IMG/VR virus record: IMGVR_UViG_3300044591_000896
Location: 32,001-96,000 of that record
From: a virus
DNA length: 64,000 nt
Strand: one strand, 5' to 3'
Shown here: one piece after another, positions 1-64,000 of the stretch
Position numbering within the stretch: the first letter of the stretch is position 1
How the letters are laid out: every line of letters begins with the position of its first letter
Translations under genes and position numbers: made by a program
The notes under the pieces: generated by a model
Seen by the model: only the letters and a program-made list of their open reading frames with translations
The model's database searches: none
What the model was told of the DNA's origin: nothing

Positions 1-627
1 TCTTCTTGTTATATAGTTGTCCGTCCATTTTGAGTTAGCCCCATAATGAAGCATTGGTGCTTCTATGTCATTTAGAACATAAAACCATTCTTCATCTACA
101 AATTTATCTATTGCTACGTTCCATACTGGCCATCCTGTTTCTTGGTCAGAGGCTATGCTATATGAATCAAGAGACTTTAATTTAGAAATCATTAATTCTA
201 TAACCTCTTTTAGTATTGGGTTTTCTGGACTGCAACCAAAAAACCACATTGCATATTCTGTTTTTCTATCTGCTATTGGATTTTTGATTGGAATAAAGAA
301 TGCATCTTTATCTTGTGGTAAAAAAGAATCTATATTGCTAAATGATATTACATCTATATCTATGTACACTCCACCAAACTTATATATAGATAAGTATCTC
401 CAAAAATCTGCTTTAATCTGTGGATGATCTATCTTAAGATATATGTCTGCCATGTCCTGATCATAGTTATCTAGTATCATCTTGTAGCAGTCTTCGTGGG
501 TTAGATACCTATATTCCCAGCCCTCATTATTGTTTTTCCAACTGTCAGAACAAACCTTAACATACTCTGGTAAATCATTATAATCTGATAAGCATGTCTG
601 CCAAATTATCTTTGGGATGTTACTCAT
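1..627 (-). CDS. Glycosyltransferase, DXD sugar-binding (GT32/OCH1-like); 3' end runs off the window
   Basis: Not in the ORF track. Manual translation MSNIPKIIWQT...KADFWRYLSIYKFGGVYIDID has the IPKIIWQT start and GGVYxDxD motif of this family. Confidence 0.85.
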   Translation of the reverse strand, partial: MSNIPKIIWQTCLSDYNDLPEYVKVCSDSWKNNNEGWEYRYLTHEDCYKMILDNYDQDMADIYLKIDHPQIKADFWRYLSIYKFGGVYIDIDVISFSNIDSFLPQDKDAFFIPIKNPIADRKTEYAMWFFGCSPENPILKEVIELMISKLKSLDSYSIASDQETGWPVWNVAIDKFVDEEWFYVLNDIEAPMLHYGANSKWTDNYITRR

Positions 628-1198
628 TAACAGCGTCTCTTGGCATTATGTCTATGATTAAGTGTATTCTTTCCCCGCCCCTATTTTCTACAGAGTGCAC
701 TCTATTGTTATTAATCTCCCAGCACTCACCAGATCTTAGATGCTTTCTCTCTCCACCTACACTAAAATAGACTCTATCGTTTGTTACAATAGGAATGTGA
801 TGTCTTCTAACTAAGCCAAGGTAGTCTCCGCTGTCTGAGTGTGGGTCTATGTCGCTTTCTTCTGAAAGCTTTACTAGCAAAGCCCTGGCCAGCACTCCGT
901 CACAAGAATACTCTAGCCCCTTAATTATTGGGTCAATCTCTTTCCATAAATCTTCATTGGAACTTGATCTATATGTAGTGAAAGGCTCTCCATAATTCCA
1001 TTCAATTGAGCAGGAATTAATTAAATATGAATGAGTAAAAGAATGTGGGTTCTTTCTATCTGGGTATTTATTATTCTGTCTGGTGGTGTCTATCAGCCAC
1101 TCAGACTCAAATTTAGAAACTATATCAATTATAGAATCAATATTAAATTTTCCTTTAAACTTAAAATTAAAGTTTTCTTCTGCTTTATTTAATATCAT
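620..1198 (-). CDS. Aspartyl/asparaginyl beta-hydroxylase family 2OG-Fe(II) oxygenase
   Basis: IDPHSD...RHHIPIVTN...GECWEINNNRVHSVENRGGERIHLIIDI: HxD...H facial triad and RxHLIxD motif. Confidence 0.85.
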   Translation of the reverse strand: MILNKAEENFNFKFKGKFNIDSIIDIVSKFESEWLIDTTRQNNKYPDRKNPHSFTHSYLINSCSIEWNYGEPFTTYRSSSNEDLWKEIDPIIKGLEYSCDGVLARALLVKLSEESDIDPHSDSGDYLGLVRRHHIPIVTNDRVYFSVGGERKHLRSGECWEINNNRVHSVENRGGERIHLIIDIMPRDAVNE

Positions 1199-1994
1199 TT
1201 TCTATACTCCTTACATAGTTATATATTGCATAATCAATATCATTTTGATCTAGTATCATCTGCTTCTCTTCTTCCGTCAACATTTCTTTTAGCTTTGATG
1301 TAGTATATTCTACACCATTATATGTAACTTCAGAAGGATTAACTCTTTTTTCTTTATTCCAGTTTATTGTAACCCCATAGTTATCTTTAAACCATTTTTG
1401 TTTCTTTGACATAAATTCATCAATGTTGTCTACTGTACCAACAATACTAAAAGAATCTATTTGCTTCTTAGCAAATTCAAGAGATGTTTTATCGTTATTT
1501 ACAAACCAAGTAAAAACTTTTCCATCATTAAATTTTCCTTCTTGCTCTAGTATAGCCTCGTCTTCTCTTATAAATTTAGATGCATTAAACAATCTTGAGT
1601 CTGTTGGATTACATATAAATCTTGCCTGATAGTTCTTGTGAGAGGCAGCATTTGGATCAGTAAACAAATAATATCTTAGTTTATCTACATATGAATCAAT
1701 ACTGTCGTACTCTTTTTGTCCTGCAAACTGTGGTTCATATATAAAATTAAAATAGCTAATTCTTGCATCTACTGGATGTCTAACAATGCAGGCAACCTCT
1801 ATGTCCTTCACAACATCAATTGGGTATGTACCAAAATGACCAGCAATATATGCCTGGTCATTTAGGTTTACATTGTGTGGGTAGTGCGTGTTGGTGTAAC
1901 TATTTATATCATTAGCATACAATGTAGTTCTAATATTTTCTTTTACAAACCTGCCAGCAGTTTTAGGTATATGCAAAAAGTATAACTGTTTCAT
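1185..1994 (-). CDS. Sulfotransferase family protein
   Basis: N-terminal FLHIPKTAG (5'-PSB loop) and VRHPVDARISYFNF (3'-PB motif). Confidence 0.85.
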   Translation of the reverse strand: MKQLYFLHIPKTAGRFVKENIRTTLYANDINSYTNTHYPHNVNLNDQAYIAGHFGTYPIDVVKDIEVACIVRHPVDARISYFNFIYEPQFAGQKEYDSIDSYVDKLRYYLFTDPNAASHKNYQARFICNPTDSRLFNASKFIREDEAILEQEGKFNDGKVFTWFVNNDKTSLEFAKKQIDSFSIVGTVDNIDEFMSKKQKWFKDNYGVTINWNKEKRVNPSEVTYNGVEYTTSKLKEMLTEEEKQMILDQNDIDYAIYNYVRSIENDIK

Positions 1995-2113
1995 TATACT
2001 TCTCTCATTTTACCGCATCTAGCACAAGCTTCATATGTCTTGCCAGTAAATGGGCAAGAACCAGCTGCAACAATATCGTGCCCAAGGATTGAGCATTTGA
2101 TTTTGCTAAACAT
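1994..2113 (-). CDS. 39-aa Cys/His micropeptide (DUF1660-like)
   Basis: Manual translation MFSKIKCSILGHDIVAAGSCPFTGKTYEACARCGKMREV (CxxxGH...CxRCG). It fills the gap and its stop overlaps the next start. Confidence 0.65.
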   Translation of the reverse strand: MFSKIKCSILGHDIVAAGSCPFTGKTYEACARCGKMREV

Positions 2114-2118
2114 AAAAA

Positions 2119-2376
2119 CTACTTAGTTGGTAGATGTTTAATTGTTGACTCGTAGTAGTCTGGTGTTGGGTTGTCGAACCAATTCTGTAGGTCCTCAAGA
2201 GACATGTCTCTTTTTTCTGATACAGGCTCCTGACCTTCTTGTGCGAAGGTAGCAACTGTTTCAAATGTTCCATCAGAATTTGGAGAGTATTCTACTCTAC
2301 CTATTTCAATTGTGAATCCGTGGTCGTAAGCTTCTCCAGATTCATCTACACCTTTTGATCCCGCTTTTGTAATCAT
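2119..2376 (-). CDS. Hypothetical protein
   Basis: ORF coupled (ATGA overlap) to the upstream oxygenase gene. Confidence 0.7.
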   Translation of the reverse strand: MITKAGSKGVDESGEAYDHGFTIEIGRVEYSPNSDGTFETVATFAQEGQEPVSEKRDMSLEDLQNWFDNPTPDYYESTIKHLPTK

Positions 2377-3263
2377 TTTTCTTCCTCTTCCTTAATGATC
2401 ATGTCGTTAATTACGCCCTCTGGCACACGACCTTCTTTTACTGCATTTTCTTGGTTTCTACGTGCATTAGACTTAATGTCTGCTGTAGTCAAGCTCTCTT
2501 TAAATCCAGGTGGTAGCTTAGACTCATCGTCAACTCCAGCGTATGGATCTTCTAGTAAAGGGTGGGCAACGCCATCCTTCCATTGTGTTTTTAATTGATA
2601 TTGATGAATTCTTTCTTTTAGAATCATCCTTTCCATTTCTTGCAATTCTGCTTCTGAGTACCATGCATCTGCGTAATCCCAAAAAATAACAATAGTGTAT
2701 CTAGTACCACTTGTTATTTCTGTAACGCTATGAATGTTTTCTACTCCTCCTGGGAAGGATACAAATGAGCCAGCTTCTGGGACTACTTCTAATCCATGAT
2801 CTCTAAACTTTAAAACACCACCAGTGTAATCTGGTTGTGAGTTTAGATAAATGCCAGCGTATTGCTTATTGTCGCTCCAGCCCATGTCATTACCTTCTAG
2901 ATCTGAGCTGTCTGAGTGATCATTTGCGTATGCACCTAGCTCCCATTTCTGGGCATGCATACTGTTAATTTTCATTGGTCTTCCAGCAGCATCTGAAACA
3001 TACTGAATCATTCTTTCACGAAGATTAGCCATGTACTCTTCAGTTATTGTTGTTCCATGCTCCTTAGTAAATGGAGAAACAACATGCATTCCATATGATC
3101 CATAAAAGCAGATAAATCTCCACTCTTCTTCGTTAGCATTGAAGAATTTAATTAGCTCATCGCACTCTTCCTTAGAAAGAAAGTTTTCGTATGACCAAAT
3201 TCCTGTTCCTCCGCCACCTAAAAGCTTACCGCCTAGTTGACTAACTACCTTTGTATCTGACAT
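2373..3263 (-). CDS. 2OG-Fe(II) oxygenase, prolyl-4-hydroxylase-like
   Basis: ENFLSKEEC, HSD, IYLN...YTGGVLKF, HSVTEITSGTRYT motifs; AAGGAG RBS. Confidence 0.88.
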   Translation of the reverse strand: MSDTKVVSQLGGKLLGGGGTGIWSYENFLSKEECDELIKFFNANEEEWRFICFYGSYGMHVVSPFTKEHGTTITEEYMANLRERMIQYVSDAAGRPMKINSMHAQKWELGAYANDHSDSSDLEGNDMGWSDNKQYAGIYLNSQPDYTGGVLKFRDHGLEVVPEAGSFVSFPGGVENIHSVTEITSGTRYTIVIFWDYADAWYSEAELQEMERMILKERIHQYQLKTQWKDGVAHPLLEDPYAGVDDESKLPPGFKESLTTADIKSNARRNQENAVKEGRVPEGVINDMIIKEEEEK

Positions 3264-3281
3264 GTTGTTCTCCTTTTAATG

Positions 3282-3371
3282 TTATGCAATAGATGAATCT
3301 ATTATTAAATCTACGGCATCGTCTAAAGAATTTGAGTGTTCTTTAGAGCAATTACCACATTCTTTACACAT
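3282..3371 (-). CDS. 29-aa Cys-rich micropeptide
   Basis: Manual translation MCKECGNCSKEHSNSLDDAVDLIIDSSIA; fills an intergenic gap. Confidence 0.55.
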   Translation of the reverse strand: MCKECGNCSKEHSNSLDDAVDLIIDSSIA

Positions 3372-3373
3372 TG

Positions 3374-3577
3374 TTAAACTTTTTTACGTCCTGTTTTCTT
3401 TGGTGGCTTTGGAACATTGCTGGTTTCTCTACGAATACCATGTCTGTTTACATCCACTTTCATTCCCTGTCTAGGGTGTTTTTTTGTAGCTTCTCTACTT
3501 GTAACAGCACCAGAAGCCCCAGTGTTTGGTGGTGGGGTATTTCCAGTACCATCATTTTTTTTAAAACTATCAGACAT
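3374..3577 (-). CDS. Hypothetical small basic protein
   Basis: ORF track; GGAGAGG upstream; stop/start coupling. Confidence 0.65.
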   Translation of the reverse strand: MSDSFKKNDGTGNTPPPNTGASGAVTSREATKKHPRQGMKVDVNRHGIRRETSNVPKPPKKTGRKKV

Positions 3578-3762
3578 TAATCAATGTCCTCTCCGTTTGA
3601 TCCTTTTGACTCAGAATTTTCATGAGCCAAGCTTTCTTCTGATTCTGATCCAAACATTGATGGTACAGAAACTAATCCAGTAGCTCCCACATCATATACA
3701 TTTTGGTTTGGCATTGCTACGCCCATAAAATCTTGGCTACTGCATCCACATAAAGCGCACAT
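3577..3762 (-). CDS. Hypothetical peptide with N-terminal CxxCGC motif
   Basis: MCALCGC start and acidic tail; tightly packed with neighbours. Confidence 0.65.
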   Translation of the reverse strand: MCALCGCSSQDFMGVAMPNQNVYDVGATGLVSVPSMFGSESEESLAHENSESKGSNGEDID

Positions 3763-3764
3763 TA

Positions 3765-3923
3765 TTACTTACCGTTTGCGCCTAATCCTGCTCCATCTTG
3801 TGAAGACTTATCTGTTGATGCAAATGCTCCTGCTGGTGCTTCTGTGTAGTTCTCTGTTGGCCATGGTGATGCACCTGCTGGCTTTACTTCGTTGAATCCT
3901 GTTAAATTTAATCCGTCTGACAT
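3765..3923 (-). CDS. 52-aa Gly/Ala/Pro-rich peptide
   Basis: Manual translation MSDGLNLTGFNEVKPAGASPWPTENYTEAPAGAFASTDKSSQDGAGLGANGK. Strong AGGAG RBS and an upstream TGcTATAAT promoter. Confidence 0.75.
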   Translation of the reverse strand: MSDGLNLTGFNEVKPAGASPWPTENYTEAPAGAFASTDKSSQDGAGLGANGK

Positions 3924-3998
3924 TTTATTTCTCCTATAGGTTATTTATTTAAGCGGGACTAGTATTCCGCTTATAAGACTATTATAGCATTTAGTTGA

Positions 3999-4121
3999 TT
4001 AGGATCTGTAATACTCGTGCCAGCAGTCATCACAGATATCTATGATTCCGCCTTCTGGTTTAGCGGCTATTTTTTTTGCCTTTTTGCCACAGCCGTTCCA
4101 TTCACACAAATCACCAAGCAT
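3999..4121 (-). CDS. 40-aa putative zinc-binding micropeptide
   Basis: Manual translation MLGDLCEWNGCGKKAKKIAAKPEGGIIDICDDCWHEYYRS. Confidence 0.6.
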   Translation of the reverse strand: MLGDLCEWNGCGKKAKKIAAKPEGGIIDICDDCWHEYYRS

Positions 4122-4264
4122 TATTTAGATCCTTTGGCCGTCTGGCCACGGTATCCCGTCTTCTTTTTATTCATAGACCCTGGCTTTTTATACCCAGCCC
4201 CATTAGGCGTAGCCGCAATTCTTTGCTCTAAAGCCTTTTTAATTTTATCGTGATGCTTTCCCAT
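4121..4264 (-). CDS. 47-aa basic micropeptide
   Basis: Manual translation MGKHHDKIKKALEQRIAATPNGAGYKKPGSMNKKKTGYRGQTAKGSK; TAATG coupling at both ends. Confidence 0.65.
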   Translation of the reverse strand: MGKHHDKIKKALEQRIAATPNGAGYKKPGSMNKKKTGYRGQTAKGSK

Positions 4265-4482
4265 TATTTAACCTTACTTCCAAACTTGTTCCATGCTCTT
4301 TCATGTAAGAAAAAGCCAACTATCTCGCAACCAGTGTATACGAGTGCAAATGCACCAGCATATTCCCAGTGAGCTTCCCCAGTAATAGCCTTTTCAAAAA
4401 AATAAACTAATGTTCCAACGAATCCAATATGAACTATTGGCCATGTGATTGATTTATATAAACTTCTTTTGTTTGATTCCAT
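4264..4482 (-). CDS. DUF2061-family small membrane protein
   Basis: KRSLYKSITW...FFLHERAW signature with two hydrophobic segments. Confidence 0.8.
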   Translation of the reverse strand: MESNKRSLYKSITWPIVHIGFVGTLVYFFEKAITGEAHWEYAGAFALVYTGCEIVGFFLHERAWNKFGSKVK

Positions 4483-4488
4483 TGTTTT

Positions 4489-4517
4489 ATTATACTCTCT
4501 ATTGTATAAAAGTTCAA
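4489..4517 (-). promoter_or_regulatory. Sigma-70/SigA-type promoter, leaderless
   Basis: TTGAAC-N17-TATAAT, then 6 nt to the ATG at 4482; no SD. Confidence 0.75.
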
Positions 4518-4536
4518 TAGGTAGAACTTTTATTTA

Positions 4537-5148
4537 TTAAAGCCAACTTCTAAATTGCAAAGATGCTCTTGGTGCTGAAACTTCTATTTGATGATATATA
4601 CCTTCTGGGAAAAATAAAAAGTCCCCTGGATTCATCTCAAATGTTTTTTGATATTTAATTGGATCTTCCCCCATGAGACTTTTGTCTGAAATTGTCCAGT
4701 AAGTTTGCCCCTGACACTGTAAAGAAAATGCTGACCAATTATCTTTATGACTTAAGTTTTGATAAGGGCCTACACATACTTTTGGCCCAGCTAAGTTTAT
4801 TGATATTCCACATTCTTGTTCTAATGTTTCTGTCATTTTAAAAATTTCTGGGAAATATTTTTTAAATCTTTCTTTTACATATGCCCCATTATCAATTCCA
4901 TTGAGCGCATTAATATATAAATTTTTACCAACAATAACCGTTCCATTCAACTTTTCATTATTACCAGCGACTATAGTAGCAAGATCATTGTCTGTTGGTT
5001 CCTGCCATTCCTCATAAATGCAATTTAAAAAATCTTGCCATGAAGGAATGTGATCTTCGCCTATAAAATTCTTAAAATATGCTGGCTCAAATTTATCGGC
5101 TGCATCTTTAATTGTTTTTTTAAATTCTTCTAAGTTATAGTTGATCAT
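4537..5148 (-). CDS. JmjC/cupin-type 2OG-Fe(II) oxygenase
   Basis: HKD...LQCQGQTYWTI...MNPGDFLFFPEGIYHQI is a JmjC pattern. Confidence 0.8.
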   Translation of the reverse strand: MINYNLEEFKKTIKDAADKFEPAYFKNFIGEDHIPSWQDFLNCIYEEWQEPTDNDLATIVAGNNEKLNGTVIVGKNLYINALNGIDNGAYVKERFKKYFPEIFKMTETLEQECGISINLAGPKVCVGPYQNLSHKDNWSAFSLQCQGQTYWTISDKSLMGEDPIKYQKTFEMNPGDFLFFPEGIYHQIEVSAPRASLQFRSWL

Positions 5149-5163
5149 ATATTAATTTTACCA

Positions 5164-5195
5164 TAAGAGGCTGGGGATCAGGCCCCAGCCTCTTA
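5164..5195 (-). terminator. 13-bp hairpin after the surface-protein gene (probable terminator)
   Basis: TAAGAGGCTGGGG/CCCCAGCCTCTTA perfect stem with a 6-nt loop; only a weak U-tract. Confidence 0.65.
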
Positions 5196-5204
5196 AAGTG
5201 TTAT

Positions 5205-6305
5205 TTACTTCTTAAGTGCAACCTTTGCCTTTGGGTTCTTGGCGTTCCACTTTTTAGCAAGAGCATTGTACTCCGCCTTATACTTTGCTGCTGATGCTGC
5301 TGCTGCAACATCGTTTGCTGCCTTGGCTGTTGCTGCATCTGTTGCTGCCTTAGCAACTGCATCTGCAAGAGCCTTATCTGCTGCAACCTTATCTGCTGCA
5401 CGTCCAGCCTTCTCTGCTGCAAGAACATTTGCTGCTGCCTGTGCATCAAGTGCACGTCCAGCCTTCTCTGCTGCAAGCTGTGCTGTGAGTGTAGCGACTG
5501 TTCCATTTAGATCTGAAACAGAAAACGCTGCCTGTGCTGCCTTTGTTGGTGCTGCTAATCCAGCAACTGTTGCTGCTGATGTTGCACCTGTTACAACAAC
5601 TGTAACTGTTCCAGCAACGCCAACTGCAAGTGATGCAGTCTTTGAGCCAGCAACTAGAGTTGTGTCTGCTGTTGCTTCTGCTGTTGTAGAAGTAACGAGT
5701 GTCTTTGTGATTGTGCCATCTGAGAAAGTTGAGCCAAGAACTGTTGCAGTAATTGTCTCACCTGTCAAGATTGCGTTTCCAAACACGTCTGTAGCAGATA
5801 CGGTAATTGTTGGAATAGTTCCAACTGCTGATGCTGCTGGGACTGCAACTGCAACATTTGATGCTGCTCCTGCTGTGCCCTTAATGTAAACAATAGTTGA
5901 GTAAGCACCATTTGTGATGGTAACTGTTCCAACCTTTACGCTTGTTGTATAAGCGTAAACAGTTACTGCTGATCCAGCAGATGTTACTGACAGTGTTGAT
6001 ACACCAGACGCAATTGTCTTAGGTGCATCTGTTGTGTGTAGTGCAGTTACAAGCTTAACTGTATCTGAAGCTACAAATGATACTACAGTGCCTGTGTCAG
6101 CTGTTGCTGCTAATGCTACTGATGTTCCAGATGTAATCTGGTTTGCTGCTGGTACCGCAACTGTTGCGGGTGCTGCAGAAGTTGTTGCGTTAGTTACTGT
6201 TGCAACTGTAACGGCTAATGGTGCTGCCGAAGACGGTGCTACAGAAACAGTGATAATTGCTAGAGCTGCAGCAGTAGCAATTGATAGTTTCTTAAATGAC
6301 TTCAT
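5205..6305 (-). CDS. Secreted Ala/Thr/Val-rich surface (S-layer/Ig-like) protein with C-terminal helical tail
   Basis: Sec signal peptide MKSFKK...APSSA; beta-rich body (TVSATDVFGN); Ala/Lys coiled-coil tail; AAGGAG RBS. Confidence 0.75.
   Translation of the reverse strand: MKSFKKLSIATAAALAIITVSVAPSSAAPLAVTVATVTNATTSAAPATVAVPAANQITSGTSVALAATADTGTVVSFVASDTVKLVTALHTTDAPKTIASGVSTLSVTSAGSAVTVYAYTTSVKVGTVTITNGAYSTIVYIKGTAGAASNVAVAVPAASAVGTIPTITVSATDVFGNAILTGETITATVLGSTFSDGTITKTLVTSTTAEATADTTLVAGSKTASLAVGVAGTVTVVVTGATSAATVAGLAAPTKAAQAAFSVSDLNGTVATLTAQLAAEKAGRALDAQAAANVLAAEKAGRAADKVAADKALADAVAKAATDAATAKAANDVAAAASAAKYKAEYNALAKKWNAKNPKAKVALKK
5397..5477. repeat. 27-bp direct repeat encoding LAAEKAGRA twice
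   Basis: tgcacgtccagccttctctgctgcaag at 5397-5423 and 5451-5477. Confidence 0.85.
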
Positions 6306-6352
6306 TTAATTTATTCTCCTTGTTTCCTCTGTCTCTAGGTGAGAACAGAATG

Positions 6353-6544
6353 TTAGTTTAAGTTGTTTATTCTTACTTGGAATGAGCACGGATCTCCGCC
6401 TTCATCCCATTCTTGCATTTCTTCTTCTGTCATAGGCGAACCATCATGAGTATTGCAAAATACATCAGAAATCCATCCACGATCAAAACCATTCTTTAAC
6501 CAAATTTCAAACTCCATGAAGTCATTGTCTGAGTTTATATCCAT
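6353..6544 (-). CDS. Hypothetical acidic protein
   Basis: ORF track; overlaps the thioredoxin stop. Confidence 0.7.
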   Translation of the reverse strand: MDINSDNDFMEFEIWLKNGFDRGWISDVFCNTHDGSPMTEEEMQEWDEGGDPCSFQVRINNLN

Positions 6545-6837
6545 TCAGACAACTCCTTTATTAGAATATGCTTTGGCTTGGCACCAGTAATAGTCTTGAC
6601 TGGCTTGCCATCTACAAATAGTACCATAGTTGGAATTGAATGTACAGCAAATTCTGCTGATTTGGTAGGATTCTCATCAACATTTAACTTTCCAACCCAT
6701 AATCCAGCCTCATTAGATATCTCATCTAATATTGGCGAGAGCATTTTGCATGGGCCACACCAAGGTGCCCAAAAATCAATAAGCACAACTTTATGGGATT
6801 GAATGACAGAGTCAAATGTATTATCTGTTACTATCAT
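6535..6837 (-). CDS. trxA: Thioredoxin
   Basis: DFWAPWCGPCK active site and SIPT cis-Pro loop. Start moved to MIVTD (ATGA overlap). Confidence 0.95.
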   Translation of the reverse strand: MIVTDNTFDSVIQSHKVVLIDFWAPWCGPCKMLSPILDEISNEAGLWVGKLNVDENPTKSAEFAVHSIPTMVLFVDGKPVKTITGAKPKHILIKELSEWI

Positions 6838-7304
6838 AGCGAGTCCACGTGTGTAGGCCAATAGTAATTGCAATTTTCACAACAGGTATAACCAATCTCT
6901 TTATAATCTGCATACTCACTATAGAAGTAGTAGTGAATAGGATCCTTTTCAAACAATCTTCCCTTATGAGTATAATGAACCTGGTCTTCTCCTAGCCACC
7001 AAGGTCTATCTGACTCTAATCCCAGAAAGTTTTCTTTATATATCTCATCGAACAAGGCGTGAGTTGTATTCTTATACCCACGTAGGATTATATCTCGAAC
7101 AATGGCTTCATTGTAAAGGAACAACCAATCTTCATGTCCCCTCCACATTTTGACTGCTGGGTGGTTAGACCAAGCTCCAGTTTCATATAGTCCAGCAAGT
7201 GACTTTAGAATCTGTAAATTTTCAACGCTTTGTTTAATTAATCGCTTTCTATCAAGATGCTTTGCAGTTTCTTGAAAGTCCGCCTCTGGTAGAAATGTTT
7301 GCAT
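6834..7304 (-). CDS. MSMEG_6728-family / pyrimidine-dimer DNA glycosylase-like protein
   Basis: MQTFLP...LDRKRLIKQ...WSNHPAVKMWRG...PWWLG...H...L.EKDP.HY...YYWP. Confidence 0.85.
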   Translation of the reverse strand: MQTFLPEADFQETAKHLDRKRLIKQSVENLQILKSLAGLYETGAWSNHPAVKMWRGHEDWLFLYNEAIVRDIILRGYKNTTHALFDEIYKENFLGLESDRPWWLGEDQVHYTHKGRLFEKDPIHYYFYSEYADYKEIGYTCCENCNYYWPTHVDSL

Positions 7305-7311
7305 GATACCT

Positions 7312-7340
7312 ATCTTACTAAATTAACAAGAACTGGTCAA
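7312..7340 (-). promoter_or_regulatory. SigA-type promoter, leaderless
   Basis: TTGACC-N17-TAAGAT, then 7 nt to the ATG at 7304. Confidence 0.75.
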
Positions 7341-7344
7341 GTAA

Positions 7345-7560
7345 CTAGTCTTGATCTTTTAATTCATCTGCTGCTGCATTAAATTTATTCATAAAGTTTT
7401 GAATAACAAATACAGTAGTCTCATGTGCATTCTTTGACATGGCACTAAATGCTTGCTGATTTCTTTCTTCTTCAGGAAGTGCTGCTGACCACTTATTGTA
7501 CAGGTCAGTAGCAACATCCTCGATGATTCCTTCTAGTACCGTTTGCTTATTTTCATCCAT
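7345..7560 (-). CDS. Hypothetical protein
   Basis: ORF track; overlaps the subtilase stop. Confidence 0.7.
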   Translation of the reverse strand: MDENKQTVLEGIIEDVATDLYNKWSAALPEEERNQQAFSAMSKNAHETTVFVIQNFMNKFNAAADELKDQD

Positions 7561-8668
7561 TAATTTTTGCCGCCCATGCTGCTTTTGTTGCTGCTAGCTT
7601 ATCTGCTGCAGCCTTAACTTCTGCTTGGTACTGTGACTCTGCTAATGCAATCGCTTTCAATGACTCAGCAATTAACAAAGCCTTTTGTTGTGCAGCCAAC
7701 TGTTCTGCTGTTACAGTAGGTGTTGATGTAACTACAGGCTTTCCTGTATAAGAAATTGCTGCTTGGAGATTAATAAGTTTATTAAATGTTCCTTGACGAC
7801 CAGTTGTGCTTGAAGCAGTTGATGTCATTGCATTTAATACCTGAGAGTATGTCCAAGAAGGATTCTTTTCTTTGATGAGCATCCAATATGCAGCAGCAAC
7901 TTGAACAGAAGCAGATGATCCAGCAATATACTTTTGAATATTTCCTGGTGACCAAGCAGCGTGATATCCTAGTGCAAATAAATCTAGGAGTGCGTTATCG
8001 TTGTTGCTGTTAGCTGCCATTTCGCCCTGTTGGTCTGTGTATCCAACTGAAATTGATTCTGGAATACAAGATGGCCAGTCAATTCTCTGATAGTCTCTGC
8101 CATTACCAGAAGGAAAGAATACTGGGATTCCGCTTGCCAATAAAGAGTTAATTGATGATCTTGTTGTTGGTGTTGCTGGGCAATAGTTTGTTCCAACAGC
8201 ACCAAGCATGTGATGACCTTGTGACATAGTTACAGCCTGAATGTTATACTTTTCCTTATTTGCATTTACCCAATTAAGTGCATTAAATACTGTCGACTCA
8301 CCAGCCGTTTGTCGTGAGCCTTTTGCTGTGTTACCAATAATTCTAACAAAAACAATCTTTGCATTTGGGTTATTAGCAATAAATACTGAGGCCATCTGTG
8401 TGCCATGATCAAATCCATTTTGAGACACATAAGGCATTTGAAGTGTAGCTGCTCCTGGGCCTTCCATAAATGTTTTTCCGTTTGGACATGATGCCCAGTC
8501 TAGAATACAAACTTCTGCGGCAATCTTATCTTTAAAGATTGGCAATGTAGAGTCTAGTGCTGTGTCTAGAATAGCAATTGTAGGTGCTGGTGCTGCCTGT
8601 GAGACAGTTGATGATAGCGGTAGGATTAGTGTTAGCGACAATAGCGCTGTTATTAGTTTTTTATTCAT
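7553..8668 (-). CDS. Secreted subtilisin-like (S8) serine protease
   Basis: Signal peptide; catalytic IAILDTA (Asp), DHGTQMAS (His), SGN oxyanion Asn, AGSSAS (Ser). Confidence 0.88.
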   Translation of the reverse strand: MNKKLITALLSLTLILPLSSTVSQAAPAPTIAILDTALDSTLPIFKDKIAAEVCILDWASCPNGKTFMEGPGAATLQMPYVSQNGFDHGTQMASVFIANNPNAKIVFVRIIGNTAKGSRQTAGESTVFNALNWVNANKEKYNIQAVTMSQGHHMLGAVGTNYCPATPTTRSSINSLLASGIPVFFPSGNGRDYQRIDWPSCIPESISVGYTDQQGEMAANSNNDNALLDLFALGYHAAWSPGNIQKYIAGSSASVQVAAAYWMLIKEKNPSWTYSQVLNAMTSTASSTTGRQGTFNKLINLQAAISYTGKPVVTSTPTVTAEQLAAQQKALLIAESLKAIALAESQYQAEVKAAADKLAATKAAWAAKING

Positions 8669-8674
8669 ATGACA

Positions 8675-8702
8675 ATTGTACTAAATATAATCAGGATGTC
8701 AA
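8675..8702 (-). promoter_or_regulatory. SigA-type promoter, leaderless
   Basis: TTGACA-N16-TACAAT, then 6 nt to the ATG at 8668. Confidence 0.75.
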
Positions 8703-8878
8703 TAGTCTTTTGAAGGTTTTTGGTACCATTTTCCAGAATCAAGCGAAGATGCATGATTGTTTAGTTTATCAGTTTCAGAATCTATTAGATTGCCTAGGGC
8801 AGTTGCCATTAATTCAAGATGCATTTCCATTCTTAAAACCTGCATTTCAAGCTGGCGAAGTCTCTCTGCTTTTCTCAT
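8699..8878 (-). CDS. Hypothetical 59-aa protein
   Basis: Manual translation MRKAERLRQLEMQVLRMEMHLELMATALGNLIDSETDKLNNHASSLDSGKWYQKPSKDY; overlaps the upstream stop. Confidence 0.65.
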   Translation of the reverse strand: MRKAERLRQLEMQVLRMEMHLELMATALGNLIDSETDKLNNHASSLDSGKWYQKPSKDY

Positions 8879-9210
8879 TCAGTATTCTCTCTATCTAGTG
8901 GTGTTGGTGCTGTGGCAACGCTCCCGCATTGGGCGCATTCCATGTCTAAAAAATAAGTAGCAATTTCAAAGTTATCAAAGATTGCTTTAACATTAAATAT
9001 GTTACATCCGCATATGCATTCGTGAGTTGGATTGCCTCTTAGATCCATAGAGTTTCTGTAGTCTAGCCCAACACTATTTTCTTCTTGCTCATGTGGCTCA
9101 TCTCTATCCATATAGTATAGCCCTACTTTGTATTTTTCATTAAATTTTTTGACAAGCAAAACTAACTTAACTGTTATGGCTACTGACAAGACAAAGAATG
9201 CATATATCAT
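8875..9210 (-). CDS. Membrane-anchored putative zinc-binding protein
   Basis: N-terminal hydrophobic helix; HECICGC...CAQCG. Confidence 0.7.
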   Translation of the reverse strand: MIYAFFVLSVAITVKLVLLVKKFNEKYKVGLYYMDRDEPHEQEENSVGLDYRNSMDLRGNPTHECICGCNIFNVKAIFDNFEIATYFLDMECAQCGSVATAPTPLDRENTE

Positions 9211-9224
9211 ATACCAATTATACT

Positions 9225-9782
9225 CTATACTTGTATGTATGTAAAGGGAGGCGCAACAGACATATTAAACTCTGCTGCCGCCTCAAGAGCAGCCTTTATT
9301 CTTACTCTTGGGTTCTTTTGATTCTTTGTTGCATATAAAGCACCAAGGGCAATCTGGCCACCGCTGCCTTCAGCCATGTAGTTAACAACATTCTCTCCAA
9401 CATGAAAGTCTTCATCTATAGTAAAGATTCTACCTTCTAGCCCGACTATAAAAATTCCACCTGTATCTTCTTCTGAGCTTGATCCTATGCTTCCGTATCC
9501 ATGATCTTTAAAAGCCTGCTTAACTGAATCAATAAACTTTGTTCTCATGAACTTATCTAGGCCTGAGTTTGTTTTGGTTGGAGTGTACTTTGGTGGAGTC
9601 CATGAGTATTGTAAAATTTGTCCCATACGAAATGAATCAGTAAAAGCAATTGCATACTGACCAGTCTTAAAACACTTAGGTTCTTTTCTTGACAGGATCC
9701 ATCCAGTTTTATCATCTGATGCGGCGTGGTCGGAACCCATATATACAGTTCCATTTTGGGCTATTGCTACTATACATGTCAT
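9225..9782 (-). CDS. HslV/proteasome-beta-like Ntn hydrolase (threonine protease)
   Basis: N-terminal (M)TCIVA nucleophile, GSD, K at about position 35, AEGSGGQIALGAL. Confidence 0.85.
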   Translation of the reverse strand: MTCIVAIAQNGTVYMGSDHAASDDKTGWILSRKEPKCFKTGQYAIAFTDSFRMGQILQYSWTPPKYTPTKTNSGLDKFMRTKFIDSVKQAFKDHGYGSIGSSSEEDTGGIFIVGLEGRIFTIDEDFHVGENVVNYMAEGSGGQIALGALYATKNQKNPRVRIKAALEAAAEFNMSVAPPFTYIQV

Positions 9783-9814
9783 AATACTAGTATACTATTT
9801 TTAAATTCGAAGTG

Positions 9815-10123
9815 CTAGCCCTCATTTATGTGAATATTAATATGGCTTAATTTAATTAAAGTGTCTTCCAGCTCAGCCTTTACTGCAATTAGCTCCTGAA
9901 TGGCCTCATAATATTTATCTTTCCATTCATCTAAATCCCGCTCAAGCTTATATAATTTAATTTGAAGATCTCTTAATTCTATCTTTAAATTATCTTGTGC
10001 TTTTTCTTCTTTTCTGAGCTTTTCTCTTCTTCTCTCCCTAAGCCCAGCAATGACTCCAGTACCCAATCCGCTGAGAAGTGCGGCTAGGATAGCTACTATG
10101 ATTTCTGCTATTGATATCTGCAT
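9815..10123 (-). CDS. Single-TM coiled-coil protein (possible holin/lysis accessory)
   Basis: N-terminal TM helix followed by a charged heptad region. Confidence 0.6.
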   Translation of the reverse strand: MQISIAEIIVAILAALLSGLGTGVIAGLRERRREKLRKEEKAQDNLKIELRDLQIKLYKLERDLDEWKDKYYEAIQELIAVKAELEDTLIKLSHINIHINEG

Positions 10124-10153
10124 TATACATCTATTATACCTTAATAATGTTTA

Positions 10154-10390
10154 TTAAACTAATAATTCAGATGCAGTAATATCATTTCCGCAGTATCTTT
10201 TTTTGATAACAAAATCTCTTACAGACTCTGATCCATACTGTCTTCCAGACAAAATGATTACCCATCTTGGCTCAAATTTTGATGTTATGCATGTCTCGCA
10301 CATTAGAAGATTGATTGGCAATAATGTGGACTTTCTAAGATTAAGTTGATTCTTTGTCTTATTACAGCTATAGCATAAAACTTTTTCCAT
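10154..10390 (-). CDS. Hypothetical CxxC...CxxC protein
   Basis: CYSC...CETC. Confidence 0.7.
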   Translation of the reverse strand: MEKVLCYSCNKTKNQLNLRKSTLLPINLLMCETCITSKFEPRWVIILSGRQYGSESVRDFVIKKRYCGNDITASELLV

Positions 10391-10845
10391 TATTCATTTA
10401 CCTCTTCGCATTGTGTAGATTTAAAAAATCTAGAAACATCAAATCTGATGTTATCTCTTGAAAATAATCCTGCAAAATCTTTGATCAGTATAGCATATAT
10501 CTCTGGGTCTAGGTGTGGCCTTACTGATAAAAGTATCTCTTCTGCCTTTATGTAGTCTGCCTTTACAAATACACATTCGCCAGCCTTTGGTCTCTTTAAA
10601 ACCTTAGTGGTTATTTTTCCACCTGGCTCATGTAGGCTAACTGTCAAATAGTCTTTTGCAAATCCCCAGTCCTGATATCTATTGTACGCTTCTGCTGCAT
10701 CTATGGCATTATTTAAATGATAGATTGATCTTACTGGGCTTTCTCCATCACGAGCAATTGTAAGCATGTAAGAGGCATGATTGTTCTTTTGGCTTTCTAT
10801 AAAAGACGAAACAACATCTTCATGCTCTGGCTTTAATTCATTCAT
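10390..10845 (-). CDS. Hypothetical protein
   Basis: Start moved to MNELK, downstream of GAGGAAG. Confidence 0.7.
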   Translation of the reverse strand: MNELKPEHEDVVSSFIESQKNNHASYMLTIARDGESPVRSIYHLNNAIDAAEAYNRYQDWGFAKDYLTVSLHEPGGKITTKVLKRPKAGECVFVKADYIKAEEILLSVRPHLDPEIYAILIKDFAGLFSRDNIRFDVSRFFKSTQCEEVNE

Positions 10846-11038
10846 CTTCTTCCTCGATGTGCATAAGCACAATTTCATTCATGATAACAAAATCTTCGTT
10901 ATCTATAACTTCAACATGTTCTATTCCATCTTTTACATAAGATGCTTCTGATGCATATATTCCAATATTGCCAACTGTTCCGTAGCATTTTTCACTGTAT
11001 ATATATACAATGTTAATTATTTCAGGACTTTCTTTCAC
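10838..11038 (-). CDS. Hypothetical protein
   Basis: ORF track; operon packing. Confidence 0.6.
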   Translation of the reverse strand: MKESPEIINIVYIYSEKCYGTVGNIGIYASEASYVKDGIEHVEVIDNEDFVIMNEIVLMHIEEEDE

Positions 11039-11345
11039 CTGGCACTCCCTCTAATTCGCATCTAACACCATAGGACTCTATGATATTTTTAACCATCTCA
11101 ACATATTCTATTACTCTTAATTTCATTGAACCGTCGTACTGACTAAAATTATCTTCGTATAACCTTATTGCTAAAAACTCTGGATACTTTACTATATCCA
11201 TTATTAAATTAGAGGCAGGCTTTTTTAATTCCCGCAATTTTGATGCCATCTCTTTTGAATAGAATACTGGCTTGTTTGGCTCACCAGTCCATTGGTTTAT
11301 GCCATACTTAAAGTGATCTTTACCATTGTTCTTATCAATAAACAT
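11022..11345 (-). CDS. Hypothetical protein
   Basis: ORF track; operon packing. Confidence 0.7.
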   Translation of the reverse strand: MFIDKNNGKDHFKYGINQWTGEPNKPVFYSKEMASKLRELKKPASNLIMDIVKYPEFLAIRLYEDNFSQYDGSMKLRVIEYVEMVKNIIESYGVRCELEGVPGERKS

Positions 11346-11646
11346 GTTTAGCCTTCAATCTTTTCCACACTTCTTTTGTTTTATGTGAGTTTCTGACCTT
11401 GTCAATAGAACCAGAATTTAAATAAACTCCACCCCATACTCCATAGTCATTATTATTAATTCCGTTTTCATAACATATAGCTATAACTGGGCAAGAAAGA
11501 CATGCCTCATCAATTGTCCTAGCTATATTTATATCTGACTCATACTTATCAAAAAATAGATTTGTGTCCATACCTAGGCATAAAGCAAGCTTATACCAAT
11601 TTGGATCTTCTTCTTCTATACCTAGATTACTTAAAATACTTGACAT
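11335..11646 (-). CDS. whiB: WhiB-family Fe-S transcription factor
   Basis: W...ALC...LFF...ACLSCPVIAIC...YGVWGG: four Cys plus GVWGG. Start moved to MSSIL. Confidence 0.92.
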   Translation of the reverse strand: MSSILSNLGIEEEDPNWYKLALCLGMDTNLFFDKYESDINIARTIDEACLSCPVIAICYENGINNNDYGVWGGVYLNSGSIDKVRNSHKTKEVWKRLKAKHVY

Positions 11647-11860
11647 ATTTTTTAGGCAGCTTCCAGATACCTTTACCGTTGACAGAAATTTTTTCTGCCT
11701 TACCCCATTGATTATCATGGAACATGCCACTTGTATCTGAGTAGCCGTTGTAATCTTTTTTCCAGATAACTAAATCATAATTATCCCAAAAAGATTTTTG
11801 AACTTTTGTTTGAGATCTGTTTATAAATATCTCAACGCCTTGCATTGTTAAATGAAGCAC
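11627..11860 (-). CDS. Hypothetical protein
   Basis: GTG start after AGGA. The longer track start overlaps the tRNA. Confidence 0.65.
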   Translation of the reverse strand: MLHLTMQGVEIFINRSQTKVQKSFWDNYDLVIWKKDYNGYSDTSGMFHDNQWGKAEKISVNGKGIWKLPKKYVKYFK

Positions 11861-11896
11861 TTCATTCCTATCAGTAAGTCCGCCTGATTTATTTCG

Positions 11897-11969
11897 CTGG
11901 CCCACCAGGTCTCGATCCTGGGACATCAGAGTTAACAGCTCTGCGCTCTACCAACTGAGCTATGGGCCA
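11897..11969 (-). tRNA. tRNA-Asn(GTT)
   Basis: Cloverleaf TGGCCCA-TAGCTCAGTTGGTAGAGC-G-CAGAG CT GTT AA CTCTG-ATGTC-CCAGG ATCGAGA CCTGG-TGGGCCA-G; CCA not encoded. Confidence 0.92.
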
Positions 11970-11977
11970 ATAGACAG

Positions 11978-12025
11978 AACCGCAGCATTACTATAATTAT
12001 ACAGTAACTACTGCGGTTGTGTCAA
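11978..12025 (-). promoter_or_regulatory. Consensus promoter for tRNA-Asn/whiB operon embedded in an inverted repeat
   Basis: TTGACA-N18-TATAAT; AACCGCAG/CTGCGGTT arms flank the -10. Confidence 0.8.
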
Positions 12026-12030
12026 GAAAT

Positions 12031-12177
12031 TTACTTTTTTTCTTTTATTGAAGATATGTTAACCTTTTTGATCTCATCATCAATATTAAATATATCTCCT
12101 ATATAATCAGTAGCGTCATCTAGGTTAAATGCTTCAACCTCGACCTCTACTAATAATTTTACAATATATTTATGCAT
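12031..12177 (-). CDS. Hypothetical 48-aa protein, leaderless
   Basis: Manual translation MHKYIVKLLVEVEVEAFNLDDATDYIGDIFNIDDEIKKVNISSIKEKK; TGcTATACT 6 nt upstream of the ATG. Confidence 0.7.
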   Translation of the reverse strand: MHKYIVKLLVEVEVEAFNLDDATDYIGDIFNIDDEIKKVNISSIKEKK

Positions 12178-12195
12178 AGTAATAGTATAGCATTT

Positions 12196-12507
12196 TTATG
12201 CTTTATTTGTAGCAGCTTTAGTTGAAATTCTACGATTTTCAACCTCTACGTCTGCCACTGTCTTTGCACTCTTATCTACTGTTGAGAATGCTGCATTAAT
12301 TTCATCTGCTGTAAGCTTGCCGTCGTCCATAAAAGCACGAGCTAATTTTTCAACTACAGCCGCTACAGCTGTTAATCCAGCTACGGTTATAGCTTTTGCA
12401 GTTGATATGCCTGCTATTGCTCCAGCGCCAATAACTGCTAGGCCATTTGCTGCGAAGACTGCTATTATACGCATTAATATATTTTTAATATTTTTTACGC
12501 TATTCAT
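12196..12507 (-). CDS. Small membrane protein (two hydrophobic segments)
   Basis: Ala/Gly-rich hydrophobic stretches followed by DDGKLTADEINAAF; GAGGGGG RBS. Confidence 0.75.
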   Translation of the reverse strand: MNSVKNIKNILMRIIAVFAANGLAVIGAGAIAGISTAKAITVAGLTAVAAVVEKLARAFMDDGKLTADEINAAFSTVDKSAKTVADVEVENRRISTKAATNKA

Positions 12508-12508
12508 T

Positions 12509-12691
12509 TTAGTCCCCCTCTCTATTTCTTATTGGGCTGGTTAATATCCACAGTGCAGTTGTGGCAATAATTCCATAGCCAACAATTGTTTTTGCGCTAC
12601 CATCCAAAACAACCCAAGCAATAAACATACCAAGAAGGGTCCATGCTTGGTCAACCATATCCTTTAGGATATTCTTTATTATTCTTACCAT
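12509..12691 (-). CDS. Small two-TM membrane protein
   Basis: WTLLGMFIAWVVL and IVGYGIIATTALWIL helices. Confidence 0.75.
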   Translation of the reverse strand: MVRIIKNILKDMVDQAWTLLGMFIAWVVLDGSAKTIVGYGIIATTALWILTSPIRNREGD

Positions 12692-15105
12692 CTTCGTCCT
12701 CCTCGTGAACCTGGTGAATTTGCTCCTGAGCCTCCACCAGAACTTCCTCCGCCTCCTGTGCCACCCCCTGTGGCTCCTCCTGTAGCAACTGCTGCTGCAT
12801 TAATTGCTGCACCTGCTGCAACTACTGTGGCAACAACCATGTCTGTTGCCTCTTCTCTTTCTTCATCAGTCATATCTGCGCCTATGCTGCCAAGAGCAGC
12901 TATTGCTGCTGCTGGGTTGGTCAGCGCTGCCTCTAGCAATGCTCCTGGATCTTGAACTAATTCTATATTTGCAGCAACTGCTGCAGTAATTACAAGCGCA
13001 TTACCATTTTCATCTGTTCTGACTTCAACAGGTGTGGATGCTGGTAGGTCAGAATATGAAACACCAGCAGCTTTAATATCTGCTGCTGAAACTGATTGAC
13101 CTGGTGCAAGATTTTCTATTAATTTTTCTACAACAATTTCTTTTTGTGCTTCAGTTAGTTTGCCTTCTTCTGCTGCTTTTTTTAATTCCTCCGCCTCTGC
13201 TTTTGCTGCTTCTGCAGCTTTTGCTTCAGCTTCCGCTTTTGCATCTGCCTCTTCTTGTGCTTTAGCTTCCGCCTCTGCTTTAGCGTCTGCTTCTTCTTGA
13301 GCCTTTGCTTCTGCTTCAGCCTTTGCATCCGCTTCTGCCTGCGCTGCAGCTAATGCCTCTGCTTCTAATCTATCTGCTTCTGCCTTTGCATCTGCTTCAG
13401 CTTGTTCTTTAGCTTCTTGCTCTGCTTTAGCAGCGGCTTCTTCTGCGGCTATACGGTCAGCCTCTGCTTTAGCAGCGGCTTCTTCTGCGGCTATACGGTC
13501 AGCCTCTGCTTTAGCAGCGGCTTCTTCTGCGGCTTTAGCTTCTGCTTCTGCCTTTGCTGCAGCTTCCGCTGCTGCTTTAGCTTCTGCTTCTGCAGCTTCC
13601 GCTGCTGCTTTAGCGGCTGCTTGGGCGGCTGCTTGGGCTGCTGCGGCTTGGGCTGCTGCGGCTTCTGCTGCTGCTGCTTGGGCTGCTGCTTGGGCAGCTG
13701 CGGCTTCTGCTGCTGCTTGGGCTGCTGCTTGGGCTGCTGCTTGCTGCTCTGCATAATAATTAACTGTAACCTGTGCTGCATTTGTCATTGCAGTTACTGC
13801 TTCATTTACTTTTGTTGTTGCTGTATTAGCAAGAGTATCTGCTGCTTGAACTGTTACTGTAGCAGTTTCTGTAAGCTGAGTAAGTGTAGCAACTTCTACT
13901 GCTTTTACCTCTGTTTTATCTACAACTACTGCTTCTGCAGCAGTCTTTTGTGCAGTAAGAGTATTAAGTACTGCGGTATCAGCGTTAAGAGTTGTTTGTG
14001 CAGTAGAAACTGCGGCAACTAACACAGGATCTTTTGTAACTACTGTGGTCGCAAATGCTGTTTGATTTGGAGTAGTAAAATATCCACTTCCATCCTGCCT
14101 CATTATTAACCAGCCAAGTATAACTTGTGAACCTCCACCATTTTCATAGTACCAAATAGTAAAGTCCTGTTGCTTATCTGTAGTGGTGTTATAGGTTGGA
14201 GAGTATTGGCTCCACCCTCCGCCCTTATCAATCCATTCATTAATTGCAAGCTGTCCATCAACATACATCTTTGCTCCATCGTCTGAATGTATTGCATATT
14301 TTACCGTTACTGCTTCTTCTGGAACGGTAATAGTTCCTTCAAATTTTACAATTACATTGTCCACTCTGCCAGAATTAAATACCTCACCGCTTCCAAATTG
14401 GTGAGCTATATAAGGAACTGTTGTGGTTGAAAGTGGTGTTGCATTTTCTGCTGGAAGTGGTGGCTGCTGTCCCCCAGGTGATGCGTATGTTGTTACCTCA
14501 ATCCCATTGGTTGTTGTTTCTACAGCTGAGGCATCTGCTGCTGCCTGTGCTGTAGCAAGATTTGTGGTGTCTGTAGCAACTACAGCAGTCTGAGATTCAA
14601 CCTGTTGAGTTACTGTATTTAAATTTGTTTGAGCATTATTTAGATTTGTTGTTGCTGTGGCAACTACTGCAGTTTGTGATTCAACTGCTGCTTGGGCGGT
14701 TGCTGCAACTGTGACTGCTGTTTCAGCAGACTGTATTGCATTATTGGCTTCTTGCACCTTGACAGTAGCTTCAGCAACAGCTGTGGCTATGGGCTCTTGT
14801 GTTGTAGCAATTGTTGTAGCAGATTGAGTATCTGTGTTTGGTACATTAGCCTGTATTGTTGCCACTATTGTTGATGCTTGAGTTTCTGCTGCTTGTGATA
14901 AAGTTGTTTGTGCCGCCTCTACTTTATCTGCGACTATCTCAACTGTAATAGGAGTGGTTGCTGTGGCGGTATCTGAAACTGAACTTGGATCTGCAGGCGT
15001 TACTTGAACTGTAACTTCCTCTGCATTTGCAATGCTTGGTCCAAAAAGGAAAAGCCAGCCCATTATAAAAAGGCTGGTTAAAGAATACTGTAACTTTCTA
15101 GTCAA
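12685..15105 (-). CDS. Large secreted/membrane-anchored protein with PA14 carbohydrate-binding domain and Ala/Glu helical stalk
   Basis: Signal peptide ending ANA; PA14 motifs (VKFEGTI, SDDGAKMYVDGQLAINEW, WYYENGGG); (A/E/K) repeats; C-terminal hydrophobic segment and basic end. TTG start with AGGAG. Confidence 0.85.
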   Translation of the reverse strand: MTRKLQYSLTSLFIMGWLFLFGPSIANAEEVTVQVTPADPSSVSDTATATTPITVEIVADKVEAAQTTLSQAAETQASTIVATIQANVPNTDTQSATTIATTQEPIATAVAEATVKVQEANNAIQSAETAVTVAATAQAAVESQTAVVATATTNLNNAQTNLNTVTQQVESQTAVVATDTTNLATAQAAADASAVETTTNGIEVTTYASPGGQQPPLPAENATPLSTTTVPYIAHQFGSGEVFNSGRVDNVIVKFEGTITVPEEAVTVKYAIHSDDGAKMYVDGQLAINEWIDKGGGWSQYSPTYNTTTDKQQDFTIWYYENGGGSQVILGWLIMRQDGSGYFTTPNQTAFATTVVTKDPVLVAAVSTAQTTLNADTAVLNTLTAQKTAAEAVVVDKTEVKAVEVATLTQLTETATVTVQAADTLANTATTKVNEAVTAMTNAAQVTVNYYAEQQAAAQAAAQAAAEAAAAQAAAQAAAAEAAAAQAAAAQAAAQAAAKAAAEAAEAEAKAAAEAAAKAEAEAKAAEEAAAKAEADRIAAEEAAAKAEADRIAAEEAAAKAEQEAKEQAEADAKAEADRLEAEALAAAQAEADAKAEAEAKAQEEADAKAEAEAKAQEEADAKAEAEAKAAEAAKAEAEELKKAAEEGKLTEAQKEIVVEKLIENLAPGQSVSAADIKAAGVSYSDLPASTPVEVRTDENGNALVITAAVAANIELVQDPGALLEAALTNPAAAIAALGSIGADMTDEEREEATDMVVATVVAAGAAINAAAVATGGATGGGTGGGGSSGGGSGANSPGSRGGRRW
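13421..13534. repeat. Exact 42-bp tandem repeat (about 2.7 copies) in the stalk region
   Basis: tctgctttagcagcggcttcttctgcggctatacggtcagcc at 13421 and 13463, partial at 13505; encodes AEADRIAAEEAAAK. Confidence 0.9.
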
Positions 15106-15172
15106 CTAGGTATCTCCTAAGTAATGCAATATTTTTGCTTACTTAGTAATTATACCAGAATGTTAATTTAAA

Positions 15173-15361
15173 CTACTTAGGATTGTCTGTCTTATAAAAG
15201 CCATTACCTTTAAACTGTATCCCAAATGGAGTAAAGTGTCTTATCATTGGTGACTCACATTCTACACATTCGTAGCCTGGGTCATCTTCCACAATTGATC
15301 TATGTACTGACATGGTTGCATGTGCATCATCTTCGCTGCACTTATACTCATAAACTGGCAT
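15173..15361 (-). CDS. FmdB-family zinc-ribbon protein
   Basis: MPVYEYKC...CVEC...IQFKGNGFYKTD. Confidence 0.9.
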   Translation of the reverse strand: MPVYEYKCSEDDAHATMSVHRSIVEDDPGYECVECESPMIRHFTPFGIQFKGNGFYKTDNPK

Positions 15362-16100
15362 TATCTTCTCCTAAAATCTCTAGCACAACTTGGTGTATAT
15401 CTGAATCATTCTTACCGAAAGATGTATTAGATATAAGTATATCAGTTACACCCTGATTTTCCAACTGTTTAATTTGATTCTTTATCTCTTCTTTATTACC
15501 AAATATAGTATTATTCTTTTCCTTGCCATTTGGCATGCCGTCATAAATAAACTTAGCGTGGTCATCTATAATAGCTGATAGTCTTACTATCGTTCTTCCG
15601 CCCTGTGATCCAAGCTCATCAAATTTTGATAGGGTGACTATCTGTCCATCTCCAAACTTGGCTACGCTTTCAGCAGTTTCCTTAGATGAACCGCTAAAGA
15701 ATATCTCTGGGCAATTTTTATTTACAGATCTAAGTCTTTCAACAAACAAAGCGCTTTGCTTCTTCCTGTCTTCTATTGAAGTGGGGATACAAAACAATGC
15801 TTGATCATCGTCATATGTGCCAGCTATTATATTCAAAGATATTCTGCCTGGCTCAATCTCATTAAATGCGTCTATCATCATAGAGCAATAGGCTGCTGTT
15901 ATAGCATATGGCCTAATAGCAATCATATACTTAACCTTGTCCTCAGTATTAATTGCATGGGCAGCCTTAATCCAATAGTCTGATTCGTCTGAGTGGAATG
16001 TCAGTAGCATAGAATCATACTTATAAAAGTCTATGACCTTAGATAAAGTTTTTAAATCTTTGGGATTAAGATTGTTCTTGACCATCCAATGAAATTTCAT
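15348..16100 (-). CDS. Luciferase-like (LLM) flavin-dependent monooxygenase, SsuD-like, compact
   Basis: YMIAIRPYAI...AFNEIEPGRISLNIIAG, IFFSGSS, IFGNKEEIKNQIKQLENQGVTDILI match LLM TIM-barrel motifs. Confidence 0.8.
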   Translation of the reverse strand: MKFHWMVKNNLNPKDLKTLSKVIDFYKYDSMLLTFHSDESDYWIKAAHAINTEDKVKYMIAIRPYAITAAYCSMMIDAFNEIEPGRISLNIIAGTYDDDQALFCIPTSIEDRKKQSALFVERLRSVNKNCPEIFFSGSSKETAESVAKFGDGQIVTLSKFDELGSQGGRTIVRLSAIIDDHAKFIYDGMPNGKEKNNTIFGNKEEIKNQIKQLENQGVTDILISNTSFGKNDSDIHQVVLEILGEDNASL

Positions 16101-16300
16101 TTTCTACCCCACTGAATGTGGTTCCACCCACGCTCATGTGCGTAGTAAATAAAGACTTTAACTACTGTCTCCCAAAAAGCAATAGCACCTGATAGAGTTG
16201 CGTCTCCAGTAATCACATAAGCAACAACAAATGATGATAGTGTTCCCCATATGCGATAACTAAGTGCTTTAGTAAATGATCTCGCTCTAGTTACTGTCAT
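16097..16300 (-). CDS. DUF2061-family membrane protein
   Basis: RSFTKALSYRI...YYAHERGW. Confidence 0.9.
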   Translation of the reverse strand: MTVTRARSFTKALSYRIWGTLSSFVVAYVITGDATLSGAIAFWETVVKVFIYYAHERGWNHIQWGRK

Positions 16301-16500
16301 TCTTTACCCCAATTAAATGAGTTCCATACTCTTTCATGGTAGTAATAACAAATAAAATTAACAGCATTTGTTATAATAGTTGCCATTGTAGCCATGTTTA
16401 TGTCCTTGCTTAAAGCATAAAGAGTAATAAAGGTTGTCAGTAAAGCAATGGCTCTCCATGTCAAAGACTTGACAAATGATCTTTTTTTAGAGACGTTCAT
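16297..16500 (-). CDS. DUF2061-family membrane protein
   Basis: RSFVKSLTWRAI...YYYHERVW. Confidence 0.9.
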   Translation of the reverse strand: MNVSKKRSFVKSLTWRAIALLTTFITLYALSKDINMATMATIITNAVNFICYYYHERVWNSFNWGKE

Positions 16501-16618
16501 CGTCTACCTCTTCTTTAAACCAATTAGAATACAGTCTTGCCTCTGCATCCGCAATCTTGTTGTCAAAGAAAATGTTATAGACCCATTTCAATCCGCTTTT
16601 GAGTAGCTGAAATAGCAT
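16487..16618 (-). CDS. Possible 43-aa overlapping micro-ORF
   Basis: MLFQLLKSGLKWVYNIFFDNKIADAEARLYSNWFKEEVDDERL spans the cysC-DUF2061 gap; no clear RBS. Confidence 0.35.
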   Translation of the reverse strand: MLFQLLKSGLKWVYNIFFDNKIADAEARLYSNWFKEEVDDERL

Positions 16619-17336
16619 GAATTGTTGCCCCCAAATCTACTTGCTCAATCTTATATCCTACATCACGACCATATACAATATTAGTAATGTTAGGTAATCT
16701 TAATACTAATGCACCATCCATAAATTCATCTTTGGCAATATATTCTTTTACCTGATCAAACTTAAGTGGATCCTTCTCGCTTGTTTTATATGTGTTACGC
16801 ACACCAAGCAGCACCTGCTTTGTTCTCTTTCCCGCCTCTTCATATAATGCGTGATGTCCTTCATGCCATGGCTGATACCTACCAAGCATTAATGTAGTTG
16901 GTGCTGACCAATCGTGAAGATTAAAATAACTAATAATTACTGAGGCTTTTTGCTCAGCATCTAGTTTGTGACTATCAAATTTTGCATCAGGATCTTCTGG
17001 CTTTTCAAACATCTTGTTTGTATCTTCAAATCTTCCCTCTTCTATTGTATCCATGAAGATAAGAATGTCTGGCTTACCGAATGCTGCACGAGTTAATTCT
17101 GTAGGACAAACAAAGTCAACTACTACTGGTGCTACTCCTTGCTTGGCAATTAATCTTGCCATCTCTCCCATGCGTCTTGCTTGCTCTATTCTATCTTCAG
17201 CACTAAATCCTAGGTCAGAATTTACTGTTGCACGGACTTCATCTGCATTAAGATGTATTGCGTTAATTCTTTCTTTTAAAGCTTTTGCAAGCTCTGTCTT
17301 TCCAGAACCTGGGAGACCAATTATTTGAATAATCAT
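16575..17336 (-). CDS. cysC: Adenylylsulfate (APS) kinase fused to an HxGH nucleotidyltransferase domain
   Basis: GLPGSGKT P-loop, LNADEVR, DLGFSAEDRIEQARRMGE; C-terminal LGRYQPWHEGH...ISATQKR. Confidence 0.88.
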   Translation of the reverse strand: MIIQIIGLPGSGKTELAKALKERINAIHLNADEVRATVNSDLGFSAEDRIEQARRMGEMARLIAKQGVAPVVVDFVCPTELTRAAFGKPDILIFMDTIEEGRFEDTNKMFEKPEDPDAKFDSHKLDAEQKASVIISYFNLHDWSAPTTLMLGRYQPWHEGHHALYEEAGKRTKQVLLGVRNTYKTSEKDPLKFDQVKEYIAKDEFMDGALVLRLPNITNIVYGRDVGYKIEQVDLGATIHAISATQKRIEMGL

Positions 17337-17354
17337 TTTAATCTTTCTGTTAAG

Positions 17355-17381
17355 TGGGTAGTTTTAGGACATACCCAGGTC
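17355..17381 (-). ncRNA. Candidate mini H-type pseudoknot, copy A
   Basis: GAC CTGGGTAT GTC CTAAAAC TACCCA; covaries with the copy at 19050-19076. Confidence 0.55.
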
Positions 17382-17387
17382 TCACGG

Positions 17388-17804
17388 TTATTTAATTTTT
17401 AGAATTTTTGGTTGTTTTTCTTTTGGTAGATTTCTAACTACACGGATATGCAACATGCCATCCTTTAGCTCTACACTAGAAACTTCCATGTATTCACTTA
17501 GTTCAAAGATTCTTGTGAACTTACGTGCAGCGATTCCCTTGTGGACAACTTCTGCATCTGTTACTTCTGTAATTTCACCTGTGATCCAAAGACTTCCGTC
17601 TTCAATTGACACAGTCAGATCTTCTCTTGTGAATCCAGCAACTGCCAGCGTTAACTGATAGTTATCTTCGTCTAGCTTTAGCAAATCATATGGCGGGAAT
17701 GCCGTATTGTTTACCTTACTAAGACTATTGAAGCGCTCCAACTCTCTGTTGAAGCCAATAAAAAATGGATCCTTAAATAGATCCATAGCAAATTGTGTTA
17801 CCAT
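17388..17804 (-). CDS. Small heat-shock protein Hsp20 (IbpA-like)
   Basis: FPPYDLLK...LAVAGF...HKGIAARKFTRIFEL...LKDGMLHI...PKILKIK. Confidence 0.95.
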   Translation of the reverse strand: MVTQFAMDLFKDPFFIGFNRELERFNSLSKVNNTAFPPYDLLKLDEDNYQLTLAVAGFTREDLTVSIEDGSLWITGEITEVTDAEVVHKGIAARKFTRIFELSEYMEVSSVELKDGMLHIRVVRNLPKEKQPKILKIK

Positions 17805-17861
17805 TTTATTCTCCTTTTAAGCAAGTAATATGGTCACCCCCATTTGGCAGGTGACCATATT
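17805..17861 (-). promoter_or_regulatory. ROSE-like RNA thermometer in the hsp20 5'UTR
   Basis: 5' hairpin GGTCACC...GGTGACC, then CTTGCT-TAAA-AGGAG pairing over the SD with a bulged G. Confidence 0.6.
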
Positions 17862-17891
17862 ATTATACCATTTAGGTGACTAGGATTGCAA
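17862..17891 (-). promoter_or_regulatory. hsp20 promoter
   Basis: TTGCAA-N18-TATAAT with extended TG. Confidence 0.75.
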
Positions 17892-18299
17892 CTACTTTTT
17901 TGCTTTTGCCCTAGCTTTTGCTAATGCGTCAAAATCTTTTACTTTGGTATCTCCAAGATAACCCCAAGCGTATCCTTCAGATATCATTTGCTCATTAATT
18001 GAAACTTCTGAGCCATCAAGATATACCCACCCTAATATTCTTCCGTATTTTTCTGAGCTGTCCATCTTTTCAGTTTTAATTACAACGCTTTTAGCATCTT
18101 TAATCTTTGACTTAAGATATTCTTTTGACTCAAGACCAAGAACTTTTTCTGCTTTATCTGAAGTTCTGCTTTCTGGTGTATCAATTCCAGCAAGTCTTAC
18201 TCTTGAACTAAAAGATATACTAAATCCTAAATCGATGTCAACATCAATAGTGTCTCCATCAACAACGTTTGTTACTTTTTTTACATAGTATTCAAACAT
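17892..18299 (-). CDS. Thermonuclease (SNase-like) protein
   Basis: VVDGDTIDV...RVRLAGIDTPE...KYGRILG...INEQMISEGYA. Confidence 0.92.
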   Translation of the reverse strand: MFEYYVKKVTNVVDGDTIDVDIDLGFSISFSSRVRLAGIDTPESRTSDKAEKVLGLESKEYLKSKIKDAKSVVIKTEKMDSSEKYGRILGWVYLDGSEVSINEQMISEGYAWGYLGDTKVKDFDALAKARAKAKK

Positions 18300-18922
18300 T
18301 ACTTTGTTGTCTTTTTAGACGCCTTCTTAATGCCTTCTAATGTTGTTGTGTTTACTGTTTCAGTTTTTTTAGCTGCTGGCTTTTCTGCCTTTGGCTTTAC
18401 TGCTACACCAAATGCGGGTCTTCCAAATCCTACTACTGCTACTGGCTGTGACTTGCGTAGCTTTGATCCGTTCTTTTTCTTGTATGCACGAACCTTTAAG
18501 CATGCTTCTCCACCATTTCTTTGGTCTCCCTTTTTATCTGAGCTGGTGTTTCCTTCTACACATGTTACTGTTCCGTCTCCATTGTCTTTTACAACAATTC
18601 CAACGTGAGAAATTCTATCGACACCGTCTCCTGGGAAATCAAAATACAGGATATCTCCTGGCTGTGGTGTTGCTTCTTCTGCTTTCTGCCATGTGCCAGC
18701 TTTAATAAATGCTTGTGCTCCTGCTGGTGTGTAAACTGTGTTAGGAATTTTTACGCCAGCCTCATTTCCGCACCACATAACAAAGCTTCCGCACCATGGT
18801 TGAAAGTTTGCTTTAGCAAACTTGCCATACTTTGTTTCGTTATCTTTTGGTCCTTCAATATATCCAACTTCTGCAAGAGCTACTTCTACTAGTCTTGCCG
18901 CTGATCCTTGTACTGCTGCCAT
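18299..18922 (-). CDS. CHAP-domain peptidoglycan hydrolase (endolysin candidate)
   Basis: PWCGSFVMW...PQPGDILYF...HVGIV...EGNTS. Confidence 0.88.
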   Translation of the reverse strand: MAAVQGSAARLVEVALAEVGYIEGPKDNETKYGKFAKANFQPWCGSFVMWCGNEAGVKIPNTVYTPAGAQAFIKAGTWQKAEEATPQPGDILYFDFPGDGVDRISHVGIVVKDNGDGTVTCVEGNTSSDKKGDQRNGGEACLKVRAYKKKNGSKLRKSQPVAVVGFGRPAFGVAVKPKAEKPAAKKTETVNTTTLEGIKKASKKTTK

Positions 18923-18974
18923 TTTATTTCCTCCTAGAAAATTGATTACTTTAATTATACCATTTTTATATTTG

Positions 18975-19047
18975 TGTCCCCAGATGGGCTCGAACCATCG
19001 ACCCGCAGATTAAAAGTCTGCTGCTCTACCGACTGAGCTATAGGAAC
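18975..19047 (-). tRNA. tRNA-Lys(TTT)
   Basis: GTTCCTA...GCAGA CT TTT AA TCTGC...GATGG TTCGAGC CCATC TGGGGAC A. Confidence 0.93.
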
Positions 19048-19049
19048 TT

Positions 19050-19076
19050 ATGGCAGTTTTAAGTCTTGCCTAGGAC
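19050..19076 (-). ncRNA. Candidate mini H-type pseudoknot, copy B
   Basis: GTC CTAGGCAA GAC TTAAAAC TGCCAT; compensatory changes relative to copy A. Confidence 0.55.
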
Positions 19077-19081
19077 ATATA

Positions 19082-19594
19082 TTAAGCTGAGAGTATCTTT
19101 GCTAATGCGTTTACTGTTGCTGCAATTCTTCCGATATCACGCAACTGCTCGACTGAGTAGCCTTCCTCTTTCAATGTTTCATAGTGTGCTTTAACACAGA
19201 AATGGCATTTCCCTACAATAGATGAAGCTAACGAGTAAGCCTCAAATCTTGCTTTTGTAGTGCCTCCATGAGATGCTATTGCATTCATTCTAAGCTGCGC
19301 TGGTAACCCCTTTAAGTTAGGATCATCTGCCATCTCAATGTATGGATACCAAACATTATTTTGTGCCATGATAGCACCAGCTGTAAGTGCCGCATTTCTT
19401 TCTACTTCGTCTGTTGCACTTGCTGTAATAAAAGCAACAAGCTTTCCGTTTCCAGTAGCAAAGGCTGCAGCTAATGCGAGATAGGTTGCCTGTTCTGAAT
19501 CAATAGTTGATCTATTAATTACTGAATCTAGATTTAACCTAATGTCCTTAGCGTACTCTGGAAGATTTTCATTAATCTGGCCAACCCAAGACAT
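19082..19594 (-). CDS. ahpD: Alkyl hydroperoxide reductase AhpD
   Basis: LPEYAKDIRLNL...AIMAQNNVWY...LRMNAI...GKCHFCVKAH; directly downstream of ahpC. Confidence 0.95.
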   Translation of the reverse strand: MSWVGQINENLPEYAKDIRLNLDSVINRSTIDSEQATYLALAAAFATGNGKLVAFITASATDEVERNAALTAGAIMAQNNVWYPYIEMADDPNLKGLPAQLRMNAIASHGGTTKARFEAYSLASSIVGKCHFCVKAHYETLKEEGYSVEQLRDIGRIAATVNALAKILSA

Positions 19595-20130
19595 TACAGC
19601 GTCTCCCCGCCAAGTGATCTATTGCATGCACATAGCTCACCAGTTTGAAGAGCATCTAGAACACGAAGAGTTTCATCTGGATTTCTTCCTACATCTAAAT
19701 TGTTTACTGTTACATGCTGGATAATATTATCTGGGTCTACAATAAATGTTGCACGATATGCTACTCCAGAAGAGTGTTGAATTCCAAGGTCACCAGATAA
19801 TTGATGTGCTGTATCTGCAAAGGACCAAGAATTAGTTTTCTTTAAATCTTCATGAGCATTGCGCCATGCAATTTTGCAAAACTCGTTATCCACTGATCCA
19901 GTCATAAGGACTGCGTCACGGTCATTAAAATCATTTACAAGAGCATCATATGCAACAATTTCTGTTGGGCATACAAAGGTAAAATCTTTTGGATAGAATG
20001 CAATAATTTTCCATTTGCCTGGAAAAGAATCTTGGTTTATTACTTCAAAAGATGAGTCGTCATAAGATAACGCTCCAGGTTTAACTCCGATAACGGCAAA
20101 GTTACCAAGTTTATCTCCTATTGTTTTCAT
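19594..20130 (-). CDS. ahpC: Peroxiredoxin AhpC
   Basis: FYPKDFTFVCPTEI, GRNPDETLRVLDALQTGELCAC. Start moved to MKTIG after AAGGAG. Confidence 0.96.
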   Translation of the reverse strand: MKTIGDKLGNFAVIGVKPGALSYDDSSFEVINQDSFPGKWKIIAFYPKDFTFVCPTEIVAYDALVNDFNDRDAVLMTGSVDNEFCKIAWRNAHEDLKKTNSWSFADTAHQLSGDLGIQHSSGVAYRATFIVDPDNIIQHVTVNNLDVGRNPDETLRVLDALQTGELCACNRSLGGETL

Positions 20131-20165
20131 GTTTCTCCTTATATATAAGTGATACAAACGTATCG

Positions 20166-20237
20166 CACCCCTGGCTGGAATCGAACCAGCGACCAACAGA
20201 TTAGAAGTCTGTTGCTCTTCCGCTGAGCTACAGAGGT
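20166..20237 (-). tRNA. tRNA-Arg(TCT)
   Basis: ACCTCTG...ACAGA CT TCT AA TCTGT...GCTGG TTCGATT CCAGC CAGGGGT G. Confidence 0.93.
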
Positions 20238-20240
20238 ATT

Positions 20241-20546
20241 TTATTGATCTTCTTCGTCTTGATTCATTTCTACTAATCCCAGGGTCTTTGCCATCTCTTC
20301 TCCTTCTGGACTTAGCGAAAAAGTTGCTTCTAAATTTTCATCATATGAAACATTTAAAAATCCACTTTCAAATAACTTTAGCATTGCATCATCAATATAC
20401 TCTGTGTGCGCTTTCCATAACTCAGGCGCAATATCTTTGGCCTTTTCTGTTATCAGAAAAATAAACTCTCCGTCTTCGTCAATGCCTTCAACTGAAACAG
20501 CACCGATTTCTATGTAGTACTCTATATCTTTCACATATTCTCCCAT
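20241..20546 (-). CDS. Hypothetical acidic protein
   Basis: The ATG begins 1 nt after the tRNA(CAT) discriminator base. Confidence 0.7.
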   Translation of the reverse strand: MGEYVKDIEYYIEIGAVSVEGIDEDGEFIFLITEKAKDIAPELWKAHTEYIDDAMLKLFESGFLNVSYDENLEATFSLSPEGEEMAKTLGLVEMNQDEEDQ

Positions 20547-20547
20547 G

Positions 20548-20621
20548 TGCAACAGGTAGGACTCGAACCTACGATTACCGAATTATGAGTTCGGGGCTTT
20601 AACCAACTAAGCTACTGTTGC
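20548..20621 (-). tRNA. tRNA with CAT anticodon (elongator Met or Ile2)
   Basis: GCAACAG...CCGAA CT CAT AA TTCGG...GTAGG TTCGAGT CCTAC CTGTTGC A. Paired 1-72 and no GGG/CCC anticodon stem, so not an initiator. Confidence 0.92.
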
Positions 20622-20631
20622 CTAGTTGCAA

Positions 20632-20880
20632 TTATAGTATAACCTTATCGTTATTGTCAATGGTTTTTTCAACTATCTGCTGCACGTATTCTGAAAAATG
20701 TTTTCTTATTTTTCCAGGTGGCCTTGATCCAATAGAGTTCCAAACTCTAGTGTATTCCATTATATTGGCAAATGTAGTTGGGCATACAACTATGCCATTA
20801 AACTCTCTCAATACAGTTGGAAGTGGAACATGCTTGCCACAGCACTTACACTCTTTAGCTTTATCTTGATATTCACTCAT
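20632..20880 (-). CDS. Hypothetical Cys-containing protein
   Basis: CKCCG...CPTT; coupled to the terL stop. Confidence 0.7.
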   Translation of the reverse strand: MSEYQDKAKECKCCGKHVPLPTVLREFNGIVVCPTTFANIMEYTRVWNSIGSRPPGKIRKHFSEYVQQIVEKTIDNNDKVIL

Positions 20881-22676
20881 ATTATTTGCATCCTGTCCAT
20901 TGCTTCTCTTAAATCTTGTGGCATTCTTGGTGCCCTAATCATATTAGTTGATGTTACATCTGGGTTATCTCTACTAAAATCATCATGTATTGACATTGAC
21001 TCATATGTATGAATGTTTATTTCATTATTCATGTCTGGCCTTGTTCTACTAATTGAATTAAATATAGATCCACAGACTGCATCCGCCAAGTCTTTAGAAC
21101 CTTTTCGTGGGTGATCAACCTTATCACGCATAATTTTTAACTGCAACAATTCATCAATTAGAAGTGGTATATATGGACCATTGAGTCTTTCTTCTAATAC
21201 AACCATAGCCATATCGTCATAATGCTTTTTAGCCACCGACAAAATTTCAGTATTAATTCCATATTGCTTTAGCTGCTGCATCATATCATGCGAGTTCCAT
21301 CGGTCAAATGTACACACTCCTATATTAAACCCACGTGTTTTAAGTGCAAGTATATAGTCTTTAACCTCAGTAAAATCAACAGACTTATCAGGCGTAGGTG
21401 TCCAGTATCTAACTGCATCTACACTAACAATTGGTGCTGGCTGAGAGTACTCGTTTGTAACTCTAACATTAACCCATCTTTCAACATGTGCTAGCGAGAC
21501 TGCACAGTGGTCGTGCTTTTGTGCAAGGTCAACGTGTATAAAGTATCTTGTATCTTCTTTTGGTTTAAACCATTCTTCTAATCTACCAAAGCTATCTACA
21601 GAAAGAGCAGTATTATTAAATGCCTTCTCTACCTTTTCACGTGACTTAAAGAAAGCATCTACCATCTCTGGTGGCATGCAAGCAAATCTACCAAGAGCGT
21701 CTAACGAATTCTTGTAGAAGTCTACCTTAAAATCTTCAATCTTTTTAGTTGGGTTGACTTCCCATGTTGGCCTCTTTAAAGCATATGTCTTAGGATACAG
21801 ATAAGATATGATGTGGTCTTCTTCCCAATCAATAGTTATCTCATTACCATCAGTTCCGTCTGGGAGATCATCGTCCATCTTAAGAGTCTTTGTTCTAATA
21901 ATAGTTTCTTTTTCTCCAATAACAGACTCATAGAATTTTTGTATTGGATCATTTTTGAAACGGGGGAATGAAAGTAAAATTACTTTTCCATAGTCTGGGA
22001 AACGGGACATCACAGATGCACGGTACATGTCATATATAGCATCAGCTGTCTTAGCCTGGTCATGTCCTGTTGTATTTTCCATGGCAAAACCAGAGATCTC
22101 ATCAAGGATAACAGTTATAACGTTGTATCCTTCCCATGCTTCTCTTTGAGAGTGGCCTGAGTATACATTTACATTCTTATCAAATTTAATTTCAGATGCT
22201 TTAGGCTCATATTTTCCAGCAAACCATGGGGACAATTCAATTCTTGTCTTAAATCCTTTAAAGAAAACATTGTTTGCCTGCTGTGCGTTAATAGCAATAT
22301 TTAGGATATCAATTGTGTCACCTGGTGGCTTACCATAGTATGTTGCTGGATCTTTTAGACATAGCAATAAATAAACTTGATAGGCAACTGAAATCGTAGC
22401 AGTGTAGTCTTTACCAGAACCTTTACCTAGCTGTGCAATTACTTCATTGCATGTCTGCTTAAATCTTAGCTTTCCATCCTCTTCGCCAAAAAGCTTTATT
22501 AGAGTGGACTCTTTATATATCTGGGAAGACTTTTCAATAAGCGTATACTGTAGTTCAGATAATTGTGGCAGCCCTAAATAATTTGGATCAGTAACAAATG
22601 TTTGTAGGTCTACTGGACGCTCTTCAAATTCTTCTCCGTCAAGTATGTCAATTAAATCTGAAAAATCAAACGACAT
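20877..22676 (-). CDS. terL: Terminase large subunit
   Basis: GKGSGKD Walker A variant, VILDE Walker B, RNase H-like HVDLA...FDRWNS...DHPRKGSKDLADA. Confidence 0.92.
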   Translation of the reverse strand: MSFDFSDLIDILDGEEFEERPVDLQTFVTDPNYLGLPQLSELQYTLIEKSSQIYKESTLIKLFGEEDGKLRFKQTCNEVIAQLGKGSGKDYTATISVAYQVYLLLCLKDPATYYGKPPGDTIDILNIAINAQQANNVFFKGFKTRIELSPWFAGKYEPKASEIKFDKNVNVYSGHSQREAWEGYNVITVILDEISGFAMENTTGHDQAKTADAIYDMYRASVMSRFPDYGKVILLSFPRFKNDPIQKFYESVIGEKETIIRTKTLKMDDDLPDGTDGNEITIDWEEDHIISYLYPKTYALKRPTWEVNPTKKIEDFKVDFYKNSLDALGRFACMPPEMVDAFFKSREKVEKAFNNTALSVDSFGRLEEWFKPKEDTRYFIHVDLAQKHDHCAVSLAHVERWVNVRVTNEYSQPAPIVSVDAVRYWTPTPDKSVDFTEVKDYILALKTRGFNIGVCTFDRWNSHDMMQQLKQYGINTEILSVAKKHYDDMAMVVLEERLNGPYIPLLIDELLQLKIMRDKVDHPRKGSKDLADAVCGSIFNSISRTRPDMNNEINIHTYESMSIHDDFSRDNPDVTSTNMIRAPRMPQDLREAMDRMQII

Positions 22677-23202
22677 CTGCGTCCTGAATTACTATTGCCT
22701 CCACTACGCCAGTAATCTGGGATAGCCTTTTTGCAACATCCATTTTACACTTAGGACAAGATGCAGTTACTTCTTTTAATATACCTACTAGTATTTCTTG
22801 CTTACGTTCTGTCTCTGCAATTTGTGATGCTATCTGTGTATTCTCTAGAACTCCAACAGATTGAAGCATGGCTATTCTTTTAGTCTCTATATCTGCAATT
22901 AGTTTTAGTGCTCCCGCCTTAACACTAAGCTGCCCGCTTTGATCTGCGTCTTCTACGGTCTTCCAGGCCTCTTTAATAAGCATTGCATAGTGTTGGTCAG
23001 CACCAGAGATTGCTTCTCTTGCTCTATCTCTTATATTAGAATCATTGTGTACGACTGTCTTCCACTCATCAATAAACTCTAGGACTTCTTTTCTAGAAAA
23101 TCCTGTAGCTGCTGCTATCTGCGTGGCTGAATTTCCCTTGAGTAATTCCTCAACGACTTTATTCATTCGGTCAAAATGTACTGCTGGCTCTATATCGCTC
23201 AT
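22666..23202 (-). CDS. terS: Probable terminase small subunit
   Basis: N-terminal HTH (SATQIAAATGFSRKEV) plus helical oligomerisation region; overlaps the terL start. Confidence 0.65.
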   Translation of the reverse strand: MSDIEPAVHFDRMNKVVEELLKGNSATQIAAATGFSRKEVLEFIDEWKTVVHNDSNIRDRAREAISGADQHYAMLIKEAWKTVEDADQSGQLSVKAGALKLIADIETKRIAMLQSVGVLENTQIASQIAETERKQEILVGILKEVTASCPKCKMDVAKRLSQITGVVEAIVIQDADVV

Positions 23203-23208
23203 GATACT

Positions 23209-23237
23209 ATTATACTTCTAGTCGACTGAAATGGCAA
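23209..23237 (-). promoter_or_regulatory. SigA-type promoter, leaderless, for the terminase operon
   Basis: TTGCCA-N17-TATAAT, then 6 nt to the ATG at 23202. Confidence 0.75.
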
Positions 23238-23562
23238 CCTGAGACATGGCTATTCTTAATAACACCAGGTATCCAATTAAATCATCAACATCATTATCTC
23301 CAGCATACCCCTGTGAGTTCTTAATCCTATTTAATTTATCATCAATGCGAACCTTTAATTGCTCTACTGAATCTGACTGTGCAAATAATCTCATTGGATT
23401 TAAAGCAGAATCTCCGTATGATACATTTTTTTTAATTAACATCTCAGCAATATCAAGACATTCATTCATAATTTTATTTCCTGATGGTGCATCTGTAGCT
23501 AACAACTGCAGGTCTGTAACCCACATTTGAAAACCCTTTTCTCTTTCTGGATAACCCGCCAT
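23218..23562 (-). CDS. DUF1599/Nmad1-like (nucleotide-modification-associated) protein
   Basis: KKNVSYGDS...VRIDDKLNRI...DLIGYLVL. Confidence 0.7.
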   Translation of the reverse strand: MAGYPEREKGFQMWVTDLQLLATDAPSGNKIMNECLDIAEMLIKKNVSYGDSALNPMRLFAQSDSVEQLKVRIDDKLNRIKNSQGYAGDNDVDDLIGYLVLLRIAMSQVAISVD

Positions 23563-24221
23563 TATTCCATCTCCTTATATAGTCTCTTTAGTCCCTTTAG
23601 TGTTCCAATATCCATATATTGTCCACCTGGCTTTACTGCACGAACATCTAAATTCATATCGATCCATTCCTGTATTTGTTTTCCTGGGTGGTCCAACGAT
23701 GAATCAACATATCTTATCAAATTTTTTCTAAATAGCATAGTGCCCCACATGTAAGAATAATCGCAATCATCTACTTTATCTTTAGAGTAAACTACTTTAT
23801 CTCCAGATAAATGTATCTGGCCTACCCTGCCCTTAAGATCTTCAGTGCATTCCCATGCACCTAGCACTAGGTCTCCGCTAGACTTAACCATTTCTTTATA
23901 TATATTATTTGGTGATCCTAATATAAATGTATCTGGCATGCCTATAAGTACGGTGTCATTGCTTTCGCCAACCATAAAGTTTACAGCATCAGACATTGTT
24001 GATGGCTCACGAACTATAAGTTTAATATTCATATCCATATTTTGAATGATTGGAACCCATTCTGCTCTTGTAGATATTCTTACTTCATCACAAACTTCAA
24101 GCATTTGCTCTACATGCCATTGTATTAATGATCTCTCATCTGATATAGGCAGGCAAAACTTTGGTATGCCCCCAACTCTAGAAGCCTTTCCAGATGCTGG
24201 CAGTAGCCCTATCGTAGCCAT
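23562..24221 (-). CDS. Sugar-phosphate nucleotidyltransferase (RmlA-like)
   Basis: GLLPASGKASRVGGIPKFCLPI, GMPD, YMDIGT. Confidence 0.85.
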   Translation of the reverse strand: MATIGLLPASGKASRVGGIPKFCLPISDERSLIQWHVEQMLEVCDEVRISTRAEWVPIIQNMDMNIKLIVREPSTMSDAVNFMVGESNDTVLIGMPDTFILGSPNNIYKEMVKSSGDLVLGAWECTEDLKGRVGQIHLSGDKVVYSKDKVDDCDYSYMWGTMLFRKNLIRYVDSSLDHPGKQIQEWIDMNLDVRAVKPGGQYMDIGTLKGLKRLYKEME

Positions 24222-24850
24222 TCTTGTGACCTTCTTCTATTTAAAGACCAATCATTTGTTAATTGAAAATTGTTTTCAGCTTTAAAATCATAGTACTCTT
24301 TATTCTTTAAAAATGTTTCATCATTTCTATTTCTTAAACTTGAGTCACTATTAATAGTTTGGCTTCCTGAAGATGGCTTTGTTTTTATTGATGTTGTTAC
24401 AATGGTTCCTTCTGGACAAAACCTTGAAACTCTTTCATGAAAATCATTATCCTCAAAATATATTGGATAAAAGTATTCATCAAAAAGCCCCACCTCTTCA
24501 ATAACATTTTCACCAACAGAAAAACACCCATAGGCATCATCTGTTAAAACAACTTTATCTGGCCCACTTGTCTCATCTATTTCTTTTAAAGAGTTCTCTC
24601 CCCAAATTGTGTCAGCTGATGCAAATAGCCAATACTTTGAATGTGGGTAAAGTTTTATACCTAAATTCCATGATGCAGACATTCCTAAATTAGCTGGCAT
24701 ATTTAGAACAGTTACCTTCTTGTCTGTCTTGTATCCGTTACCATTATCTATAACCAATATATTATCTACTGGGTAGTTTATATTATCTAGCATGCTATCT
24801 AGAAGATCATACCTATTTAATGTAGGTATGATTATTACTGGTATGCTCAT
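24209..24850 (-). CDS. Glycosyltransferase family 2
   Basis: IIIPTLNR, VIDNG, NLGMSASWNLG, VGLFDEYFYPIYFEDNDF. Confidence 0.9.
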   Translation of the reverse strand: MSIPVIIIPTLNRYDLLDSMLDNINYPVDNILVIDNGNGYKTDKKVTVLNMPANLGMSASWNLGIKLYPHSKYWLFASADTIWGENSLKEIDETSGPDKVVLTDDAYGCFSVGENVIEEVGLFDEYFYPIYFEDNDFHERVSRFCPEGTIVTTSIKTKPSSGSQTINSDSSLRNRNDETFLKNKEYYDFKAENNFQLTNDWSLNRRRSQEWLR

Positions 24851-24993
24851 CTTTTTTTAATTAATCCAAACTGCTCTAGGTATCTTTGTATGGTCATAGC
24901 AGATACTTGACACTCTTTTCCAATTTCAGTGACTGTCTTTCTTTGAACTACATATCTTCTATACAGCCACTCTTTACTTTGGTAAAGCTTCAC
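24847..24993 (-). CDS. 48-aa HTH DNA-binding protein
   Basis: Manual translation (GTG) MKLYQSKEWLYRRYVVQRKTVTEIGKECQVSAMTIQRYLEQFGLIKKR. Confidence 0.75.
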   Translation of the reverse strand: MKLYQSKEWLYRRYVVQRKTVTEIGKECQVSAMTIQRYLEQFGLIKKR

Positions 24994-25583
24994 ATCGTGT
25001 TCCATTTAAAATGCTGTCTGTAATCTGTGTAACCAATAGCGCTTCTATCAACCCACCAGTCTTCATGGAAATCTCTAACCACAAGAGCATATCCAAGTGA
25101 ATCAAGTATCTGTCTTTGTGCATCACGCATAGCTATATTATTTAAAACTAAATTAGCATCATGCTCAAATGTTATTACTGTAAATCTATACTGGTTTAAT
25201 GGTACTGCTAATAAGCCATGTAAAGATAGGTATGGGTTGCCAACGGCATAGCCCTTTGGATCATACCCGCCATCAATATCTACCTGTAGGTAGTCTATCT
25301 GCTTTGGGAAATTGTTCTCTTCAAAATAATTAATATAATTAAACTGAGTAGCATCTCCAAGGATACATGGGTTCTTTCTATTTTCTGATACCTCTTTGTG
25401 AAATTCTGGAACTATCTCAAAAGAAACGCCCTTCCAGTCAAACTCATTTTCTAGTCTATAGGTATTGCTTCCATTCTTAGAATGAAATGCTCCTAGCTCT
25501 ACATAATATCCTTCTTTTTTATTGTCAAGTAAGCTTAAAACAAATTCTTCTTGAGCACTCTTCTCTTGCCAGTCTGGACTCAT
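24990..25583 (-). CDS. FkbM-like SAM-dependent methyltransferase
   Basis: YYVELGA...NGSNTYRLE...WKGVSFE...IDYLQVDIDG...ITFEHD...EDWWV. Confidence 0.8.
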   Translation of the reverse strand: MSPDWQEKSAQEEFVLSLLDNKKEGYYVELGAFHSKNGSNTYRLENEFDWKGVSFEIVPEFHKEVSENRKNPCILGDATQFNYINYFEENNFPKQIDYLQVDIDGGYDPKGYAVGNPYLSLHGLLAVPLNQYRFTVITFEHDANLVLNNIAMRDAQRQILDSLGYALVVRDFHEDWWVDRSAIGYTDYRQHFKWNTM

Positions 25584-26146
25584 CGTTTAGTTAACACCTC
25601 ATTGGAATAATGTGCAATGCCGAATGCATCTGCAACATCAAAATCATTTAAATTTAAACCATACATCTTATTAAAATAATCAACAGTCCTTTGCTTACGC
25701 ATATTTCTTAATTGATTTTTGTACCAAGAGTCAGCATAACCTGGATTCTTAGTACGGATTGCTTCCTTCTCAGCTTTTGTTGGGTTCTTATTCCCAATAT
25801 GCGCCTGCCATGAGCTGGGTGGTATTGTTATAACTTTTGCCCCCGTGGACATAAGCTCTGCAATTACAACTCCATACACATAAGACAATTTTATCACAGC
25901 ATCTGGTGATCTGACAAGTATGGCGCCCTCAACAACTATATAATCTGATTTAAGTTCCTCTAACATAACAGACATTTTCTTTTTAGCATCATATATTTTT
26001 TCATATATATCCATGCCAGCAAGATCAATCTTTCCCCACTTTAATGGCTTGTTGCCTTCCATTAGGCAAAAAGCAATAGAGTTTGTTGACGCATCTATCC
26101 CAAGGACACGGTGCGCTTTTGTCTTTACAAGGCTACTTAATTTCAT
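25580..26146 (-). CDS. ruvC: RuvC-like Holliday junction resolvase
   Basis: VLGIDAS, VVEG, DVADAFGIA. Confidence 0.85.
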   Translation of the reverse strand: MKLSSLVKTKAHRVLGIDASTNSIAFCLMEGNKPLKWGKIDLAGMDIYEKIYDAKKKMSVMLEELKSDYIVVEGAILVRSPDAVIKLSYVYGVVIAELMSTGAKVITIPPSSWQAHIGNKNPTKAEKEAIRTKNPGYADSWYKNQLRNMRKQRTVDYFNKMYGLNLNDFDVADAFGIAHYSNEVLTKR

Positions 26147-26408
26147 CTATAATTTCCTGAAGCAGGCTCTTGGTTCTGCTTCTTTTCTTTTCGCAATGGG
26201 CGCATATAGTATCAGTGTTGTACCTGCTTAGCTTAGCCTTACATTTAGAACACTGCCTAACAGATCCATTTTTAATTGCTTTTCTTTCATAATATTTTTC
26301 CATTATCCTTCTGTTTGTTGCAACTCTGCAACACTCATCAGTACAATATTTTTGATTATGAGTCTTGGGATCAAAATCTTTTGCACACTCTTTATTTGAA
26401 CATATCAT
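26133..26408 (-). CDS. Zinc-finger hypothetical protein
   Basis: Multiple Cys pairs (CSNKEC, YCTDEC, CSKC, CAHC). Confidence 0.75.
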   Translation of the reverse strand: MICSNKECAKDFDPKTHNQKYCTDECCRVATNRRIMEKYYERKAIKNGSVRQCSKCKAKLSRYNTDTICAHCEKKRSRTKSLLQEIIDEIK

Positions 26409-27196
26409 AATTTTGGTACGCTATACATTTCTATCTGAACAGTTCCTACTGGACCAGACTTATCGTAGCATGCTTTCTTGACAGGGCAATATGTACATGG
26501 CATTTTAGATTTAGTAGCACCAGCAGGTCTCATTGGCAAATCTCCATTTTGGAAATTATCCCAAACTTCTTGCATCCACAAGAATGTATCTTCAATTATC
26601 TTCTTGTTCTTATCATTCATTGATACTGGAATAATCAAAACTTCTTGTGTATTTTTATTCTCGTATAGGAAGAAGCCTTCTTTGGCATTCTTTAATTTCA
26701 TGTATGTAAGTAACTGTAGCATGTGGTTTGGTGAAGACTTCATCTCTGACTGCCTTGTATCCCATACCTCCTGCTTAGCCGTCTTGATTTCACCAATAAC
26801 GGTTTCACCATCGTACTCCATGATCAAGTCAATAAAGCCACGGATAGGTGGGTACTCATTGGTAATCTCTTCTTCTTCTGCAACAAACTGAGGCATTGTG
26901 GAAATAAGCTTTTGTAGTCTTTCGTGGGCCTGTGTTCCCTGGGCCATGTTTGCAACAGCAACAGCATCATTATCATCAATGAACATTGCTCCGCTAAATG
27001 CCATATACCAATATCTTGGGCATGTTCCATGTCCGTACCCTAAAGAGCTTGGGCTAAATGACTTCTTTGTCATGTCTCCGTCAGCACGTTTAGTATTACG
27101 ATATGACTCATCAAGCAGTTGGGCAAATAGCTCTGGATCAAAATGCTTACCCGTATGCTTCTTAAACTTTAAATTTTTTACAATGTCTCTTGCCAT
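26405..27196 (-). CDS. Cas4-like PD-(D/E)XK exonuclease
   Basis: SPSSL...CPR, GFIDLI, GEIKT, QLLTYM, CTYCPVKKAC (four-Cys Fe-S pattern). Confidence 0.88.
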   Translation of the reverse strand: MARDIVKNLKFKKHTGKHFDPELFAQLLDESYRNTKRADGDMTKKSFSPSSLGYGHGTCPRYWYMAFSGAMFIDDNDAVAVANMAQGTQAHERLQKLISTMPQFVAEEEEITNEYPPIRGFIDLIMEYDGETVIGEIKTAKQEVWDTRQSEMKSSPNHMLQLLTYMKLKNAKEGFFLYENKNTQEVLIIPVSMNDKNKKIIEDTFLWMQEVWDNFQNGDLPMRPAGATKSKMPCTYCPVKKACYDKSGPVGTVQIEMYSVPKL

Positions 27197-27535
27197 TTAT
27201 GAATTATACCTAACGACATACTTAAGTGCATCTACAAGTTTGTCTATGGACTCCTTTACTGAATAGTAAATGTTCTTCTTATTGTTATTGGCTGTTCCAG
27301 CCTTGTCTTTTGCAATTGTTGAATATACAGATGCAAGAACAGCAAACTTAGTTGACATTGCCTGTAGCTCCATAATTAAATGTGGTGCCTTTGCTGAAGG
27401 AACATCTGGGTTCATTAACAATTTTACCACAATAGCAAGAGCTTTATCCAAGTGTTCATCCTGCATGAACTCATGGAGATCATTAAACTCTGTTATATCG
27501 CTTATAAGCTCTAATGTATTCTTATCCTCTGCCAT
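27197..27535 (-). CDS. Hypothetical helical protein
   Basis: ORF track; operon packing. Confidence 0.75.
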   Translation of the reverse strand: MAEDKNTLELISDITEFNDLHEFMQDEHLDKALAIVVKLLMNPDVPSAKAPHLIMELQAMSTKFAVLASVYSTIAKDKAGTANNNKKNIYYSVKESIDKLVDALKYVVRYNS

Positions 27536-27626
27536 CTTTTTCCCTCTTATCTAATTTGTCAATAAATAAACCAAGGCCGTAACCAATAATAAATCCAATT
27601 GCCGCCCCACAAATAAAAGAAATCAC
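27522..27626 (-). CDS. 34-aa single-TM micropeptide
   Basis: Manual translation (GTG) MISFICGAAIGFIIGYGLGLFIDKLDKREKDGRG; fills the gap. Confidence 0.55.
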   Translation of the reverse strand: MISFICGAAIGFIIGYGLGLFIDKLDKREKDGRG

Positions 27627-28012
27627 TAGAAAGGAACCTCTGCGTTCATGTCCCAGCTTGCGCCAGATGAAATCTTCTCACGTGAAACAGACCATGGAGT
27701 CAAGCCAATGCTAGTGGCTTTAATTTCGTAGCTATTTTTAGCTTGCCCTGTCTCTTTATCTTTCCATGTTTCTTCATAGATCACACCAGAAATAGTAACC
27801 TCTTGTCCCTTCTTAAGGACGTCTTTAGCTTGCTCTGCAAGTCTATTCCAAACCTTAACTGTCCACCAAGAAGTTGGTCCATCTTTCCATTCTCCTGTAG
27901 AGTCATCTCTAATGCGGTCATTGGTTGCAACTCTTAATCTTAATCCGCCATTGCCAAGAACAACTGGATCTTGTCCAATCTTACCTACCAAATTAATATC
28001 TGGATTACTCAT
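27626..28012 (-). CDS. ssb: Bacterial-type single-stranded DNA-binding protein
   Basis: LVGKIGQDP...LRVATN...WWTVKVWNRLAE...LKKGQEV...C-terminal EVPF. Confidence 0.9.
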   Translation of the reverse strand: MSNPDINLVGKIGQDPVVLGNGGLRLRVATNDRIRDDSTGEWKDGPTSWWTVKVWNRLAEQAKDVLKKGQEVTISGVIYEETWKDKETGQAKNSYEIKATSIGLTPWSVSREKISSGASWDMNAEVPF

Positions 28013-28310
28013 GATTTTCCTCCCAAAACGATATCAGTTCTTCTAATACCGTCCATTCAATGATTCCAAGACGAACCTTAGAATCAGTTCCTATAATTAT
28101 TTTTAACGCTGGGTGCATATCTCTACTTACTTTAAATGTATCAGTGCATATCTTAGACCACACTGGTTTGTTTAAAGTAAAAGAAGAAGATGCTTCTTTG
28201 TAATCAACAAGGAACTGATTCCATTTGGCATCACCCTTTTGATAATCTCCACGTCCACTATTCTTCTGTGCTCTTGCACCATCTCTTTTGACTTCTGATC
28301 TTTCTGACAC
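28005..28310 (-). CDS. Small PD-(D/E)XK nuclease (Hjc-like resolvase)
   Basis: NSGRG...KGDA...LVDYKE. Confidence 0.65.
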   Translation of the reverse strand: MSERSEVKRDGARAQKNSGRGDYQKGDAKWNQFLVDYKEASSSFTLNKPVWSKICTDTFKVSRDMHPALKIIIGTDSKVRLGIIEWTVLEELISFWEENHE

Positions 28311-28504
28311 TAGCCCACCTGATGCTTTGTCTCATGTCCATTGGAACATGTCCATTGCATAGTTAAACTTTCTGGATCCCACAACCCACCATCCACATCA
28401 AGCTCACATTTAGAACAGGGTCTTATACCTTCAAGGCTTTCCAATGTGGAACGCAAAGCCTCTTTCTGCTCTTTGTTATTTAAGAATTCATTAAGATCTG
28501 GCAT
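28310..28504 (-). CDS. Hypothetical zinc-ribbon protein
   Basis: CSKC...CSNGH. Confidence 0.7.
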   Translation of the reverse strand: MPDLNEFLNNKEQKEALRSTLESLEGIRPCSKCELDVDGGLWDPESLTMQWTCSNGHETKHQVG

Positions 28505-29495
28505 TTATTTCATCAGCCAATTCTGTAACTACTTCTGGATTTTCTTTTAAGTAAGCAACTGCTTTTGCACGTCCCTGAAGTCTTTCTCCATTGACAGTAT
28601 ACCAAGCACCACCTTTTTCTACTACGCCAACCATTTCTGCAACATCTAATGTTTCTCCTACTGCATCTACTCCTAAGATTTCTCCTTGATAGTAGAAGTC
28701 GTATTGTCCTGAAAGATTAGGGGGGCCGAGTTTGTTGTAATCAATAATCCAATTGACTGGTCTGCCAACTCTTTGCTCAATGATTTTGTCACCAACTTTA
28801 ATGCCCGCTTTAATCGCATTAGCCTCAGCTTCTGAAGACCATAGCTTAATGACCGTGGAAGAGAAGAATTTAACTGCCATTCCTCCTGTCGGAATATGGG
28901 AGGCATGCATAGATCCAAATTGATTTCTTTGCTGTGAGATGAGTACCAATAGTGTATTTTTGTTTGCATAATTTAACATCTTGACTGCATGAGTCATATC
29001 CTTTGCTTCTGCTCCGATTTGCTTAGTGTCTTGCAAATCTTTCATTTCATTTCCATCTTTTTCAAAATAAATTGCTGGCAATAGTGCTGAGATTGAGTCT
29101 ACAACAATGATATCAACACCAGCATCCATTAGCTTTGTAGCAACATCAACCATATCATTTACAGTTTTTGCTGGTGAATAGATAAGAGAAGAGGAATCTA
29201 CTCCAAGCATTTCTGCCCAAGACTGGTCGTATGAAGCTTCAGCATCAATCCAAGCACATGTCTTTCCCTCTTTTTGTGCCATGCCAATCATCTGCAGACA
29301 GAAAGAAGACTTACCAGCAGACTTGTTTCCCCAAACTAAAACCTGTCTTCCATATCCAAGCCCACCTTTTAATGCCATGTTTAAACCAATGCTAGGTGTC
29401 AACTGCTTTTCAACTTTTACGTCTTGTGCAGACTGAACTCTTGCTCTAGTTTTTGGATCTAACTTTGCTAATATATCATTTATTTGTATAGTCAT
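28491..29495 (-). CDS. recA: RecA-like recombinase
   Basis: GNKSAGKS Walker A, WIDAE, IVVDSISAL, TGGMAVKFFSS, KGGAWY. Confidence 0.93.
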   Translation of the reverse strand: MTIQINDILAKLDPKTRARVQSAQDVKVEKQLTPSIGLNMALKGGLGYGRQVLVWGNKSAGKSSFCLQMIGMAQKEGKTCAWIDAEASYDQSWAEMLGVDSSSLIYSPAKTVNDMVDVATKLMDAGVDIIVVDSISALLPAIYFEKDGNEMKDLQDTKQIGAEAKDMTHAVKMLNYANKNTLLVLISQQRNQFGSMHASHIPTGGMAVKFFSSTVIKLWSSEAEANAIKAGIKVGDKIIEQRVGRPVNWIIDYNKLGPPNLSGQYDFYYQGEILGVDAVGETLDVAEMVGVVEKGGAWYTVNGERLQGRAKAVAYLKENPEVVTELADEINARS

Positions 29496-29524
29496 ATAAA
29501 CCTTTTCTTTGTATTAGTATAGCA

Positions 29525-29866
29525 TTAAAACAAATTCCCGTGAAGCCTTTGTCTCTCTTTATTTTTATTTATTTTATTGTCCATTACTTCATCCAAAGAA
29601 TGTTCAACAAATCCTTCATTCATCATTGCAGCATAAAGGTCAAGTAGTCTAATAATTACATCAGCCATCTCTTCTACAATTTCTTCTGATCCTTTATCTT
29701 TACGAATAGCTTCTAGTACTTCAGTTACTTCTGAATGAACCAAGGCAAGCTTGTTGCCAATCTTGTCATATGTAATCTCGCCATCCCAAAAACCTTTTTC
29801 TAAAGCTAACTCATGTAGGACTGCTGCAAATGCATCAAGTCCATAATCAGTGCTTAGAGCTGTCAT
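29525..29866 (-). CDS. MazG-like nucleotide pyrophosphohydrolase
   Basis: LVHSEVTEVLEA...EEMADVIIRLLD. Confidence 0.85.
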   Translation of the reverse strand: MTALSTDYGLDAFAAVLHELALEKGFWDGEITYDKIGNKLALVHSEVTEVLEAIRKDKGSEEIVEEMADVIIRLLDLYAAMMNEGFVEHSLDEVMDNKINKNKERQRLHGNLF

Positions 29867-30059
29867 CTTTTACCTTTAACTTAAATACAAATGTCTGATT
29901 ATCTGCATCATAATCAACCTGTAGTTCCTTGTCCTCATTTAAAGCATCAATTAAAACACTGGTAGGAACCATTAGCTCCTTGTGTGATTCTAATATTGCT
30001 ACTAATATCTTTGTAACATTTAGCTGTGCAAAGATATCCTCTGGTGCTTCTTCTGTCAT
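29847..30059 (-). CDS. Hypothetical protein
   Basis: ORF coupled to the dnaE stop. Confidence 0.7.
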   Translation of the reverse strand: MTEEAPEDIFAQLNVTKILVAILESHKELMVPTSVLIDALNEDKELQVDYDADNQTFVFKLKVKDDSSKH

Positions 30060-33000
30060 AGTATTTCCTTTATATTCAATGTGCCGTCATCTAATTTAGA
30101 TAGCACAACCTTACACTTCATTCCCTCTCGCATTTTAGCAAGAGACATCTTATACATTGTTGGGAAAGCAATAACTCTAGTTAATTCTTTATCCTTGTTA
30201 GACAATACAATATGGCTCATTTGTTTTCCAGCCTTTGTTGTATATGGAGTAAAGTTAACTACAATATACTCATCTTCCTCTAGGTCATATTCTTTTCTAT
30301 ATAGGTAGTCGACAAACAAATCATCTGACTTAGGATCAATATCGCTTACCTTAATATATCTGGCAATACGATTATCTCCAACTAAAATAAAGTACATCTG
30401 ATTGGTTTCAATTTGTGTTTGCTCTGTATGGAATAGACCAATAGAACCAGTTTCATCTACCAGTTCAACTCTTGCCCAGCCACTTCCACGCTTAATTGAT
30501 TTAACCATTCCAAACATTACAAATGAACCTAGGTCATCGAAGTCTTGAATTGGTCTTGCCTGCGCTTTAATACGTGGCGGAATTCCAGCTAAATTAAATG
30601 TTGGTATTCCTAGGTATTCGTAGTAGTTGTCTTTCTCGTTACCTTGTCTTGGATTATCGTCAAAAGCCGCACCACCGATGGAATTAAGAGCAGTGATAGC
30701 CCTGCTATTAATGCCGCTACCTTTTTTCGACGCCTTATCAATGAAATCAGCATAGTCTTTGTATGGTCTCTTTTCTATGATCTTGTTTGCAATACTGTCT
30801 GAGATAAACTTTACCTCAGCTAAACCAAATCTAATAGACTCTCCTTGTAAAGAGAAGTAAATATCAGACTCGTTAATGTGTGGAAGCTTGATACTCAAGC
30901 CAAGTCTTTTTGCTTCAATTAAATATTCTGTTCTTGCGTCCTTGTCATTTTCGTTTTTAAGAATCGAGAACATGAATTCCAAAGGATAATAAGTTTTGAG
31001 CCAAGCAGTATAGTAAGATAGCATAGAGTAAGCAACAGCATGGGAACGGTTAAAAGAATAACCTGCGTGAGCCTCAAAGTCATGCCATAGTTCTTCTGCT
31101 TTTTTCTTAGTAATGTGCTTTGAAGCCCCAGTAACAAACTGATCTTTGAATTGGTCGAACTCTTTTGCATCTTTCTTTTTACCAATAATCTTGCGTACCT
31201 TGTCGGCTTCAGACCAAGACATCCCTCCTAGGTGTACGCATGCCTGCATAACCTGCTCTTGATATATAATAACACCATATGTGTTTTCTGTAAAAGGCTT
31301 AAGAATGGTGTGCGTATATTCTACCGCTTCACGACCATGCTTACGATTAATATAAGATGCACCAACTGTATTCATCGCACCAGGGCGAACTAGGGCATTT
31401 GATGCAGCAAGATCTTCAAATTTGTCTACACCCATTTTCATTAAAAGGTTTGTGTATGGGGTTGCTTCTGCCTGAAACACTCCCTTTGTATAACCTTCTG
31501 AAAGCATTTGATAAACCTTTGGGTCATCCATAGATAGCCCAGAAAGATTAATATCCTTCTTGTGTCTTTTTTTAATTGAGCCAAGAGTGTCTGATATTAC
31601 AGATAAAGTTTTAAGACCTAGCGCATCTAGCTTAATAAGACCAATGTCTGCAACGGTATCCATATCATATGCTACAACAGGAATTCTTCCTGAAACTTTG
31701 TCCTGTGAGTCTTCACGAGATTCAACTGGGGCAAACTTTCGCAAGTCATCTTTTGCTACCACAACTCCAGCAGCATGTACTCCAACTGACCTGATTCTTC
31801 CACGAAGTCTGTCTGCAAGCCAAACTACTTCTGGGTACCGCAATCTAAATTCTTTTGTGTTTGGTGAGTCAATAAAATCTTCAAATGTATCTACAGACTT
31901 AAGTGCACGATTAACCTCTTGAAGTGGAACCATAAATACACGAGCAGCATCTCTAACAACTCCCTTATCCTTAAAGTAGGTATAGGTTGAAATAGAAGCA
32001 ACATGCTTAAATCTTTTCTTTAAATAATCTTTAACCTCTTTGCGACGACGGTCTTCAAAGTCAGTATCAATATCTGGAAAGTCATTTCGCTCTGGGTTAA
32101 TAAAACGGAAGAACAGCAAGTCATATTCAATTGGATCTACATCTGTAATTCCAAGAGCATAGCAAACTAATGATCCAGCTGCTGAACCACGGCCAGGACC
32201 TACACGAATATCATTTTCCTTGGCCCAGTTAATCATGTCTGCAACCACTAGGAAATAGGAGGCAAAATTCTTTGAAGCAATAATGTCTAGCTCTTCCCTT
32301 AGCCTGTCCCTATAAATAGGGTCTGAAGCCTTCTGAAGCCCCTCTAAGCCCTTTTCAGACAACTCTAGTAGTCTTTCATCGGCATCAGTCTTTGGGACTG
32401 GCAGAAGGTCTAGACCCTGATAGAAATCATACTCCTCAACCTTATTTGCAATCTCCATAGTATTTTCATATATGTCTGTTCGATTAATCCCAGCCTTATT
32501 AAAGTCTGCCTCAATTTCTGAGCGTGACTGAATAAATAGGTTGTAGTCTTGGAATGATATTCTTCTATCTGGATAGAGATAATTAAATCTGTCAAGCATG
32601 TCCTTAATATTTCTAGACATGTCAAAGTCTGTATCCTTATCTGCCTTTGGTGATGTGGACAGAATAAGTAATGCTTCTTCTAATATTCTGTCTTCTTCTT
32701 TAGCAAAGTGAGCATCTCCAGTTGCCACCGCCTTAATTTTAAGCTCGTCAGCAAGATCAAGAAGAGCAGCATTTATTTCTGGCGGATTATGAGATTGAAC
32801 CTCCACATAAAAATCTTCTTGAAAAGTTTGCTTAAAGTCTTTGAGTATAAGCCTTGCTTCTCCCAATTCGCCTTTTTCGATGCACTTACTAATAAGACCA
32901 TTAAGGCATCCGCTAAGTACAATAATACCTTCTGCATATTCTTTTAAAACCTCTCTATCAATGCGTGGCTTATGATAAAAGCCTTCATTCCACGCAAGCT

Positions 33001-33325
33001 CTTGAAGCGTGTTAATATTTTCTAGCCCCTTCTTATTTTTTGCAAGAAGGATAATATGGTTGTAAGCCTGAATAGATTTATCTGTTTTAGATGATCTATC
33101 AAATCTATCTGTGGGTGAGATGTATGCCTCTACACCAAGGATTGGTTTAACTCCTAATTCTTTTGCAGCAATCTGCATATCACGATGTGATGAAAGTGTT
33201 CCATGATCTGTAATTGCAATTGCTGTTTGTCCAGCATCTAGTGCAGCCTGACATAGCTCTTTGGGTGAGTTTAGCCCATCCATTAATGAATAGTATGAGT
33301 GGACGTGAAGGTGTGTAAAGCTCAT
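30056..33325 (-). CDS. dnaE: DNA polymerase III alpha subunit (family C)
   Basis: PHP motifs HLHVHS and AITDHG, GRGSAAGS, PDIDTDF, HAAGVV, GYSFNRSH; no intein seen. Confidence 0.97.
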   Translation of the reverse strand: MSFTHLHVHSYYSLMDGLNSPKELCQAALDAGQTAIAITDHGTLSSHRDMQIAAKELGVKPILGVEAYISPTDRFDRSSKTDKSIQAYNHIILLAKNKKGLENINTLQELAWNEGFYHKPRIDREVLKEYAEGIIVLSGCLNGLISKCIEKGELGEARLILKDFKQTFQEDFYVEVQSHNPPEINAALLDLADELKIKAVATGDAHFAKEEDRILEEALLILSTSPKADKDTDFDMSRNIKDMLDRFNYLYPDRRISFQDYNLFIQSRSEIEADFNKAGINRTDIYENTMEIANKVEEYDFYQGLDLLPVPKTDADERLLELSEKGLEGLQKASDPIYRDRLREELDIIASKNFASYFLVVADMINWAKENDIRVGPGRGSAAGSLVCYALGITDVDPIEYDLLFFRFINPERNDFPDIDTDFEDRRRKEVKDYLKKRFKHVASISTYTYFKDKGVVRDAARVFMVPLQEVNRALKSVDTFEDFIDSPNTKEFRLRYPEVVWLADRLRGRIRSVGVHAAGVVVAKDDLRKFAPVESREDSQDKVSGRIPVVAYDMDTVADIGLIKLDALGLKTLSVISDTLGSIKKRHKKDINLSGLSMDDPKVYQMLSEGYTKGVFQAEATPYTNLLMKMGVDKFEDLAASNALVRPGAMNTVGASYINRKHGREAVEYTHTILKPFTENTYGVIIYQEQVMQACVHLGGMSWSEADKVRKIIGKKKDAKEFDQFKDQFVTGASKHITKKKAEELWHDFEAHAGYSFNRSHAVAYSMLSYYTAWLKTYYPLEFMFSILKNENDKDARTEYLIEAKRLGLSIKLPHINESDIYFSLQGESIRFGLAEVKFISDSIANKIIEKRPYKDYADFIDKASKKGSGINSRAITALNSIGGAAFDDNPRQGNEKDNYYEYLGIPTFNLAGIPPRIKAQARPIQDFDDLGSFVMFGMVKSIKRGSGWARVELVDETGSIGLFHTEQTQIETNQMYFILVGDNRIARYIKVSDIDPKSDDLFVDYLYRKEYDLEEDEYIVVNFTPYTTKAGKQMSHIVLSNKDKELTRVIAFPTMYKMSLAKMREGMKCKVVLSKLDDGTLNIKEIL

Positions 33326-33531
33326 TAGTATCCGCCCAAGCATTCATTTCTAGTATGATAAAGTCTAATCTTTGTCATAGTCTTTTTATTAGGAGCATAT
33401 AAATCTTCTCCACAACACGCAGCTTTTAAGTACCATTCTTTTGCAAAGAAGTCGTACATCAAGCCTTTATAGCTAGCATATTTCTTAGCTACAAAAGTTT
33501 CAAATGGATCTGGTATTTCTAAGTTAATCAT
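33325..33531 (-). CDS. Hypothetical protein
   Basis: ORF track; TAATG coupling to dnaE. Confidence 0.7.
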   Translation of the reverse strand: MINLEIPDPFETFVAKKYASYKGLMYDFFAKEWYLKAACCGEDLYAPNKKTMTKIRLYHTRNECLGGY

Positions 33532-33551
33532 TTCCGCCGTTTTCTATTATG

Positions 33552-33624
33552 TACCAAAGGTGGGATTCGAACCCACGCTGTATAGATTTTAAGTCTACCG
33601 CCTCTACCGCTGGGCTACTCTGGC
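33552..33624 (-). tRNA. tRNA-Leu(TAA) with a short variable loop
   Basis: GCCAGAG...GTAGA CT TAA AA TCTAT ACAGC GTGGG TTCGAAT CCCAC CTTTGGT A. Confidence 0.92.
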
Positions 33625-33627
33625 AGA

Positions 33628-33650
33628 GTGGGGCGGTGACCCGCCCCACC
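33628..33650. other. GC-rich hairpin between the SSB stop and tRNA-Leu
   Basis: GTGGGGCGG...CCGCCCCAC with no U-tract on the minus strand; probably an mRNA-stabilising or processing stem. Confidence 0.55.
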
Positions 33651-33654
33651 TTTA

Positions 33655-34329
33655 CTACCAGTCTAAGCTGCTGCTTGTTGAAGAGTTTGTCTCTTCTACC
33701 TGTCCGCCTTCGCCAGCAAAGAATGACTCTTGATCAGTGTATGGTAAATCACGCACTGCAGTAGTCTCTAAGTCATACAATTCTACAGTAGATAAATCAA
33801 ATGCTGTTTCATCTTTTGCTAGTGGAATGATTGTATAACTAGTATCTGTTTTTGTACCTGAACGCTTAATGCGCCACATAAGGTTTGTAATTGAGCCCAT
33901 CTCTCCTGCGTATTCAATTAGTGTAGGTGTAATTGTTTTTCCGCTTGAGCCCTGTGAAAGAATTGCTACGTATGGATCTTCTTTGCCGTCATCAATAAGT
34001 ACATTAATGTAAAGTCGTGAACGACCCTTCCATCCTGCCTTGTAATCCTTACGATGTTGTTCGCAACCATAGCATTTGCCTTGGTCATCCATTGTGCAAA
34101 GTGCCTTACGGCGATAGTCCTTTGGATTTGTGTGTTCAACTGCAATAAATCCAAGTCCAGCTTTTTCATTGTATGTTGGTGAGTCTGGGTCAAGCTCTTG
34201 TAGAAAACGAATCTTAACGCTTTCTGCATCCTCTAGCTTTGCCCAACGTGCTTTTGTGCTATCTCCTTCTGAATATGAAGGCTTGTCCATTACTTGATTT
34301 AGTCCCTTGAGACCTTTTACGATTCCCAT
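33655..34329 (-). CDS. Phage-type ssDNA-binding protein (gp32-like)
   Basis: Located in the replication module; KIRFL...H...C...CYGC zinc ligands, IKRSGTKTDTSYTI, acidic/Ser tail ending LDW; strong RBS. Confidence 0.7.
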   Translation of the reverse strand: MGIVKGLKGLNQVMDKPSYSEGDSTKARWAKLEDAESVKIRFLQELDPDSPTYNEKAGLGFIAVEHTNPKDYRRKALCTMDDQGKCYGCEQHRKDYKAGWKGRSRLYINVLIDDGKEDPYVAILSQGSSGKTITPTLIEYAGEMGSITNLMWRIKRSGTKTDTSYTIIPLAKDETAFDLSTVELYDLETTAVRDLPYTDQESFFAGEGGQVEETNSSTSSSLDW

Positions 34330-34379
34330 ATTTTCTCCTTTATAGTTGATGGTATAGATCCATCTGTTCTTTTATTATA

Positions 34380-35378
34380 TCACGGGCTCCAAGATTGATA
34401 TTCAATATTGGATACTGCGTTTTTAATACAAGCTTTAATCTCCTCTTGGGTCATATCGCCTACATCTTTTGCATCATGTGGGTATATCTTACCATATTCG
34501 TAAGAAGCCCACAAGAGGTCTTTATTGCGTAGCCTGCTGGCTATATTGTTTCCAAGCTCTCTTCCTGCTTGGTCTGAGTCTGTCATTATAATTATTCTAT
34601 TAAAGTATTTATTTAATAATGAAATATTGTCTGATGATATGTGTCCGCCAAGTGTTGCTACTACATTTGGGAAGCCTGCTTGATGAACTAATATAGCATC
34701 AAAGTTAGACTCAACAATGATTACGATTCCGCCTTCTCTTTTTGCTCTATGAATATTAAACATGGTTTTGCTTCTTGGAAGGTTAGTGCTATTCTTAAAT
34801 CTTTTATCTGAGATTGATCTACCAACTAATCCGACTGGGATTCCGTCTGGGCTATGGACTGGTGTGATTACCATGCCAGTTGCATTTGAGTATCCAAGAC
34901 CAAAGTATTTCATTGACTCTTCATTAATTCCTCTAGACTCCAAGTAGTCTCTAGGACCTTTATTGCCGAACAGATCTGCATGCAATCTGTCTAAGACTTC
35001 TTGTGAAAATTCTTCAAACTCTGGCTTGTCTTCCATAACAGAGCTTAGCATTTCATCAAAGTTATCAAGAACAATATTTTCTTTTGAGAACACATATCTC
35101 ATTGCTTGAAAATCATTTTTATGCAATACTCTTTTAACAAGATCAATTACTGATCCTGACTCTCCACATGATGGATTAAAGCATAGCCATGCGCCAGTTG
35201 TTTTACTTATGCTACAACTAGCACTGTGTCTATTGGAGTGAAATGGGCAGTAGAAAGCTATCTCAACATCAGTTTCACCAGTACAGTCTAGGCCTATTCC
35301 TTTTACTATAGCCTTGATGTGGTCTGGGGCATACTGCGTGGAATCAACTTTCCTTGCGTAATTCCCTCTGACTGCCAT
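34380..35378 (-). CDS. dnaG: DNA primase (CHC2 zinc finger + TOPRIM)
   Basis: CPFH...CFNPSC, YLESRGI, IVESNFDA, DSDQAG, KDVGD. Confidence 0.92.
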   Translation of the reverse strand: MAVRGNYARKVDSTQYAPDHIKAIVKGIGLDCTGETDVEIAFYCPFHSNRHSASCSISKTTGAWLCFNPSCGESGSVIDLVKRVLHKNDFQAMRYVFSKENIVLDNFDEMLSSVMEDKPEFEEFSQEVLDRLHADLFGNKGPRDYLESRGINEESMKYFGLGYSNATGMVITPVHSPDGIPVGLVGRSISDKRFKNSTNLPRSKTMFNIHRAKREGGIVIIVESNFDAILVHQAGFPNVVATLGGHISSDNISLLNKYFNRIIIMTDSDQAGRELGNNIASRLRNKDLLWASYEYGKIYPHDAKDVGDMTQEEIKACIKNAVSNIEYQSWSP

Positions 35379-35605
35379 GCTTTCTTCTTTCCTACATATA
35401 CTCCATAGAGTGTCATTAAGAACACCCATGTTTGTCCGTCAAATTCTACCGAAAATGCTGGGTTTATGTCAAGTACTCTTGCATAACCCTTTCCCTTCAT
35501 GTCTTGCGTTAGAAGACTTTCATACTGTGCTCTAACTCTAATCATGTCGGAATCGTCTTTGAACTCAACCTTTACTTGAAATCTTTTTATCTGTTTGTGA
35601 TTCAT
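35306..35605 (-). CDS. Hypothetical protein
   Basis: Start moved to MNHKQ; bridges dnaB and primase. Confidence 0.65.
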   Translation of the reverse strand: MNHKQIKRFQVKVEFKDDSDMIRVRAQYESLLTQDMKGKGYARVLDINPAFSVEFDGQTWVFLMTLYGVYVGKKKAWQSEGITQGKLIPRSMPQTTSRL

Positions 35606-36833
35606 CTTTTTGGAAAGGATTCTCATAAATTTCTTTGACGATACCACGGTTGATATCCCAATCTAAATATAGACCAAACTCATGGCCGTGTCTATTCTTC
35701 CTTGAAACAACCTCAATCATATTAGTGCCTGGGTATCTGTGAACAGCCATTGCCATATCAGCATCATACTCGATAGCTTTAGACCAAGCAACTTGACTCA
35801 TCATTGGAGGGTTATCTTGATCTGAAACATCGTCTGCAGTTGCTGCAGTAATGTCGATAATTGGAATGTTGTTAGAAACAGCAAGCATTTTAAATTCACG
35901 AGATACGTTTCTATTTCTCTCAACTTCTGAGTTGCTTCTCTTGTTATCATTAAACAGCTGGTGATAGTCAAGGATAACTAAGTCTGGCTTGTGCTGGTCA
36001 ATCTTTCCTTGAATGGTTGCTGGGGTAACTTCTGTGTTACCTTCATTTGAAATAAGAATAAAACTATTCTTGTCCGCAAACTTCTTTGTAGACCATGAAC
36101 GGAAGTCATCAATATTGATATCTCCCTTTGAAAAGTCTGATGCCTTAAATAAACCAGAGCCTAGCATTGTATAAATACGGTCACGCATATTCTCTGGTGA
36201 CATCTCAAGGGAAACAATCATTGGCTTAAAGCCTTGCTCCCAAGCCTTACATGCCAAGTAAGAAGTAAACCATGTCTTACCACGTCCAGGCCATCCAATA
36301 GCCACGATTAAATGTCCAGGAGCCATTCCTGTTGGGTATGCTAAGTCAATGGCCTCAAAACCAGTTTTAATTCCTGGTGATCCACCCATCTCGGCAGAAC
36401 GTACACGAAGTAATTCCATATGCCTAATTGCAGCATCTGCATCTGTAATGTCTAAGTCTCTAACGTTATTTGTAAATCTACTTAGGTTTGCAAGCTGGCT
36501 TTGCATCTGCTCTAGAACTCTTGATGCAGCATCTTCTTTTAATGCAGAGCCACTCTTTAAAATAATATTCTTTAGTCTATTAGACAAAAACTCATTCTTT
36601 AATGTATCAAGATAGTATCCAGTCTCTGCCTTTGTTTCTACTGGCTCAAAGTCTTTAAACTTTTCCTGAAGGATACCCACTTCTGGAACAGCCTTGAATT
36701 TATAGTAGTATGACTTTAGGCCTTCCCAAATGTCTTTGTGCGAAGTAAATAGTTCATCCACATTGTCTGCCAGCAGTGTGCTAATGTCTTTATTCTTACA
36801 TACTGCTGAGATAAGTGTTGCTTCTGTGTTCAC
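35565..36833 (-). CDS. dnaB: Replicative DnaB-like helicase
   Basis: GWPGRGKT, SLEMS, ILDYHQL, IEYDAD, KNRHG. Confidence 0.94.
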   Translation of the reverse strand: MNTEATLISAVCKNKDISTLLADNVDELFTSHKDIWEGLKSYYYKFKAVPEVGILQEKFKDFEPVETKAETGYYLDTLKNEFLSNRLKNIILKSGSALKEDAASRVLEQMQSQLANLSRFTNNVRDLDITDADAAIRHMELLRVRSAEMGGSPGIKTGFEAIDLAYPTGMAPGHLIVAIGWPGRGKTWFTSYLACKAWEQGFKPMIVSLEMSPENMRDRIYTMLGSGLFKASDFSKGDINIDDFRSWSTKKFADKNSFILISNEGNTEVTPATIQGKIDQHKPDLVILDYHQLFNDNKRSNSEVERNRNVSREFKMLAVSNNIPIIDITAATADDVSDQDNPPMMSQVAWSKAIEYDADMAMAVHRYPGTNMIEVVSRKNRHGHEFGLYLDWDINRGIVKEIYENPFQKDESQTDKKISSKG

Positions 36834-37153
36834 TCTATTCCGCCCTGCTCTACCATCTTCTTCGTTTCTTCAAGTAACAAACGACGCTTTTCTTTATCTT
36901 TTTCTATTTCAATCTTTAGGGCATCCATCTTATCAAAGTTATAAAAGAAGAACTGTAGTGGGTGGCCATTCTTTGTAAGAGAGAAATAGTATATCAGAAG
37001 TTCTTTTGCACGATCAAAGCCTACACTATCAATGACATCTTGCATAGCCCACTTCTCACGAAACTTATTCATTGTTGGAACTCTGCCGTACTTCTCTTTA
37101 TAAAGGTTTTGATATAGCCCAATTAAAATGTATGGCTGCTTCTCACTTGCCAC
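36830..37153 (-). CDS. Hypothetical protein upstream of the helicase
   Basis: ORF track; coupled to dnaB. Confidence 0.75.
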   Translation of the reverse strand: MASEKQPYILIGLYQNLYKEKYGRVPTMNKFREKWAMQDVIDSVGFDRAKELLIYYFSLTKNGHPLQFFFYNFDKMDALKIEIEKDKEKRRLLLEETKKMVEQGGIE

Positions 37154-37346
37154 TCTTAAGCTCTTCTTCTACTTCTTGAGTCTTTTGAATAAGCTTGTCT
37201 TCAACAAACTTGTATACACGCTCTGTGGCAGCATCAACATGCTCTCCATCTCTAACATCATCTTCTACTCCAATACCAATCTTGATACTTTCATAGTTTC
37301 CAAGGTTACGTGTAAACGATAGGTCTACTTTAACTCTAGTTGTCAT
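37143..37346 (-). CDS. Hypothetical protein
   Basis: Start moved to MTTRV after GGAG; contains TRNLGNYESIKI. Confidence 0.75.
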   Translation of the reverse strand: MTTRVKVDLSFTRNLGNYESIKIGIGVEDDVRDGEHVDAATERVYKFVEDKLIQKTQEVEEELKSGK

Positions 37347-37831
37347 TACTCCGCCTTCCATACAGGTACAAACTTTCCATCTTCTGTCTTAGTATACAAT
37401 ATTAAGTTGTGTTTGAGAAGCCCCAGTAATTCTGCCTTTGTTGGTACATCTGAAGAATGTCCTGAATCTAATATATGCTGGTGCATGTCCAAAATGTCTG
37501 ACTCGCTAAACATATACTTAGACCAATTAGGATTCTCTGGGTCTCCTATAGGATAAATTTTTTGTGGAGTGATTACTTTACCATCCAAGATATAATCTTG
37601 AATAGTAACCCTATGCCTATTAAGCATTGCCGCCACCTGCTTTACGCTATAGGCAGTCTCCATATATTTTTTAACCTGTGAATATGAATAAAGCATTCTC
37701 TTTTTATCTGGATAACACCAGGCAACTAATTCATCTTTTGATCTTGATGACCTAATAACCTTGTGTATCTTTTGATTTAAGAAGAAATACCGTAGTTCTT
37801 TTGATTTAGGTTTTCTACTTGATCTAGCCAT
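37346..37831 (-). CDS. HTH (MerR/excisionase-like) DNA-binding protein
   Basis: YSVKQVAAMLNRHRVTIQDY. Confidence 0.7.
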   Translation of the reverse strand: MARSSRKPKSKELRYFFLNQKIHKVIRSSRSKDELVAWCYPDKKRMLYSYSQVKKYMETAYSVKQVAAMLNRHRVTIQDYILDGKVITPQKIYPIGDPENPNWSKYMFSESDILDMHQHILDSGHSSDVPTKAELLGLLKHNLILYTKTEDGKFVPVWKAE

Positions 37832-37962
37832 TTACCGAAAGCACTCGTTTCTTTATTAATCATCCAGCGTTTTCCACACATCACACAGAACATTTCCATG
37901 TGTAGCTTTTGAGAAAATACTCTATCTACAAAAACTCTTCCACCGCATTTAGAGCACCACAT
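37777..37962 (-). CDS. Zinc-ribbon hypothetical protein
   Basis: CSKCGG...CVMCG. Confidence 0.75.
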   Translation of the reverse strand: MWCSKCGGRVFVDRVFSQKLHMEMFCVMCGKRWMINKETSAFGKWLDQVENLNQKNYGISS

Positions 37963-38762
37963 TATAGTGTGAATACCTTTCCATCAACTACGCAAGAGTA
38001 GTCTGGCGCAACGTGAATCATATTGATGTGAGGATAGTCATTTACAATATGTGCAATAGCAAATCCTTTTTGCCAGTCATGGTGCTGCATATACTTCATA
38101 CCATCAGACTTTTCATCACACATATGCCCTAGTTCATACCCACGAAGTGTTTCACCCTCGCCATTATTTCTTAATTCATATGTAACTAAATGAGAAGCAA
38201 TTCTATGTGAGTGCCCTCTAATTAAAGATATCTGTAGGTCTTCCATGTCTTTTCTAACTGAGCCTGTTGCTGCAATTGAGAGTCCGTGGTGAACATGGAT
38301 ATCTCCAAATCGGCGCTTTGGCAATTCGTTATAGTAAATATATTCATATCCTAATGAGTCTAAGCTCCATAGGGATTCTGGTGTAACCTCACTGATATAC
38401 TCAGGAAGCTTTGCATCTACATAATTAAAGACTCTAATATCATGGTTACCCAGTGCTGAGAATAGCTGTGCGTCTGGCAGCATCTCTCTTGTCTTTGCAT
38501 AAAAGTCTCTTGCGCCCTTTGCTTCATGACGCATCATAGGAACAATGAGATCTCCGCTTTCAGTCTTGTGATAGTTTAAGAACTCTGCTGAACGTCCCTC
38601 TGTGTACTTGCTATAGCAAGCCTGATCATCTGTGTCTCCCAAATAGTCAACCACATCTGGCTTAAACCATTTCATTACCTTAAACCATAGAGCAATCATC
38701 TTATCGTCTTGATAAGGGAACTGCTGGTCAGAGGATATCATCCATTTTAAATCGTTACTCAT
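37962..38762 (-). CDS. Calcineurin-like metallophosphoesterase
   Basis: SDQQ, LGDTDD, GNHD, HHG, GHSHR motifs. Confidence 0.88.
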   Translation of the reverse strand: MSNDLKWMISSDQQFPYQDDKMIALWFKVMKWFKPDVVDYLGDTDDQACYSKYTEGRSAEFLNYHKTESGDLIVPMMRHEAKGARDFYAKTREMLPDAQLFSALGNHDIRVFNYVDAKLPEYISEVTPESLWSLDSLGYEYIYYNELPKRRFGDIHVHHGLSIAATGSVRKDMEDLQISLIRGHSHRIASHLVTYELRNNGEGETLRGYELGHMCDEKSDGMKYMQHHDWQKGFAIAHIVNDYPHINMIHVAPDYSCVVDGKVFTL

Positions 38763-38778
38763 TGTTTACCTTTATACG

Positions 38779-38845
38779 AAAAAAGTCACGGGTACGTGAC
38801 TTTGATGTTACACCGTAAGTGTAACATATTTTATGCGGTTGTCAA
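38779..38845 (-). promoter_or_regulatory. Promoter with overlapping palindrome, followed by a terminator-like hairpin
   Basis: TTGACA-N16-TACACT; ATGTTACAC-N5-GTGTAACAT; AAAGTCACG-N4-CGTGACTTTTTT. Confidence 0.65.
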
Positions 38846-38847
38846 TA

Positions 38848-39297
38848 CTAGCTAAGCGTTTTGAATTGAACTGCTTGCCATGATATAAATCCATTATCAA
38901 TCTTTGTATCAGAATAGATAAATATCTTTGGATCATCTTTAAGGGTGTTTACGGAAATTGTAATGTTTTTGCCCTTTGATCCTTCTGCACCAATGTTTCC
39001 ATGGTATATTGCTGTAACATATGGGAGCGTTGTTTCTCCACTAAGATCAAATAGCTGGGAGCCCAGCCAGTTTATTGGAAAGCCTTTTACTACGCCCTTC
39101 TGTACGCCACTTACAGGTATTCTTCCAGCATCAATAATTGGAACTCTATTAATAGACTTCTGTCCAACTGTCGCATTCTGCAATGAAGCATTCTGCTTAA
39201 AAACACTTGTTATGTTTTGCTGAAGTATGTTTAATTTATTAGGGTCTAGTGGTTCCCCCTCCATAAAATTTACTGGTGTAAGTGTATAGTCTGCCAT
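38848..39297 (-). CDS. Hypothetical tail-module protein
   Basis: Last gene of the tail operon; GEPLDPNKLN N-terminal motif; AGGAG RBS. Confidence 0.7.
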   Translation of the reverse strand: MADYTLTPVNFMEGEPLDPNKLNILQQNITSVFKQNASLQNATVGQKSINRVPIIDAGRIPVSGVQKGVVKGFPINWLGSQLFDLSGETTLPYVTAIYHGNIGAEGSKGKNITISVNTLKDDPKIFIYSDTKIDNGFISWQAVQFKTLS

Positions 39298-39298
39298 G

Positions 39299-39448
39299 TT
39301 ACTCTCCTACTTGCTGTGTATTTTCTTCAGGCTTGTTTGTTAAATTAGTTATTTCTGCACGAAGGATTGCTATATGTGTCTCATAATTTGAGACAAGCTC
39401 TCCAATACGTTGTTGTAGTGCCTGTACTACTAGTTCTGCTTTATCCAT
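39299..39448 (-). CDS. 49-aa coiled-coil protein
   Basis: Manual translation MDKAELVVQALQQRIGELVSNYETHIAILRAEITNLTNKPEENTQQVGE; AAGGA RBS. Confidence 0.7.
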   Translation of the reverse strand: MDKAELVVQALQQRIGELVSNYETHIAILRAEITNLTNKPEENTQQVGE

Positions 39449-39481
39449 TTTATTCCTTTTCTACTTATCATAAGGATACCA

Positions 39482-42400
39482 TTATCCTTCTAGGGCGTCA
39501 AGCCTATTTGAAAGGGCATCTATTTTTTGAGACATTTCTTGTATTGCTAAAATTAGTGAAGCATTAAGTCTATCGTATGCTATGCCGTCTGGCTGATTTT
39601 CTTCGTTATAATTTACAACTGTTCTTAACTGTGGAATATCATGTAAGTCTTCTGCTATCAAACCAGATAATATACGTGGGTTTCCATTATATCCAGTATC
39701 ACCAATATAATTATATGTGACAGGCTTTAATAAATTAATTATATCTAGGTACCCAGACTTATCAATTTCATTTATGTTTTCCTTATATCTTAAACTGGAT
39801 GTTTGAACTCTTAGAAAACCAGCGTCCTGAACTATTGAATTTCCAGAGCCCAAGCCAAGTGTGTTAGCAAATATTGGTCCAGTAGCATTTAGCTTAATCC
39901 TTGGTCCTGCTGTGGATCCAGGAGATGTAGTTCCTGTTGCATCTTGACTCCTATATCCAACCATTATGGAACCAGCAAATCTTCCATCGTTCCATGGATA
40001 TGCAATTGTTCCAAGATCAAAGTTAGCGGTAGTTCCAGAATAGTAAGGATACCAGTGTGTTGAGACTCCACCAGTTCTGCTAGATTCAATTCCTATTGCA
40101 TTTACAACTACGGACTCTATACCATTTTTAGAAATTCTTGTATTAAAATAATAGCTATCGCCAGATTCGCCAGCTGTCATTTTGGATGCTGTAAAGGTGA
40201 CTCCAGATATTGAGCTGCCAGCAGTAATATTATTTGCTGTTATATCACCAGAAATTATTACTGAGGATGCTTGCAAAACTCCAGCAGAAGATACGCTAAA
40301 CTTACCAGAGCTATTTGATATTGCTCCATTTGCAGCAATTGTTAATGTATTTGTTCCGTCTGTTGCTGTGAAAGAGCCTCCAGAAACTGATCCATTAAAT
40401 GTTCCAGTAGCTCCAGTTATGTTTCCTTTAAATCTAGCGCCTCCACTGGAGTCTATATAAAATTGTGGTCCTATTATAGATCCATTACCATCAAGAACTA
40501 TTTGCATTCCTCTTACTGAGAAAGGAGATGTTCCACCAACGCCAGTTGTTGGTGCTATCCATCCACCAGACTCTATAACACCTGCTCGAATCTTGCCACC
40601 AGAAATTGTTGTAGTATTGCTATTAACATCTGCCGCAGCTCCAGCTGCATTTATTTTGCCAGCAAGTCCAGTGCTTAGCGCTGTAGTTGTTGCGTAGTTA
40701 GATAAGTTGCCTTGTGCGTATCCAGTAATAGTTGCACTTGTCATAACAACTGATCCGTCTGCTCTTACATAAAATGGAGCAGATGTGCTTCTTGATCCAC
40801 CCGCCCAGAAAACAATGTCAGATGGAGAGTTTGTATTCGGTGTAGCTATACCAGCTTGATACGTTGAGCTAGCTGCTGTTATCTGAGCTGTCGATGAATT
40901 AAGTGTTAATGTTCCAGAGCTGCTTGTTTTTGATATGGCGCTTGATGTTACATCCCAGTTACCAATAGAAGCAGATGCTGTAGTGAGCTTACCAGTAGTT
41001 CCATTAATAGTTGTTATACCATTTGTGCCTGCTGAGTTAAATGTAAGGCCACTTGAATTTAATATATATCCAGCACCAGATAAATTTCCACCTACAATTG
41101 CACCAGAATATAATGAGCCACCGTTTGCAATATTAACGCTACCAGTAAATGATCCGCTTGCTGCATTTATATTTCCAGTAAGATAAAGGTTTGTTCCATT
41201 AAAGTACATAAACTGTGTATCTGTTCCAACACGCAATTGTCCTGTTGTAAGCCAGTAGTTGTTTTTGTTTCCCGTTTTATTTAAAAGTATTCCATGATAT
41301 CCGCCAACTGGTGAAGGTGAATTTGTTGGGGTAGTTGTTATAGAAGTATTAATTGAATCAGGTATTCCTGTTCCAAACTTAAACAGGTCTCCTGTTGCTC
41401 CACCAATTGCTAATATTGATTTTAATCTTGCTGCAGCATTTACAGCGGTTGCAGCAGAATCTGCAGCTGTGAAAGTCTGGGTTGCGCTGTATGTTTGTGT
41501 ATTATTATATTGATCTACAGATGCAACTTGATAGTAATATGTTACATTTGGAATAAGCCCAGATGCAGTAAATGAACTAGCATTTGTAAATCCATATTCC
41601 CAATTTGGATTTGGCACTGTTGCTGGGTTATCTGGTGACCACCGAAGTCTGTAACCTCTTGTAGAAGTATCTGTTGATGCTGTCCAAGAAATCCTTGAAG
41701 ACAAACTAAATCCAGTTTGGTCGTAAGCATCAACTGTTGCAACCGCACCTATTCCTGTCGGATTTGTTGGTGGAATTAAATCTGCAACAACTACTGATTT
41801 AGGTGTAACAGAAACTGCTGTTCCGTATTGTCCAGCACTTCCGTTATTAGCAATAAATCTAGCTCTCACCCAACGCTTGTTTTGATTACTTCTTGTTATT
41901 ACTACTGGATTAGATGATCCAGAAAAGCATGTCTCATATCCAAAAGCTGGGTCATTTGTTGCAGTTGACTCTACTTCTTGTATTTCAATGCTGCTAAATG
42001 TTTTATCTGCTGGTGTTGTGTATGCTACGGTATAGCCTTCGACTGCCTCTGTCACTGTTATTGTTGGTGCTGGTAAGTTATTAACGTATACATGTGCACC
42101 AAATGTTACAGCTGTTCCAATATTGCCATATACATCTACTGTGGATACGGAGCCTGAGAATGATGTCTGTGGGACACCAAATGCCGCTGTGTTCTCTGCT
42201 AAGCTTAAAGCAAACTTTTGTGATGCAGCGTTAGTTGCTCTTAAAGTAAAGTCTCTTGTTGTACCATCATTAGCTGTTAACTTAATTAGGTAGAAAGACA
42301 AATATTCATTTCCTGTTGCTGCGGGATTAGAATTAAATCCTATAGTAAAGTCTGTACCAGACCATGCTGGGACAATTGATGTTGGAACTATTGGGGCATC

Positions 42401-42889
42401 TGCTTTTGCTGTTACATTTACAACTTGATTAAACCCAGACCATGCACCTGTTTTTGATACTGACCTTAGCTTTATATTATAGTCACCTGGTAGTACTGGT
42501 ATATTTATTGATCCACCTGTTGCTGGGATTGAGCCTTTGCTAATATATAGGTTATCTGCATCTGCCGCCCACTTTATGTAAACTTCAATCTTATCTAATG
42601 TTGCAGGATAAGACCCACCAGTAGAATTTTTGCCGTCCCATTTTACTGTAATGATTCCCTGTGAGTATGTTACAACTGCTGGGGATGGTGGTTGTGGAAT
42701 AGATTCAGCAGGTGCGGTAATAACTTTTACTGCAGACCAATCTTCTCCAAATGTTCCATCCTTATACTTCCATCTAAACTCTAATGGATAAATAGTTCCT
42801 GGTATCAGGCCTGGTATGGTTACAATAAAGTAATCGCCGTTGTCATATGACTGCGATGTGTCTTTAAGTAAATCCTGATACTCTGCCAT
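39482..42889 (-). CDS. Tail fibre/spike with FN3 domains and C-terminal intramolecular chaperone (S74-like)
   Basis: FN3 pattern (ISWTAS...GYRLRW...GLIPNVTYYYQVASVD), Gly/Ser/Thr beta repeats, SSLRYKENI...LKPVTY...GLIAED...coiled-coil end. Confidence 0.88.
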   Translation of the reverse strand: MAEYQDLLKDTSQSYDNGDYFIVTIPGLIPGTIYPLEFRWKYKDGTFGEDWSAVKVITAPAESIPQPPSPAVVTYSQGIITVKWDGKNSTGGSYPATLDKIEVYIKWAADADNLYISKGSIPATGGSINIPVLPGDYNIKLRSVSKTGAWSGFNQVVNVTAKADAPIVPTSIVPAWSGTDFTIGFNSNPAATGNEYLSFYLIKLTANDGTTRDFTLRATNAASQKFALSLAENTAAFGVPQTSFSGSVSTVDVYGNIGTAVTFGAHVYVNNLPAPTITVTEAVEGYTVAYTTPADKTFSSIEIQEVESTATNDPAFGYETCFSGSSNPVVITRSNQNKRWVRARFIANNGSAGQYGTAVSVTPKSVVVADLIPPTNPTGIGAVATVDAYDQTGFSLSSRISWTASTDTSTRGYRLRWSPDNPATVPNPNWEYGFTNASSFTASGLIPNVTYYYQVASVDQYNNTQTYSATQTFTAADSAATAVNAAARLKSILAIGGATGDLFKFGTGIPDSINTSITTTPTNSPSPVGGYHGILLNKTGNKNNYWLTTGQLRVGTDTQFMYFNGTNLYLTGNINAASGSFTGSVNIANGGSLYSGAIVGGNLSGAGYILNSSGLTFNSAGTNGITTINGTTGKLTTASASIGNWDVTSSAISKTSSSGTLTLNSSTAQITAASSTYQAGIATPNTNSPSDIVFWAGGSRSTSAPFYVRADGSVVMTSATITGYAQGNLSNYATTTALSTGLAGKINAAGAAADVNSNTTTISGGKIRAGVIESGGWIAPTTGVGGTSPFSVRGMQIVLDGNGSIIGPQFYIDSSGGARFKGNITGATGTFNGSVSGGSFTATDGTNTLTIAANGAISNSSGKFSVSSAGVLQASSVIISGDITANNITAGSSISGVTFTASKMTAGESGDSYYFNTRISKNGIESVVVNAIGIESSRTGGVSTHWYPYYSGTTANFDLGTIAYPWNDGRFAGSIMVGYRSQDATGTTSPGSTAGPRIKLNATGPIFANTLGLGSGNSIVQDAGFLRVQTSSLRYKENINEIDKSGYLDIINLLKPVTYNYIGDTGYNGNPRILSGLIAEDLHDIPQLRTVVNYNEENQPDGIAYDRLNASLILAIQEMSQKIDALSNRLDALEG

Positions 42890-42890
42890 T

Positions 42891-43823
42891 TTATAGGTTT
42901 AGGTCCAATCTGTATTCTACGTCTACTGTTCTTCCCGTTGTTTTGTATAGTGGTGAAGAAAGTATTGATCTACTTATAATACCAAAGTTTGGATCAAATG
43001 TATCCTCATCGTTTATTCTGAGTCCGTCTGCGCCAATAGATGTCTGTTGTCCACTAATTGGTGTTACAACTATTCCAATTCTATTAATGCTTGATATGTC
43101 TGGTCCATTTATTGCCCCCGCAAATAGTTGCTCTAGGTATATTTCGTCTGCTATTTTATACCCTACTCCACCTGCAGGCGTTATCTGTATCTGATAGTAC
43201 TTGTCAACATCGCTATAGAATCTTATCTTTATATTTGAAAGATTTAAATCGTTTTGATAATAAACAAAAGATAGGGAGTCTAGCTTTGAATATCCAGATA
43301 AATCAATTGGGATTACTGACGTCACATATTCTTTTGATGATCCCGTTCCTGAATACATCTCAAGTGTGGTATCTCCAATTTTTCCATTTACATAGCCAAG
43401 GGATGGGTTGCCTCCTGCTATCTCTTCCCAGTCTAGGGGACTTGAAAACTCTGAAAGAAACTTGCTATCATAATTATTTGAAGATGTTCTTGTTGATGGA
43501 TAAATTCCAATTTCTGAAATTACACCAGAAACATCTTGTGGCAATGTTGCTTTATATACTACAGCATATGTAGTTCCATCTGTATCAGTCTGTATATCTG
43601 TGCTATAAATTCCTACTGGTATTCTATAGAACTCAAACTCTAATCTTGTGTCGTCCGCCGTTGCTGCAGTTGACCCTATTCCAAATGCCATATCTCTATC
43701 AGCTGTTTCTACCTTGCCAGCAAGAAGATTAGTTAAATATCTTTTACCAAACTTTGTTATAATATTTTTTGAACGGCCTATCTCTTTGCCGTCTTCGTAA
43801 TATATGTATGTACCTGTTATCAT
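42891..43823 (-). CDS. Virion structural protein (tail tip)
   Basis: Position; NIITKFG...MAFGIGSTAATADDTRL...ISEIGIY motif. Start moved to MITGT after GGAG. Confidence 0.7.
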   Translation of the reverse strand: MITGTYIYYEDGKEIGRSKNIITKFGKRYLTNLLAGKVETADRDMAFGIGSTAATADDTRLEFEFYRIPVGIYSTDIQTDTDGTTYAVVYKATLPQDVSGVISEIGIYPSTRTSSNNYDSKFLSEFSSPLDWEEIAGGNPSLGYVNGKIGDTTLEMYSGTGSSKEYVTSVIPIDLSGYSKLDSLSFVYYQNDLNLSNIKIRFYSDVDKYYQIQITPAGGVGYKIADEIYLEQLFAGAINGPDISSINRIGIVVTPISGQQTSIGADGLRINDEDTFDPNFGIISRSILSSPLYKTTGRTVDVEYRLDLNL

Positions 43824-43833
43824 ATTATCTCCA

Positions 43834-44619
43834 TTACTTTGGCGTAGAATACTGTGAGTAGTATGTCTTTCCATTTGTTCCAACTACAACTGCTCTTACA
43901 CGAAGCCACCTTGGGCTAGCTGTTGCAGATGTGTCTCCTTCATATGAGCTCACTCTATATGTTCTATTCTTACCACTATCTCCAATTGTTTTTGAAGCAG
44001 AGGCAACAAAATCTTTAGTTCCGTTATCTAGCGCTGTTGCATTTTTACCAGCAGTTGTGCTAATTATCCATTCATAACTTACTGACTCGTATGAGCCCAA
44101 GCCTGTTGAGTTATTCCATCCCCAGGCAAGAGATGTATTGCTATTTCCATATCTACTAAATGTTACTGCTGGTACAGTTGGTGTAGGCGCAATAAATTTT
44201 TGTGGGTTACCAGATGGTGTCTCATTTACATTTCTAGGTGCAGCAGCATCAAATATTCTTGCATCTACTCCAGCAATGTTTTCTTTATTGTCGCTTGAGT
44301 TTCTAATTTTAATAAATGCCGTCATGGTTGTTAGCTTAGTAGCTGGGTCATAGTCTTCTTGAAATGTAATGCTTTCAATGTCACTAAGATCTGGGACATC
44401 TTTTTTTATAGGCTTTGGCTTTGGGTCAGGCTCAGGTTCTGGCTCTGGATTTGGGTTTGGGTTTGGGTTTGTTGACCCATCATCATAGGCAGAATCTGAA
44501 CCTACATATGCAGCCTGAGCTTCTTTTTTGGTAACAAGAAATTTATTTTTGTTTAAAAATAGGGTATAGTCAATATCATTTTCTGATACTACTGGTTGTC
44601 TTGAGTCATTTCTTGTCAT
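43834..44619 (-). CDS. Virion-associated protein with a Pro-rich linker and FN3-like C-terminus
   Basis: NPNPNPNPEPEPEPDPKPKP linker; leaderless TGgTATAAT-N6-ATG. Confidence 0.7.
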   Translation of the reverse strand: MTRNDSRQPVVSENDIDYTLFLNKNKFLVTKKEAQAAYVGSDSAYDDGSTNPNPNPNPEPEPEPDPKPKPIKKDVPDLSDIESITFQEDYDPATKLTTMTAFIKIRNSSDNKENIAGVDARIFDAAAPRNVNETPSGNPQKFIAPTPTVPAVTFSRYGNSNTSLAWGWNNSTGLGSYESVSYEWIISTTAGKNATALDNGTKDFVASASKTIGDSGKNRTYRVSSYEGDTSATASPRWLRVRAVVVGTNGKTYYSQYSTPK

Positions 44620-44626
44620 TTTATCA

Positions 44627-46618
44627 TTATACCATTTGTGTTCCTAATGATCTACAGGTAATTTCTGTAGTTAGGCCTTCCTTGTATGTGTGATATACGC
44701 CAGTAATAATAAATTTCTCTGTTCCGTCCAGACCTTGATATGTATACTTTACGCTTACAATATCTCCAGGAGACAGTAGTGGGTTTCCAAAAACCTCTGC
44801 TACTAATATTTTTCCTTTATTTACAACTGCATCTTTGATCCAGTATGCCAATGACTCTACATCATTTTCATTTTGTAGCCACATAGACTGAAAAACTATT
44901 GGCTCGTCACTCTTGTAGTCATTTTCTTTTACTGTAGAAAATTCTTGATCTGGGGTTTTGTTTATTTGATTTCCAAAAACAAATAGACTGTTGGTCTTTG
45001 AATCTTCTAGCGGAACTGTTGTAGATGAATTGTTTAAAACAAATATATCTGTCCCATAAGCAGACGTTTTATTTCCCAATATCTTTGCTGACTTATTTAA
45101 AGATAAAGATATGTCAATAGGCTTAGCTGGGCGTTCATCAAATTTTGTACTTAGTCTATATATCTCTCTTACTGTGGATCCAAACTCTTCTACTGCACCT
45201 GGCTTTTTTGTAATTTCGTCATCTTCGCTTACAGAATTATATATAAAATCTCCAAATGATAAATCTAATATATCATTTGAGAACTGTCCTGCATAGAAAT
45301 TTGTAGAGTACTCTGCTTTTTTATATTGCTCTTCTGTTATAGTGTCTGCATATACGTAATCAAAAAATGCTTTGCCTACTGTAGTAAATAAAGATACACC
45401 TTTTTGAGGATAGATTGTTCCTGGAAATCTTTTATCATTACTAACCTTGTCTGTGGCAACAATTCTTTGGCCATTAATAAAACATATTATAGTTGTTTGT
45501 GATGGTGTGTACTTTACCTTTACATCAATAGCATATGTTATTCCTTGCTGAACACCAGCAAACATAGACTCTCTAGTTATTTGAGAATCACTTAGAACTC
45601 TTTGCTCTGATCCGTCTACCTTTATTATCCTAAGAGGTTTTTTATTTGCATCAGAAGCATTTGCCTCTGTGCTTAGCTGTATAAAGTAACCTTTGCCCCC
45701 GTTTTCTGAAACAAAAAATCCTAGGCCTGCTGAATTTCTTCCATTTGAATTGACCTCTGTATCAAAGTAAACTGTGGTTCCAAAAGAATAATATCCATTA
45801 GGTTGTTGTAGTGCTAAGTAGTACTGACTATATGTTATAGCTGGGACAACTATTGAGTCAAAATCTTTATATACAATAGAAGTGTTATTTTTTATATTAT
45901 TAAAAATTTCTAAGTATGACTTTCCAGATGTTTGATTTGCTAATGAGGCAGGAGATATTTTGTCTCTTGCAATTGGAGAATAGTACGATGTCTTGTACTT
46001 ACTTATGAGTTCTGAGTACTTGCTTATGTTCTCATCAAGAGATGGGTTACCTTTATACGGATTAATTCTAAAATCATAATACCTTCCAGAATTTATTCCA
46101 GTTATAATTATATCCTGTATGGCTTTTCCAGTTGTAGCTCTTTCTGTTATAGGAGTTATTCCAGTTCCATCAAAAGAAAATGTATTTGCAGTTACAGATA
46201 TTACTTTCTTTTTTGATACATTAAATCTTGTAAATGTATTGCTTATAGTTACATAATCTCCTACCGCAAAATTGTGTGCATTTGCAGTGAATGTAATTAA
46301 ATTATTTGCACAAACTAATTTTGTTACATTGTGTTTATAAAATATTAACTTTCTTGTTGTGCTTCCTGGCCAAAGGTCTGATGGGGGTCCGTCTGGCGAT
46401 TTTCCATCTGATGAAAACATTTGACGAGTCACAATATATCCGTCTGGGTCTATGCCTAGATCAATTTCTTTTACAGAAATATGTATATTTATATTTGAGT
46501 TTTCAGCTAACCCCAGATCTTTATTTGATATCTCATGTACTGATGATGAGTATAACATGTCAATAACTGGTCCAGTATGTTGAGGATCTTCAATCATTTG
46601 TATTTCTGATAGTCTCAT
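44627..46618 (-). CDS. Minor tail protein
   Basis: Position; C-terminal GNPLLSPGDIV...FIITG...TTEITCR baseplate-hub-like end. Confidence 0.75.
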   Translation of the reverse strand: MRLSEIQMIEDPQHTGPVIDMLYSSSVHEISNKDLGLAENSNINIHISVKEIDLGIDPDGYIVTRQMFSSDGKSPDGPPSDLWPGSTTRKLIFYKHNVTKLVCANNLITFTANAHNFAVGDYVTISNTFTRFNVSKKKVISVTANTFSFDGTGITPITERATTGKAIQDIIITGINSGRYYDFRINPYKGNPSLDENISKYSELISKYKTSYYSPIARDKISPASLANQTSGKSYLEIFNNIKNNTSIVYKDFDSIVVPAITYSQYYLALQQPNGYYSFGTTVYFDTEVNSNGRNSAGLGFFVSENGGKGYFIQLSTEANASDANKKPLRIIKVDGSEQRVLSDSQITRESMFAGVQQGITYAIDVKVKYTPSQTTIICFINGQRIVATDKVSNDKRFPGTIYPQKGVSLFTTVGKAFFDYVYADTITEEQYKKAEYSTNFYAGQFSNDILDLSFGDFIYNSVSEDDEITKKPGAVEEFGSTVREIYRLSTKFDERPAKPIDISLSLNKSAKILGNKTSAYGTDIFVLNNSSTTVPLEDSKTNSLFVFGNQINKTPDQEFSTVKENDYKSDEPIVFQSMWLQNENDVESLAYWIKDAVVNKGKILVAEVFGNPLLSPGDIVSVKYTYQGLDGTEKFIITGVYHTYKEGLTTEITCRSLGTQMV

Positions 46619-48882
46619 ATCCACTCCACCACTCTTTCTGTCCATCCGCCAGATTCTATTACATTCATTGGTGTTGCTTTATGATCCGCTGCCAATGTGC
46701 CAAGTGCTCCACGTGTTTTAACACGATATCTACCTGTTGGCTTAAAATATGCTGTTCCTAAAATATTATTGATATCAACAAATCCTGGCTTTGATAATGA
46801 GACATACTTATTAACATCATTTTGTGATGCTATCCAAACAATATTTTCATCATCATTAAAATCAATAAATTGATATTCTAATGCATCAAATTCAATTACC
46901 TCTGAGTCAATAAGAAAATATCCGCTGAATGCGAATCCGCTTTGATATTGGCTATAAGAATCTCCAACAGTATTATTATTTATTACTAATACTGTATTAT
47001 CTGCTGGTGTGTCCTTTGATATGTCTAGCTTTAGTCCGCCTGCGCTCAAAAAAGTCGTTGGTGCTTGTGCAAGCTTTGTAGCATCTCCAGTATACTGGGT
47101 TGGCACAATTGAATTCCATATAATCTTTACGTTATTTCCAGAAGCAACTTCTTCTTGGCTTAAAGAAATAATGTTGGGAAGAACTGACCCTTCTGGCTTT
47201 TCATAAAAATTCCAAACTGGTACCGTTTGTGAATATATCTTATCTCTTGTATAAAATTGCAAAACATTATTTTGATCAAAGAAGGCATTCATCTGTATGT
47301 CTCTACACAAATCTTGAAGGTGCTCCCATACCGTTTTTGAATCTGTTGTCCACCAGTATCCTATTGTTGGTATTGAAGTGTCTTTAATTACTACGGCGCC
47401 TTTTGCAGATGTTTCTGTTACCATATTTATATTATAGTTTGTAAATCCAACTGAGTCTAGCAGTCTTCTAATTATTGCAGTTGCTGAGTATGTCTCGCAC
47501 AGCATGTCTGGCGCTATTGATTCCATTAAATACTTTGCGCCATCTAGGGCAACTATATCTGTGTCGCCAAAGTTATTAATTGTCCAGCTATCCATGTAGT
47601 AAGATCCCTGTGGAATCTTATACTCTGTTGAGCCATCATATATCTTAAAGTGTGGTCTTAGTTCTGCATTTTTAAATGTGTATAAGAAATCAAAGTCAGA
47701 TGGGCCATTGGCAATAGTTGTCCATGGCTTTTCTCTATTGTATGATCTAATCATAACCTGGTTCTGATTGTAGTTTGATAAAGACAAAGAAAGAACATTT
47801 GCTGAAAGCTTTCCTACTGGAAGGATGTCGCTTGAAGATGAATTTGAAGACTCTTGTGATAATGAAAATCCTGCAACTAGTGGGCTTATTTCCTTTACCC
47901 ATCTTGCAGAAATCTCTATTAATCCCATGACGCTTGTTCCGCCAGGATTTTTTGCAGTTAATGCAATTGATTTTATATACTTTGGGGCCCTGTAAATATT
48001 GTCAGTAAAATGAATCCAGTTTTCATCTATCTCAGTAGGATATAAAGATACTTCTCCTGATGGAAAATCTGTGCTAAAGTTAGGCATTATTCCTGACTTT
48101 ACTGCTCCATCTTTATAGGTTATGCTAACTGTAACTTCGGATGGTAGTGCATGATTCTTATCAAATCTAATTAATATCTTATTTGCAATCGCTGCTTTTG
48201 TTTCTGGTATAGTGGCTACTCCAGCAGATGTTAGATAGCCAATCTTACCTATGTTCTTTTCTATAATAAATGAAGTACTTGATGGTACCTCTATAATTTT
48301 GCCGTTTGTATTATATGCTGTGTCTGACATTCCAGTTATTGTTATTGTATTGCCAGTTACAAATCCATGTGGCACTGTGGTTGTATATTTAACCTTGAAC
48401 CTTGTACCAGTATTTGATGCCTCCGCTTTTATAATAGAAACAGTTGTTTGTGAATATTTAATTGTTATTGTTGAGTCTTTGCCTTCTGGCGATAGCCAGT
48501 ATTTATAAAATGTTGATGGACCTGGATAATAAACTCTTGGTGTAGAAAGATTATAGTATGTAGCTTTTGGATCTTTATATATAAAATTAGTTCCATCTGA
48601 TGGTACTACAAAATACTTGACTCCAGAATTTAGTGGTCTAAATGGCTTTATAATAGAATCAACTGGAAATAGCTTTTTAAATGGATTAGCTGTTCCCTGT
48701 TTAAAATTAGTTATTCCAGCGGTATATTCTGCATCTGTGTTTGATGAATACACTGATATATTGTCTATCATTGTATTCATATTGTATTCTATTTCACAGC
48801 CAACTGATATATTGATTGATGATCTGTTTTTTAATATTCCTGTGACGGCATCTGTTTGTGCTGGAGTTGCAAGAGAAATCAT
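46615..48882 (-). CDS. Minor tail / baseplate hub protein
   Basis: Position after the Dit-like gene; TVWEHLQDLC...FFDQNNVLQF hub motif; Ig-like insert. Confidence 0.75.
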   Translation of the reverse strand: MISLATPAQTDAVTGILKNRSSINISVGCEIEYNMNTMIDNISVYSSNTDAEYTAGITNFKQGTANPFKKLFPVDSIIKPFRPLNSGVKYFVVPSDGTNFIYKDPKATYYNLSTPRVYYPGPSTFYKYWLSPEGKDSTITIKYSQTTVSIIKAEASNTGTRFKVKYTTTVPHGFVTGNTITITGMSDTAYNTNGKIIEVPSSTSFIIEKNIGKIGYLTSAGVATIPETKAAIANKILIRFDKNHALPSEVTVSITYKDGAVKSGIMPNFSTDFPSGEVSLYPTEIDENWIHFTDNIYRAPKYIKSIALTAKNPGGTSVMGLIEISARWVKEISPLVAGFSLSQESSNSSSSDILPVGKLSANVLSLSLSNYNQNQVMIRSYNREKPWTTIANGPSDFDFLYTFKNAELRPHFKIYDGSTEYKIPQGSYYMDSWTINNFGDTDIVALDGAKYLMESIAPDMLCETYSATAIIRRLLDSVGFTNYNINMVTETSAKGAVVIKDTSIPTIGYWWTTDSKTVWEHLQDLCRDIQMNAFFDQNNVLQFYTRDKIYSQTVPVWNFYEKPEGSVLPNIISLSQEEVASGNNVKIIWNSIVPTQYTGDATKLAQAPTTFLSAGGLKLDISKDTPADNTVLVINNNTVGDSYSQYQSGFAFSGYFLIDSEVIEFDALEYQFIDFNDDENIVWIASQNDVNKYVSLSKPGFVDINNILGTAYFKPTGRYRVKTRGALGTLAADHKATPMNVIESGGWTERVVEWI

Positions 48883-49358
48883 TATACTTCCTCCAGCGTC
48901 ATTGATATTGTCCAGAAAGAATGTAATCCACGCTTTTGTAAGACTGCGGAAAATTCTGTAAACGATACTGTATATACTTCTCCTGTATTGACATTGTCTT
49001 CTGCGGCACCAGACTTTGCAAAATTTAATAGTATTCTAAATGTGCCCTTGCCCTCTTCGCTTGCATAAAATCTTCTTAGATCTTCTGCCCCAAGGTTTCC
49101 GTCTGCCGTATGTGTTCTTGTAGTTGGTAGCATATTCCAAGACATGCTAAATGTTTTTTTATCAGCAATAAAAAATTTTCTGAGGGTTCCGTTAGCCATT
49201 CTTTGAACTTGCTGGATTCTATTTGAGCCTACAGTTATTTCTGATCTATTGTGGTCAGATATTTTTAGCCAAGTTAAAGTGGTGCCTGGTACAGTGGCAA
49301 GAACATCCTTGCCCTCTATTTGTAGCCCTACGCCTTTAGGTAATTTTGTATAACCCAT
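48882..49358 (-). CDS. Distal tail (Dit-like) protein
   Basis: Directly after the TMP; RMANGTLR...KKTFSMSW...SMTLEEV. Confidence 0.7.
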   Translation of the reverse strand: MGYTKLPKGVGLQIEGKDVLATVPGTTLTWLKISDHNRSEITVGSNRIQQVQRMANGTLRKFFIADKKTFSMSWNMLPTTRTHTADGNLGAEDLRRFYASEEGKGTFRILLNFAKSGAAEDNVNTGEVYTVSFTEFSAVLQKRGLHSFWTISMTLEEV

Positions 49359-52300
49359 TATGCTCTAACCTCCAATCCACTTCCTAGTGATCTACTTTCT
49401 CCCATAGATTTAACTGATATCTTGCTCATTGTCTTCATAGACTCAACTGTTTTTCTTGTAACCATATCAGATAGTGCATTTATGTCACCATCAAATCCAT
49501 TAATATTATTTGTAATGTTATATACGCCTCCACCCATTGTAGCATTATTAGCATTAGGATTAAAGGGGTTCATGTTAGCAGGAACTACTGCTTCATTCTT
49601 ATGAAGCATCGCAAGCATATCTGCTGGGACATTATTAATTCCAGTTTCAAATTTAGGAATGTTGAATTTTCCTCCAGCCATTCCTCCTTCTGCAAAATGC
49701 CCAGCCTTTAAGAATGGCAAAACCTTACCCAATCTTTCTTTTTGATCAGCAGCTCTCGTAACAATTTCTGTTAGTGTTTTTTCTAATTCTGATGATATTT
49801 TAGTAAATCCCACTTTGCTTAAGTTCAGGGAATCAAAAAATCCTAGATCTCTTCCATCTAATATCTTTTTAAATCCAGATACTACTTTTTGAGGAGCTAA
49901 AGATGCTACAACTGGGTGGGACACAGAATTTGTATTTCTTCCACCTTCATGAACTATTGTGTCAATAAGGTATTTAAATCCTTTTGGACCTAGCTTGGTA
50001 AAAGCTAGCCTTAAATTCTCTCCTTGCAAGAAGCTATCTCTTGCTCTACCAAGTGAGCTAAATGCTTGACCAGGTATTCTTTCTCCTGCCAACATCAGTC
50101 TTGCAGTTTCCATTCCGTGAGTTTTAGCTAAAAACGATTCTAGAGCTGCATAGGCTCTTTTGCTTTGAGACCAAATTGATTTCTGTCCGCCACGTAAATC
50201 TAAAGTTTTTCTTCCAGTAAGTTTTTTGAAAAACATTTCATATATGTTTCCAGCTTCTTCGCTAAACACATTAACCGTATTTTTAGTTTTTGAATATGAT
50301 GAAGACATTCCTTTTGAAGCTGTGGTAAACAAATCAAAGTCAAAAAGGTTTCCGAACATGCTGTGCTTAGCAGCAAACATGTCATCTACTGCATTTCCTA
50401 AAACACCAGGTACTGATCTATCTAAAAGTGTTTCTGGAAGTATGCCTCCATGATAAAAAGGACGCATTGATAGCTCTTTAAGTGTTTCAAACATTTCTGG
50501 TCCTGAGCTTGGATCAACTGCTGAAGGTGACCAGCTTCCTTCTCTTCCACCCATTTCTAATATTTTTCTAGCTTTCATTGTTCCATATGGGGTGTATCTG
50601 TATAAGAAATTTGATATAGCTTGCTTTGGATTAAATGAAGATTTTGCTGGCAATATAAATTCTTTAAAGAATTTAAATGAATTCTTTTTAGCATCAATGC
50701 CAGAAGTTATTTTTGACTTTACCTTGCTTCCAATTTTAGCAATAGGATTTAAAGTTGTCGCTTTAGTTAAATTAGATAGTAGCCCAAAAAGTTCACCAAA
50801 GGCTTCCTGAGGATTTGTCTTACCAACATTGCTTAGGTCTGCCCAATCATCCCAAGCCTTTGCTCCTCCAGGAGCACCAGTACGAGATGGTAGAATACGA
50901 GGACGATTTGTAATATCGTCAAAAAAGCTTTTGCCTGTTCTTCTAACATAATCGGCTGTATTAGTAAATACAGATGGAACCCCCTTTGGACTATAAGGTC
51001 TAAAGCCAGCAATTTTAGGTATTTTATACAACGCCTCTTTGCCTACTTTTGTTGCGCCAACTGTTTTCCATAACACAGACCTTAGAGTATTTAATATGCC
51101 TTTAGGCGTTTGTTGTACGGCTCTTAGTGCTGCTGATCCCAACATCTTTGCAGATGGTGCAGCAACATCTAGTGGGTACTTTGATATAGATTTTGCTGCT
51201 TTGGTTTTGCCTACAAGGAAGTTGAGGGGGAATAACGCAGCATTTGCATAGTCACCCTTATTTGGTTTTCCAAAGAATTCGCTTTCTTTTCCTCCTCGAA
51301 AAATTTTATTTCCTGTTTGCATTAATCCTTTTATACCTAATGCGTCAAGCCAAGGTACTGAGAATCCCCTAAACAGTCCATCTCCAACTGCTGGTCCATA
51401 AGAATAAGGAGAGTTGTTGGATGAACTTTTATTTTTAGATTGGCTTTCAGTATAAACTCCCTTATCAATATATCTAGCATTAAGCTGATCAAGAGTCATT
51501 CCCTTTGTATCTATTACACTGATACCAAATCCACCACTCAACTTATCATAAACATAATGTTTTTTTCCATCAAGCTTTGTCCATTTAGGCGCTGACATCA
51601 CATTTGTTGAGTCGTGCTTATGACCTACTGGACCACCGTCATGGAACCCTTTTATCCTGCCTAGTGGATGATTTTTGACTCCAGTATAGAATGGAGCAAA
51701 TTGTCCAGCAGTTTCATTGCCAATCATGTACTTGGTTCCAATGTATCCGTCTTTCATAGCTGCTTGGACTGCTGGATGATTAAATTTTACTCCATACATA
51801 CCTTCTGTAAGACCATACTTTTTTGCCATATCTGTAGAGCTAGCAAACCCTTTACTTTTTAATATTGTCATTATGGCTTTAACATCTAGCTTTGTCTTAT
51901 ATGAGTTACTACCGTATCTTGGATTTCCAGCTTGATACTTAGGGCTTGATGAAAAGTGTGTAAAGTTTCCTAAAGTTTGTTCTTTTTGAGCCTGGTATTC
52001 GAGTGGATGTAAAAGCTCATCAGCTAGGTTTGGATTTGGGGAATTATGGACTCCCTGCTTCATAAGCTTAAGTGCTTCTAGTTTATTTCTAGTAGATCTG
52101 ATGGCTCTGGTTGGCCTAATAAATGGAATTATAGATGCGTAGTCCATAGCTCCAGCGTTGCCTTGTGCAATTCTTCCAGCTGTGTTGTACATTGAAATTT
52201 CTTTTAATGCCTCTAAAGCAGTAGCGTTCTTTTCTGACTGGCTTAAAGATGTCTTGTATTCTGGTGCACGGTAATCAAGTTTTTTTGCTCCATGGTTTTG

Positions 52301-55300
52301 CATTCCAGTAACATAAGCACTTCCTGCATTACTAAACCAATTTAATGGATTAAATCTTGACAGCCAGCCACCTTCTGCAAACCCAGGAATCATTCCGCCT
52401 TTATTTAAATATCCTGAGTTTATTGGTGAGGGTGACCCTAATCCAACTGGGCCACCACCTGCAAGCTTTTGAGCATTTAGTCCATCAAAGAAACTAACTC
52501 CATATTGCTTTACAGCTTTTTCTTTAATTACATACTCACCATTTGAAAGCCAAGCTGGAATAGAATCAGATGTTCCAGTTCCTGGACCCTTTACATTTCC
52601 ACCCCACTCAAAATTCTTAACTGGTCCTCCTGTAGCATAGGATCTAAATCCAACATTAGGAATATTGTATCCCCAATATCCAACTACTTTTCCTCCCTTT
52701 GTTACAGAACCATTGTGCTCATATTTTAATCCGTCTTGAACAAGAGGAGTTTTTACTCCTTTATTGTAAAGTGCTAGATTTATGTCTTGCACTCCGTTAA
52801 GCGCACCACGATTTACTTTGCTATTTGGATATATATAAGCTTCTCCAGACATAGGCTTTTCTGGGTTCTCAAAGTACTTTGCTCTTCCTTTAGCTCCTTT
52901 GCCAACAGATTTTCCATCTGCTGTAAAGTATTCCATTTTATTATAATCATTAGGATTTTCTGGGTCTTTTTTAATTTCTCCACGAAGCTTGCTTAAAGGT
53001 ATAGTTCTTGTTCCATTAACCTCATCTAATCCAGTTAATGTTTTAACATACAAACCAAAGTCTTCAACGTGAGTGCCAAATTTTTCAAAATAAGTTTTAG
53101 CATATTCTACTGTTGAATTTGCTGGGCCACCAGGATCATTTGTTAATGATTTAAGATACGCTACCCAGTCTTGTTTACCAGGCTGTACTATAGGCTGGCC
53201 TCCTGGCGTTACTATTGTTGATCCCTTTGATGTTGGAACTCCGCTTGTTACGGTTTTAGCAGCTTTTGCACCATCTGATCCAAGCGCTGCTAAGGCAGCT
53301 ACATCTGAGCGAAGTGCCTCAGCAAGTAAAGCAATTGTTCCTTCGTCTGTTGTAATTGCTGCTTTAGATAAAGTTGTTGCAATGCTCTGCTGCAATGCTT
53401 GTACTGACGCATATTCTTTTTGCTTAGCGTTAGCTATTTCCTGTAACTTGTTTGCTCGCTCTTGAAGCTTAATAAGTCTCTCTTGAACACCAGCTTTTTG
53501 AGCCTCAAGTTTTTTAACTTCTGCATCTCTCTTATCTTGAATTGCATTTATTGATAGTGTTTTTTGTCTTTCGTTTGTTAAGCTTTGTATATTAAGCTGG
53601 GATTGTGCTGCACGAGACATATCGCCAGACAATAATGCTTGCTGGTAGTTTAGTTGCTCTTTTTGAACCTCTGTTAAATAGTCTTGCTTTTCTGCTTGAT
53701 CTTCAATGGCACGTATTCTTGCATCTGCTTCTTCATTGATTTTTTCTATCTTTTTATCAAGAGCTTTTATTTCTGCATCTGCATTCTTTTGAGCATTCTT
53801 TGTTGCATCATCTGATGCCTTTTTTGCATCATCGTATGCTTTCTTTGCAGCTGCTCCGTATTCTGCAATTGCATCAATTGGGTTATTCATTAAATTAGCA
53901 TTTGTTGTCATCTCTGTTGCTGCTTGAGATATAGCGTTTACAACCTGTAGTAGTCCTTGAGCCTCTTCTCCACTTATATCAGAAAGGTCTGCTGTGACTC
54001 CATTTGTATATAACTGTATTTTTGCCCAAGCATCAACCATGCTATCAGTTGAATTTAATATGTCTTTATATAGTGGGTTTTCTTGTATAAGTGTATTTAA
54101 TATATTGTCGCCAATATCTTGTTGATTAGATTTGTTGGCATTCATGTGGGCTATAGTGTCATTTAAAGCTTCTACTTGTGACTTTGCTTTTCCGCTAGCA
54201 TCTTTTACCCCTACTAAGCTTTGGTAATAAAGCTGTATTGCATCTAATCCACCGCTAAATGATGCTGCAATTTCTTTTTTATCAACATCGGAAGCATTCA
54301 TTGACTTTACAAAAGTATCTATTGCTACCTTTGCTGCTGAGGCTCTATCGACTATCTTTAAAAATTCTGTTGATGATACAGCCTCTGTAGCCTGTGAAGC
54401 TTTATTTGAAATAGATATAATGCTGTAAATTTCTCTTGCTGCATCCTGTGCTGATTTTCCTGCTGCAACTAGCTGAACCTTTAGTGCTGTTGCTGCTTTT
54501 GTAACATCATTTTTATCAAGGTCATTAAACATAGACACAATATCGCCTTGTGTCTCTTTGGCTTTCTTTTGTAATGCATTAAGTTCTTTTACGGACATAT
54601 TAATTCCGCCGCCAATTGCAGTAGATCCCGCTGCCTTTACCTTAGTTAATTGACTTTGTGCTTGTGCTGCATCTGTTGCCTTTTTTATTTTATCAGTTAA
54701 ACTTACGTATGCAATTCCAAGTTGTTTTGCTTGCTTTTCATTTACATCAAAAGCTTCTTGAGAGGCAAGTCTTGCCTTTCTTGCATTCTCCCACGCTCCA
54801 TAAGATACTGTTGCAAGTGTTGTAAGTGCTACTACTGCTACCTTACCCCAACCAGGAATTGCCATTCCAACTAATCTTAGTTTGGCTAAGCTTTGTGCAA
54901 ATTTACTAACGCTCTTAGTTGCTACTGCGGTTTCTGCGGCATCGTCTACAACACTACCTGCTGCTTTAGCAGCCTTTGCAGCCTTTGCAGTTTTTACACC
55001 CTTGTAAATTGATCCAGCAGTCATTACTGCAAATATTCCATTTAGAATAAGGTTTGATTTTTCGCTGGCGATTCCCAACTTCTCTAAAGCTTTTGGCAAT
55101 AACATGAATGCAGCTAATGGCAAAGCTTGCTGTGCTACAATGCTTGCAACTGGACCTAGTGCTCCATAATTATACTTTCCAGTTCTAATCATTCCGCCTA
55201 ATGCATGGTTAGGAACAATACCTCCACTGTTCATAGGAACAAATAGCTCTGGCCCCTTTTCTCCAACTATGTAAGGTGTGCCACCAGATACAGGTCCGCC

Positions 55301-58300
55301 CTTTTCTCTGCCCTCTAAGCCAAATATTAATTTCTTTAGCTCTTCTGTTAATGGAGTATCTTTTCTAGATTCCCAATTTGTGTATCTTCTCTTAAGAATA
55401 TCTCTATCTATTGCAGATAATACTCTTCTTCCTTCTGGTGCGGAAATTGTAGAAGACGCAGCTGATCTAATGACTGAGTCCATAATGTCTGGCTCTAGTG
55501 CTTTTAATAATTGTCCTTGTGCATTTTTAGCATAGCCATATGGCATTTCTTTTGCAAGTGCTTCTGCAAACTTGTCATAAAGAATTCTTTGTGTTCTCTT
55601 TGTTAATCCGCTAGAAGCAAATAGCTTTTCTGCCATTCCTATTTCTAGTGATGTTACTCCCCATCCGCCAGTTGTATTCTTGCCAAACCCTGCACCAATT
55701 CTACGCATAGCAAGAGATTTAATAACATTGATTAATCCACCGCCATTAAATCCATTAGCATCAGATTTAAATGCCATATCACTTAGGCTTACAGCGTGGC
55801 CTTTTTGTCTTGCTCTTAATGCTGCAGCTTCTTCTAATTTAGCAAGCGCTGCTGGTGTTAATGATTTTGGAGCTGTTGGTTTGACTGCTGAATGTATGCC
55901 ATGAAACTCTTTCCAGTTTACATGCCTTGCATCTTCAAGTCTTTTTATCATTGCAGCATAAACTTCTTCTTCTCTTGGAGTTAGACCTTTAAAGCCAGCA
56001 ATTGTTTCTTTTAGTCTAGGAAGGACTTCATCAATTTCATTAAGCATCGATTGCTGATATTGCTGAGGGGTCATTCCTCTTGGAATGTCTACTGTTGATT
56101 CTGCAAAAAATCTCTTTGCTCCGCCCTTTACGCCAAGTAAATTAATTCTTGCTTGTTCTGCAACTGATGGCATATCGTCTGCATATGATCTTAAACCAGA
56201 AGCTGTTTTAAATACACCCATAGTTCCGCCGTCTGCAACAAAACTTCCTCCAATGTTGCCAGGTGATAAGTCTTTATCTCCTCTTAATGCTGATGCAAGT
56301 AACTGCTGGAAGTACTCCTGCTCTGACATTTCTTTTGGTAAGCTTGCAAATCTTGGATCATAAGGTGATTCAAGAACAAGAAGCTTTCTTTTACCTGCTG
56401 GATCTGTTGGGTCTATCATTACCCTTATTTCCTGCTGAGGAGGTGTTAATCTATGTGCGCCTTGGTGTATTGCATTATATCTTTGCTCAGCAAGTGCAGC
56501 AGTTTCATCAAGGACTGGCTTAACAAATACTCTTGTTCCATCTGGCTTTGTGTATACTCCGCCCACTCCTTCAACTGGGAAGCTGTGTCCTTTTGTATCT
56601 TCTTCTTTCTTTCCAAAGTTAGTTGGTTCTTCTTTTGCAAAACGACTCTTGTTAACTGCTTCTGTCGTCTGCTCCATAACCTCTCTACGTTTTCTTTGCT
56701 CTTGAACCTGCTTAATTGATTTAGGCATTCCAAGGAATAATCTTCCATAGTTAGCTTTTCTCTTTTTAATGATTCCGCCCATTGCAAAGCCATCAAGCAT
56801 CATATGAGCAAATGCTCCATCTTCACCATTAATCTTTAGTTCTTTAGGATTATATGTTTCATAAGAGCCCATAAAGTTTGTACCAAACTCTTCATTTTTT
56901 GTTATTAAAGTATCAAGATCAGATGTTCTATATGGACTTATTGCTGTTGCACCCTGAAATCCAGAGGAGTGGTTTCCTGGATCTTTGAACCCTCTTCTCT
57001 GCCCAGGTACATTTAAAGAATCAATATATCTTTTTCTTAGCCCTAGCTGATCTGCTATTTTAAGGTACTCTGCGTGTTGAGCTTGTGCAAATAGTCTTTC
57101 TCCAATAAGCGAGTCTCCATGTGATGCAAGATTTGATACGATACCGTCTCTTGCCTCTAGCACAAGTCTATCAGCCAACTCGTCATCTATTTTATTTACT
57201 TTTAAAAATCTTCTTAGTGCTGGTAGTGCCTCTGAAGGGGGAAGGAACATTATGTCATCTATTATTTCTTGTGGCTTAGCTGTCCCCGCATTTATCTTTG
57301 AATTTGTTGTTTTTCTAGTATTCAGTCCCCAGTTTCCAACAAAGAAGTATCCATTTTTATTTCCAAGAACTCCTCTTCTTGGTGCAGCAGCTCCAAATAC
57401 GCCTTCAACATAATCATGAGCATCATCTGCGTCAGTTCTATGCTCTCTTCCAAGCCTTATTTGTGGCGAAAGGTTTGCTAAATCATCTGCTGACTTTGCT
57501 TTCTTTCTTTTAAACAAACTCTTTAATGCATCAAATCTTCCATAGTTGTGCTTGCCAGAAACAATTGGTCCGCCTAAGATTCCGCCTGCATTTCTAAATT
57601 GAATTCTTTGTCCGTTATTTGCTGCCTCTAGTATAGGCAACATCTCTTGTGTTTGTTCTGGTGTAAATACTGTCTCATATGGAGTCAGCATTGCATCAAT
57701 CATTCCGCCACGGTTATATGGCTTACTCTTTTTTGCATATTCCACTAGCTGTGGATTATTTCTTGTTGCATCTTGATTTAATACAAAACCACCAACTGGT
57801 ATTTTTGCCATTGTGTTGTCATAGTTTACACTCTTGTCACCAGGTACAACTGGGCCATCTTCTAATGTGTATACATATCCACCATCATTAAAGCCTCTAA
57901 GTGGACCTCTCTTTGGAAGAATAATTCTTGGCTTAGTTGTTTCTATGCTGTATCCGCCGCCAGAAGTTCTAACACCTAATCCTTCTGCAACCTTATCGAC
58001 AAGAGCTGCTGTCTCTGGCTTATGGAACATTTCTTTCATGTTGGACTTGCCAGTTACTGGATCAACCACTGGCTGGCTAGTAAATGGTACTGTAGTTAGA
58101 TTTATTCCTCTTCCCATACCAGCGGCAACCTGTGCAGCTGTTTCTGCCATCATAACTTCAATGGTTGCATTTAATGAAATAATTTTTGCTCTTGCTTGAT
58201 CTACAGTGATTACACCTTGCTGTAGCTGTCTTACAATCATAGCTCCTTCATCTGCAGCCAATTGTGTGAGCTGTTGCATCTGTGGAAGCATTGCTTGGTA

Positions 58301-60637
58301 TACTGAAGATAACTCATGTGTAACTGTGCCAGTTGCTGCTACTTCGGTCTTTAATAATGAAAGCTCTGCTTGTGACTGTGTAGCAATTGCTGCTGTCATA
58401 GCATGCCATTTAGCAGCTTCTGCAGCTACGATTCCCGTAGAAACTCCACTTATAGATGTTACGCCAGGAACTCTTGGAAGATCCTGATCCATATACATCT
58501 GTGGGTTGTTGCTTACTCTAACATTTACTGGACCTGGGTTTGGAACAACGCCAAATATGGTTCCTGGCTGCTGTATAGCTGCAGGTATGGTGTGTGCAAA
58601 TTGTCTGCTATAAGGAGCCCCTATAAACTTGCTATCTTTATCTGCCATTCTTTCTGCATTTGCTGCAACGCCTGTTGGAGACAATACTGTTGCTCCACCC
58701 ATTGTACTTATACTTGAGCTTGTTGCAACTGCTGAATTTAATGCGCTTGCCTTCAATCTATCAAATGACGCTGCAAGATTATTAACTGCTGTCTCTAATG
58801 CTATTGCAGCTTGTGCATCACTAAAGAATGATTTTTCTACAACCTTACCAGCTTCTGCTGCTGCCATCATTTCAGGTGTTAATAATTTAAATCCTGAGCC
58901 ACCCTTAAATAATTGCTTTAGATGGAATACTCCCTTGATAATATATCCAAGGAAGTTTCCAAGCACACCAGTAAGCATGATAAGTGGTCCTGCAAATGCT
59001 GTTAGTCCACCAAGGAATGTCAGTAATGACTTGATTGGTCCTGGTAGATTTTCTACAAACTTAATTATTCCGCTGATTGTTTTTAATACAAATGTGCTTA
59101 TCTTTAAGAACTGATCACCGACGCCTGCAAGTTCTGCCTTAATTGTTTCAAGTGCTCTTTTGTATTGTCCAGATGCAGACTCTGTCATAGCCTTTAATTC
59201 TCGGTCTGCTATACTTGCTAGCTCTTCTGTGCTTGCTTTCATCAAATCTAATACTTGTAAAGTTTGTGAGCCCTCTTTTCCAAGGTTATTAAATAAAGCT
59301 CCCATACGAGCAAACTGGAATTTTCCAAAAAGTTGCTCAATTGCCTGAGCTTTTTGTAACGGATCTAGCTTATCTAATGATGCTTGTAGTGCTAATATTG
59401 TTGCAGTTACATCTCCAGCATTACTCTTTACAATTGATCCAAGATCAATTCCAAATCCCATAAACATTTCTTTTGCAACTTTAGTTGGGTTAATAAGTGA
59501 TGCAAGAGATGACTTAATGGCATTAGCACCTTCTGATGCATTTACTCCGCCTTCTTTCATTGCAGTTAAATAAAGAGCAAGATCTTGAACGTTTCCACCA
59601 AGAGATTCAATTACTGGTCCTGCTTTTGGAATTGCTTCAACTAAATCCGCAAGAGATGTTGAGGTCTGGTTTTCAACTGCGTTAAGGAAGTTAATTGATT
59701 GTGCTAACTCATCATTGCTTTGTTTAAATGCATTTTGAATAGCAAGAGTTGCTTTCATTGCATCTTGTCTATCTACTTCACCAAGGATAGAAAGTCTTGT
59801 TGTTTCTTGCGTTGATACAAGCAGGTCATTTCCTTGCTTGCCAGTTGCTGCAATATCCGCTGCTAATGCGATTGTTTCTTTATATGATGCACCATAGATA
59901 GACGCTAATTCTTTTGCTGTCTCCTCGACATCTTTTCTAACTTGCTTTAGTTCTGCAGAAGATGTTTCTGCTAAACCACCGTAAACCTTTGTAAGTCTAA
60001 CTAGCTGCTGGTCTGCTTCTAGGAATGCTTTTTGTGCTGCCGCACCAAATGCCATCATTGGAACTGTTAATCCAACTGTTAACTGGCGTCCTGCCCACTG
60101 TGTATTTTTACCCCAGTTGATAAGCTGGTTGGATCCATCAAGCATCACCTTGTTAAGAATTGATGCCTCTTGTCTTAATAAAGCAGTTCTATTTTTTAAA
60201 AGATCTAGTCCATTAGCTACGTGGACATTGTATTGCATTTGCCCCTGGGCATTTCTTCCCAGGGGTTGCAATACAGCTTGTTCCATTAATACTTGCTGCT
60301 TAGCAAGATCTTTAATTAATGTACTTGTTTTTCTTGTGTGTCCTTGCCAGACTCCAAAGTACTCGCCAAGTTTCATTCGGCCAGTATCTAGCCTCTTTCC
60401 AAACTTTTGTACATCAGATTCAAGTGTTACAAAGTGTGAAGAAAATTGTCCAGTTGCTCGCATTGTTTCGGCAAATGAACGATTCATTCTGCCTACTTCA
60501 TTAGATAGGTTTCTATCTAATCCAATGGTTGTAGCTTGAAGTTTAACTAACTCGGCGGTTACGGCTCTTAACTGCGCTGTTAAACTTGAAAAGTTTGCCG
60601 TCGCAGTTATGTTCGTATTAATATTTTGTTCAGCCAA
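49358..60637 (-). CDS. Giant tape measure protein (3759 aa) with embedded kinase-like and ADP-ribosyltransferase-like domains
   Basis: Follows the tail chaperones; N-terminal TP901-type TMP core (GRQLTVGLTVP...GVNASEGANAIKS...EQLFGK); TM segments; repeated xxGG motifs. TTG start with GGAG. Confidence 0.93.
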   Translation of the reverse strand: MAEQNINTNITATANFSSLTAQLRAVTAELVKLQATTIGLDRNLSNEVGRMNRSFAETMRATGQFSSHFVTLESDVQKFGKRLDTGRMKLGEYFGVWQGHTRKTSTLIKDLAKQQVLMEQAVLQPLGRNAQGQMQYNVHVANGLDLLKNRTALLRQEASILNKVMLDGSNQLINWGKNTQWAGRQLTVGLTVPMMAFGAAAQKAFLEADQQLVRLTKVYGGLAETSSAELKQVRKDVEETAKELASIYGASYKETIALAADIAATGKQGNDLLVSTQETTRLSILGEVDRQDAMKATLAIQNAFKQSNDELAQSINFLNAVENQTSTSLADLVEAIPKAGPVIESLGGNVQDLALYLTAMKEGGVNASEGANAIKSSLASLINPTKVAKEMFMGFGIDLGSIVKSNAGDVTATILALQASLDKLDPLQKAQAIEQLFGKFQFARMGALFNNLGKEGSQTLQVLDLMKASTEELASIADRELKAMTESASGQYKRALETIKAELAGVGDQFLKISTFVLKTISGIIKFVENLPGPIKSLLTFLGGLTAFAGPLIMLTGVLGNFLGYIIKGVFHLKQLFKGGSGFKLLTPEMMAAAEAGKVVEKSFFSDAQAAIALETAVNNLAASFDRLKASALNSAVATSSSISTMGGATVLSPTGVAANAERMADKDSKFIGAPYSRQFAHTIPAAIQQPGTIFGVVPNPGPVNVRVSNNPQMYMDQDLPRVPGVTSISGVSTGIVAAEAAKWHAMTAAIATQSQAELSLLKTEVAATGTVTHELSSVYQAMLPQMQQLTQLAADEGAMIVRQLQQGVITVDQARAKIISLNATIEVMMAETAAQVAAGMGRGINLTTVPFTSQPVVDPVTGKSNMKEMFHKPETAALVDKVAEGLGVRTSGGGYSIETTKPRIILPKRGPLRGFNDGGYVYTLEDGPVVPGDKSVNYDNTMAKIPVGGFVLNQDATRNNPQLVEYAKKSKPYNRGGMIDAMLTPYETVFTPEQTQEMLPILEAANNGQRIQFRNAGGILGGPIVSGKHNYGRFDALKSLFKRKKAKSADDLANLSPQIRLGREHRTDADDAHDYVEGVFGAAAPRRGVLGNKNGYFFVGNWGLNTRKTTNSKINAGTAKPQEIIDDIMFLPPSEALPALRRFLKVNKIDDELADRLVLEARDGIVSNLASHGDSLIGERLFAQAQHAEYLKIADQLGLRKRYIDSLNVPGQRRGFKDPGNHSSGFQGATAISPYRTSDLDTLITKNEEFGTNFMGSYETYNPKELKINGEDGAFAHMMLDGFAMGGIIKKRKANYGRLFLGMPKSIKQVQEQRKRREVMEQTTEAVNKSRFAKEEPTNFGKKEEDTKGHSFPVEGVGGVYTKPDGTRVFVKPVLDETAALAEQRYNAIHQGAHRLTPPQQEIRVMIDPTDPAGKRKLLVLESPYDPRFASLPKEMSEQEYFQQLLASALRGDKDLSPGNIGGSFVADGGTMGVFKTASGLRSYADDMPSVAEQARINLLGVKGGAKRFFAESTVDIPRGMTPQQYQQSMLNEIDEVLPRLKETIAGFKGLTPREEEVYAAMIKRLEDARHVNWKEFHGIHSAVKPTAPKSLTPAALAKLEEAAALRARQKGHAVSLSDMAFKSDANGFNGGGLINVIKSLAMRRIGAGFGKNTTGGWGVTSLEIGMAEKLFASSGLTKRTQRILYDKFAEALAKEMPYGYAKNAQGQLLKALEPDIMDSVIRSAASSTISAPEGRRVLSAIDRDILKRRYTNWESRKDTPLTEELKKLIFGLEGREKGGPVSGGTPYIVGEKGPELFVPMNSGGIVPNHALGGMIRTGKYNYGALGPVASIVAQQALPLAAFMLLPKALEKLGIASEKSNLILNGIFAVMTAGSIYKGVKTAKAAKAAKAAGSVVDDAAETAVATKSVSKFAQSLAKLRLVGMAIPGWGKVAVVALTTLATVSYGAWENARKARLASQEAFDVNEKQAKQLGIAYVSLTDKIKKATDAAQAQSQLTKVKAAGSTAIGGGINMSVKELNALQKKAKETQGDIVSMFNDLDKNDVTKAATALKVQLVAAGKSAQDAAREIYSIISISNKASQATEAVSSTEFLKIVDRASAAKVAIDTFVKSMNASDVDKKEIAASFSGGLDAIQLYYQSLVGVKDASGKAKSQVEALNDTIAHMNANKSNQQDIGDNILNTLIQENPLYKDILNSTDSMVDAWAKIQLYTNGVTADLSDISGEEAQGLLQVVNAISQAATEMTTNANLMNNPIDAIAEYGAAAKKAYDDAKKASDDATKNAQKNADAEIKALDKKIEKINEEADARIRAIEDQAEKQDYLTEVQKEQLNYQQALLSGDMSRAAQSQLNIQSLTNERQKTLSINAIQDKRDAEVKKLEAQKAGVQERLIKLQERANKLQEIANAKQKEYASVQALQQSIATTLSKAAITTDEGTIALLAEALRSDVAALAALGSDGAKAAKTVTSGVPTSKGSTIVTPGGQPIVQPGKQDWVAYLKSLTNDPGGPANSTVEYAKTYFEKFGTHVEDFGLYVKTLTGLDEVNGTRTIPLSKLRGEIKKDPENPNDYNKMEYFTADGKSVGKGAKGRAKYFENPEKPMSGEAYIYPNSKVNRGALNGVQDINLALYNKGVKTPLVQDGLKYEHNGSVTKGGKVVGYWGYNIPNVGFRSYATGGPVKNFEWGGNVKGPGTGTSDSIPAWLSNGEYVIKEKAVKQYGVSFFDGLNAQKLAGGGPVGLGSPSPINSGYLNKGGMIPGFAEGGWLSRFNPLNWFSNAGSAYVTGMQNHGAKKLDYRAPEYKTSLSQSEKNATALEALKEISMYNTAGRIAQGNAGAMDYASIIPFIRPTRAIRSTRNKLEALKLMKQGVHNSPNPNLADELLHPLEYQAQKEQTLGNFTHFSSSPKYQAGNPRYGSNSYKTKLDVKAIMTILKSKGFASSTDMAKKYGLTEGMYGVKFNHPAVQAAMKDGYIGTKYMIGNETAGQFAPFYTGVKNHPLGRIKGFHDGGPVGHKHDSTNVMSAPKWTKLDGKKHYVYDKLSGGFGISVIDTKGMTLDQLNARYIDKGVYTESQSKNKSSSNNSPYSYGPAVGDGLFRGFSVPWLDALGIKGLMQTGNKIFRGGKESEFFGKPNKGDYANAALFPLNFLVGKTKAAKSISKYPLDVAAPSAKMLGSAALRAVQQTPKGILNTLRSVLWKTVGATKVGKEALYKIPKIAGFRPYSPKGVPSVFTNTADYVRRTGKSFFDDITNRPRILPSRTGAPGGAKAWDDWADLSNVGKTNPQEAFGELFGLLSNLTKATTLNPIAKIGSKVKSKITSGIDAKKNSFKFFKEFILPAKSSFNPKQAISNFLYRYTPYGTMKARKILEMGGREGSWSPSAVDPSSGPEMFETLKELSMRPFYHGGILPETLLDRSVPGVLGNAVDDMFAAKHSMFGNLFDFDLFTTASKGMSSSYSKTKNTVNVFSEEAGNIYEMFFKKLTGRKTLDLRGGQKSIWSQSKRAYAALESFLAKTHGMETARLMLAGERIPGQAFSSLGRARDSFLQGENLRLAFTKLGPKGFKYLIDTIVHEGGRNTNSVSHPVVASLAPQKVVSGFKKILDGRDLGFFDSLNLSKVGFTKISSELEKTLTEIVTRAADQKERLGKVLPFLKAGHFAEGGMAGGKFNIPKFETGINNVPADMLAMLHKNEAVVPANMNPFNPNANNATMGGGVYNITNNINGFDGDINALSDMVTRKTVESMKTMSKISVKSMGESRSLGSGLEVRA

Positions 60638-60642
60638 GTAAT

Positions 60643-61304
60643 TTACTCCTTTGAGTATCCTAATCCTGCTCCAACACCAAAGCCAGCTTCTGCTGCAAAT
60701 GGGCCTTGTAATGAAACCACATCATCTCCTGATGCTTCTATTCCAAGTGCCCTTCTTTGTATGTCTTCAAAGGTAGGACCTTTGTTTTCTTCTTCTTCAC
60801 CATCTAACTCAATGCCTTGAATTGCTGCTAAGAACTTTCTTTTTTCTGACTCACTTTTCTGCATTGACTTAAATGTTTGAACAAGTTCTGGCATTGAGAG
60901 GCTTTCTTCTAGCTCTTCGTAATTTTTCCAATTACCTAAAAGAAAAACTTCTCCTAATAAAGCGGCTAAATCTAGTTCTGCCCAGCCAGAACCGCTGCCG
61001 CTAGAAGGTTTGGGTCGTCCATCTTAATTCCACCACATACTTCTAGGATGCGGTTAATTGTTGGAACATCTAGAACATCTTCAAAAGCATCTACATCTTT
61101 TACCAAGTCTGGTAACTGCTTTTCTAGTGCTACTGCACATGCTTCAATAAGGATTGTTAATGTTTCGTCTTCTGTAGTTACGTCTGCTGTCTTTTGGATA
61201 ACAACCATAAACTTTCTAAGCTCTTTAATTGTTAAAGGCTTTAGCTTTACGGTTACGCCATTTTGTAGAGTAATTTCTTCTACGCTATATACTGTTGTTG
61301 CCAA
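60643..61304 (-). CDS. Tail assembly chaperone G-T fusion produced by -1 frameshift
   Basis: The -1 frame is open from 61023 to 60643 (…GWAELDLAALLGEVFLLGNWKNYEELEESLSMPEL…) and overlaps the end of G. Confidence 0.8.
60972..61304 (-). CDS. Tail assembly chaperone G
   Basis: Between the major tail protein and TMP; LKPLTIKELRKF; TTG start after AGGAGG. Confidence 0.85.
   Translation of the reverse strand: MATTVYSVEEITLQNGVTVKLKPLTIKELRKFMVVIQKTADVTTEDETLTILIEACAVALEKQLPDLVKDVDAFEDVLDVPTINRILEVCGGIKMDDPNLLAAAVLAGQN
61008..61014 (-). other. Slippery heptamer C-CCA-AAC (-1 programmed ribosomal frameshift)
   Basis: X-XXY-YYZ in the correct phase of ORF G (codons D-P-N), followed after 5 nt by a stem-loop. 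Confidence 0.8.
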
Positions 61305-61361
61305 TTTGAATCCTCCTAGGATCTAGTCTTAATTATTGTATCATATAGATTTTATCAGCAC

Positions 61362-61392
61362 AAATAGAAAATCCCCCCATTTCTGGGGGGAC
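61362..61392 (-). terminator. Intrinsic terminator after the major tail gene
   Basis: TCCCCCCA-GAAA-TGGGGGGA followed by TTTTCTATTT. Confidence 0.85.
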
Positions 61393-61414
61393 TGACTATA
61401 ATTAAATTAATTAA

Positions 61415-62080
61415 TTAGTTCTTTGTAACACGGTCAATGATCTTGCCGTATTCTGATCCTGCGTAATTACCGTCTGGAAGCAAACGGAATGTTACTGGGA
61501 ATGTTGTTGCTGCGTTACGAGCAAGTGAGAATTGTGACTGCTGTACAGACAATACTCTACGTGCGTAGTATACACGCTCTGTGTTTGGTGTTACTTCAGT
61601 TGGAGCCTGTCCAATTGCAAATAGCTGACGCTCTGTTGGAGCAACTCCAAGAGCACCTGCCTCAAGGCCAAGAACTTCGTCAACGTTATCGTTTGCAGAT
61701 GCTCCCTTTGAGAGTGTGCCTGACTTTGTTGATGACGCCTGACCAAATACGGCCATAACGTTCTCTAGTGTACCTTCTGCTAATTCTGTTGCAATCATAA
61801 CTTCCATTGACTCCTTGAATAGCTTTGCTGTATCAAGAAGCTGATCTACTGTTACTGAACCGTATGATGGGTTGTAAGTAATCTGAAGACCGTTGTTTGT
61901 GAAACCTACGTTACGAACTGCTGCTGATGCATCTAGTGCAACTGCAGCCTTTGCTCCCTTTGTGAAAGCAACTGTTCCCTTGTCTAACATGTTTTCTACG
62001 TATGCTGCATCAGTTGAATCTTTTGTTGAAAGATAAAGTGGTGATGCACCGACTAGAATATTTTTGGCGTTTAGTGCCAT
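61415..62080 (-). CDS. Major tail (tube) protein
   Basis: NILVGA...VGFTNNGL...VTVDQ...TELAEGTLEN...FPVTFRLLPD; own promoter, AGGAGG RBS, terminator. Confidence 0.88.
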   Translation of the reverse strand: MALNAKNILVGASPLYLSTKDSTDAAYVENMLDKGTVAFTKGAKAAVALDASAAVRNVGFTNNGLQITYNPSYGSVTVDQLLDTAKLFKESMEVMIATELAEGTLENVMAVFGQASSTKSGTLSKGASANDNVDEVLGLEAGALGVAPTERQLFAIGQAPTEVTPNTERVYYARRVLSVQQSQFSLARNAATTFPVTFRLLPDGNYAGSEYGKIIDRVTKN

Positions 62081-62161
62081 TTTACTACCTCCTATTAAAT
62101 AAATATATATATTGATTTATAAAAATCAAAAGTGCTGGCTAGGCTCTTTTCCTCTAGGACA

Positions 62162-62190
62162 ATTCTAGAGTATAATGCCCCCAAATGCAA
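62162..62190 (-). promoter_or_regulatory. Promoter for the major tail gene
   Basis: TTGCAT-N17-TAGAAT. Confidence 0.65.
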
Positions 62191-62191
62191 C

Positions 62192-62698
62192 CTAAATAAA
62201 TCTTCCGCCTGGGCCTGTGACTCTTGAATATTTGACCTCTATTATAATATCTGCTGAAAAGAATCCCTGTATCTCTTCTGAAGGGGCCGTGGCTGAGGCT
62301 TCCAGGATCATAGTATTATGGAATATCAAATTAGACTCTGAGCTAAATTCATTTACATCTCTGGCCGAATCATCCATTCTTCTAAATACATCTAGCATCA
62401 GGTTTCTGATCTCATTTATATCTGCCACGTCAATTGCATATATTGTAAATATAATCTTTTCGCAAGACAATAGCCATATGTCTTCATACGTTAGGCCTAT
62501 CTTATCGTAGACTATATGCTTTTTCCCGCTTAAAAATTGATTAAGTTCTGGCTGTTGCTGTACTGGAATAATAGGTATTATTTCTTGGCCAAGGTTATCG
62601 CTGTAATAATCATTAGCATCAAACACGCCAGATTCAGTCAGCTCTTTCCATAGGTATTTTCTTATTTCGTATATTGAGTCTACTTTATATTTTGTCAT
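62192..62698 (-). CDS. Probable tail terminator/completion protein
   Basis: Synteny (immediately before the major tail protein) and size. Confidence 0.6.
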   Translation of the reverse strand: MTKYKVDSIYEIRKYLWKELTESGVFDANDYYSDNLGQEIIPIIPVQQQPELNQFLSGKKHIVYDKIGLTYEDIWLLSCEKIIFTIYAIDVADINEIRNLMLDVFRRMDDSARDVNEFSSESNLIFHNTMILEASATAPSEEIQGFFSADIIIEVKYSRVTGPGGRFI

Positions 62699-63489
62699 AG
62701 TACCCCTCCAAATGATTGTGTTAATGCCATATCCGCCTGCCGCCTTACATTGTTTGGAGAGAAAGAATATTGAACTTTTTTAATATTAAGTGGTACTGCC
62801 AAGGCTCTTGTAATCTTAGATCCAAATATTTGCTGAAAGCCAGAATTCTTAATTGATTCATTAACAAGCTGTCCGCTAAAGAATATACTATAGGCAAGTT
62901 TGAACTGGTTTGTAGAAGCCCTTCCTCCAGGGCTCTTGACGGTCACTGAGGCCCCTTTAGGCATAAAGACTACTTCACCATCAATCTCAAAGACAAGCCT
63001 TTCAGCGGTCCTTGGACGGATTATTACGGGCATACCTTCTTCCATAACAGAAGCCTTATTTTCAAATATATATTTCTTCTTTTGTTTTACATTCTTTGAT
63101 GGAACAGAAGTCTTAGATAATTTAAAATCAAAATCTATTTTAAAAGAAAGTCCTGTTGTATCAATTGTTCTTAATTTAAAAAGTCTTGCTGCTGGCTTTC
63201 CTGCTTTACCCCATTCATAAACATGGTGAAATGCTTTTGGCTTTGTTCTAGACAATGCGTCTATGTATTGCCCAAAGTCTTTATCTATTTGCTTAAATAA
63301 TGTATGTTTAAACAAAGCTTTAAATGCCTCATTTGCTTCTAGCTCCGCCATTACGTTTGCTTGGTAATATAAGAATGCAGATATCTGTGCGACATTGCTA
63401 TCTCTAATTGCTCCTTTTGTTGGGGTGCCAACCATAAGTCTTTCTAAACCGCTGGCTGCTTGTAATAGCGCTACATTATTAGATGCCAA
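62695..63489 (-). CDS. Virion morphogenesis (neck/tail completion) protein
   Basis: Synteny; contains FHHVYEWG. Start moved to TTG (MASNN). Confidence 0.6.
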   Translation of the reverse strand: MASNNVALLQAASGLERLMVGTPTKGAIRDSNVAQISAFLYYQANVMAELEANEAFKALFKHTLFKQIDKDFGQYIDALSRTKPKAFHHVYEWGKAGKPAARLFKLRTIDTTGLSFKIDFDFKLSKTSVPSKNVKQKKKYIFENKASVMEEGMPVIIRPRTAERLVFEIDGEVVFMPKGASVTVKSPGGRASTNQFKLAYSIFFSGQLVNESIKNSGFQQIFGSKITRALAVPLNIKKVQYSFSPNNVRRQADMALTQSFGGVL

Positions 63490-63907
63490 TTTGCTGATTC
63501 TCCGACCTTGATAATGTAGTGTTATATCCAACCACATTTCCAAATGGATCAGTAATTGGAGTTGAGCCAACAACCTCAAAAACTGTTGGGGTTTCTGTTG
63601 GAAAATCTATTTCTGTCCAGATTGATTTGTTTTTTGCATCACGAATATTAGTAACCTTTTCTCTGTAGGTTATTCTTTCTGACGTTCTAACCTGGATCAT
63701 TTGCTGGTTTGTGTATTTGTTTCCAAATACCTGTCTATCATTTGTGCTACTTGATGATGAGTTGCTAATGATTCCTTTTGCGTGGCAATCTAATGTTTTA
63801 TAAAAATTCCAAGATTTTAGTATTGCCCCAGTGTTTGGGTCTTGTGAATCAGACTGTCTGTATAGATCCAATCTCATTACCAGTATTGAGTCTATAAGGT
63901 CTAACAT
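63479..63907 (-). CDS. Probable head-closure (stopper) protein
   Basis: Synteny and beta-rich pattern (QDPNTGAI..W...C.A.G...FEVVG..P..DPFG). Confidence 0.65.
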   Translation of the reverse strand: MLDLIDSILVMRLDLYRQSDSQDPNTGAILKSWNFYKTLDCHAKGIISNSSSSSTNDRQVFGNKYTNQQMIQVRTSERITYREKVTNIRDAKNKSIWTEIDFPTETPTVFEVVGSTPITDPFGNVVGYNTTLSRSENQQIGI

Positions 63908-64000
63908 TATATAACAACCATGCTGCTTATGACATATGGGTAGAGTAACTGATCTGCATAGGCATTACCAGTTCCTCTGTAAGCATCTGACGCATATTCA
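63907..64000 (-). CDS. C-terminus of a probable head-tail adaptor (partial)
   Basis: ...EYASDAYRGTGNAYADQLLYPYVISSMVVI*; the TGN..D.LL.PY ending is typical of adaptors. Confidence 0.6.
   Translation of the reverse strand, partial: EYASDAYRGTGNAYADQLLYPYVISSMVVI

Follow-up and report, generated by a model that had tools for sequence, protein, structure and literature searches.

A kinase-nucleotidyltransferase fusion linked to DUF2061 membrane proteins in a freshwater actinophage: a candidate miniature PAPS synthase

The window analysed here, a stretch of 64,000 nucleotides, is part of the complete 115-kb genome of a low-GC WhiB lake actinophage that is abundant in freshwater. Gene contexts were established by related-locus searches, genome searches and our own ORF calling. 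Five consecutive genes lie on the minus strand, in the order and at the coordinates given by an earlier note on this DNA (Table 1). The first encodes a fusion of an APS-kinase-like domain and an HxGH nucleotidyltransferase domain (NT); it is followed by two DUF2061 genes, a luciferase-like monooxygenase (LLM) gene and an FmdB-like gene. The fusion was described in the note as a CysC domain joined to about 110 residues of the form GRYQPWHEGH...ISAT, and both motifs are indeed found in the protein. The tandem DUF2061 genes and the third, distant copy that it had pointed out all score above the PF09834 gathering cut-off of 23.1 bits, and these are the three DUF2061 matches of the whole phage. The sulfotransferase that it had placed further along is recovered as a PHROG match but not as a Pfam hit.

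Table 1. Features of the window that are discussed in the text.
Feature	Position	Strand	Description
Sulfotransferase-like gene, 269 aa	1185-1994	minus	PHROG 3347 (Gal-3-O-sulfotransferase), E 5.7e-6
Third, divergent DUF2061 gene	4264-4482	minus	PF09834, 33.9 bits
FmdB-like zinc-ribbon protein	15173-15361	minus	TIGR02605, 30.6 bits
Short luciferase-like monooxygenase (LLM), 250 aa	15348-16100	minus	Bac_luciferase, 37.1 bits
DUF2061 copy b, two-helix membrane protein	16097-16300	minus	PF09834, 64.4 bits
DUF2061 copy a, two-helix membrane protein	16297-16500	minus	PF09834, 54.8 bits
Fusion gene, APS-kinase-like + HxGH nucleotidyltransferase (NT)	16575-17336	minus	253 aa
C-terminal NT domain, residues 141-253 + stop codon	16575..16916	minus	~113-aa HxGH nucleotidyltransferase, candidate miniature ATP sulfurylase
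N-terminal kinase domain, residues 1-135	16932..17336	minus	short APS-kinase-like P-loop kinase

Start and stop codons of neighbouring genes overlap from DUF2061 copy a through to the FmdB gene, and a gap of 74 nt separates the fusion gene from the first DUF2061 gene. Of 80 close relatives, 78 retain the fusion gene followed by DUF2061, also where DUF2061 has diverged to 30-50% identity. The operon is looser than in the earlier note: the LLM gene is present in 13 of the 80 loci at a shifting place, and the FmdB gene follows any neighbour. No blastn match to the region of the gene block was found in cultured phages, and the frequency of promoter-like sites did not exceed that in shuffled sequence. 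A freshwater RNA library contains near-identical fragments of the fusion gene and the LLM gene, on contigs that span only parts of the block; this support is weak because DNA carry-over is possible.

The LLM gene is thus a variable accessory gene. Its product belongs to the luciferase-like superfamily (Bac_luciferase cut-off 27.9 bits) through its N-terminal half only. The closest solved relatives are SsuD and MsuD (E 2.7e-5), but the SsuD model TIGR03565 gives 42.1 bits against a cut-off of 518.2, with only residues 14-144 aligned, and SsuD is about 380 residues long. Nothing beyond this weak similarity speaks for the release of sulfite from sulfonates proposed earlier, and the product of such a step would be sulfite, not the sulfate required by the pathway. 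The FmdB-like protein does resemble the zinc ribbon, but its score lies just under the TIGR02605 cut-off of 31.3 bits, and only the second of the two CxxC pairs is intact (CVEC), the first being degenerate (C-S-E-D, with no second Cys). Its homologues are scattered across related loci, and the contig of one relative joins position 15361 to position 17353, keeping the FmdB gene while the four upstream genes are missing. The FmdB-like gene probably lies outside the module.

The kinase domain of the fusion is matched by PF01583 (APS_kinase) with E 1e-15 and 58.5 bits, well above the gathering cut-off of 21.1, although the match is limited to residues 2-85, or profile positions 4-91 of 152. The NCBIfam equivalog TIGR00455 gives about 65.4 bits, below its cut-off of 138.7. 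Every match of the domain in a phmmer search of the PDB is an APS kinase. The AF2 model of the full-length fusion (pLDDT 96, pTM 0.87) packs both domains in one compact body, and its best 50 Foldseek matches are all APS kinases (E 6e-9 to 4e-7). The P-loop GLPGSGKT is present, and LNADEVR...SDLGFSAEDRIEQARR aligns with the canonical CysC motif LDGDxxR...GFSxxDRxENxRR, except that the leading Asp of DGD is replaced by Asn; both motifs also align to the CysC sequences of Arabidopsis, human and P0163. The canonical lid, RDxKGLYKxAxxG, which is flanked by the FISP and FTG motifs, is absent, with about 40 residues missing, and the alignment passes straight from DFVCP to RFEDTNKMFEKP. By sequence and predicted fold, the N-terminal domain is a lid-less APS-kinase-like kinase, which would form PAPS. 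Because the lid is missing, kinase activity is not to be taken for granted.

The NT family is characterized by three invariant motifs, GR(Y/W/F)QP(W/F)HxGH, PNI..YGRDVGY and ISATxxR. The HxxH motif of the phage protein (HEGH, residues 158-161) is nearly invariant among 53 homologues. Fusion residues 149-231 give weak matches to the CTP_transf_like and NadM/NMNAT models, and the closest solved sequences are NadM-type NMNATs (2qjt, 1e-8; 1f9a, 2e-6). With these two and 1ej2, however, the alignment covers profile positions 8-65 of 115, that is the N-terminal half only, and the NadM models TIGR01527 and NF002243 score 16.4 and 21.8 bits against cut-offs of 181.2 and 127. Neither PF01747 (Sat) nor any other Sat model of Pfam or NCBIfam matches NT, and a profile search of the PDB with NT returned no Sat at E<10. 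With hhalign, NT aligned to 16 Sat domains at a probability of 4%, over the HxxH region alone and stopping short of the invariant YGRDVGY. NT has GRYQP where Sat has QTRNP, and the QxRN loop of Sat is unmatched. Membership of NT in the Sat family was rejected because of this low hhalign probability.

Structure comparison identified the fold of NT as that of a generic HxGH nucleotidyltransferase. The Thermus ATP sulfurylase 1v47 aligns over 109 residues with Z 7.1 and 20% identity, and other Sats give Z 5.0-5.6. PPAT, CCT and NMNAT reach Z 7.4-8.3, tied with 1v47; Fom1 cytidylyltransferase (Z 8.3), CCT and TagD are among the highest-ranking. Structure comparison does not separate the HxGH families for NT. 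Foldseek with a model of NT only gave weak matches (E ~0.02); the 50 that were listed include no ATP sulfurylase. By sequence and fold, NT is classed as an NMNAT-like offshoot outside the Sat family, and for this reason its sulfurylase activity is one that we infer.

The surroundings of NT were then compared in viruses and cells. Kinase and NT occur as a fusion or an adjacent pair in nearly all of 160 viral and 80 cellular loci. The kinase may be short or canonical; in P0163, NT is joined to an APS kinase that is canonical and full-length (PF01583, E 6e-63). In 14 of the 80 cellular loci NT lies beside aprM-aprB-aprA, and in 11 of these an NT-only gene stands directly upstream on the same strand. 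NT thereby takes the position that sat occupies in the sat-aprMBA operon of Allochromatium (PMC3779200). Most SAR11 genomes with this arrangement are without Sat, and three complete Pelagibacter chromosomes encode AprB and one copy of NT but neither Sat nor CysD. Among 301 Alphaproteobacteria sampled, 10 of the 11 AprB-positive genomes have Sat; the eleventh is a Pelagibacter without Sat and with NT. In agreement, Ca. P. ubique is described as having aprBA and 'cysC' and lacking sat and cysDN (PMC5069961). This argument from a missing gene is not universal, because two genomes (G004, G202) carry both Sat and NT. Tight operons of the form cobA-cysI-cysH-DUF2061-kinase-NT were found in three loci (L170, L173, L268). 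A search for CysH in this phage and in four further complete phages with the fusion found none, and an assimilatory reduction route run by the phage was therefore set aside.

The two tandem DUF2061 copies are 33% identical; 12 of 80 relatives have such a pair. A T4-like phage (L114) encodes DUF2061 fused to NT without a kinase. In Alphaproteobacteria it is fused to canonical CysN (L298, L299, L301) or to CysN plus full CysC (L300), and these four fusions sit within cysH-cysD-cysN operons. A link between DUF2061 and sulfate activation is supported by these fusions to NT and to canonical CysN or CysN-CysC, and it is stronger than the earlier note could tell when it proposed DUF2061 as a sulfate or sulfonate carrier. 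Most stand-alone alphaproteobacterial DUF2061 genes have unrelated neighbours, with no dominant family around 30 such genes taken at random, and DUF2061 is listed in iron/Fur regulons of Caulobacter, Shewanella and Vibrio. A Protein Atlas search returned DUF2061 clusters only. Complex prediction for NT with DUF2061 gave a score of 0.00, which is no verdict either way. Neither of the known sulfate transporters SulP and Sbp is present in G076 or in the two small cysH-DUF2061-kinase-NT genomes; of the two genomes with CysN-DUF2061 fusions, G050 and G263, both have SulP and G050 alone has Sbp. This census is mixed and includes some incomplete MAGs, and it weighs for neither a carrier nor a tether. 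A membrane tether fits at least as well as a carrier.

We also looked for consumers of PAPS. The product of 1185-1994 has no Pfam match at E<=0.1, Sulfotransfer_2 (PF03567) included, and a PDB sequence search with it found nothing. Reading the sequence by eye, we noted HIPKTAG and VRHPVDARIS, which we take to be PAPS-binding-type motifs. A homologue in a related locus (L057:4942-5586) directly follows the fusion and DUF2061 pair. This product is a candidate PAPS consumer. Elsewhere, 25 of 160 viral loci have a Sulfotransfer_2 gene above the Pfam cut-off beside the fusion, and no fewer than seven arrangements are represented; in L295 and L296, Sulfotransfer_3 genes stand immediately downstream of cellular fusions or close to them. 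NT thus adjoins sulfotransferases in phages and in Alphaproteobacteria. Of 50,697 phage records, just 4 have a sulfotransferase of the L130 type, and one of these four, DLP6, also bears the fusion. Against such a link, Sulfotransfer_2 was undetected in the fusion-bearing phages Sano, G012 and G013, and Pfam finds none in the whole of the present phage.

The analysis shows the identities of the domains, their fold, the fusions and the gene contexts; from these we infer both enzyme activities, the role of DUF2061 and the use of PAPS as follows. The fusion would be a miniature bifunctional PAPS synthase with the DUF2061 proteins as its membrane partners, a reading to which we give a probability of about 0.68. 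The NT domain would adenylylate sulfate (ATP + sulfate -> APS + PPi) and so represent a type of ATP sulfurylase not described before, derived from NMNATs. The lid-less kinase domain would then phosphorylate the 3'-OH of APS to yield PAPS, pulling the unfavourable sulfurylase step forward. The DUF2061 hairpins would position these enzymes at the inner membrane, serving either as a tether close to the site of sulfate entry or as the entry route itself. PAPS would most likely be supplied to phage-encoded sulfotransferases and probably not be destined for host cysteine synthesis, since the phage has no CysH. The minimal PAPS synthase proposed in the earlier note is well supported by the gene contexts in phages and cells; by sequence, the relation of NT to Sat does not go beyond the superfamily.

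Other readings of the fusion were weighed against this one. Phage 'cysC' has been read in the literature as a kinase that converts host APS to PAPS (PMC10914622), and NT might be a structural or regulatory appendage of such a kinase, for instance standing in for the lost lid. The loss of the lid, the compact packing of the two domains in the AF2 model and the lack of Sat-family signal in NT agree with this. We nevertheless consider it unlikely that only the kinase matters: NT genes stand free of any kinase beside aprMBA in 11 loci, NT is fused to DUF2061 without a kinase in the T4-like phage, and the HxGH, GRD and ISATxxR motifs, which are of catalytic type, do not vary. Moreover, in genomes that have cysH or aprBA but neither Sat nor CysD, nothing else is there to supply or consume APS. 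Still less likely, in our view, is the activation of a sugar, polyol or phosphonate by the kinase and a cytidylyl- or adenylyltransferase (X-OH -> X-P -> NDP-X) for envelope or glycan modification. Fusions of a kinase and a nucleotidyltransferase of the HldE type are a known design, Fom1, CCT and TagD rank high in the structure comparison, and the block is surrounded by tailoring islands, with glycosyltransferases and hydroxylases nearby in the window. However, the structural matches are tied within 1 Z, the APS-kinase signature motif is kept, and the links to aprMBA, cysH-cysI, canonical CysC and CysN-DUF2061 would be left unexplained. NAD salvage is the least probable: NadR does join the same two kinds of activity in one protein, partnered by a membrane importer, so that the kinase would act on nicotinamide riboside, NT (whose best sequence matches are NadM-type NMNATs) on NMN, and DUF2061 as a PnuC-like importer, but only the N-terminal half of NT aligns, all NMNAT cut-offs are widely missed, the kinase is APS-kinase-like and not RNK-like, and NAD genes were seen in no context while sulfur genes recur.

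To our knowledge, textbook ATP sulfurylases are of two kinds only, Sat and CysDN. If the reading as a PAPS synthase is correct, a third kind of about 115 residues fills the acknowledged gap in SAR11 (PMC5069961), and the annotation of sulfate activation changes for streamlined plankton and phages. Phage 'cysC' as an auxiliary gene is already published; it would be reread from an aid to host sulfate assimilation to a self-contained PAPS supply for phage sulfotransferases. The literature that was searched does not mention these roles of NT and DUF2061, and the small membrane family DUF2061 gains a first functional anchor from its fusions to two unrelated types of sulfate-activating enzyme. We put forward only tentatively, as a doubtful extension, the joint reading in which NT is the third sulfurylase class missing from SAR11, DUF2061 a sulfate conduit and the phage block a sulfation kit. 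NT would then have evolved independently as an ATP sulfurylase, DUF2061 would pass imported sulfate directly to the bound or fused sulfurylase (NT or CysN), and phages of hosts unable to import or activate sulfate would bring a kit for import, activation and transfer.

Genes of the same kind were described as 'cysC' in large whiB-encoding actinophages by the COBRA freshwater study, which also reported phage 'cysC' transcripts in situ in a lake; in the part of that study covered here, the gene is a plain APS kinase of assimilatory sulfate reduction, and NT, DUF2061 and the sulfotransferase link go unmentioned (PMC10914622). Sat, as in 1v47 (Thermus) and 4dnx (Allochromatium), has in common with NT the superfamily fold, an HxxH motif and the GRD and IS(A/G)TxxR tripeptides. 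Of the signature loops of Sat, the QxRN (RNP) sulfate/phosphate loop and the GRD loop (PMC3779200), the former is absent from NT and the latter lies beyond the reach of the profile alignment. The catalytic core of Sat comprises about 210 residues and is accompanied by a PUA-like domain, compared with about 113 residues for NT. NadM (1f9a, 2qjt) has a GRFQPxHxGH-type motif like that of NT, but NT is about 50 residues shorter, its C-terminal half is unaligned, it scores 16-23 bits where the cut-offs are 127-181, and its gene context is not one of NAD. In CysN-CysC proteins of the NodQ type, to which the CysN-CysC-DUF2061 fusion found here is comparable, APS formation relies on GTPase-driven CysDN chemistry, in contrast to the single small HxGH domain that would suffice here. 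Human PAPSS1 (1x6v) and the Aquifex Sat/APS kinase (2gks), both among the Foldseek matches of the fusion model, likewise combine an HxxH adenylyltransferase and an APS-kinase fold in one chain. These PAPS synthases and Sat-CysC proteins are 520-630 residues long, whereas the phage fusion has 253 residues, no PF01747 match and no kinase lid. The logic would nonetheless be the same, the kinase step being coupled to the unfavourable sulfurylase step. NodPQ-NodH is a dedicated PAPS supply for sulfation, and the phage would resemble it in encoding a dedicated source of PAPS beside a sulfotransferase, here a candidate one.

The window covers bases 32001-96000 of the source phage, which is complete in IMG/VR (115,479 bp, direct terminal repeats). 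Its terminase shares 63% identity with the terminases of Streptomyces cluster-BE phages, it encodes WhiB and its GC content is about 38%; these features mark it as a low-GC actinophage. Close relatives, with fusion proteins 85-100% identical, are extremely common in metagenomes, and the RNA libraries with fragments of the phage are freshwater ones. All the genes listed in the earlier note were located: five tightly packed genes at 15173-17336, encoding a fusion of a short APS kinase-like domain with an HxGH nucleotidyltransferase (NT), two DUF2061 membrane proteins, a luciferase-like monooxygenase (LLM) and an FmdB-like protein, as well as a third DUF2061 gene and a sulfotransferase-like gene, for which a Pfam search gave no match. 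The last two are surrounded by an island (1-5148) encoding a GT32-like glycosyltransferase, an AspH-like hydroxylase, a 2OG-Fe(II) oxygenase and a JmjC/cupin protein, enzymes that may make or modify a sulfation acceptor.

Coordinates of the five-gene block and of the two distant genes
Feature	Position	Strand	Remark
Fusion, 253 aa	16575-17336	minus	APS kinase-like + NT
DUF2061, first gene	16297-16500	minus	
DUF2061, second gene	16097-16300	minus	
Luciferase-like monooxygenase, 250 aa	15348-16100	minus	
FmdB-like ribbon, 62 aa	15173-15361	minus	
Third DUF2061 gene	4264-4482		
Sulfotransferase-like gene	1185-1994		PHROG 3347 match only, PAPS-binding-type motifs

Directly upstream of the module lies an Hsp20 gene (17388-17804), with the region's best promoter-like site (17862-17891, 10/12 matches, with TG) and the heaviest coverage of the stretch in four freshwater/river RNA libraries. 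Directly downstream, an 806-aa secreted protein with long Ala/Glu/Lys repeats (12685-15105) gave no match in PHROGs, the sole family search. Adjacent genes for an AhpC/TSA peroxiredoxin and an AhpD-like CMD protein (19082-20196), together with a thioredoxin gene further on (6535-6873), form a notable redox/peroxide-defence set.

In the kinase half of the fusion, residues 2-85 are a good match to APS kinases (PF01583, 58.5 bits), every match in a PDB search was an APS kinase, and the APS kinase signature SDLGFSAEDRIEQARR is retained. The AlphaFold model of the fusion, built on 53 homologues, was very confident (pLDDT 96, pTM 0.87), and its 50 best Foldseek matches were all APS kinases. The domain is short: the match spans only positions 4-91 of the 152 in the profile, the lid segment that would separate DFVCP (FISP-like) from RFEDT (FTG-like) is deleted, and the score lies below the NCBIfam APS kinase equivalog cut-off. 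Several homologues of this short kinase (P0127, P0226, P0248, P0255, P0198, P0260) are fused, at either end, to DUF4118, a KdpD-type four-helix membrane domain unrelated to DUF2061, and one DUF4118-fused homologue also carries NT. This is a second, unrelated route placing the short kinase on the membrane.

Alignment of 35 NT domains revealed the invariant motifs GR(Y/W)QPWHxGH, PNI..YGRDVGY and ISATxxR. By sequence profile, the closest solved relatives are NadM-type NMN adenylyltransferases (2qjt, 1e-8; 1f9a, 2e-6), to which the N-terminal half of NT alone aligns. ATP sulfurylase was absent from this search of solved structures even at E<10, and profile-profile comparison with the catalytic domains of 16 alphaproteobacterial Sat proteins gave a probability of 4%, covering the HxxH region only. 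The NT-only model (pLDDT 83) matched the entire HxGH superfamily about equally: Fom1 cytidylyltransferase (Z 8.3), PPAT (8.0), CCT (7.9), NMNAT (7.5), Thermus ATP sulfurylase (7.1) and other Sats (5.0-5.6); Foldseek returned weak matches only. The nearness to NadM, the poor Sat comparison and the superfamily-wide structural ties indicate that NT is a compact NMNAT-like offshoot. By sequence it does not belong to the Sat family, and its kinship with Sat does not extend beyond the superfamily level. The substrate of NT cannot be named from sequence and structure alone, and in the literature searched we found no paper describing it as a sulfurylase.

We infer from gene context that this substrate belongs to sulfate activation, which makes NT a candidate miniature ATP sulfurylase. 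Nearly all of the 160 viral loci have the kinase-NT pair, fused with the kinase first and, once, with NT first. In the representative protein P0163, an NT 52% identical to this one shares a chain with a canonical APS kinase of full length (PF01583, E 6e-63). NT occurs in cells too: scanning a single genome per species (80 loci; many genomes are incomplete SAGs or MAGs) recovered it from complete Ca. Pelagibacter chromosomes, SAR86, Puniceispirillaceae and others, usually as a 124-135-aa protein encoded next to a short kinase of 135 aa. Three streamlined genomes (L170, L173, L268) have a tight same-strand operon of cobA, cysI, cysH of the Fe-S APS-reductase type, DUF2061, short kinase and NT. 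Six SAR11 loci, among them L188 (7567-8405) and L235 (8644-9473), encode two YeeE/YedE-type 'sulphur transport' half-proteins (PF04143) some 1.2 kb downstream of the kinase-NT genes. The fusion also occurs, at about 40% identity and annotated only as 'kinase', in Sano-like phages of Xylella, Xanthomonas and Stenotrophomonas; in Xylella phage Sano (L001; 2199-2876 and 5989-6726), a gene annotated cysteine dioxygenase lies 3 kb upstream of the fusion.

Among close relatives, whose fusions are about 88% identical, the next gene is DUF2061 in 78 of 80 loci, even at 30-50% DUF2061 identity; 12 of the 80 have a tandem pair as in the window. In divergent phages DUF2061 is detectable in 11/80 loci. 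A T4-like phage (L114) encodes a 192-aa protein in which DUF2061 is fused to NT, with no kinase. Examination of long open frames among alphaproteobacterial DUF2061 matches revealed the domain at the C-terminus of canonical CysN (L298, L299, L301) and in an 850-aa chain of CysN, full CysC and DUF2061 (L300:1575-4127). These CysN fusions lie in cysH-cysD-cysN-cysG and sulfite-reductase contexts, those of L298 and L299 in cysD/cysH operons. Two unrelated types of sulfate-activating enzyme are thus found in one chain with DUF2061, a result that backs the NT assignment and offers a functional anchor for the DUF. Most neighbours of stand-alone DUF2061 genes are unrelated, and DUF2061 genes are listed in iron/Fur regulons in the literature. 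In the literature searched we found no paper linking DUF2061 to sulfate activation. The alternative fusion of the short kinase to DUF4118 favours a membrane-localising role, and we give roughly even odds to a tether or adaptor. A sulfate conduit seems somewhat less likely; a census of known sulfate transporters had a mixed outcome.

Sulfotransferase genes were repeatedly found near the fusion: 25 of the 160 viral loci have Sulfotransfer_2 there, arranged in at least seven ways (directly downstream in ten, directly upstream in one, a few kb away in others). Sulfotransfer_2 was undetected in several fusion-bearing phages, Sano among them. In a complete alphaproteobacterial genome, a cellular fusion is immediately followed by a Sulfotransfer_3 gene; another cellular fusion has Sulfotransfer_3 nearby and an arylsulfotransferase. 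The L130-type sulfotransferase occurs in 4 of 50,697 phage records, one of them Stenotrophomonas phage DLP6, the best cultured-phage match for the fusion. In the window, sulfotransferases sit within islands of glycosyltransferase and 2OG-oxygenase genes. Their recurrence points to sulfation of some acceptor, for which the fusion and its partners would provide the PAPS-pathway activities. Phage cysC has been published as an auxiliary gene of assimilatory sulfate reduction (PMC10914622), a view that extends to the kinase label only. A phage-run assimilatory route is unlikely, because CysH was not found in the source phage or in four other complete fusion-bearing phages.

Release of sulfite by an SsuD-like LLM had also been proposed. 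Its best relatives are indeed SsuD/MsuD, but its scores fall far short of the family thresholds, it has about 130 fewer residues, and the sulfite produced would be unusable by the pathway without an oxidising step; we do not adopt this role. Of 80 related loci, 13 carry LLM, which immediately follows the DUF2061 genes in three, immediately precedes the fusion in five and lies elsewhere in five; loci lacking it (e.g. L058, L075) have FmdB directly after DUF2061. A relative's RNA-library contig runs from 15361 straight to 17353 except for 17 intervening letters, a weak joint (90% likeness, 32-letter side); it keeps hsp20 and FmdB and lacks the fusion, both DUF2061 genes and LLM, which suggests that these four form an insertion/deletion cassette. 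LLM is thus an optional accessory that recurs, and FmdB is probably no more than the next gene.

In cells, NT lies beside aprM-aprB-aprA in 14 of the 80 loci; in 11 of these a kinase-less NT gene is directly upstream on the same strand, and TauE is often downstream. AprB and a single NT copy are present in three complete Pelagibacter chromosomes; searches for Sat and CysD found neither there, and Sat was not found in five further apr-linked SAR11 genomes. Among 301 alphaproteobacterial genomes, AprB is present in 11 and Sat in 10 of those, the Sat-less one being a Pelagibacter with NT. As a caveat to the context argument, two genomes (G004 and G202) carry both Sat and NT; the unpublished genome G255 was not used for any conclusion. 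Ca. P. ubique has AprBA and lacks cysDNCHIJ and sat, and 'cysC' and aprA occur in the same five strains (Table 3 of PMC5069961). In Allochromatium, sat is co-transcribed with aprMBA as one operon (PMC3779200); in the 11 loci above, the kinase-less NT gene occupies the position of sat.

Follow-up and report, generated by a model that had tools for sequence, protein, structure and literature searches.

A giant phage tape measure protein with exchangeable modules at conserved GG joints and a predicted kinase-like domain

The window analysed here is a 64,000-nucleotide stretch from an uncultured 115-kb phage, which belongs to a clade of about 110–120-kb siphoviruses with terminal repeats. It raises the question of whether a tail protein of 3,759 residues is simply a very long tape measure protein (TMP), or whether it also carries other proteins into the host, as supposed in the original prediction of an effector-delivery polyprotein punctuated by GG linkers. 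To our knowledge, cutting of a TMP is established only for T5 and lambda, and fusion of a cytoplasmic enzyme to a TMP only for P23-45. If delivery of this kind does occur, pre-expression effectors would form a new class in phage biology, TMPs that are far longer than tail length needs would be accounted for, and there would be a natural scaffold for protein delivery by phage tails.

An ORF scan places the gene at window positions 49358–60637 on the minus strand, with 3,759 codons plus a stop and no interruption. The start codon is TTG, and the N-terminus that it gives agrees with that of the TMP family. The predicted product matches PF10145 (PhageMin_Tail; E 8e-25, aa 239–438, window 59324–59923) and phrog_10030 (E 4.6e-124, aa 160–849). 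As judged from its sequence, the 3,759-aa protein is a TP901-type TMP, an assignment that follows from the PF10145 and TMP PHROG matches, the place among tail genes, and the presence of a hydrophobic stretch together with a C-terminal unit and anchor. PHROG matches of the neighbours put the gene between ORFs in the tail-assembly-chaperone position and minor-tail genes, in the same order as in Streptomyces phage Wofford:

60643..62080, minus strand: upstream tail genes, identified by PHROG matches and ordered as in Wofford
61415–62080, minus strand: Ig-domain protein of 221 aa, with the same PHROG annotation as the annotated major tail protein of Wofford
60972–61304 and 60643–60894, minus strand: two small ORFs in the tail-assembly-chaperone position, ordered as in Wofford
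42891..49358, minus strand: downstream genes, of which 46615–48882, 44627–46645 and 42891–43883 match PHROG minor-tail or tail families

A megablast search with the TMP gene gave no match among 50,697 phage records. We considered whether the length could be an artefact, with several genes read as one ORF through assembly or base-calling errors, and a relative, L003, does have a frameshift in a poly-A run. However, the ORF extends for 11.3 kb without a stop in a genome of 38% GC, the identical protein is present on three contigs, and more than 100 independent relatives also have a giant ORF, such that this explanation is scarcely credible.

The layout of the protein from N- to C-terminus is as follows, with all features on the minus strand:

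58028..60637 (aa 1–870), minus strand: canonical TMP core, with the PF10145 match and 35% identity to the Wofford TMP
58928–59017 (aa 541–570), minus strand: hydrophobic stretch 1, inside the TMP core
57533..58027 (aa 871–1035), minus strand: joint region L1 (FNDGG, YNRGG, RNAGG, GKHNYG), with a diverged copy of a 46-aa unit at aa 976–1015 and homology breakpoints at aa 1009–1038
56789..57532 (aa 1036–1283), minus strand: module A, optional, found only in the closest clade and P0036-44/93, with other sequence in the remaining relatives
56744..56788 (aa 1284–1298), minus strand: joint FAMGG...RKANYG, with 82 HSP ends at aa 1258–1305
55751..56743 (aa 1299–1629), minus strand: module B, a predicted atypical protein-kinase-like domain (AF2 model, VIA-align and residue conservation)
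55736..55750 (aa 1630–1634), minus strand: joint FNGGG, from motif position and HSP ends
55310..55735 (aa 1635–1776), minus strand: module C, optional, cleanly missing in P0049 between GFNxGG and REKGG
55163..55309 (aa 1777–1825), minus strand: joint region L2 (REKGG, VGEKGPELFVP, HALGG, GKYNYG), with homology to the T5 pb2 cleavage site and matches to phrog_30701 and phrog_1538
53228..55162 (aa 1826–2470), minus strand: second ruler-like segment, comprising hydrophobic stretch 2 (aa ~1829–1880) and a long A/L/E/K/Q-rich, presumably helical, region
52640..53227 (aa 2471–2666), minus strand: module D, in which G/P/N/S and aromatic residues are abundant, defined by composition and without a family match
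52367..52639 (aa 2667–2757), minus strand: joint region L3 (YATGG, FEWGG, LAGGG, LNKGG, FAEGG), with the full 46-aa unit at aa 2684–2730 and matches to at least 20 PHROG TMP families
49697..52366 (aa 2758–3647), minus strand: hypervariable cassette slot, with unrelated sequence in close relatives
51647–52114 (aa 2842–2997), minus strand: core of module E, within the slot, followed by the joint FHDGG at aa 2998–3002
aa 3003–3647, minus strand: module F, within the slot, divided internally at FYHGG (aa 3394)
49358..49696 (aa 3648–3759), minus strand: joint FAEGG and conserved C-terminal anchor (IPKFETGINNVPADMLAMLHKNEAVVP...), 70–95% identical in relatives and matching the C-terminal ends of PHROG TMPs

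The second ruler-like segment is weakly conserved across the family (24–42% identity).

The GG motifs from which the polyprotein was proposed (14 PhixxGG pentapeptides, together with three KxNYG motifs and three longer modules) are all present where they were reported, and the simpler patterns are well in excess of chance. The [FY]xxGG pattern occurs 10 times, compared with 2.15 +/- 1.42 in shuffled sequences, and none of 2,000 shuffles reaches 10; in the same number of shuffles, [FY]xxGGx[VIL] is expected 0.42 times and KxNYG 0.04 times, and they are observed nine and three times, respectively. The Phi position is not aromatic in five of the 14 listed motifs, where it is R, H or L, and a 15th motif (FYHGG, aa 3394), absent from the earlier list, coincides with a homology breakpoint. 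The description of the motifs as independent linkers does not hold; they are instead ends of a conserved 46-aa TMP unit that closes with FAEGG and of which ordinary TMPs have one copy near the C-terminus. Two kinds of joint can be distinguished, one a copy or remnant of this unit that ends in PhixxGG, and the other a T5-type module of the form R|xxGG...GExGxExxxP. The unit is also found twice in Douge gp16, in the TMP of PDB entry 8rk3, in lambda gpH at aa 739–782, and in at least 20 PHROG TMP families. The relationship to lambda gpH is detected only with the family profile; when L3 is aligned with gpH alone, the score is not significant (z 1.1).

We compared 120 related giant TMPs, which are 2,100–4,300 aa long and each encoded by one ORF. 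The proposal that the GG motifs serve as points of recombination is supported, in that they mark the joints at which modules are inserted, deleted, reordered and swapped. Module A is replaced in many relatives, the A-B-C block is missing from P0106/7, and the kinase module sits after the L3 unit in P0113. Of the 616 internal HSP ends, 45% are no more than 10 aa away from one of the 14 motifs, where 9% would be expected; the observed share overstates the precision because HSP ends are biased to conserved islands, and the explicit junction cases are firmer evidence for the joints than is this clustering. At the slot, aa 2758–3647 are exchanged for unrelated sequence in relatives that are 74–97% identical up to aa ~2730–2757. 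The DNA identity of 87% ends at the motif and returns at 94% beyond the slot, and the C-terminal anchor has 94% DNA identity to that of L002. Slot length varies from 226 to 1,441 aa among 59 relatives, and cargo exchange among related TMPs, as the original prediction required, is evident, with at least five unrelated slot contents in the closest clade. Unrelated cassettes end in their own xxxGG, and in about a quarter of the cassettes no GG motif marks the right-hand border of the slot. Recognisable cargo in the relatives includes OmpA, CHAP, LysM and NlpC/P60 domains in the variable slot, and a HAD phosphatase in P0121. An exhaustive search of 1.84 billion representatives for the E+F sequence returned 19 homologues, which are mostly pieces of TMPs.

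A different account of this mosaicism is that two or more former TMP genes or fragments were fused in tandem, with the repeats being relics that have no role as joints or in cleavage, and the mosaic reflecting ordinary recombination at conserved stretches. The two halves of the protein have some of the properties expected of this, as aa 1–1825 resemble a complete T5-type TMP (core, hydrophobic stretch, and R|xxGG...GExGxE module), aa 1826–3759 repeat the plan with a hydrophobic stretch, helices, unit and C-terminal anchor, and the P0106/7 proteins do without the A-B-C block. However, the breakpoints cluster at the motifs far above other conserved parts, and because the unrelated cassettes keep their own xxxGG in spite of dissimilar DNA, selection appears to act on the motif, rather than there being mere recombination homology. 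We give the fusion account little credence as a full explanation, and a fusion history could be compatible with the interpretation that we favour below.

The inserts between the joints had been described as non-helical and enzyme-like, and this applies well to module B, in part to module E, and to modules A, C and D by composition alone. Module B yields a good AF2 model (pLDDT 83, pTM 0.77), and every top row in both Foldseek and VIA comparisons is a kinase. The VIA-align Z score is 10.3 to CtkA (3akk; rmsd 4.6 Å over 202 residues), 9.0–9.3 to PI4KII, MavQ, LepB and Golgi casein kinase, and 8.4 to HipA. With CtkA, PI4KII, MavQ, LepB, HipA and Fam20, module B shares a bilobal fold (Z 8–10 over ~200 residues), and with atypical kinases it shares a Gly-rich loop, the beta3 Lys, the alphaC Glu, a D-x-D-x4-N loop, and a DxG metal site; it differs from them in that sequence identity is just 8–15% and in having been found only as part of giant TMPs. 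Residues G1359/G1360, K1373, E1384, D1454, D1456, N1461 and D1469 are 97–100% conserved in 78 sequences, R1452 is also among the key residues, and the conserved catalytic residues each fall in the expected secondary-structure element of the AF2 model. No match was found between module B and kinase models of Pfam, NCBIfam and PHROG at a permissive E-value, so we describe it as kinase-like by fold and not as a member of a named family. The model thus identifies module B as an atypical protein-kinase-like fold with an intact predicted active site. Most of the TMP family retains this module, and we found 80 viral loci with it, in ORFs mostly of 2,000–4,400 aa, the shorter ones either reaching a contig end or being interrupted. 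A search for stand-alone homologues returned, for the most part, fragmentary sequences from short contigs. The kinase may lack activity, or its place of action may be the producing cell.

Far less can be said of the other modules. Segment-wise searches of Pfam, NCBIfam and PHROGs gave no match outside the TMP core and the joint units, a PDB sequence search gave none for modules A to C and only the joint unit for D to F, and the ESM Atlas contained no usable match to module A. The AF2 model of E+F is poor (pLDDT 49.7), too much so to judge F; Foldseek found nothing in the PDB with it, and a wide VIA search gave only Z scores below 4.5, mostly to generic helices. Module E has VIA Z scores of 3.6–3.9 to MbcT, ParT and the anti-CRISPR 6kyf, 12% of the members of its Atlas neighbour cluster have PF18760, and its homologues share a GxHxS / GPGTYFA / [DE]GYIG pattern. 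A PDB profile search and a Pfam search with eight homologues gave no match, and PF18760 (ART-PolyVal) matched neither E and seven homologues at E values up to 10, nor anything in the whole genome. The modelled resemblance of module E to ADP-ribosyltransferases (ARTs) is only weak. The protein as a whole has at least one enzyme fold (B), one module (E) that is weakly ART-like, and other modules without an assignment.

The second part of the original prediction, that the GG motifs may be sites of cleavage, can be compared with T5, in which pb2 is processed to pb2* and pb2C after R1127, a cut that parts the enzymatic piece from the ruler (PMC10038345). The REKGG and VGEKGPELFVP motifs of L2 align residue for residue with R1127|AEGG...GEHGTEVVTP of T5 pb2, with R1777 at the position of R1127; the T5 sequence ...FVPR|AEGGMMYPGVSYQMGEHGTEVVTPM matches REKGGPVSGGTPYIVGEKGPELFVPM at aa 1777–1802 of the giant TMP. 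In a Smith-Waterman alignment the score is 60 (z 7.3), which none of 2,000 shuffles reaches. The two proteins also both lack cysteines and have a hydrophobic stretch ahead of the site. They differ in that T5 has a single site located 92 residues from the end, whereas in the giant TMP the site is in the middle of the protein, with 1,980 residues after it, and the protein has about 14 further GG motifs. The C-terminal anchor and the C-terminus of pb2 are not significantly similar (z 1.6). Homology supports a candidate cleavage site at one motif only, REKGG with VGEKGPELFVP in L2.

A second comparison is with lambda gpH, in which cleavage within a glycine-rich region yields gpH* and gpHC (PMC12617516). 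The glycine-rich region that is cut adjoins the 46-aa unit, which, together with flanking FATGG and YATGG motifs, is at aa 733–782 within gpHC, and gpH likewise lacks cysteines. In contrast to the giant TMP, gpH has one unit, no inserted modules, and no known enzymatic activity. We searched the genome for Peptidase_C39 and Peptidase_C48 and found neither, nor did we find a GG-specific protease; an HK97-type prohead protease, encoded outside the window, is the only protease found. The giant TMP itself has no HExxH or HxxEH motif, no cysteine, and no peptidase family match. By analogy with T5 and lambda, some GG joints may be cut, and the tail may deliver the modules.

The interpretation that we consider probable is that this is one real gene encoding a mosaic TMP with folded modules at fixed joints, and with carriage in the tail, some cutting, and delivery as inferred components. 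The conserved scaffold consists of the TMP core with hydrophobic stretch 1, the second hydrophobic and helical ruler segment, and the C-terminal anchor, and is broken up at the fixed joints by folded or foldable modules. The modules would ride in the tail lumen and be expelled before the DNA with the C-terminal end leading, and, as happens in T5 and lambda, some joints may be cut, either while the tail is being assembled or on ejection. Slot modules, being closest to the C-terminus, would act on the envelope, and the kinase would act on the cytoplasmic side because it requires ATP. By comparison with the Douge, T5 and lambda structures, the C-terminal anchor presumably plugs the tail tip. A point against this interpretation is that about 1,900 non-helical residues per chain would have to fit in the tail lumen. 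A more far-reaching proposal, which we regard as tentative and on balance doubt, is that the PhixxGG joints are processed in the manner of R|AEGG in T5. The TMP would then be a polyprotein packed in the virion, from which an active kinase, a possible ADP-ribosyltransferase, and cassettes that vary even among sister phages would be freed during assembly or ejection, to act on the envelope and cytoplasm of the host prior to phage gene expression. Cassette exchange would reflect an arms race, much as in polymorphic toxins, and perhaps counter-defence.

There is a precedent for enzymes travelling in this way. Gp96 of Thermus phage P23-45, a TMP of 5,002 aa, carries at its N-terminus a virion RNA polymerase that is active in vitro, and ChIP-seq with anti-gp96 antibodies locates gp96 on the phage DNA at 5 min post-infection (PMC10770324). 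As in the protein described here, a giant TMP and an enzyme of a cytoplasm-acting type are in the same polypeptide, and the analogy is a functional one only. The gp96 enzyme is single, N-terminal and a polymerase, and no cassette swapping is described, whereas here the modules are internal, the joints are repeated, and the fold is that of a kinase. With gp96 being an enzyme that is fused to a TMP and works inside the infected cell, an effector-carrying TMP is not as wholly new as the original prediction had suggested.

Enzyme domains of another kind are found in TMPs with embedded peptidoglycan hydrolase motifs, such as that of mycobacteriophage TM4 (as cited in PMC12617516), in which there are one or two small wall-acting motifs. 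Relatives of the giant TMP also have such domains (CHAP, NlpC/P60, LysM and OmpA), and the giant TMP differs in having up to seven modules, a kinase fold and a hypervariable slot. An alternative account is that this is an ordinary but very large TMP with domains for envelope penetration, as in TM4, T5 and staphylococcal phages, in which the modules bind or degrade the cell wall and membranes in the periplasm, the GG units are structural (in contacts with the tube or tip, for example) and uncut, and there is no cytoplasmic effector. The OmpA, CHAP, LysM and NlpC/P60 domains in the slot of sister phages are expected under this account, and this recognisable slot cargo, made up of binders and hydrolases of the cell wall, is no less compatible with envelope penetration than with cytoplasmic effectors; the 46-aa unit being a general TMP element, the failure to find a GG-type protease in the genome, and the location of the TMP C-terminus in the tail tip in the Douge, T5 and lambda structures point the same way. 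However, a kinase fold with conserved ATP and metal residues makes little sense in an ATP-free periplasm, P0121 has a HAD phosphatase as cargo, modules A, C, D, E and F are unlike any known wall enzyme, and L2 has as its homologue a site at which T5 pb2 is cleaved. We therefore consider this account unlikely. If the modules do serve only envelope penetration, the family would illustrate how TMPs adapt to cell walls by cassette exchange.

Two other groups of proteins have a related organization. In polymorphic toxins, a short conserved peptide (VENN in CdiA, PxxxxDPxGL in Rhs) borders the constant part and an exchangeable module. The giant TMP is similar in how it would work, with a motif at the border and a module that differs among close relatives, but its variable part is internal with a conserved anchor after it, there is no evident immunity gene, and the carrier is a virion protein. 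[quoted passage not shown] The BFVD structures that match module B best are large multidomain phage proteins of this kind. Polyvalent proteins usually have a metallopeptidase (MPTase) that frees the domains (PMC5512222), whereas the giant TMP is without an MPTase and PF18760 is undetected. Under our preferred interpretation, the giant TMP and the more than 100 related proteins point to modular loading of the tail lumen with exchangeable proteins as a general strategy. The joint motif of the family is defined, one of the joints has its homologue in a cleavage site that has been mapped, and the conserved kinase lends itself to testing.

A single scan of bacterial genomes identified two MAG contigs, labelled Bifidobacterium and Acidimicrobiaceae, which are probably phage contigs, so the labels give no host. 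In L003 the TMP is split in two, with the frameshift in the poly-A run falling within the REKGG codons.

The source record is 115,479 bp long with direct terminal repeats (the window being its bases 32001-96000), and its giant tail gene is as follows.

49358-60637, minus strand: tape measure protein (TMP) gene, one ORF of 3,759 codons

The start codon is TTG, and the N-terminus agrees with those of relatives. PF10145 matches at aa 239-438 (E 8e-25), and nine PHROG tape-measure families match over aa about 10-850. Upstream, two small ORFs occupy the chaperone position, together with a gene that matches the PHROG 'protein with Ig domain' and whose counterpart in Streptomyces phage Wofford is annotated as the major tail protein; downstream genes include matches to PHROG minor-tail and tail protein families, and the tail gene order is that of Wofford. 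These matches, neighbours and gene order identify 49358-60637 as the phage's TMP. The nearest cultured match is the 2,084-aa Wofford TMP (35% identity over the core). The protein contains no cysteine, as is also true of lambda gpH, T5 pb2 and the Wofford TMP, and the median among 120 relatives is likewise 0, with 5-6 cysteines only in relatives with CHAP/NlpC modules; proteins that pass through the tail lumen may in general be constrained in this way.

Using aa 900-3759 as query we recovered 120 further giant TMPs (2,100-4,300 aa), many on 100-120 kb contigs, and a BLASTP map shows that they form a mosaic.

Conservation of TMP segments among relatives (BLASTP map)
aa 1 to about 1010: conserved
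aa 1036-1283, module A: only in some clades
aa 1299-1629, module B (kinase-like): kept in most of the family, missing in a few (e.g. P0106/7)
aa 1635-1776, module C: optional
aa 1826-2470: weakly conserved
aa 2667-2757, joint L3: conserved
aa 2758-3647, the slot: replaced
last 110 residues, the C-terminal anchor: conserved

The original prediction listed 14 PhixxGG 'linkers' and proposed that cargo is swapped at them. Internal HSP ends fall within 10 residues of one of these motifs in 45% of 616 cases (9% expected), although HSP ends are biased towards conserved islands, and explicit junction cases therefore carry more weight. In one relative (P0049) GFNIGG-MVQA runs straight into the REKGG of joint L2 (aa 1777-1825), so that exactly module C is missing, and P0106/7 lack modules A, B and C. 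The order of modules is not fixed either, since the kinase module follows an L3-type unit in P0113 but precedes it in the window TMP, and in locus L069 it lies at ORF position about 2,167 rather than the usual 1,300 or so; across 80 viral loci its position ranges from about 720 to 2,167. Swapping among related phages is seen as gain, loss, reordering and replacement, and the family shares a conserved scaffold whose joints are fixed and marked by motifs; the exchanges occur at these joints.

Bounded by the L3 unit and the C-terminal anchor, the slot varies from 226 to 1,441 aa in 59 relatives, and the closest clade, with backbones 74-97% identical, holds at least five unrelated slot contents. 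At DNA level the gene and that of sister phage L002 are 87% identical up to the LAGGG codons and unrelated from there to just past FAEGG; over the rest of the gene identity is 94%. Cargo in relatives includes OmpA directly behind the joint (P0007), CHAP, LysM and NlpC/P60 (P0069) and a HAD acid phosphatase (P0121), while that of P0003, P0011 and P0014 has no Pfam match. Unrelated cassettes close with their own xxxGG (FAEGG, GATGG, FANGG), in register, where the DNA is dissimilar; of 62 distinct junctions on the right-hand side, 37 have a hydrophobic-xxGG (regular expression) and about three quarters some xxxGG (by eye). Because each cassette keeps its own motif despite dissimilar DNA, the sequences point to selection on the GG motif itself, beyond any use of it as a patch for recombination. 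Another joint sequence that recurs is GGPVGH[KR]H[DG]ST, placed after the GG of FHDGG (window 51608-51637, aa 3001-3010) and, in L002, after the GG at the slot's left edge (about 14260-14300), with different cargo behind it.

Each of the 14 pentapeptides is present where it was predicted, as are the three KxNYG and the three longer motifs, and their abundance is not due to chance: the TMP has 10 [FY]xxGG (shuffle mean 2.15, sd 1.42), 9 [FY]xxGGx[VIL] (mean 0.42) and 3 KxNYG (mean 0.04), and none of 2,000 shuffles reached any of these counts. A fifteenth, FYHGG at aa 3394 (window 50456-50470, aa 3390-3394 region), was not listed; it falls on the boundary between sub-parts F2 and F3 of module F, a homology boundary common to six relatives. 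An iterative profile built from relatives places the motifs in a larger element, a 46-residue unit with consensus GPGTGTSDSIPAMLSPGEYVIKAKAVEKYGPLIDALNAGKFAEGGP. The predicted linkers are the tail end of this unit, and GPGTGTSDSIPAWLSNGEYV, which had been listed as a module, is its beginning. The TMP contains the following by profile.

aa 2684-2730: one full 46-residue unit
aa 976-1015: one diverged unit
aa 949-978, 3634-3653 and 3676-3689: unit remnants

Relatives carry one to four units each. This element belongs to TMPs in general, matching at least 20 PHROG TMP families, mostly close to the C-termini, with two copies in mycobacteriophage Douge gp16 and one in the TMP of PDB entry 8rk3. In lambda gpH the profile matches aa 739-782, with FATGG and YATGG on its two sides; gpH is cut in a glycine-rich region (PMC12617516), and the unit lies inside the C-terminal fragment, gpHC, adjoining that region.

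Cleavage at the linkers had also been proposed. Joint L2 differs in kind from those formed by the 46-residue unit. During T5 tail assembly a cut after R1127 of pb2 parts the ruler from a small C-terminal piece with a metallopeptidase motif and reported muralytic activity (PMC10038345). An ungapped alignment pairs T5 R|AEGGMMYPGVSYQMGEHGTEVVTPM with R1777-EKGGPVSGGTPYIVGEKGPELFVPM of the window TMP, beginning at the T5 P1 arginine (score 60, z 7.3, reached by 0 of 2,000 shuffles), and by this alignment one of the 14 linkers shares homology with a TMP cleavage site that was mapped by experiment; at the sequence level, the likeness of the other 13 is limited to the motif. Cleavage at R1777 is plausible by homology with T5 and possible at the other joints, and we place cleavage at one or more joints a little below an even chance. 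No protease for the joints is evident from sequence: Peptidase_C39 and Peptidase_C48 were not found in the phage genome, the TMP has no metallopeptidase motif, and the only match among the three peptidase families sought is an HK97-type prohead protease (PF04586, E 8.8e-8; G000:C1:99315-99500, L085) in a 466-aa frame 3.3 kb past the window end. In relative L003 (IMGVR_UViG_3300046777_001542; 11400-11560) a one-base frameshift breaks the TMP into ORFs of 1,790 and about 2,145 aa; it lies in a stretch of poly-A within the REKGG codons, the site homologous to the T5 cut. This is probably a sequencing error, although programmed slippage is worth a look.

Enzyme-like inserts between the motifs were also predicted, and the model of module B bears this out: the enzyme fold that it shows is conserved and the active site intact. 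The model is confident (pLDDT 83, pTM 0.77; 33-sequence alignment), and the top Foldseek rows are all kinases. VIA-align gives Z 10.3 with CtkA (rmsd 4.6 A, 202 residues), followed by PI4KII and MavQ (both 9.3), Golgi casein kinase (9.1), LepB (9.0) and HipA (8.4). Among 78 distinct sequences (42-98% identity) G1360, K1373 (strand 3), E1384 (helix C), R1452, D1454, D1456, N1461 and D1469 are invariant and G1359 is 97% conserved, each key residue lying in the expected element of the predicted structure. Curated kinase families in Pfam, NCBIfam and PHROG do not match, and the search for stand-alone homologues yielded fragments only. Among viral structures, module B best matches large multidomain phage proteins that carry ART or PI3/4-kinase annotations, the type that Iyer et al. 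call polyvalent, whose listed domains include kinases and ARTs and among which TMPs are never named (PMC5512222). In 185,579 species genomes the module matches only L083 and L084 (46-50% identity), two MAG contigs with the labels Bifidobacterium sp. and Acidimicrobiaceae. Both probably come from phages and were mis-binned, and their labels are at best a faint hint of actinobacterial hosts, consistent with the actinophage origin of the nearest cultured TMP cores.

From established TMP biology (PMC10038345, PMC12617516), the chain would occupy the tail lumen, its C-terminus in the tip, and leave ahead of the DNA, C-terminal end first. The variable slot would then be the first part to meet the envelope, in keeping with the cargo of sister phages, which binds or cuts the wall; two hydrophobic stretches could join in forming a channel, and the kinase module, needing ATP, would act on the cytoplasmic side. 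A TMP-fused enzyme that acts inside the cell has a published precedent in P23-45 gp96, which is active in vitro and is found on phage DNA 5 min after infection (ChIP-seq, anti-gp96 antibodies; PMC10770324). We regard the full polyprotein model as doubtful.

TMPs with one or two wall-hydrolase motifs are familiar. Also known are TMP processing in T5 (PMC10038345) and lambda (PMC12617516), one TMP-fused polymerase (PMC10770324), polyvalent injected proteins, none described as a TMP (PMC5512222), and TMP-related effectors of contractile injection systems (PMC13277306). Our literature search found no large family that combines a TMP acting as multi-slot carrier, a defined joint, a kinase module kept in most members and a slot differing among near-identical phages, and this combination appears to be new.

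Searches gave no match of any kind for module A, module C or module D (aa 2471-2666). Module E (core aa 2842-2997) has a moderately confident model over aa 2847-2982, and its only structural matches besides generic helices are MbcT, ParT and the anti-CRISPR 6kyf (Z 3.6-3.9). MbcT has an ART fold, the ParT structure is titled as an ADP-ribosylating toxin, and 6kyf is, we believe, AcrIF11, an ADP-ribosyltransferase. PF18760 (ART-PolyVal) occurs in 12% of members of an Atlas neighbour cluster, and homologues share a GxHxS / GPGTYFA / [DE]GYIG pattern; profile searches of module E against PDB and Pfam gave no match, nor does PF18760 match in the phage genome. We consider an ART fold for module E about evenly balanced. 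For module F (aa 3003-3647) this fold is not supported, the model being mostly low-confidence helices. For modules E and F together, a set of 1.84 billion representatives contains only 19 homologues. Three small proteins, P0134 (384 aa), P0137 (449 aa) and P0138 (284 aa), are each made up of an E-like module and extra ends, the final stretch of P0134 resembling a TMP C-terminus, and may be free-standing cargo or cassette reservoirs.

Follow-up and report, generated by a model that had tools for sequence, protein, structure and literature searches.

The tape measure protein (TMP), or tail "ruler" protein, of an uncultured phage with a genome of about 115 kb is 3,759 amino acids long, and a stretch near its C-terminus raises the question of whether a phage tail can carry an ADP-ribosyltransferase (ART). 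The earlier note on this DNA had proposed that this stretch is an ART-like cargo, injected to modify host protein or nucleic acid in an NAD-dependent manner, and had named the virion-borne ART Alt of phage T4 as a precedent. We analysed the region in the window, i.e., the whole stretch of 64,000 nucleotides that contains the gene, and compared it with loci taken from IMG/VR (L001, L002, L003, L006 and others).

An exchangeable cassette in a giant tape measure protein

The gene product is a phage tape measure protein by its core domain, its position in the tail module and its conserved C-terminal segment. Residues 239–438 match Pfam PhageMin_Tail (PF10145) with an E-value of 8e-25, while PHROG tape-measure families match residues 160–850 with E-values down to 4.6e-124. 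The gene is flanked by tail-module genes, with minor tail proteins downstream. Its C-terminal module of about 110 residues is 43–93% identical to its counterparts in all complete TMPs of the loci compared. By likeness to T5 pb2C and to 80-alpha, this end of the protein would sit in the hub (PMC10038345). The features discussed below are listed in Table 1.

Table 1. Coordinates in the window of the TMP gene, the cassette, its motifs and its borders
Feature	TMP residues	Position	Strand	Remarks
TMP gene		49358..60637	(-)	3,759 codons + stop, TTG start as listed; ORF list and translation
Upstream joint FHDGGPVGHKH	2998-3009	51611..51646	(-)	candidate left border of the exchangeable block
Folded cassette domain as modelled	3330-3640	49718..50650	(-)	N-terminal helices, ART-like core, C-terminal helix
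ART-fold core	about 3391-3605	49823..50467	(-)	model residues 62-276; structure alignments
FYHGG, strand 1	3394-3398	50444..50458	(-)	DSSP strand, model residues 65-69
DLFTTASKG	3435-3443	50309-50335	(-)	
DLFTTASKGMSSSY, strand 2 plus helix		50294..50335	(-)	F3437, T3439, Y3448 invariant; DSSP strand 107-110
GNIYEM	3463-3468		(-)	
KTLDL	3477-3481		(-)	
Helical insertion		50003..50185	(-)	from strand 4 (TLD.R.G) to the last three strands; DSSP helices, model residues 159-191, 213-216
IDTIVHEGG strand	3558-3566	49940..49966	(-)	DSSP strand, model residues 231-236
HPVVASLAPQKV strand	3574-3585	49883..49918	(-)	starts with invariant H3574; DSSP strand, model residues 245-250
Downstream joint FAEGGMAGG	3648-3656	49670..49696	(-)	right border of the cassette
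Conserved C-terminal TMP module	about 3650-3759	49361..49690	(-)	shared by all full-length giant TMPs compared, whether they have the cassette or not

Comparison of the TMPs revealed that the segment preceding the C-terminal module is replaced as a block. The L002 and L003 proteins share 99% identity over residues 1–3245, then contain unrelated inserts of 507 and 779 residues, and finally share a common C-terminus; the swap begins directly after the motif [FL]HKGGAVGH[RK]H, which is homologous to the upstream joint of the window TMP. In L001 and L006, the similarity of the TMP C-terminal block to the window TMP begins at residue 2998. At the other end, giant TMPs devoid of the domain resume similarity to the window protein at residues 3640–3658, mostly at 3648–3651. 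Of the roughly 17 contigs in which the TMP C-terminus is complete, only five contained the ART-like domain, and the alternative inserts found at the same position in 10 other loci had no Pfam match. The ART-like module is an optional, exchangeable cassette, located between short Phi-x-x-G-G joints directly upstream of the common C-terminal residues. This exchange between near-identical proteins supports the term cargo chosen in the earlier note, and its placement near the C-terminus of the TMP was also right, the motifs lying at residues 3394–3585 of 3,759.

The family is small, with 16 representatives among 1.84 billion proteins, and it was seen only in giant TMPs. Short database members (133–371 residues) were considered as stand-alone forms and rejected: since all of them continue into the TMP C-terminal motifs, they are gene fragments.

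Conserved motifs and distant sequence relatives

The six peptides on which the ART proposal was based are all present in the order given, in a single minus-strand frame within the TMP open reading frame; the plus strand of the motif interval is packed with stop codons. The interval originally delimited (49880–50465) encloses these motifs, but the folded unit is larger and comprises residues 3330–3640.

Conservation was studied in an alignment of 17 sequences with 23–86% identity to the window domain. Residues invariant in all 17 are H3396, G3397, G3398, N3430, F3437, T3439, Y3448, K3452, N3453, D3480, R3482, G3484, E3519 (of a GER motif inside the helical insertion), H3563, G3565, G3566 and H3574. 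The motif series is more than a chance pattern because these residues are retained in sequences with identity as low as 23%. Strand 1 reads H3396-G-G, with Gly in the third position, versus [HR]-G-[ST] in the ART superfamily; apart from this Gly it matches the H-G-[ST] NAD-binding motif of the H-Y-[EDQ] ARTs. In strand 2, F3437 is followed eleven residues on by the invariant Y3448, giving an aromatic-x10-Tyr spacing, and diphtheria toxin and PARP1 have an identical 11-residue spacing; at this place in strand 2, members of the ART superfamily have an aromatic or Ser-x-Ser element. The aromatic residue is Phe instead of Tyr, as it likewise is in three of six aligned true ART-PolyVal members. No other part of the TMP is as constrained as the ART-like cassette, which is under purifying selection: between the window and L006, dN/dS is 0.10 in the domain, the lowest value in the protein, versus 0.32 for the whole TMP.

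The nearest candidate relatives are the ART-PolyVal domains (PF18760; Tox-ART-HYD2 clade), whose prototype is the vRNAP of Roseovarius Plymouth podovirus 1 (RPP1) [CBX87992.1] (Iyer et al., 2017, PMC5512222). Membership in this family as defined by Pfam was not borne out, as PF18760 gave no match to the domain or, at E up to 1, to the whole 115-kb genome (gathering threshold 31.2 bits; the RPP1 vRNAP domain, used as a positive control, scores 36.5–43.2 bits). Pfam searches with the whole TMP, the isolated domain and its flanks revealed only PhageMin_Tail at the N-terminus, and hmmscan with the isolated domain returned no Pfam family at E up to 10. There was likewise no match to the domain among PHROGs or, by megablast and tblastn, in 50,697 phage records; no relative of the family alignment in 185,579 prokaryote species genomes; and no stand-alone ART-PolyVal protein when these were sought with the RPP1 domain. 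The HMM produced only chance matches to phosphoglycerate kinase (E 0.9) among PDB sequences.

Profile–profile comparison gave a weak link. A domain-only alignment of four sequences, compared by hhalign with an ART-PolyVal alignment in which all six members match PF18760, yielded P 7.7e-4 and a probability of 25% over 54 columns, confined to the N-terminal half, where DLFTT..Y was aligned with GLFFT...LARDY. With the 17-sequence core the values were P 2.7e-3 and 11%, and YHGG/YHGT was also aligned at a low MAC threshold, while the C-terminal half of the domain gave no alignment (P 0.21). Thus the proposed correspondence of motif order to ART-PolyVal stands for strands 1–4, which match real members, but does not extend by profile to the C-terminal half. 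A second ART-like stretch, at TMP residues 2846–2996, was linked by profile neither to the cassette family (P 0.31) nor to ART-PolyVal (P 0.26), and its AF2 model was unusable (pLDDT 45.3).

Predicted fold and structural neighbours

The AlphaFold2 model of residues 3330–3640 (mean pLDDT 80.9, pTM 0.83) has the split beta-sheet fold of ARTs, and the structure search suggested in the earlier note as a check gave an ART-like result in three independent searches, so the refuting outcome named there, a predicted fold unlike that of ARTs, did not occur. When 48,161 PDB representative chains were scanned with VIA-align, which is independent of Foldseek, 32 of the 33 top rows were named ART-superfamily proteins, the exception being an unannotated chain of cyanophage A4 (9k3a_B) at rank 7. 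ParT (Z 6.9), MbcT (6.4) and diphtheria toxin (6.1) lead the ranking, followed by NatT, tankyrase, exotoxin A and cholix; PARP1-4/10/13/15, Arr, an anti-CRISPR chain (6kyf) and a 2',3',5'-P-A/ADPR complex are also among the top rows. Model residues 62–276 align to ParT (6d0h_A) over 134 residues with an rmsd of 4.0, and the alignments to diphtheria toxin (1dtp, 152 residues), tankyrase and PARP1-4 cover overlapping ranges, the PARP and tankyrase scores being Z 5–5.7. Foldseek against the PDB found no match at or below E 1e-3, its top match being the A4 protein, gp27 (E 0.012); after re-scoring, 38 of the 39 rows of this list were named ARTs, with the same A4 chain as the exception. Among viral proteins in BFVD the best matches were a polyvalent protein (E 4.2e-4, probability 0.93) and a 'PolyVal ADP-Ribosyltransferase' (E 1.8e-3, probability 0.98), and several further ART-PolyVal-like proteins were among the top ones. 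The ESM Atlas returned unnamed clusters and a DUF932 cluster, at low recognition, and was uninformative.

It should be noted that Z-scores of up to 6.9 are middling and that, according to the search tool itself, values below 8 can reflect common arrangements. Since Z peaks at 6.9 and no single score carries the fold assignment, it rests on the consistency of the lists. These modest scores, together with the lack of a significant match by any sequence-based method and the fact that the known enzyme inserts of TMPs are muralytic and act on the cell wall (PMC10038345), would agree with chance motifs in a generic alpha/beta model and a role unrelated to ARTs, such as cell-wall action. We consider this very improbable: nearly all rows of two PDB rankings and the top viral matches are named ART-fold proteins, with no other enzyme fold among them, the conserved residues occupy the canonical strand-1 and strand-2 positions, and neither Pfam nor PHROG gave a match to a muralytic family.

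Within the ART fold, the closest structural neighbours among viral proteins are ART-PolyVal domains. Both are co-linear in [FY]HG[GT], h-F-x-T...Y, strands 3 and 4 and then D-[GST]-I, and both are optional modules of variable architectures inside giant virion proteins believed to pass into the host at infection. Among the protein-modifying domains found in injected polyvalent proteins, ARTs are the most frequent (PMC5512222). The cassette is about 80 residues larger, owing to the helical insertion that separates strands 4 and 5 and to extra flanking helices, and N3430, K3452-N3453, D3480-x-R3482, E3519, H3563 and H3574 are invariant only in it. The carriers also differ, the cassette being borne by a tail TMP, while those of ART-PolyVal are head-packaged or MuF-linked proteins or proteins of conjugative elements; the term 'tape measure' is absent from the text of the paper describing them (PMC5512222). 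The cassette adds to the superfamily an ART lineage that is not recognised by Pfam and has an unusual set of residues.

With the H-Y-E ARTs (diphtheria toxin, exotoxin A, cholix and PARP) the cassette has in common the fold, the strand-1 His-Gly and the aromatic-x10-Tyr spacing, and, judging from alignment ranges and DSSP, its three C-terminal strands appear to be spaced as in diphtheria toxin. However, identity is only about 10%, with no match at the sequence level, and the cassette, part of a phage tail protein, comes with no translocation or receptor domains.

RES-domain toxins such as ParT, MbcT and NatT have a conserved Arg-Glu-Ser signature, and these toxin-antitoxin toxins of the RES-like branch gave the best structural scores. 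Along with the matches to Arr (rifampin ART) and to the 2',3',5'-P-A/ADPR complex, they would suit an enzyme that uses NAD+ but is not a protein ART, namely a glycohydrolase or phosphorylase of the RES/MbcT/NatT type, or a DarT- or Arr-like modifier of nucleic acids or small molecules; a His in the catalytic Glu slot (see below) could imply such different chemistry. This explanation seems improbable to us. The RES toxins are tied with diphtheria toxin and PARP, because Z differs by less than 1 among the top rows, and strand 1 of the cassette reads His-Gly-Gly and not the Arg of the RES motif. Moreover, the TMP provides no antitoxin context, the viral neighbours and the motif order favour ART-PolyVal, and draining NAD+ from a host cell that is soon to be used would look counter-productive.

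The assignment of the third catalytic residue depends on how the last strands are matched. By motif order, the D-T-I of the IDTIVHEGG strand resembles the YDG[IA] strand of ART-PolyVal, a family defined by His in strand 1, Tyr in strand 2 and Asp in strand 5 (PMC5512222). The residue in question, D3559, lies at the front edge of the strand, a place held in strand 5 of ARTs by an acidic residue or Gln, and is Asp in 14 of the 17 sequences, Asn in two and Lys in one. By the aligned ranges, the HPVVASLAPQKV strand is probably the structural equivalent of the strand with the catalytic Glu of diphtheria toxin and PARP, so that the classical Glu slot appears to hold the invariant H3574. The same alignments, by arithmetic on their starts, would place the catalytic His of PARP and diphtheria toxin within one residue of H3396. 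The third slot is therefore ambiguous between D3559 and H3574, and its acid is not securely identified. We know of no characterised ART with a His in the Glu slot.

The apparent substitution of the Glu and the incomplete conservation of D3559 bear on whether the cassette is an enzyme. An ART fold could give the ejection conduit a structural or packing element, or a module that binds protein or DNA, for instance a tip plug, a channel or a docking site for a host factor; the structural neighbours include pseudo-ART domains such as TASOR and PARP13. The match to residues 1419–1644 of gp27 of cyanophage A4 (A-4L) also points in this direction: it extends over 170 residues (VIA Z 5.6), tying the longest alignment in the table, and gp27 is a podovirus head-internal ejection protein that is expelled at infection and forms a DNA-contacting structural layer of the pre-ejectosome (PMC12002296). 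ADP-ribosylation has no occurrence in the paper on A4 (PMC12002296). Gp27 is not a TMP and has no significant sequence similarity to the cassette family (P 0.096). However, gp27 itself keeps LYHGT, GTYFS and VDALT, its fourth and fifth motifs being far apart as in the cassette, and may therefore be an enzyme too. In the cassette, the 17 invariant positions cluster on elements of the NAD site (H-G-G, F..T, Y) and on polar residues (N, K, N, D, R, E, H, H), which is easier to reconcile with an active site than with a scaffold, and the strong purifying selection also speaks for this. Furthermore, near-identical TMPs exist without the cassette, so it is dispensable for TMP function, which argues against a core structural role. 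We thus regard a non-enzymatic function as rather unlikely.

Proposed delivery through the tail

Taking these data together, we read residues ~3330–3640 as a divergent ART-fold domain of the H-Y-[EDQ] side, closest to ART-PolyVal/HYD2, that serves as a tail-delivered effector, and we give this reading a little better than an even chance. Beyond the fold and conservation of the cassette, we infer the following course of events, including its refolding, its NAD binding and catalysis, its entry into the cytoplasm and its target. The TMP would be stored in the tail lumen and tip, and upon receptor binding its C-terminal end would exit first. The cassette would then refold, bind NAD+ via H3396-G-G and the F3437/Y3448 pair, and transfer ADP-ribose to a host macromolecule before or during DNA entry, with the third catalytic function possibly supplied by D3559 and/or the invariant H3574 and H3563. 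Such a modification might serve takeover of the host or counter-defence.

Two points weigh against this course. Three copies of a folded domain of about 30 kDa might be too large for the lumen of the tube, and refolding would be needed. NAD+, moreover, is not expected in the periplasm, which would count against NAD use if the T5 precedent applies here. The C-terminal piece of the T5 TMP is thought to act in that compartment (PMC10038345). T5 pb2 resembles the TMP studied here in having an enzyme module near its C-terminus, upstream of a short hub-docking segment, and upon opening of the tail the first part to leave is its C-terminal muralytic piece, pb2C, with refolding proposed (Linares et al., 2023, PMC10038345). 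In contrast to the ART-fold cassette, which would need NAD+, pb2C is a metallopeptidase acting on periplasmic peptidoglycan; cleavage at the joints is putative in our case.

The analogy with T4 Alt drawn in the earlier note is apt as to function. Alt and the MuF-VIP2 fusions of actinobacteriophages are virion-carried ARTs delivered with the DNA (PMC5512222; PMC7302621). As to kinship and route the analogy fails: Alt, which is packaged in the head, is a member of the R-S-E clade (PMC5512222), and so are the likewise head-packaged MuF-VIP2 fusions, while the cassette has a strand-1 His and is located in the tail. The clade is marked by Arg in strand 1, Ser-Thr-Ser in strand 2 and Glu-x-Glu before strand 5. 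Membership in the Alt/VIP2 clade was rejected because of this invariant His; no STS or ExE motif is conserved either.

To our knowledge, the proteins so far credited with delivering host-modifying activities are packaged in the head (T4 Alt and polyvalent proteins of the N4 vRNAP type). If our reading is true, a toxin-type enzyme that uses NAD would represent a new type of TMP cargo, and some siphophage-like tails would deliver host-modifying effectors ahead of the genome. A broader hypothesis, which we consider unlikely as a whole, is that the giant TMP is a modular tail-borne injector of several effectors (the ART-fold cassette, an upstream kinase-fold cassette and other inserts with Phi-x-x-G-G joints) and that the His-for-Glu family performs a new NAD-dependent ART chemistry on a host target that is reached ahead of the phage DNA; it implies that the distal TMP reaches the cytoplasm. 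Should the effector reading hold, cytoplasmic entry of this part of the protein would become directly testable, and the cassette is a convenient object for such tests because it is small, self-contained and exchangeable in nature.

Gene context and distribution of the domain

The region 49880–50465, which an earlier note had read as ADP-ribosyltransferase (ART)-like cargo near the C-terminus of the tape measure protein (TMP), lies within one 11,280-nt minus-strand ORF encoding 3,759 residues, while the plus-strand translation of the region contains stop codons throughout. All six peptides named in that note are present, in order, at TMP residues 3394–3585 on the minus strand. Judged from its sequence, the product is a tape measure protein; Pfam PhageMin_Tail was found at aa 239–438 (E 8e-25), nine tape-measure families of PHROG have matches within its first ~850 residues (best E 4.6e-124), and the neighbours are tail-module genes, with two minor tail proteins downstream. 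The window represents bases 32001–96000 of a 115,479-bp virus record that has direct terminal repeats and is rated 100% complete.

For the isolated ART-like domain neither Pfam (E up to 10) nor PHROG gave a family match, and PF18760 (ART-PolyVal, the ARTs of phage polyvalent proteins) had no match anywhere in the 115,479-bp genome at E up to 1. No relative was found among PDB sequences, neither DNA comparison nor tblastn gave a match among 50,697 phage records, and a sequence look-alike index contained nothing similar outside this genome. Word-indexed protein searches revealed seven relatives (37–100% identity), all in proteins of 791–4,001 residues. When 1.84 billion cluster representatives were searched exhaustively with HMMER and a four-sequence, domain-only profile, just 16 proteins reached E ≤ 1e-3, the long ones being giant TMPs. 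Short matches (133–371 aa) were considered as stand-alone forms of the domain; they continue into TMP C-terminal motifs and are hence gene fragments. Since there were only these 16 matches, and no relative in 185,579 prokaryote species (one genome each), the family is small and, in the databases searched, confined to giant TMPs from uncultured phages.

Coordinates of the ORF, joints and modules, and of elements of the AlphaFold2 model (model residue 1 = TMP aa 3330)
Feature	Residues	Nucleotides (strand)
TMP ORF		49358–60637 (-)
Left joint FHDGGPVGHKH	TMP aa 2998	51611–51646 (-)
Right joint FAEGGMAGG	TMP aa 3648	49670–49696 (-)
Lys/Gly/Ser-rich stretch	TMP aa 3010–3329	50651–51610 (-)
Other "ART-like" stretch	TMP aa 2846–2996	51650–52102 (-)
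Kinase-like motif region	TMP aa ~1340–1590	~55859–56629 (-)
Second copy, P0011	aa 61–193	
Second copy, P0008	aa 1494–1589	
ART-like domain, A-4L gp27	aa 1400–1660	L093:20290–21072 (-)
Strand FYHGG	model 65–69	
Strand LFTT	model 107–110; then helix ending at Y119	
Strand	model 135–141	
Strand TLD	model 149–151	
Helical insertion	model 159–216	
Strand TIVHEG	model 231–236	
Strand HPVVAS	model 245–250	
Strand	model 257–264	

Predicted fold and relation to ART-PolyVal

AlphaFold2, run on a 17-row alignment, gave a model with mean pLDDT 80.9 and pTM 0.83. Foldseek against the PDB returned nothing at E ≤ 1e-3; its weak list was headed by chain B of the cyanophage A4 pre-ejectosome (gp27, a solved structure; E 0.012) and contained many diphtheria-toxin-type ARTs. 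With VIA-align, which works independently of Foldseek, named ART-superfamily proteins occupied 32 of the top 33 rows among 48,161 PDB representatives, the sole exception being the same A4 chain (9k3a chain B) at rank 7. These rows included ParT (Z 6.9, rmsd 4.0, 134 aligned), MbcT (Z 6.4), diphtheria toxin (Z 6.1, 152 aligned), NatT, tankyrase 1/2, exotoxin A, cholix, RhsP2 toxin, PARP1–4, 10, 13 and 15, Arr and an anti-CRISPR chain (6kyf); every Z is modest, and the tool warns that values below 8 are common. Re-scoring of the Foldseek list (best 579 chains) left 39 rows, 38 of them named ARTs. By our estimate far fewer than 1% of PDB chains are ARTs, so the uniformity of these lists argues for an ART fold. 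In BFVD, a set of predicted viral structures, the list was led by two proteins, one named "large polyvalent protein associated domain" (E 4.2e-4, probability 0.93) and one named "PolyVal ADP-Ribosyltransferase" (E 1.8e-3, probability 0.98), and then came several "ART-PolyVal-like domain-containing" proteins. Given the three lists, the fold call is well supported: taken alone, an ART fold is very probable for the modelled domain, and its nearest viral relatives belong to ART-PolyVal, the family proposed earlier. The Foldseek-type comparison suggested as a check thus came out on the side of the ART assignment.

ART-PolyVal is defined by a His in strand 1, a Tyr in strand 2 and an Asp in strand 5, its prototype being the vRNAP of Roseovarius Plymouth podovirus 1 (Iyer et al., PMC5512222), in which we confirmed a PF18760 match at aa 1023–1096. 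This protein, its Dinoroseobacter phage R7L homologue and four IMG/VR relatives formed a reference alignment (n = 6), and all six match PF18760. In hhalign the window family aligned with it over 54 columns (P 7.7e-4, probability 25%), pairing DLFTT...Y with GLFFT...LARDY and KTLDL with KPMEI. The 17-sequence core gave P 2.7e-3, and a lower MAC threshold additionally paired YHGG with YHGT. The C-terminal half alone did not align with ART-PolyVal (P 0.21), nor did removal of the helical insertion improve the comparison. As PF18760 does not match it, the domain falls outside the family as formally defined. A Phe in strand 2 is not disqualifying, since three of the six true members also have it. 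Distant homology is plausible over strands 1–4 by sequence, and beyond them would rest on the predicted structure. The motif order of strands 1–4 and the predicted fold agree with the ART pattern originally described.

Two assignments of the third catalytic residue were considered. The motif order would equate I-D3559-T-I with the Y-D-G-[IA] strand of ART-PolyVal and with V-D-A-L of A4 gp27; D3559 is at the front edge of a DSSP strand in the model, and the position is Asp in 14 of 17 sequences, Asn in two and Lys in one. Arithmetic on the aligned ranges (diphtheria toxin 9–190 on model 54–296, PARP1 854–1011 on model 58–276, those for PARP2, PARP3 and tankyrase being comparable), combined with the catalytic positions of these enzymes, would instead place the diphtheria toxin/PARP Glu at about model residue 245–253, in the strand opening with invariant H3574, and the D3559 strand would then be the preceding one. 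H3574 is better conserved than D3559.

The 17 sequences (23–86% identity to the window domain) share as invariant residues H3396-G-G, N3430, F3437, T3439, Y3448, K3452-N3453, D3480-x-R3482-x-G3484, E3519, H3563-x-G-G and H3574; R3407, D3435, V3576 and P3582 are nearly so. A codon alignment of the window TMP and the related TMP on locus L006 shows the strongest constraint in the domain (aa identity 89%, dN/dS 0.10, against 56% and 0.32 for the whole protein), with dN/dS of 0.20 in the N-terminal core and 0.23 in the C-terminal module; outside the domain synonymous sites are near saturation, so that only the ranking of these values is reliable.

Cassette exchange, and proposed delivery and function

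The last ~110 TMP residues are common to all complete giant TMPs compared (43–93% identity to the window), most of which have nothing resembling window aa 3340–3640. Among ~17 contigs on which the TMP C-terminus is complete, just five have the domain; its carriers are loci L001/L006, L002 and L013, while L015 and L030 have it in divergent form. The clearest case of cassette exchange is the L002/L003 pair, whose TMPs are 99% identical over residues 1–3245 and yet continue with 507 residues including the domain in L002 and 779 unrelated residues in L003, before a common C-terminal segment of ~145 residues (74% identity). This supports the description of the domain as cargo. The swap begins directly after [FL]HKGGAVGH[RK]H (aa 3225–3265 region of the L002 and L003 TMPs), a joint that recurs in the window TMP as FHDGGPVGHKH.

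Phi-x-x-G-G joints, of which the window TMP contains 23, lie on both sides of the ART cassette; they may be points of cleavage or may serve only as hot spots for recombination. The ~320 Lys/Gly/Ser-rich residues between the FHDGG joint and the domain are part of the same exchangeable block and match no family.

In T5 the TMP forms a trimer within the tube, with its final residues docked in the hub. Cleavage separates a hydrophobic stretch from the C-terminal metallopeptidase module, pb2C, which is expelled first, probably has to refold and is presumed to work in the periplasm (PMC10038345). The ART-like cassette has a T5-like placement, immediately upstream of the conserved C-terminal segment, and by analogy would be among the first protein to exit the tail. 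An ART, in contrast to the periplasmic T5 module, needs NAD+, which makes location a difficulty for the mechanism; either the distal TMP would cross the cytoplasmic membrane or the domain would do something else. [quoted passage not shown] For these two reasons we lean, with moderate confidence in the whole chain of inference, towards an NAD-dependent effector that would modify the host.

In the full-text literature no description of an ART domain inside a TMP was found; both terms occur together in 14 papers, but incidentally, and one of these concerns MuF-VIP2 fusions instead (PMC7302621). The domain is a divergent branch of a known enzyme superfamily, invisible to Pfam, in an unusual carrier, the TMP. 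The observation of the earlier note is confirmed and its interpretation partly supported, with activity, delivery and target being hypothetical.

Other ART-like and insert modules

The pre-ejectosome protein gp27 of Anabaena phage A-4L (cyanophage A4), which headed the Foldseek list for the PDB, has an ART-like domain with the motifs LYHGT, GTYFS..QAA and VDALT, which Pfam does not recognise; the structure paper contains no mention of ADP-ribosylation (PMC12002296). With the window-family HMM, two related giant TMPs, P0011 (iE 1.9e-8) and P0008 (iE 2.4e-7), each show a further, weaker copy of the domain's N-terminal half. These copies have more canonical motifs, WHGS, GFFGTSS (GFFGTSSKSEA.MYA) and DGYL (KDGYL), and no Pfam match.

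The other "ART-like" stretch of the window TMP, with GVHNS, GNFTHFSSS and DGYIGT, is conserved in the L022 and L015 TMPs and in P0021. Profile comparison linked it neither to the main domain nor to ART-PolyVal (P 0.26–0.31), and its AF2 model (pLDDT 45.3) was unusable. It should be added that a kinase-like catalytic-loop motif, GDKDLSPGN, followed by VADGG, occurs in the translation further upstream in the TMP. An OmpA-family (PF00691) peptidoglycan-binding domain, absent from the window TMP in the precomputed Pfam list, is present in P0005 (on L006) and P0007 (on L002), which suggests that the inserts also include envelope-directed modules.
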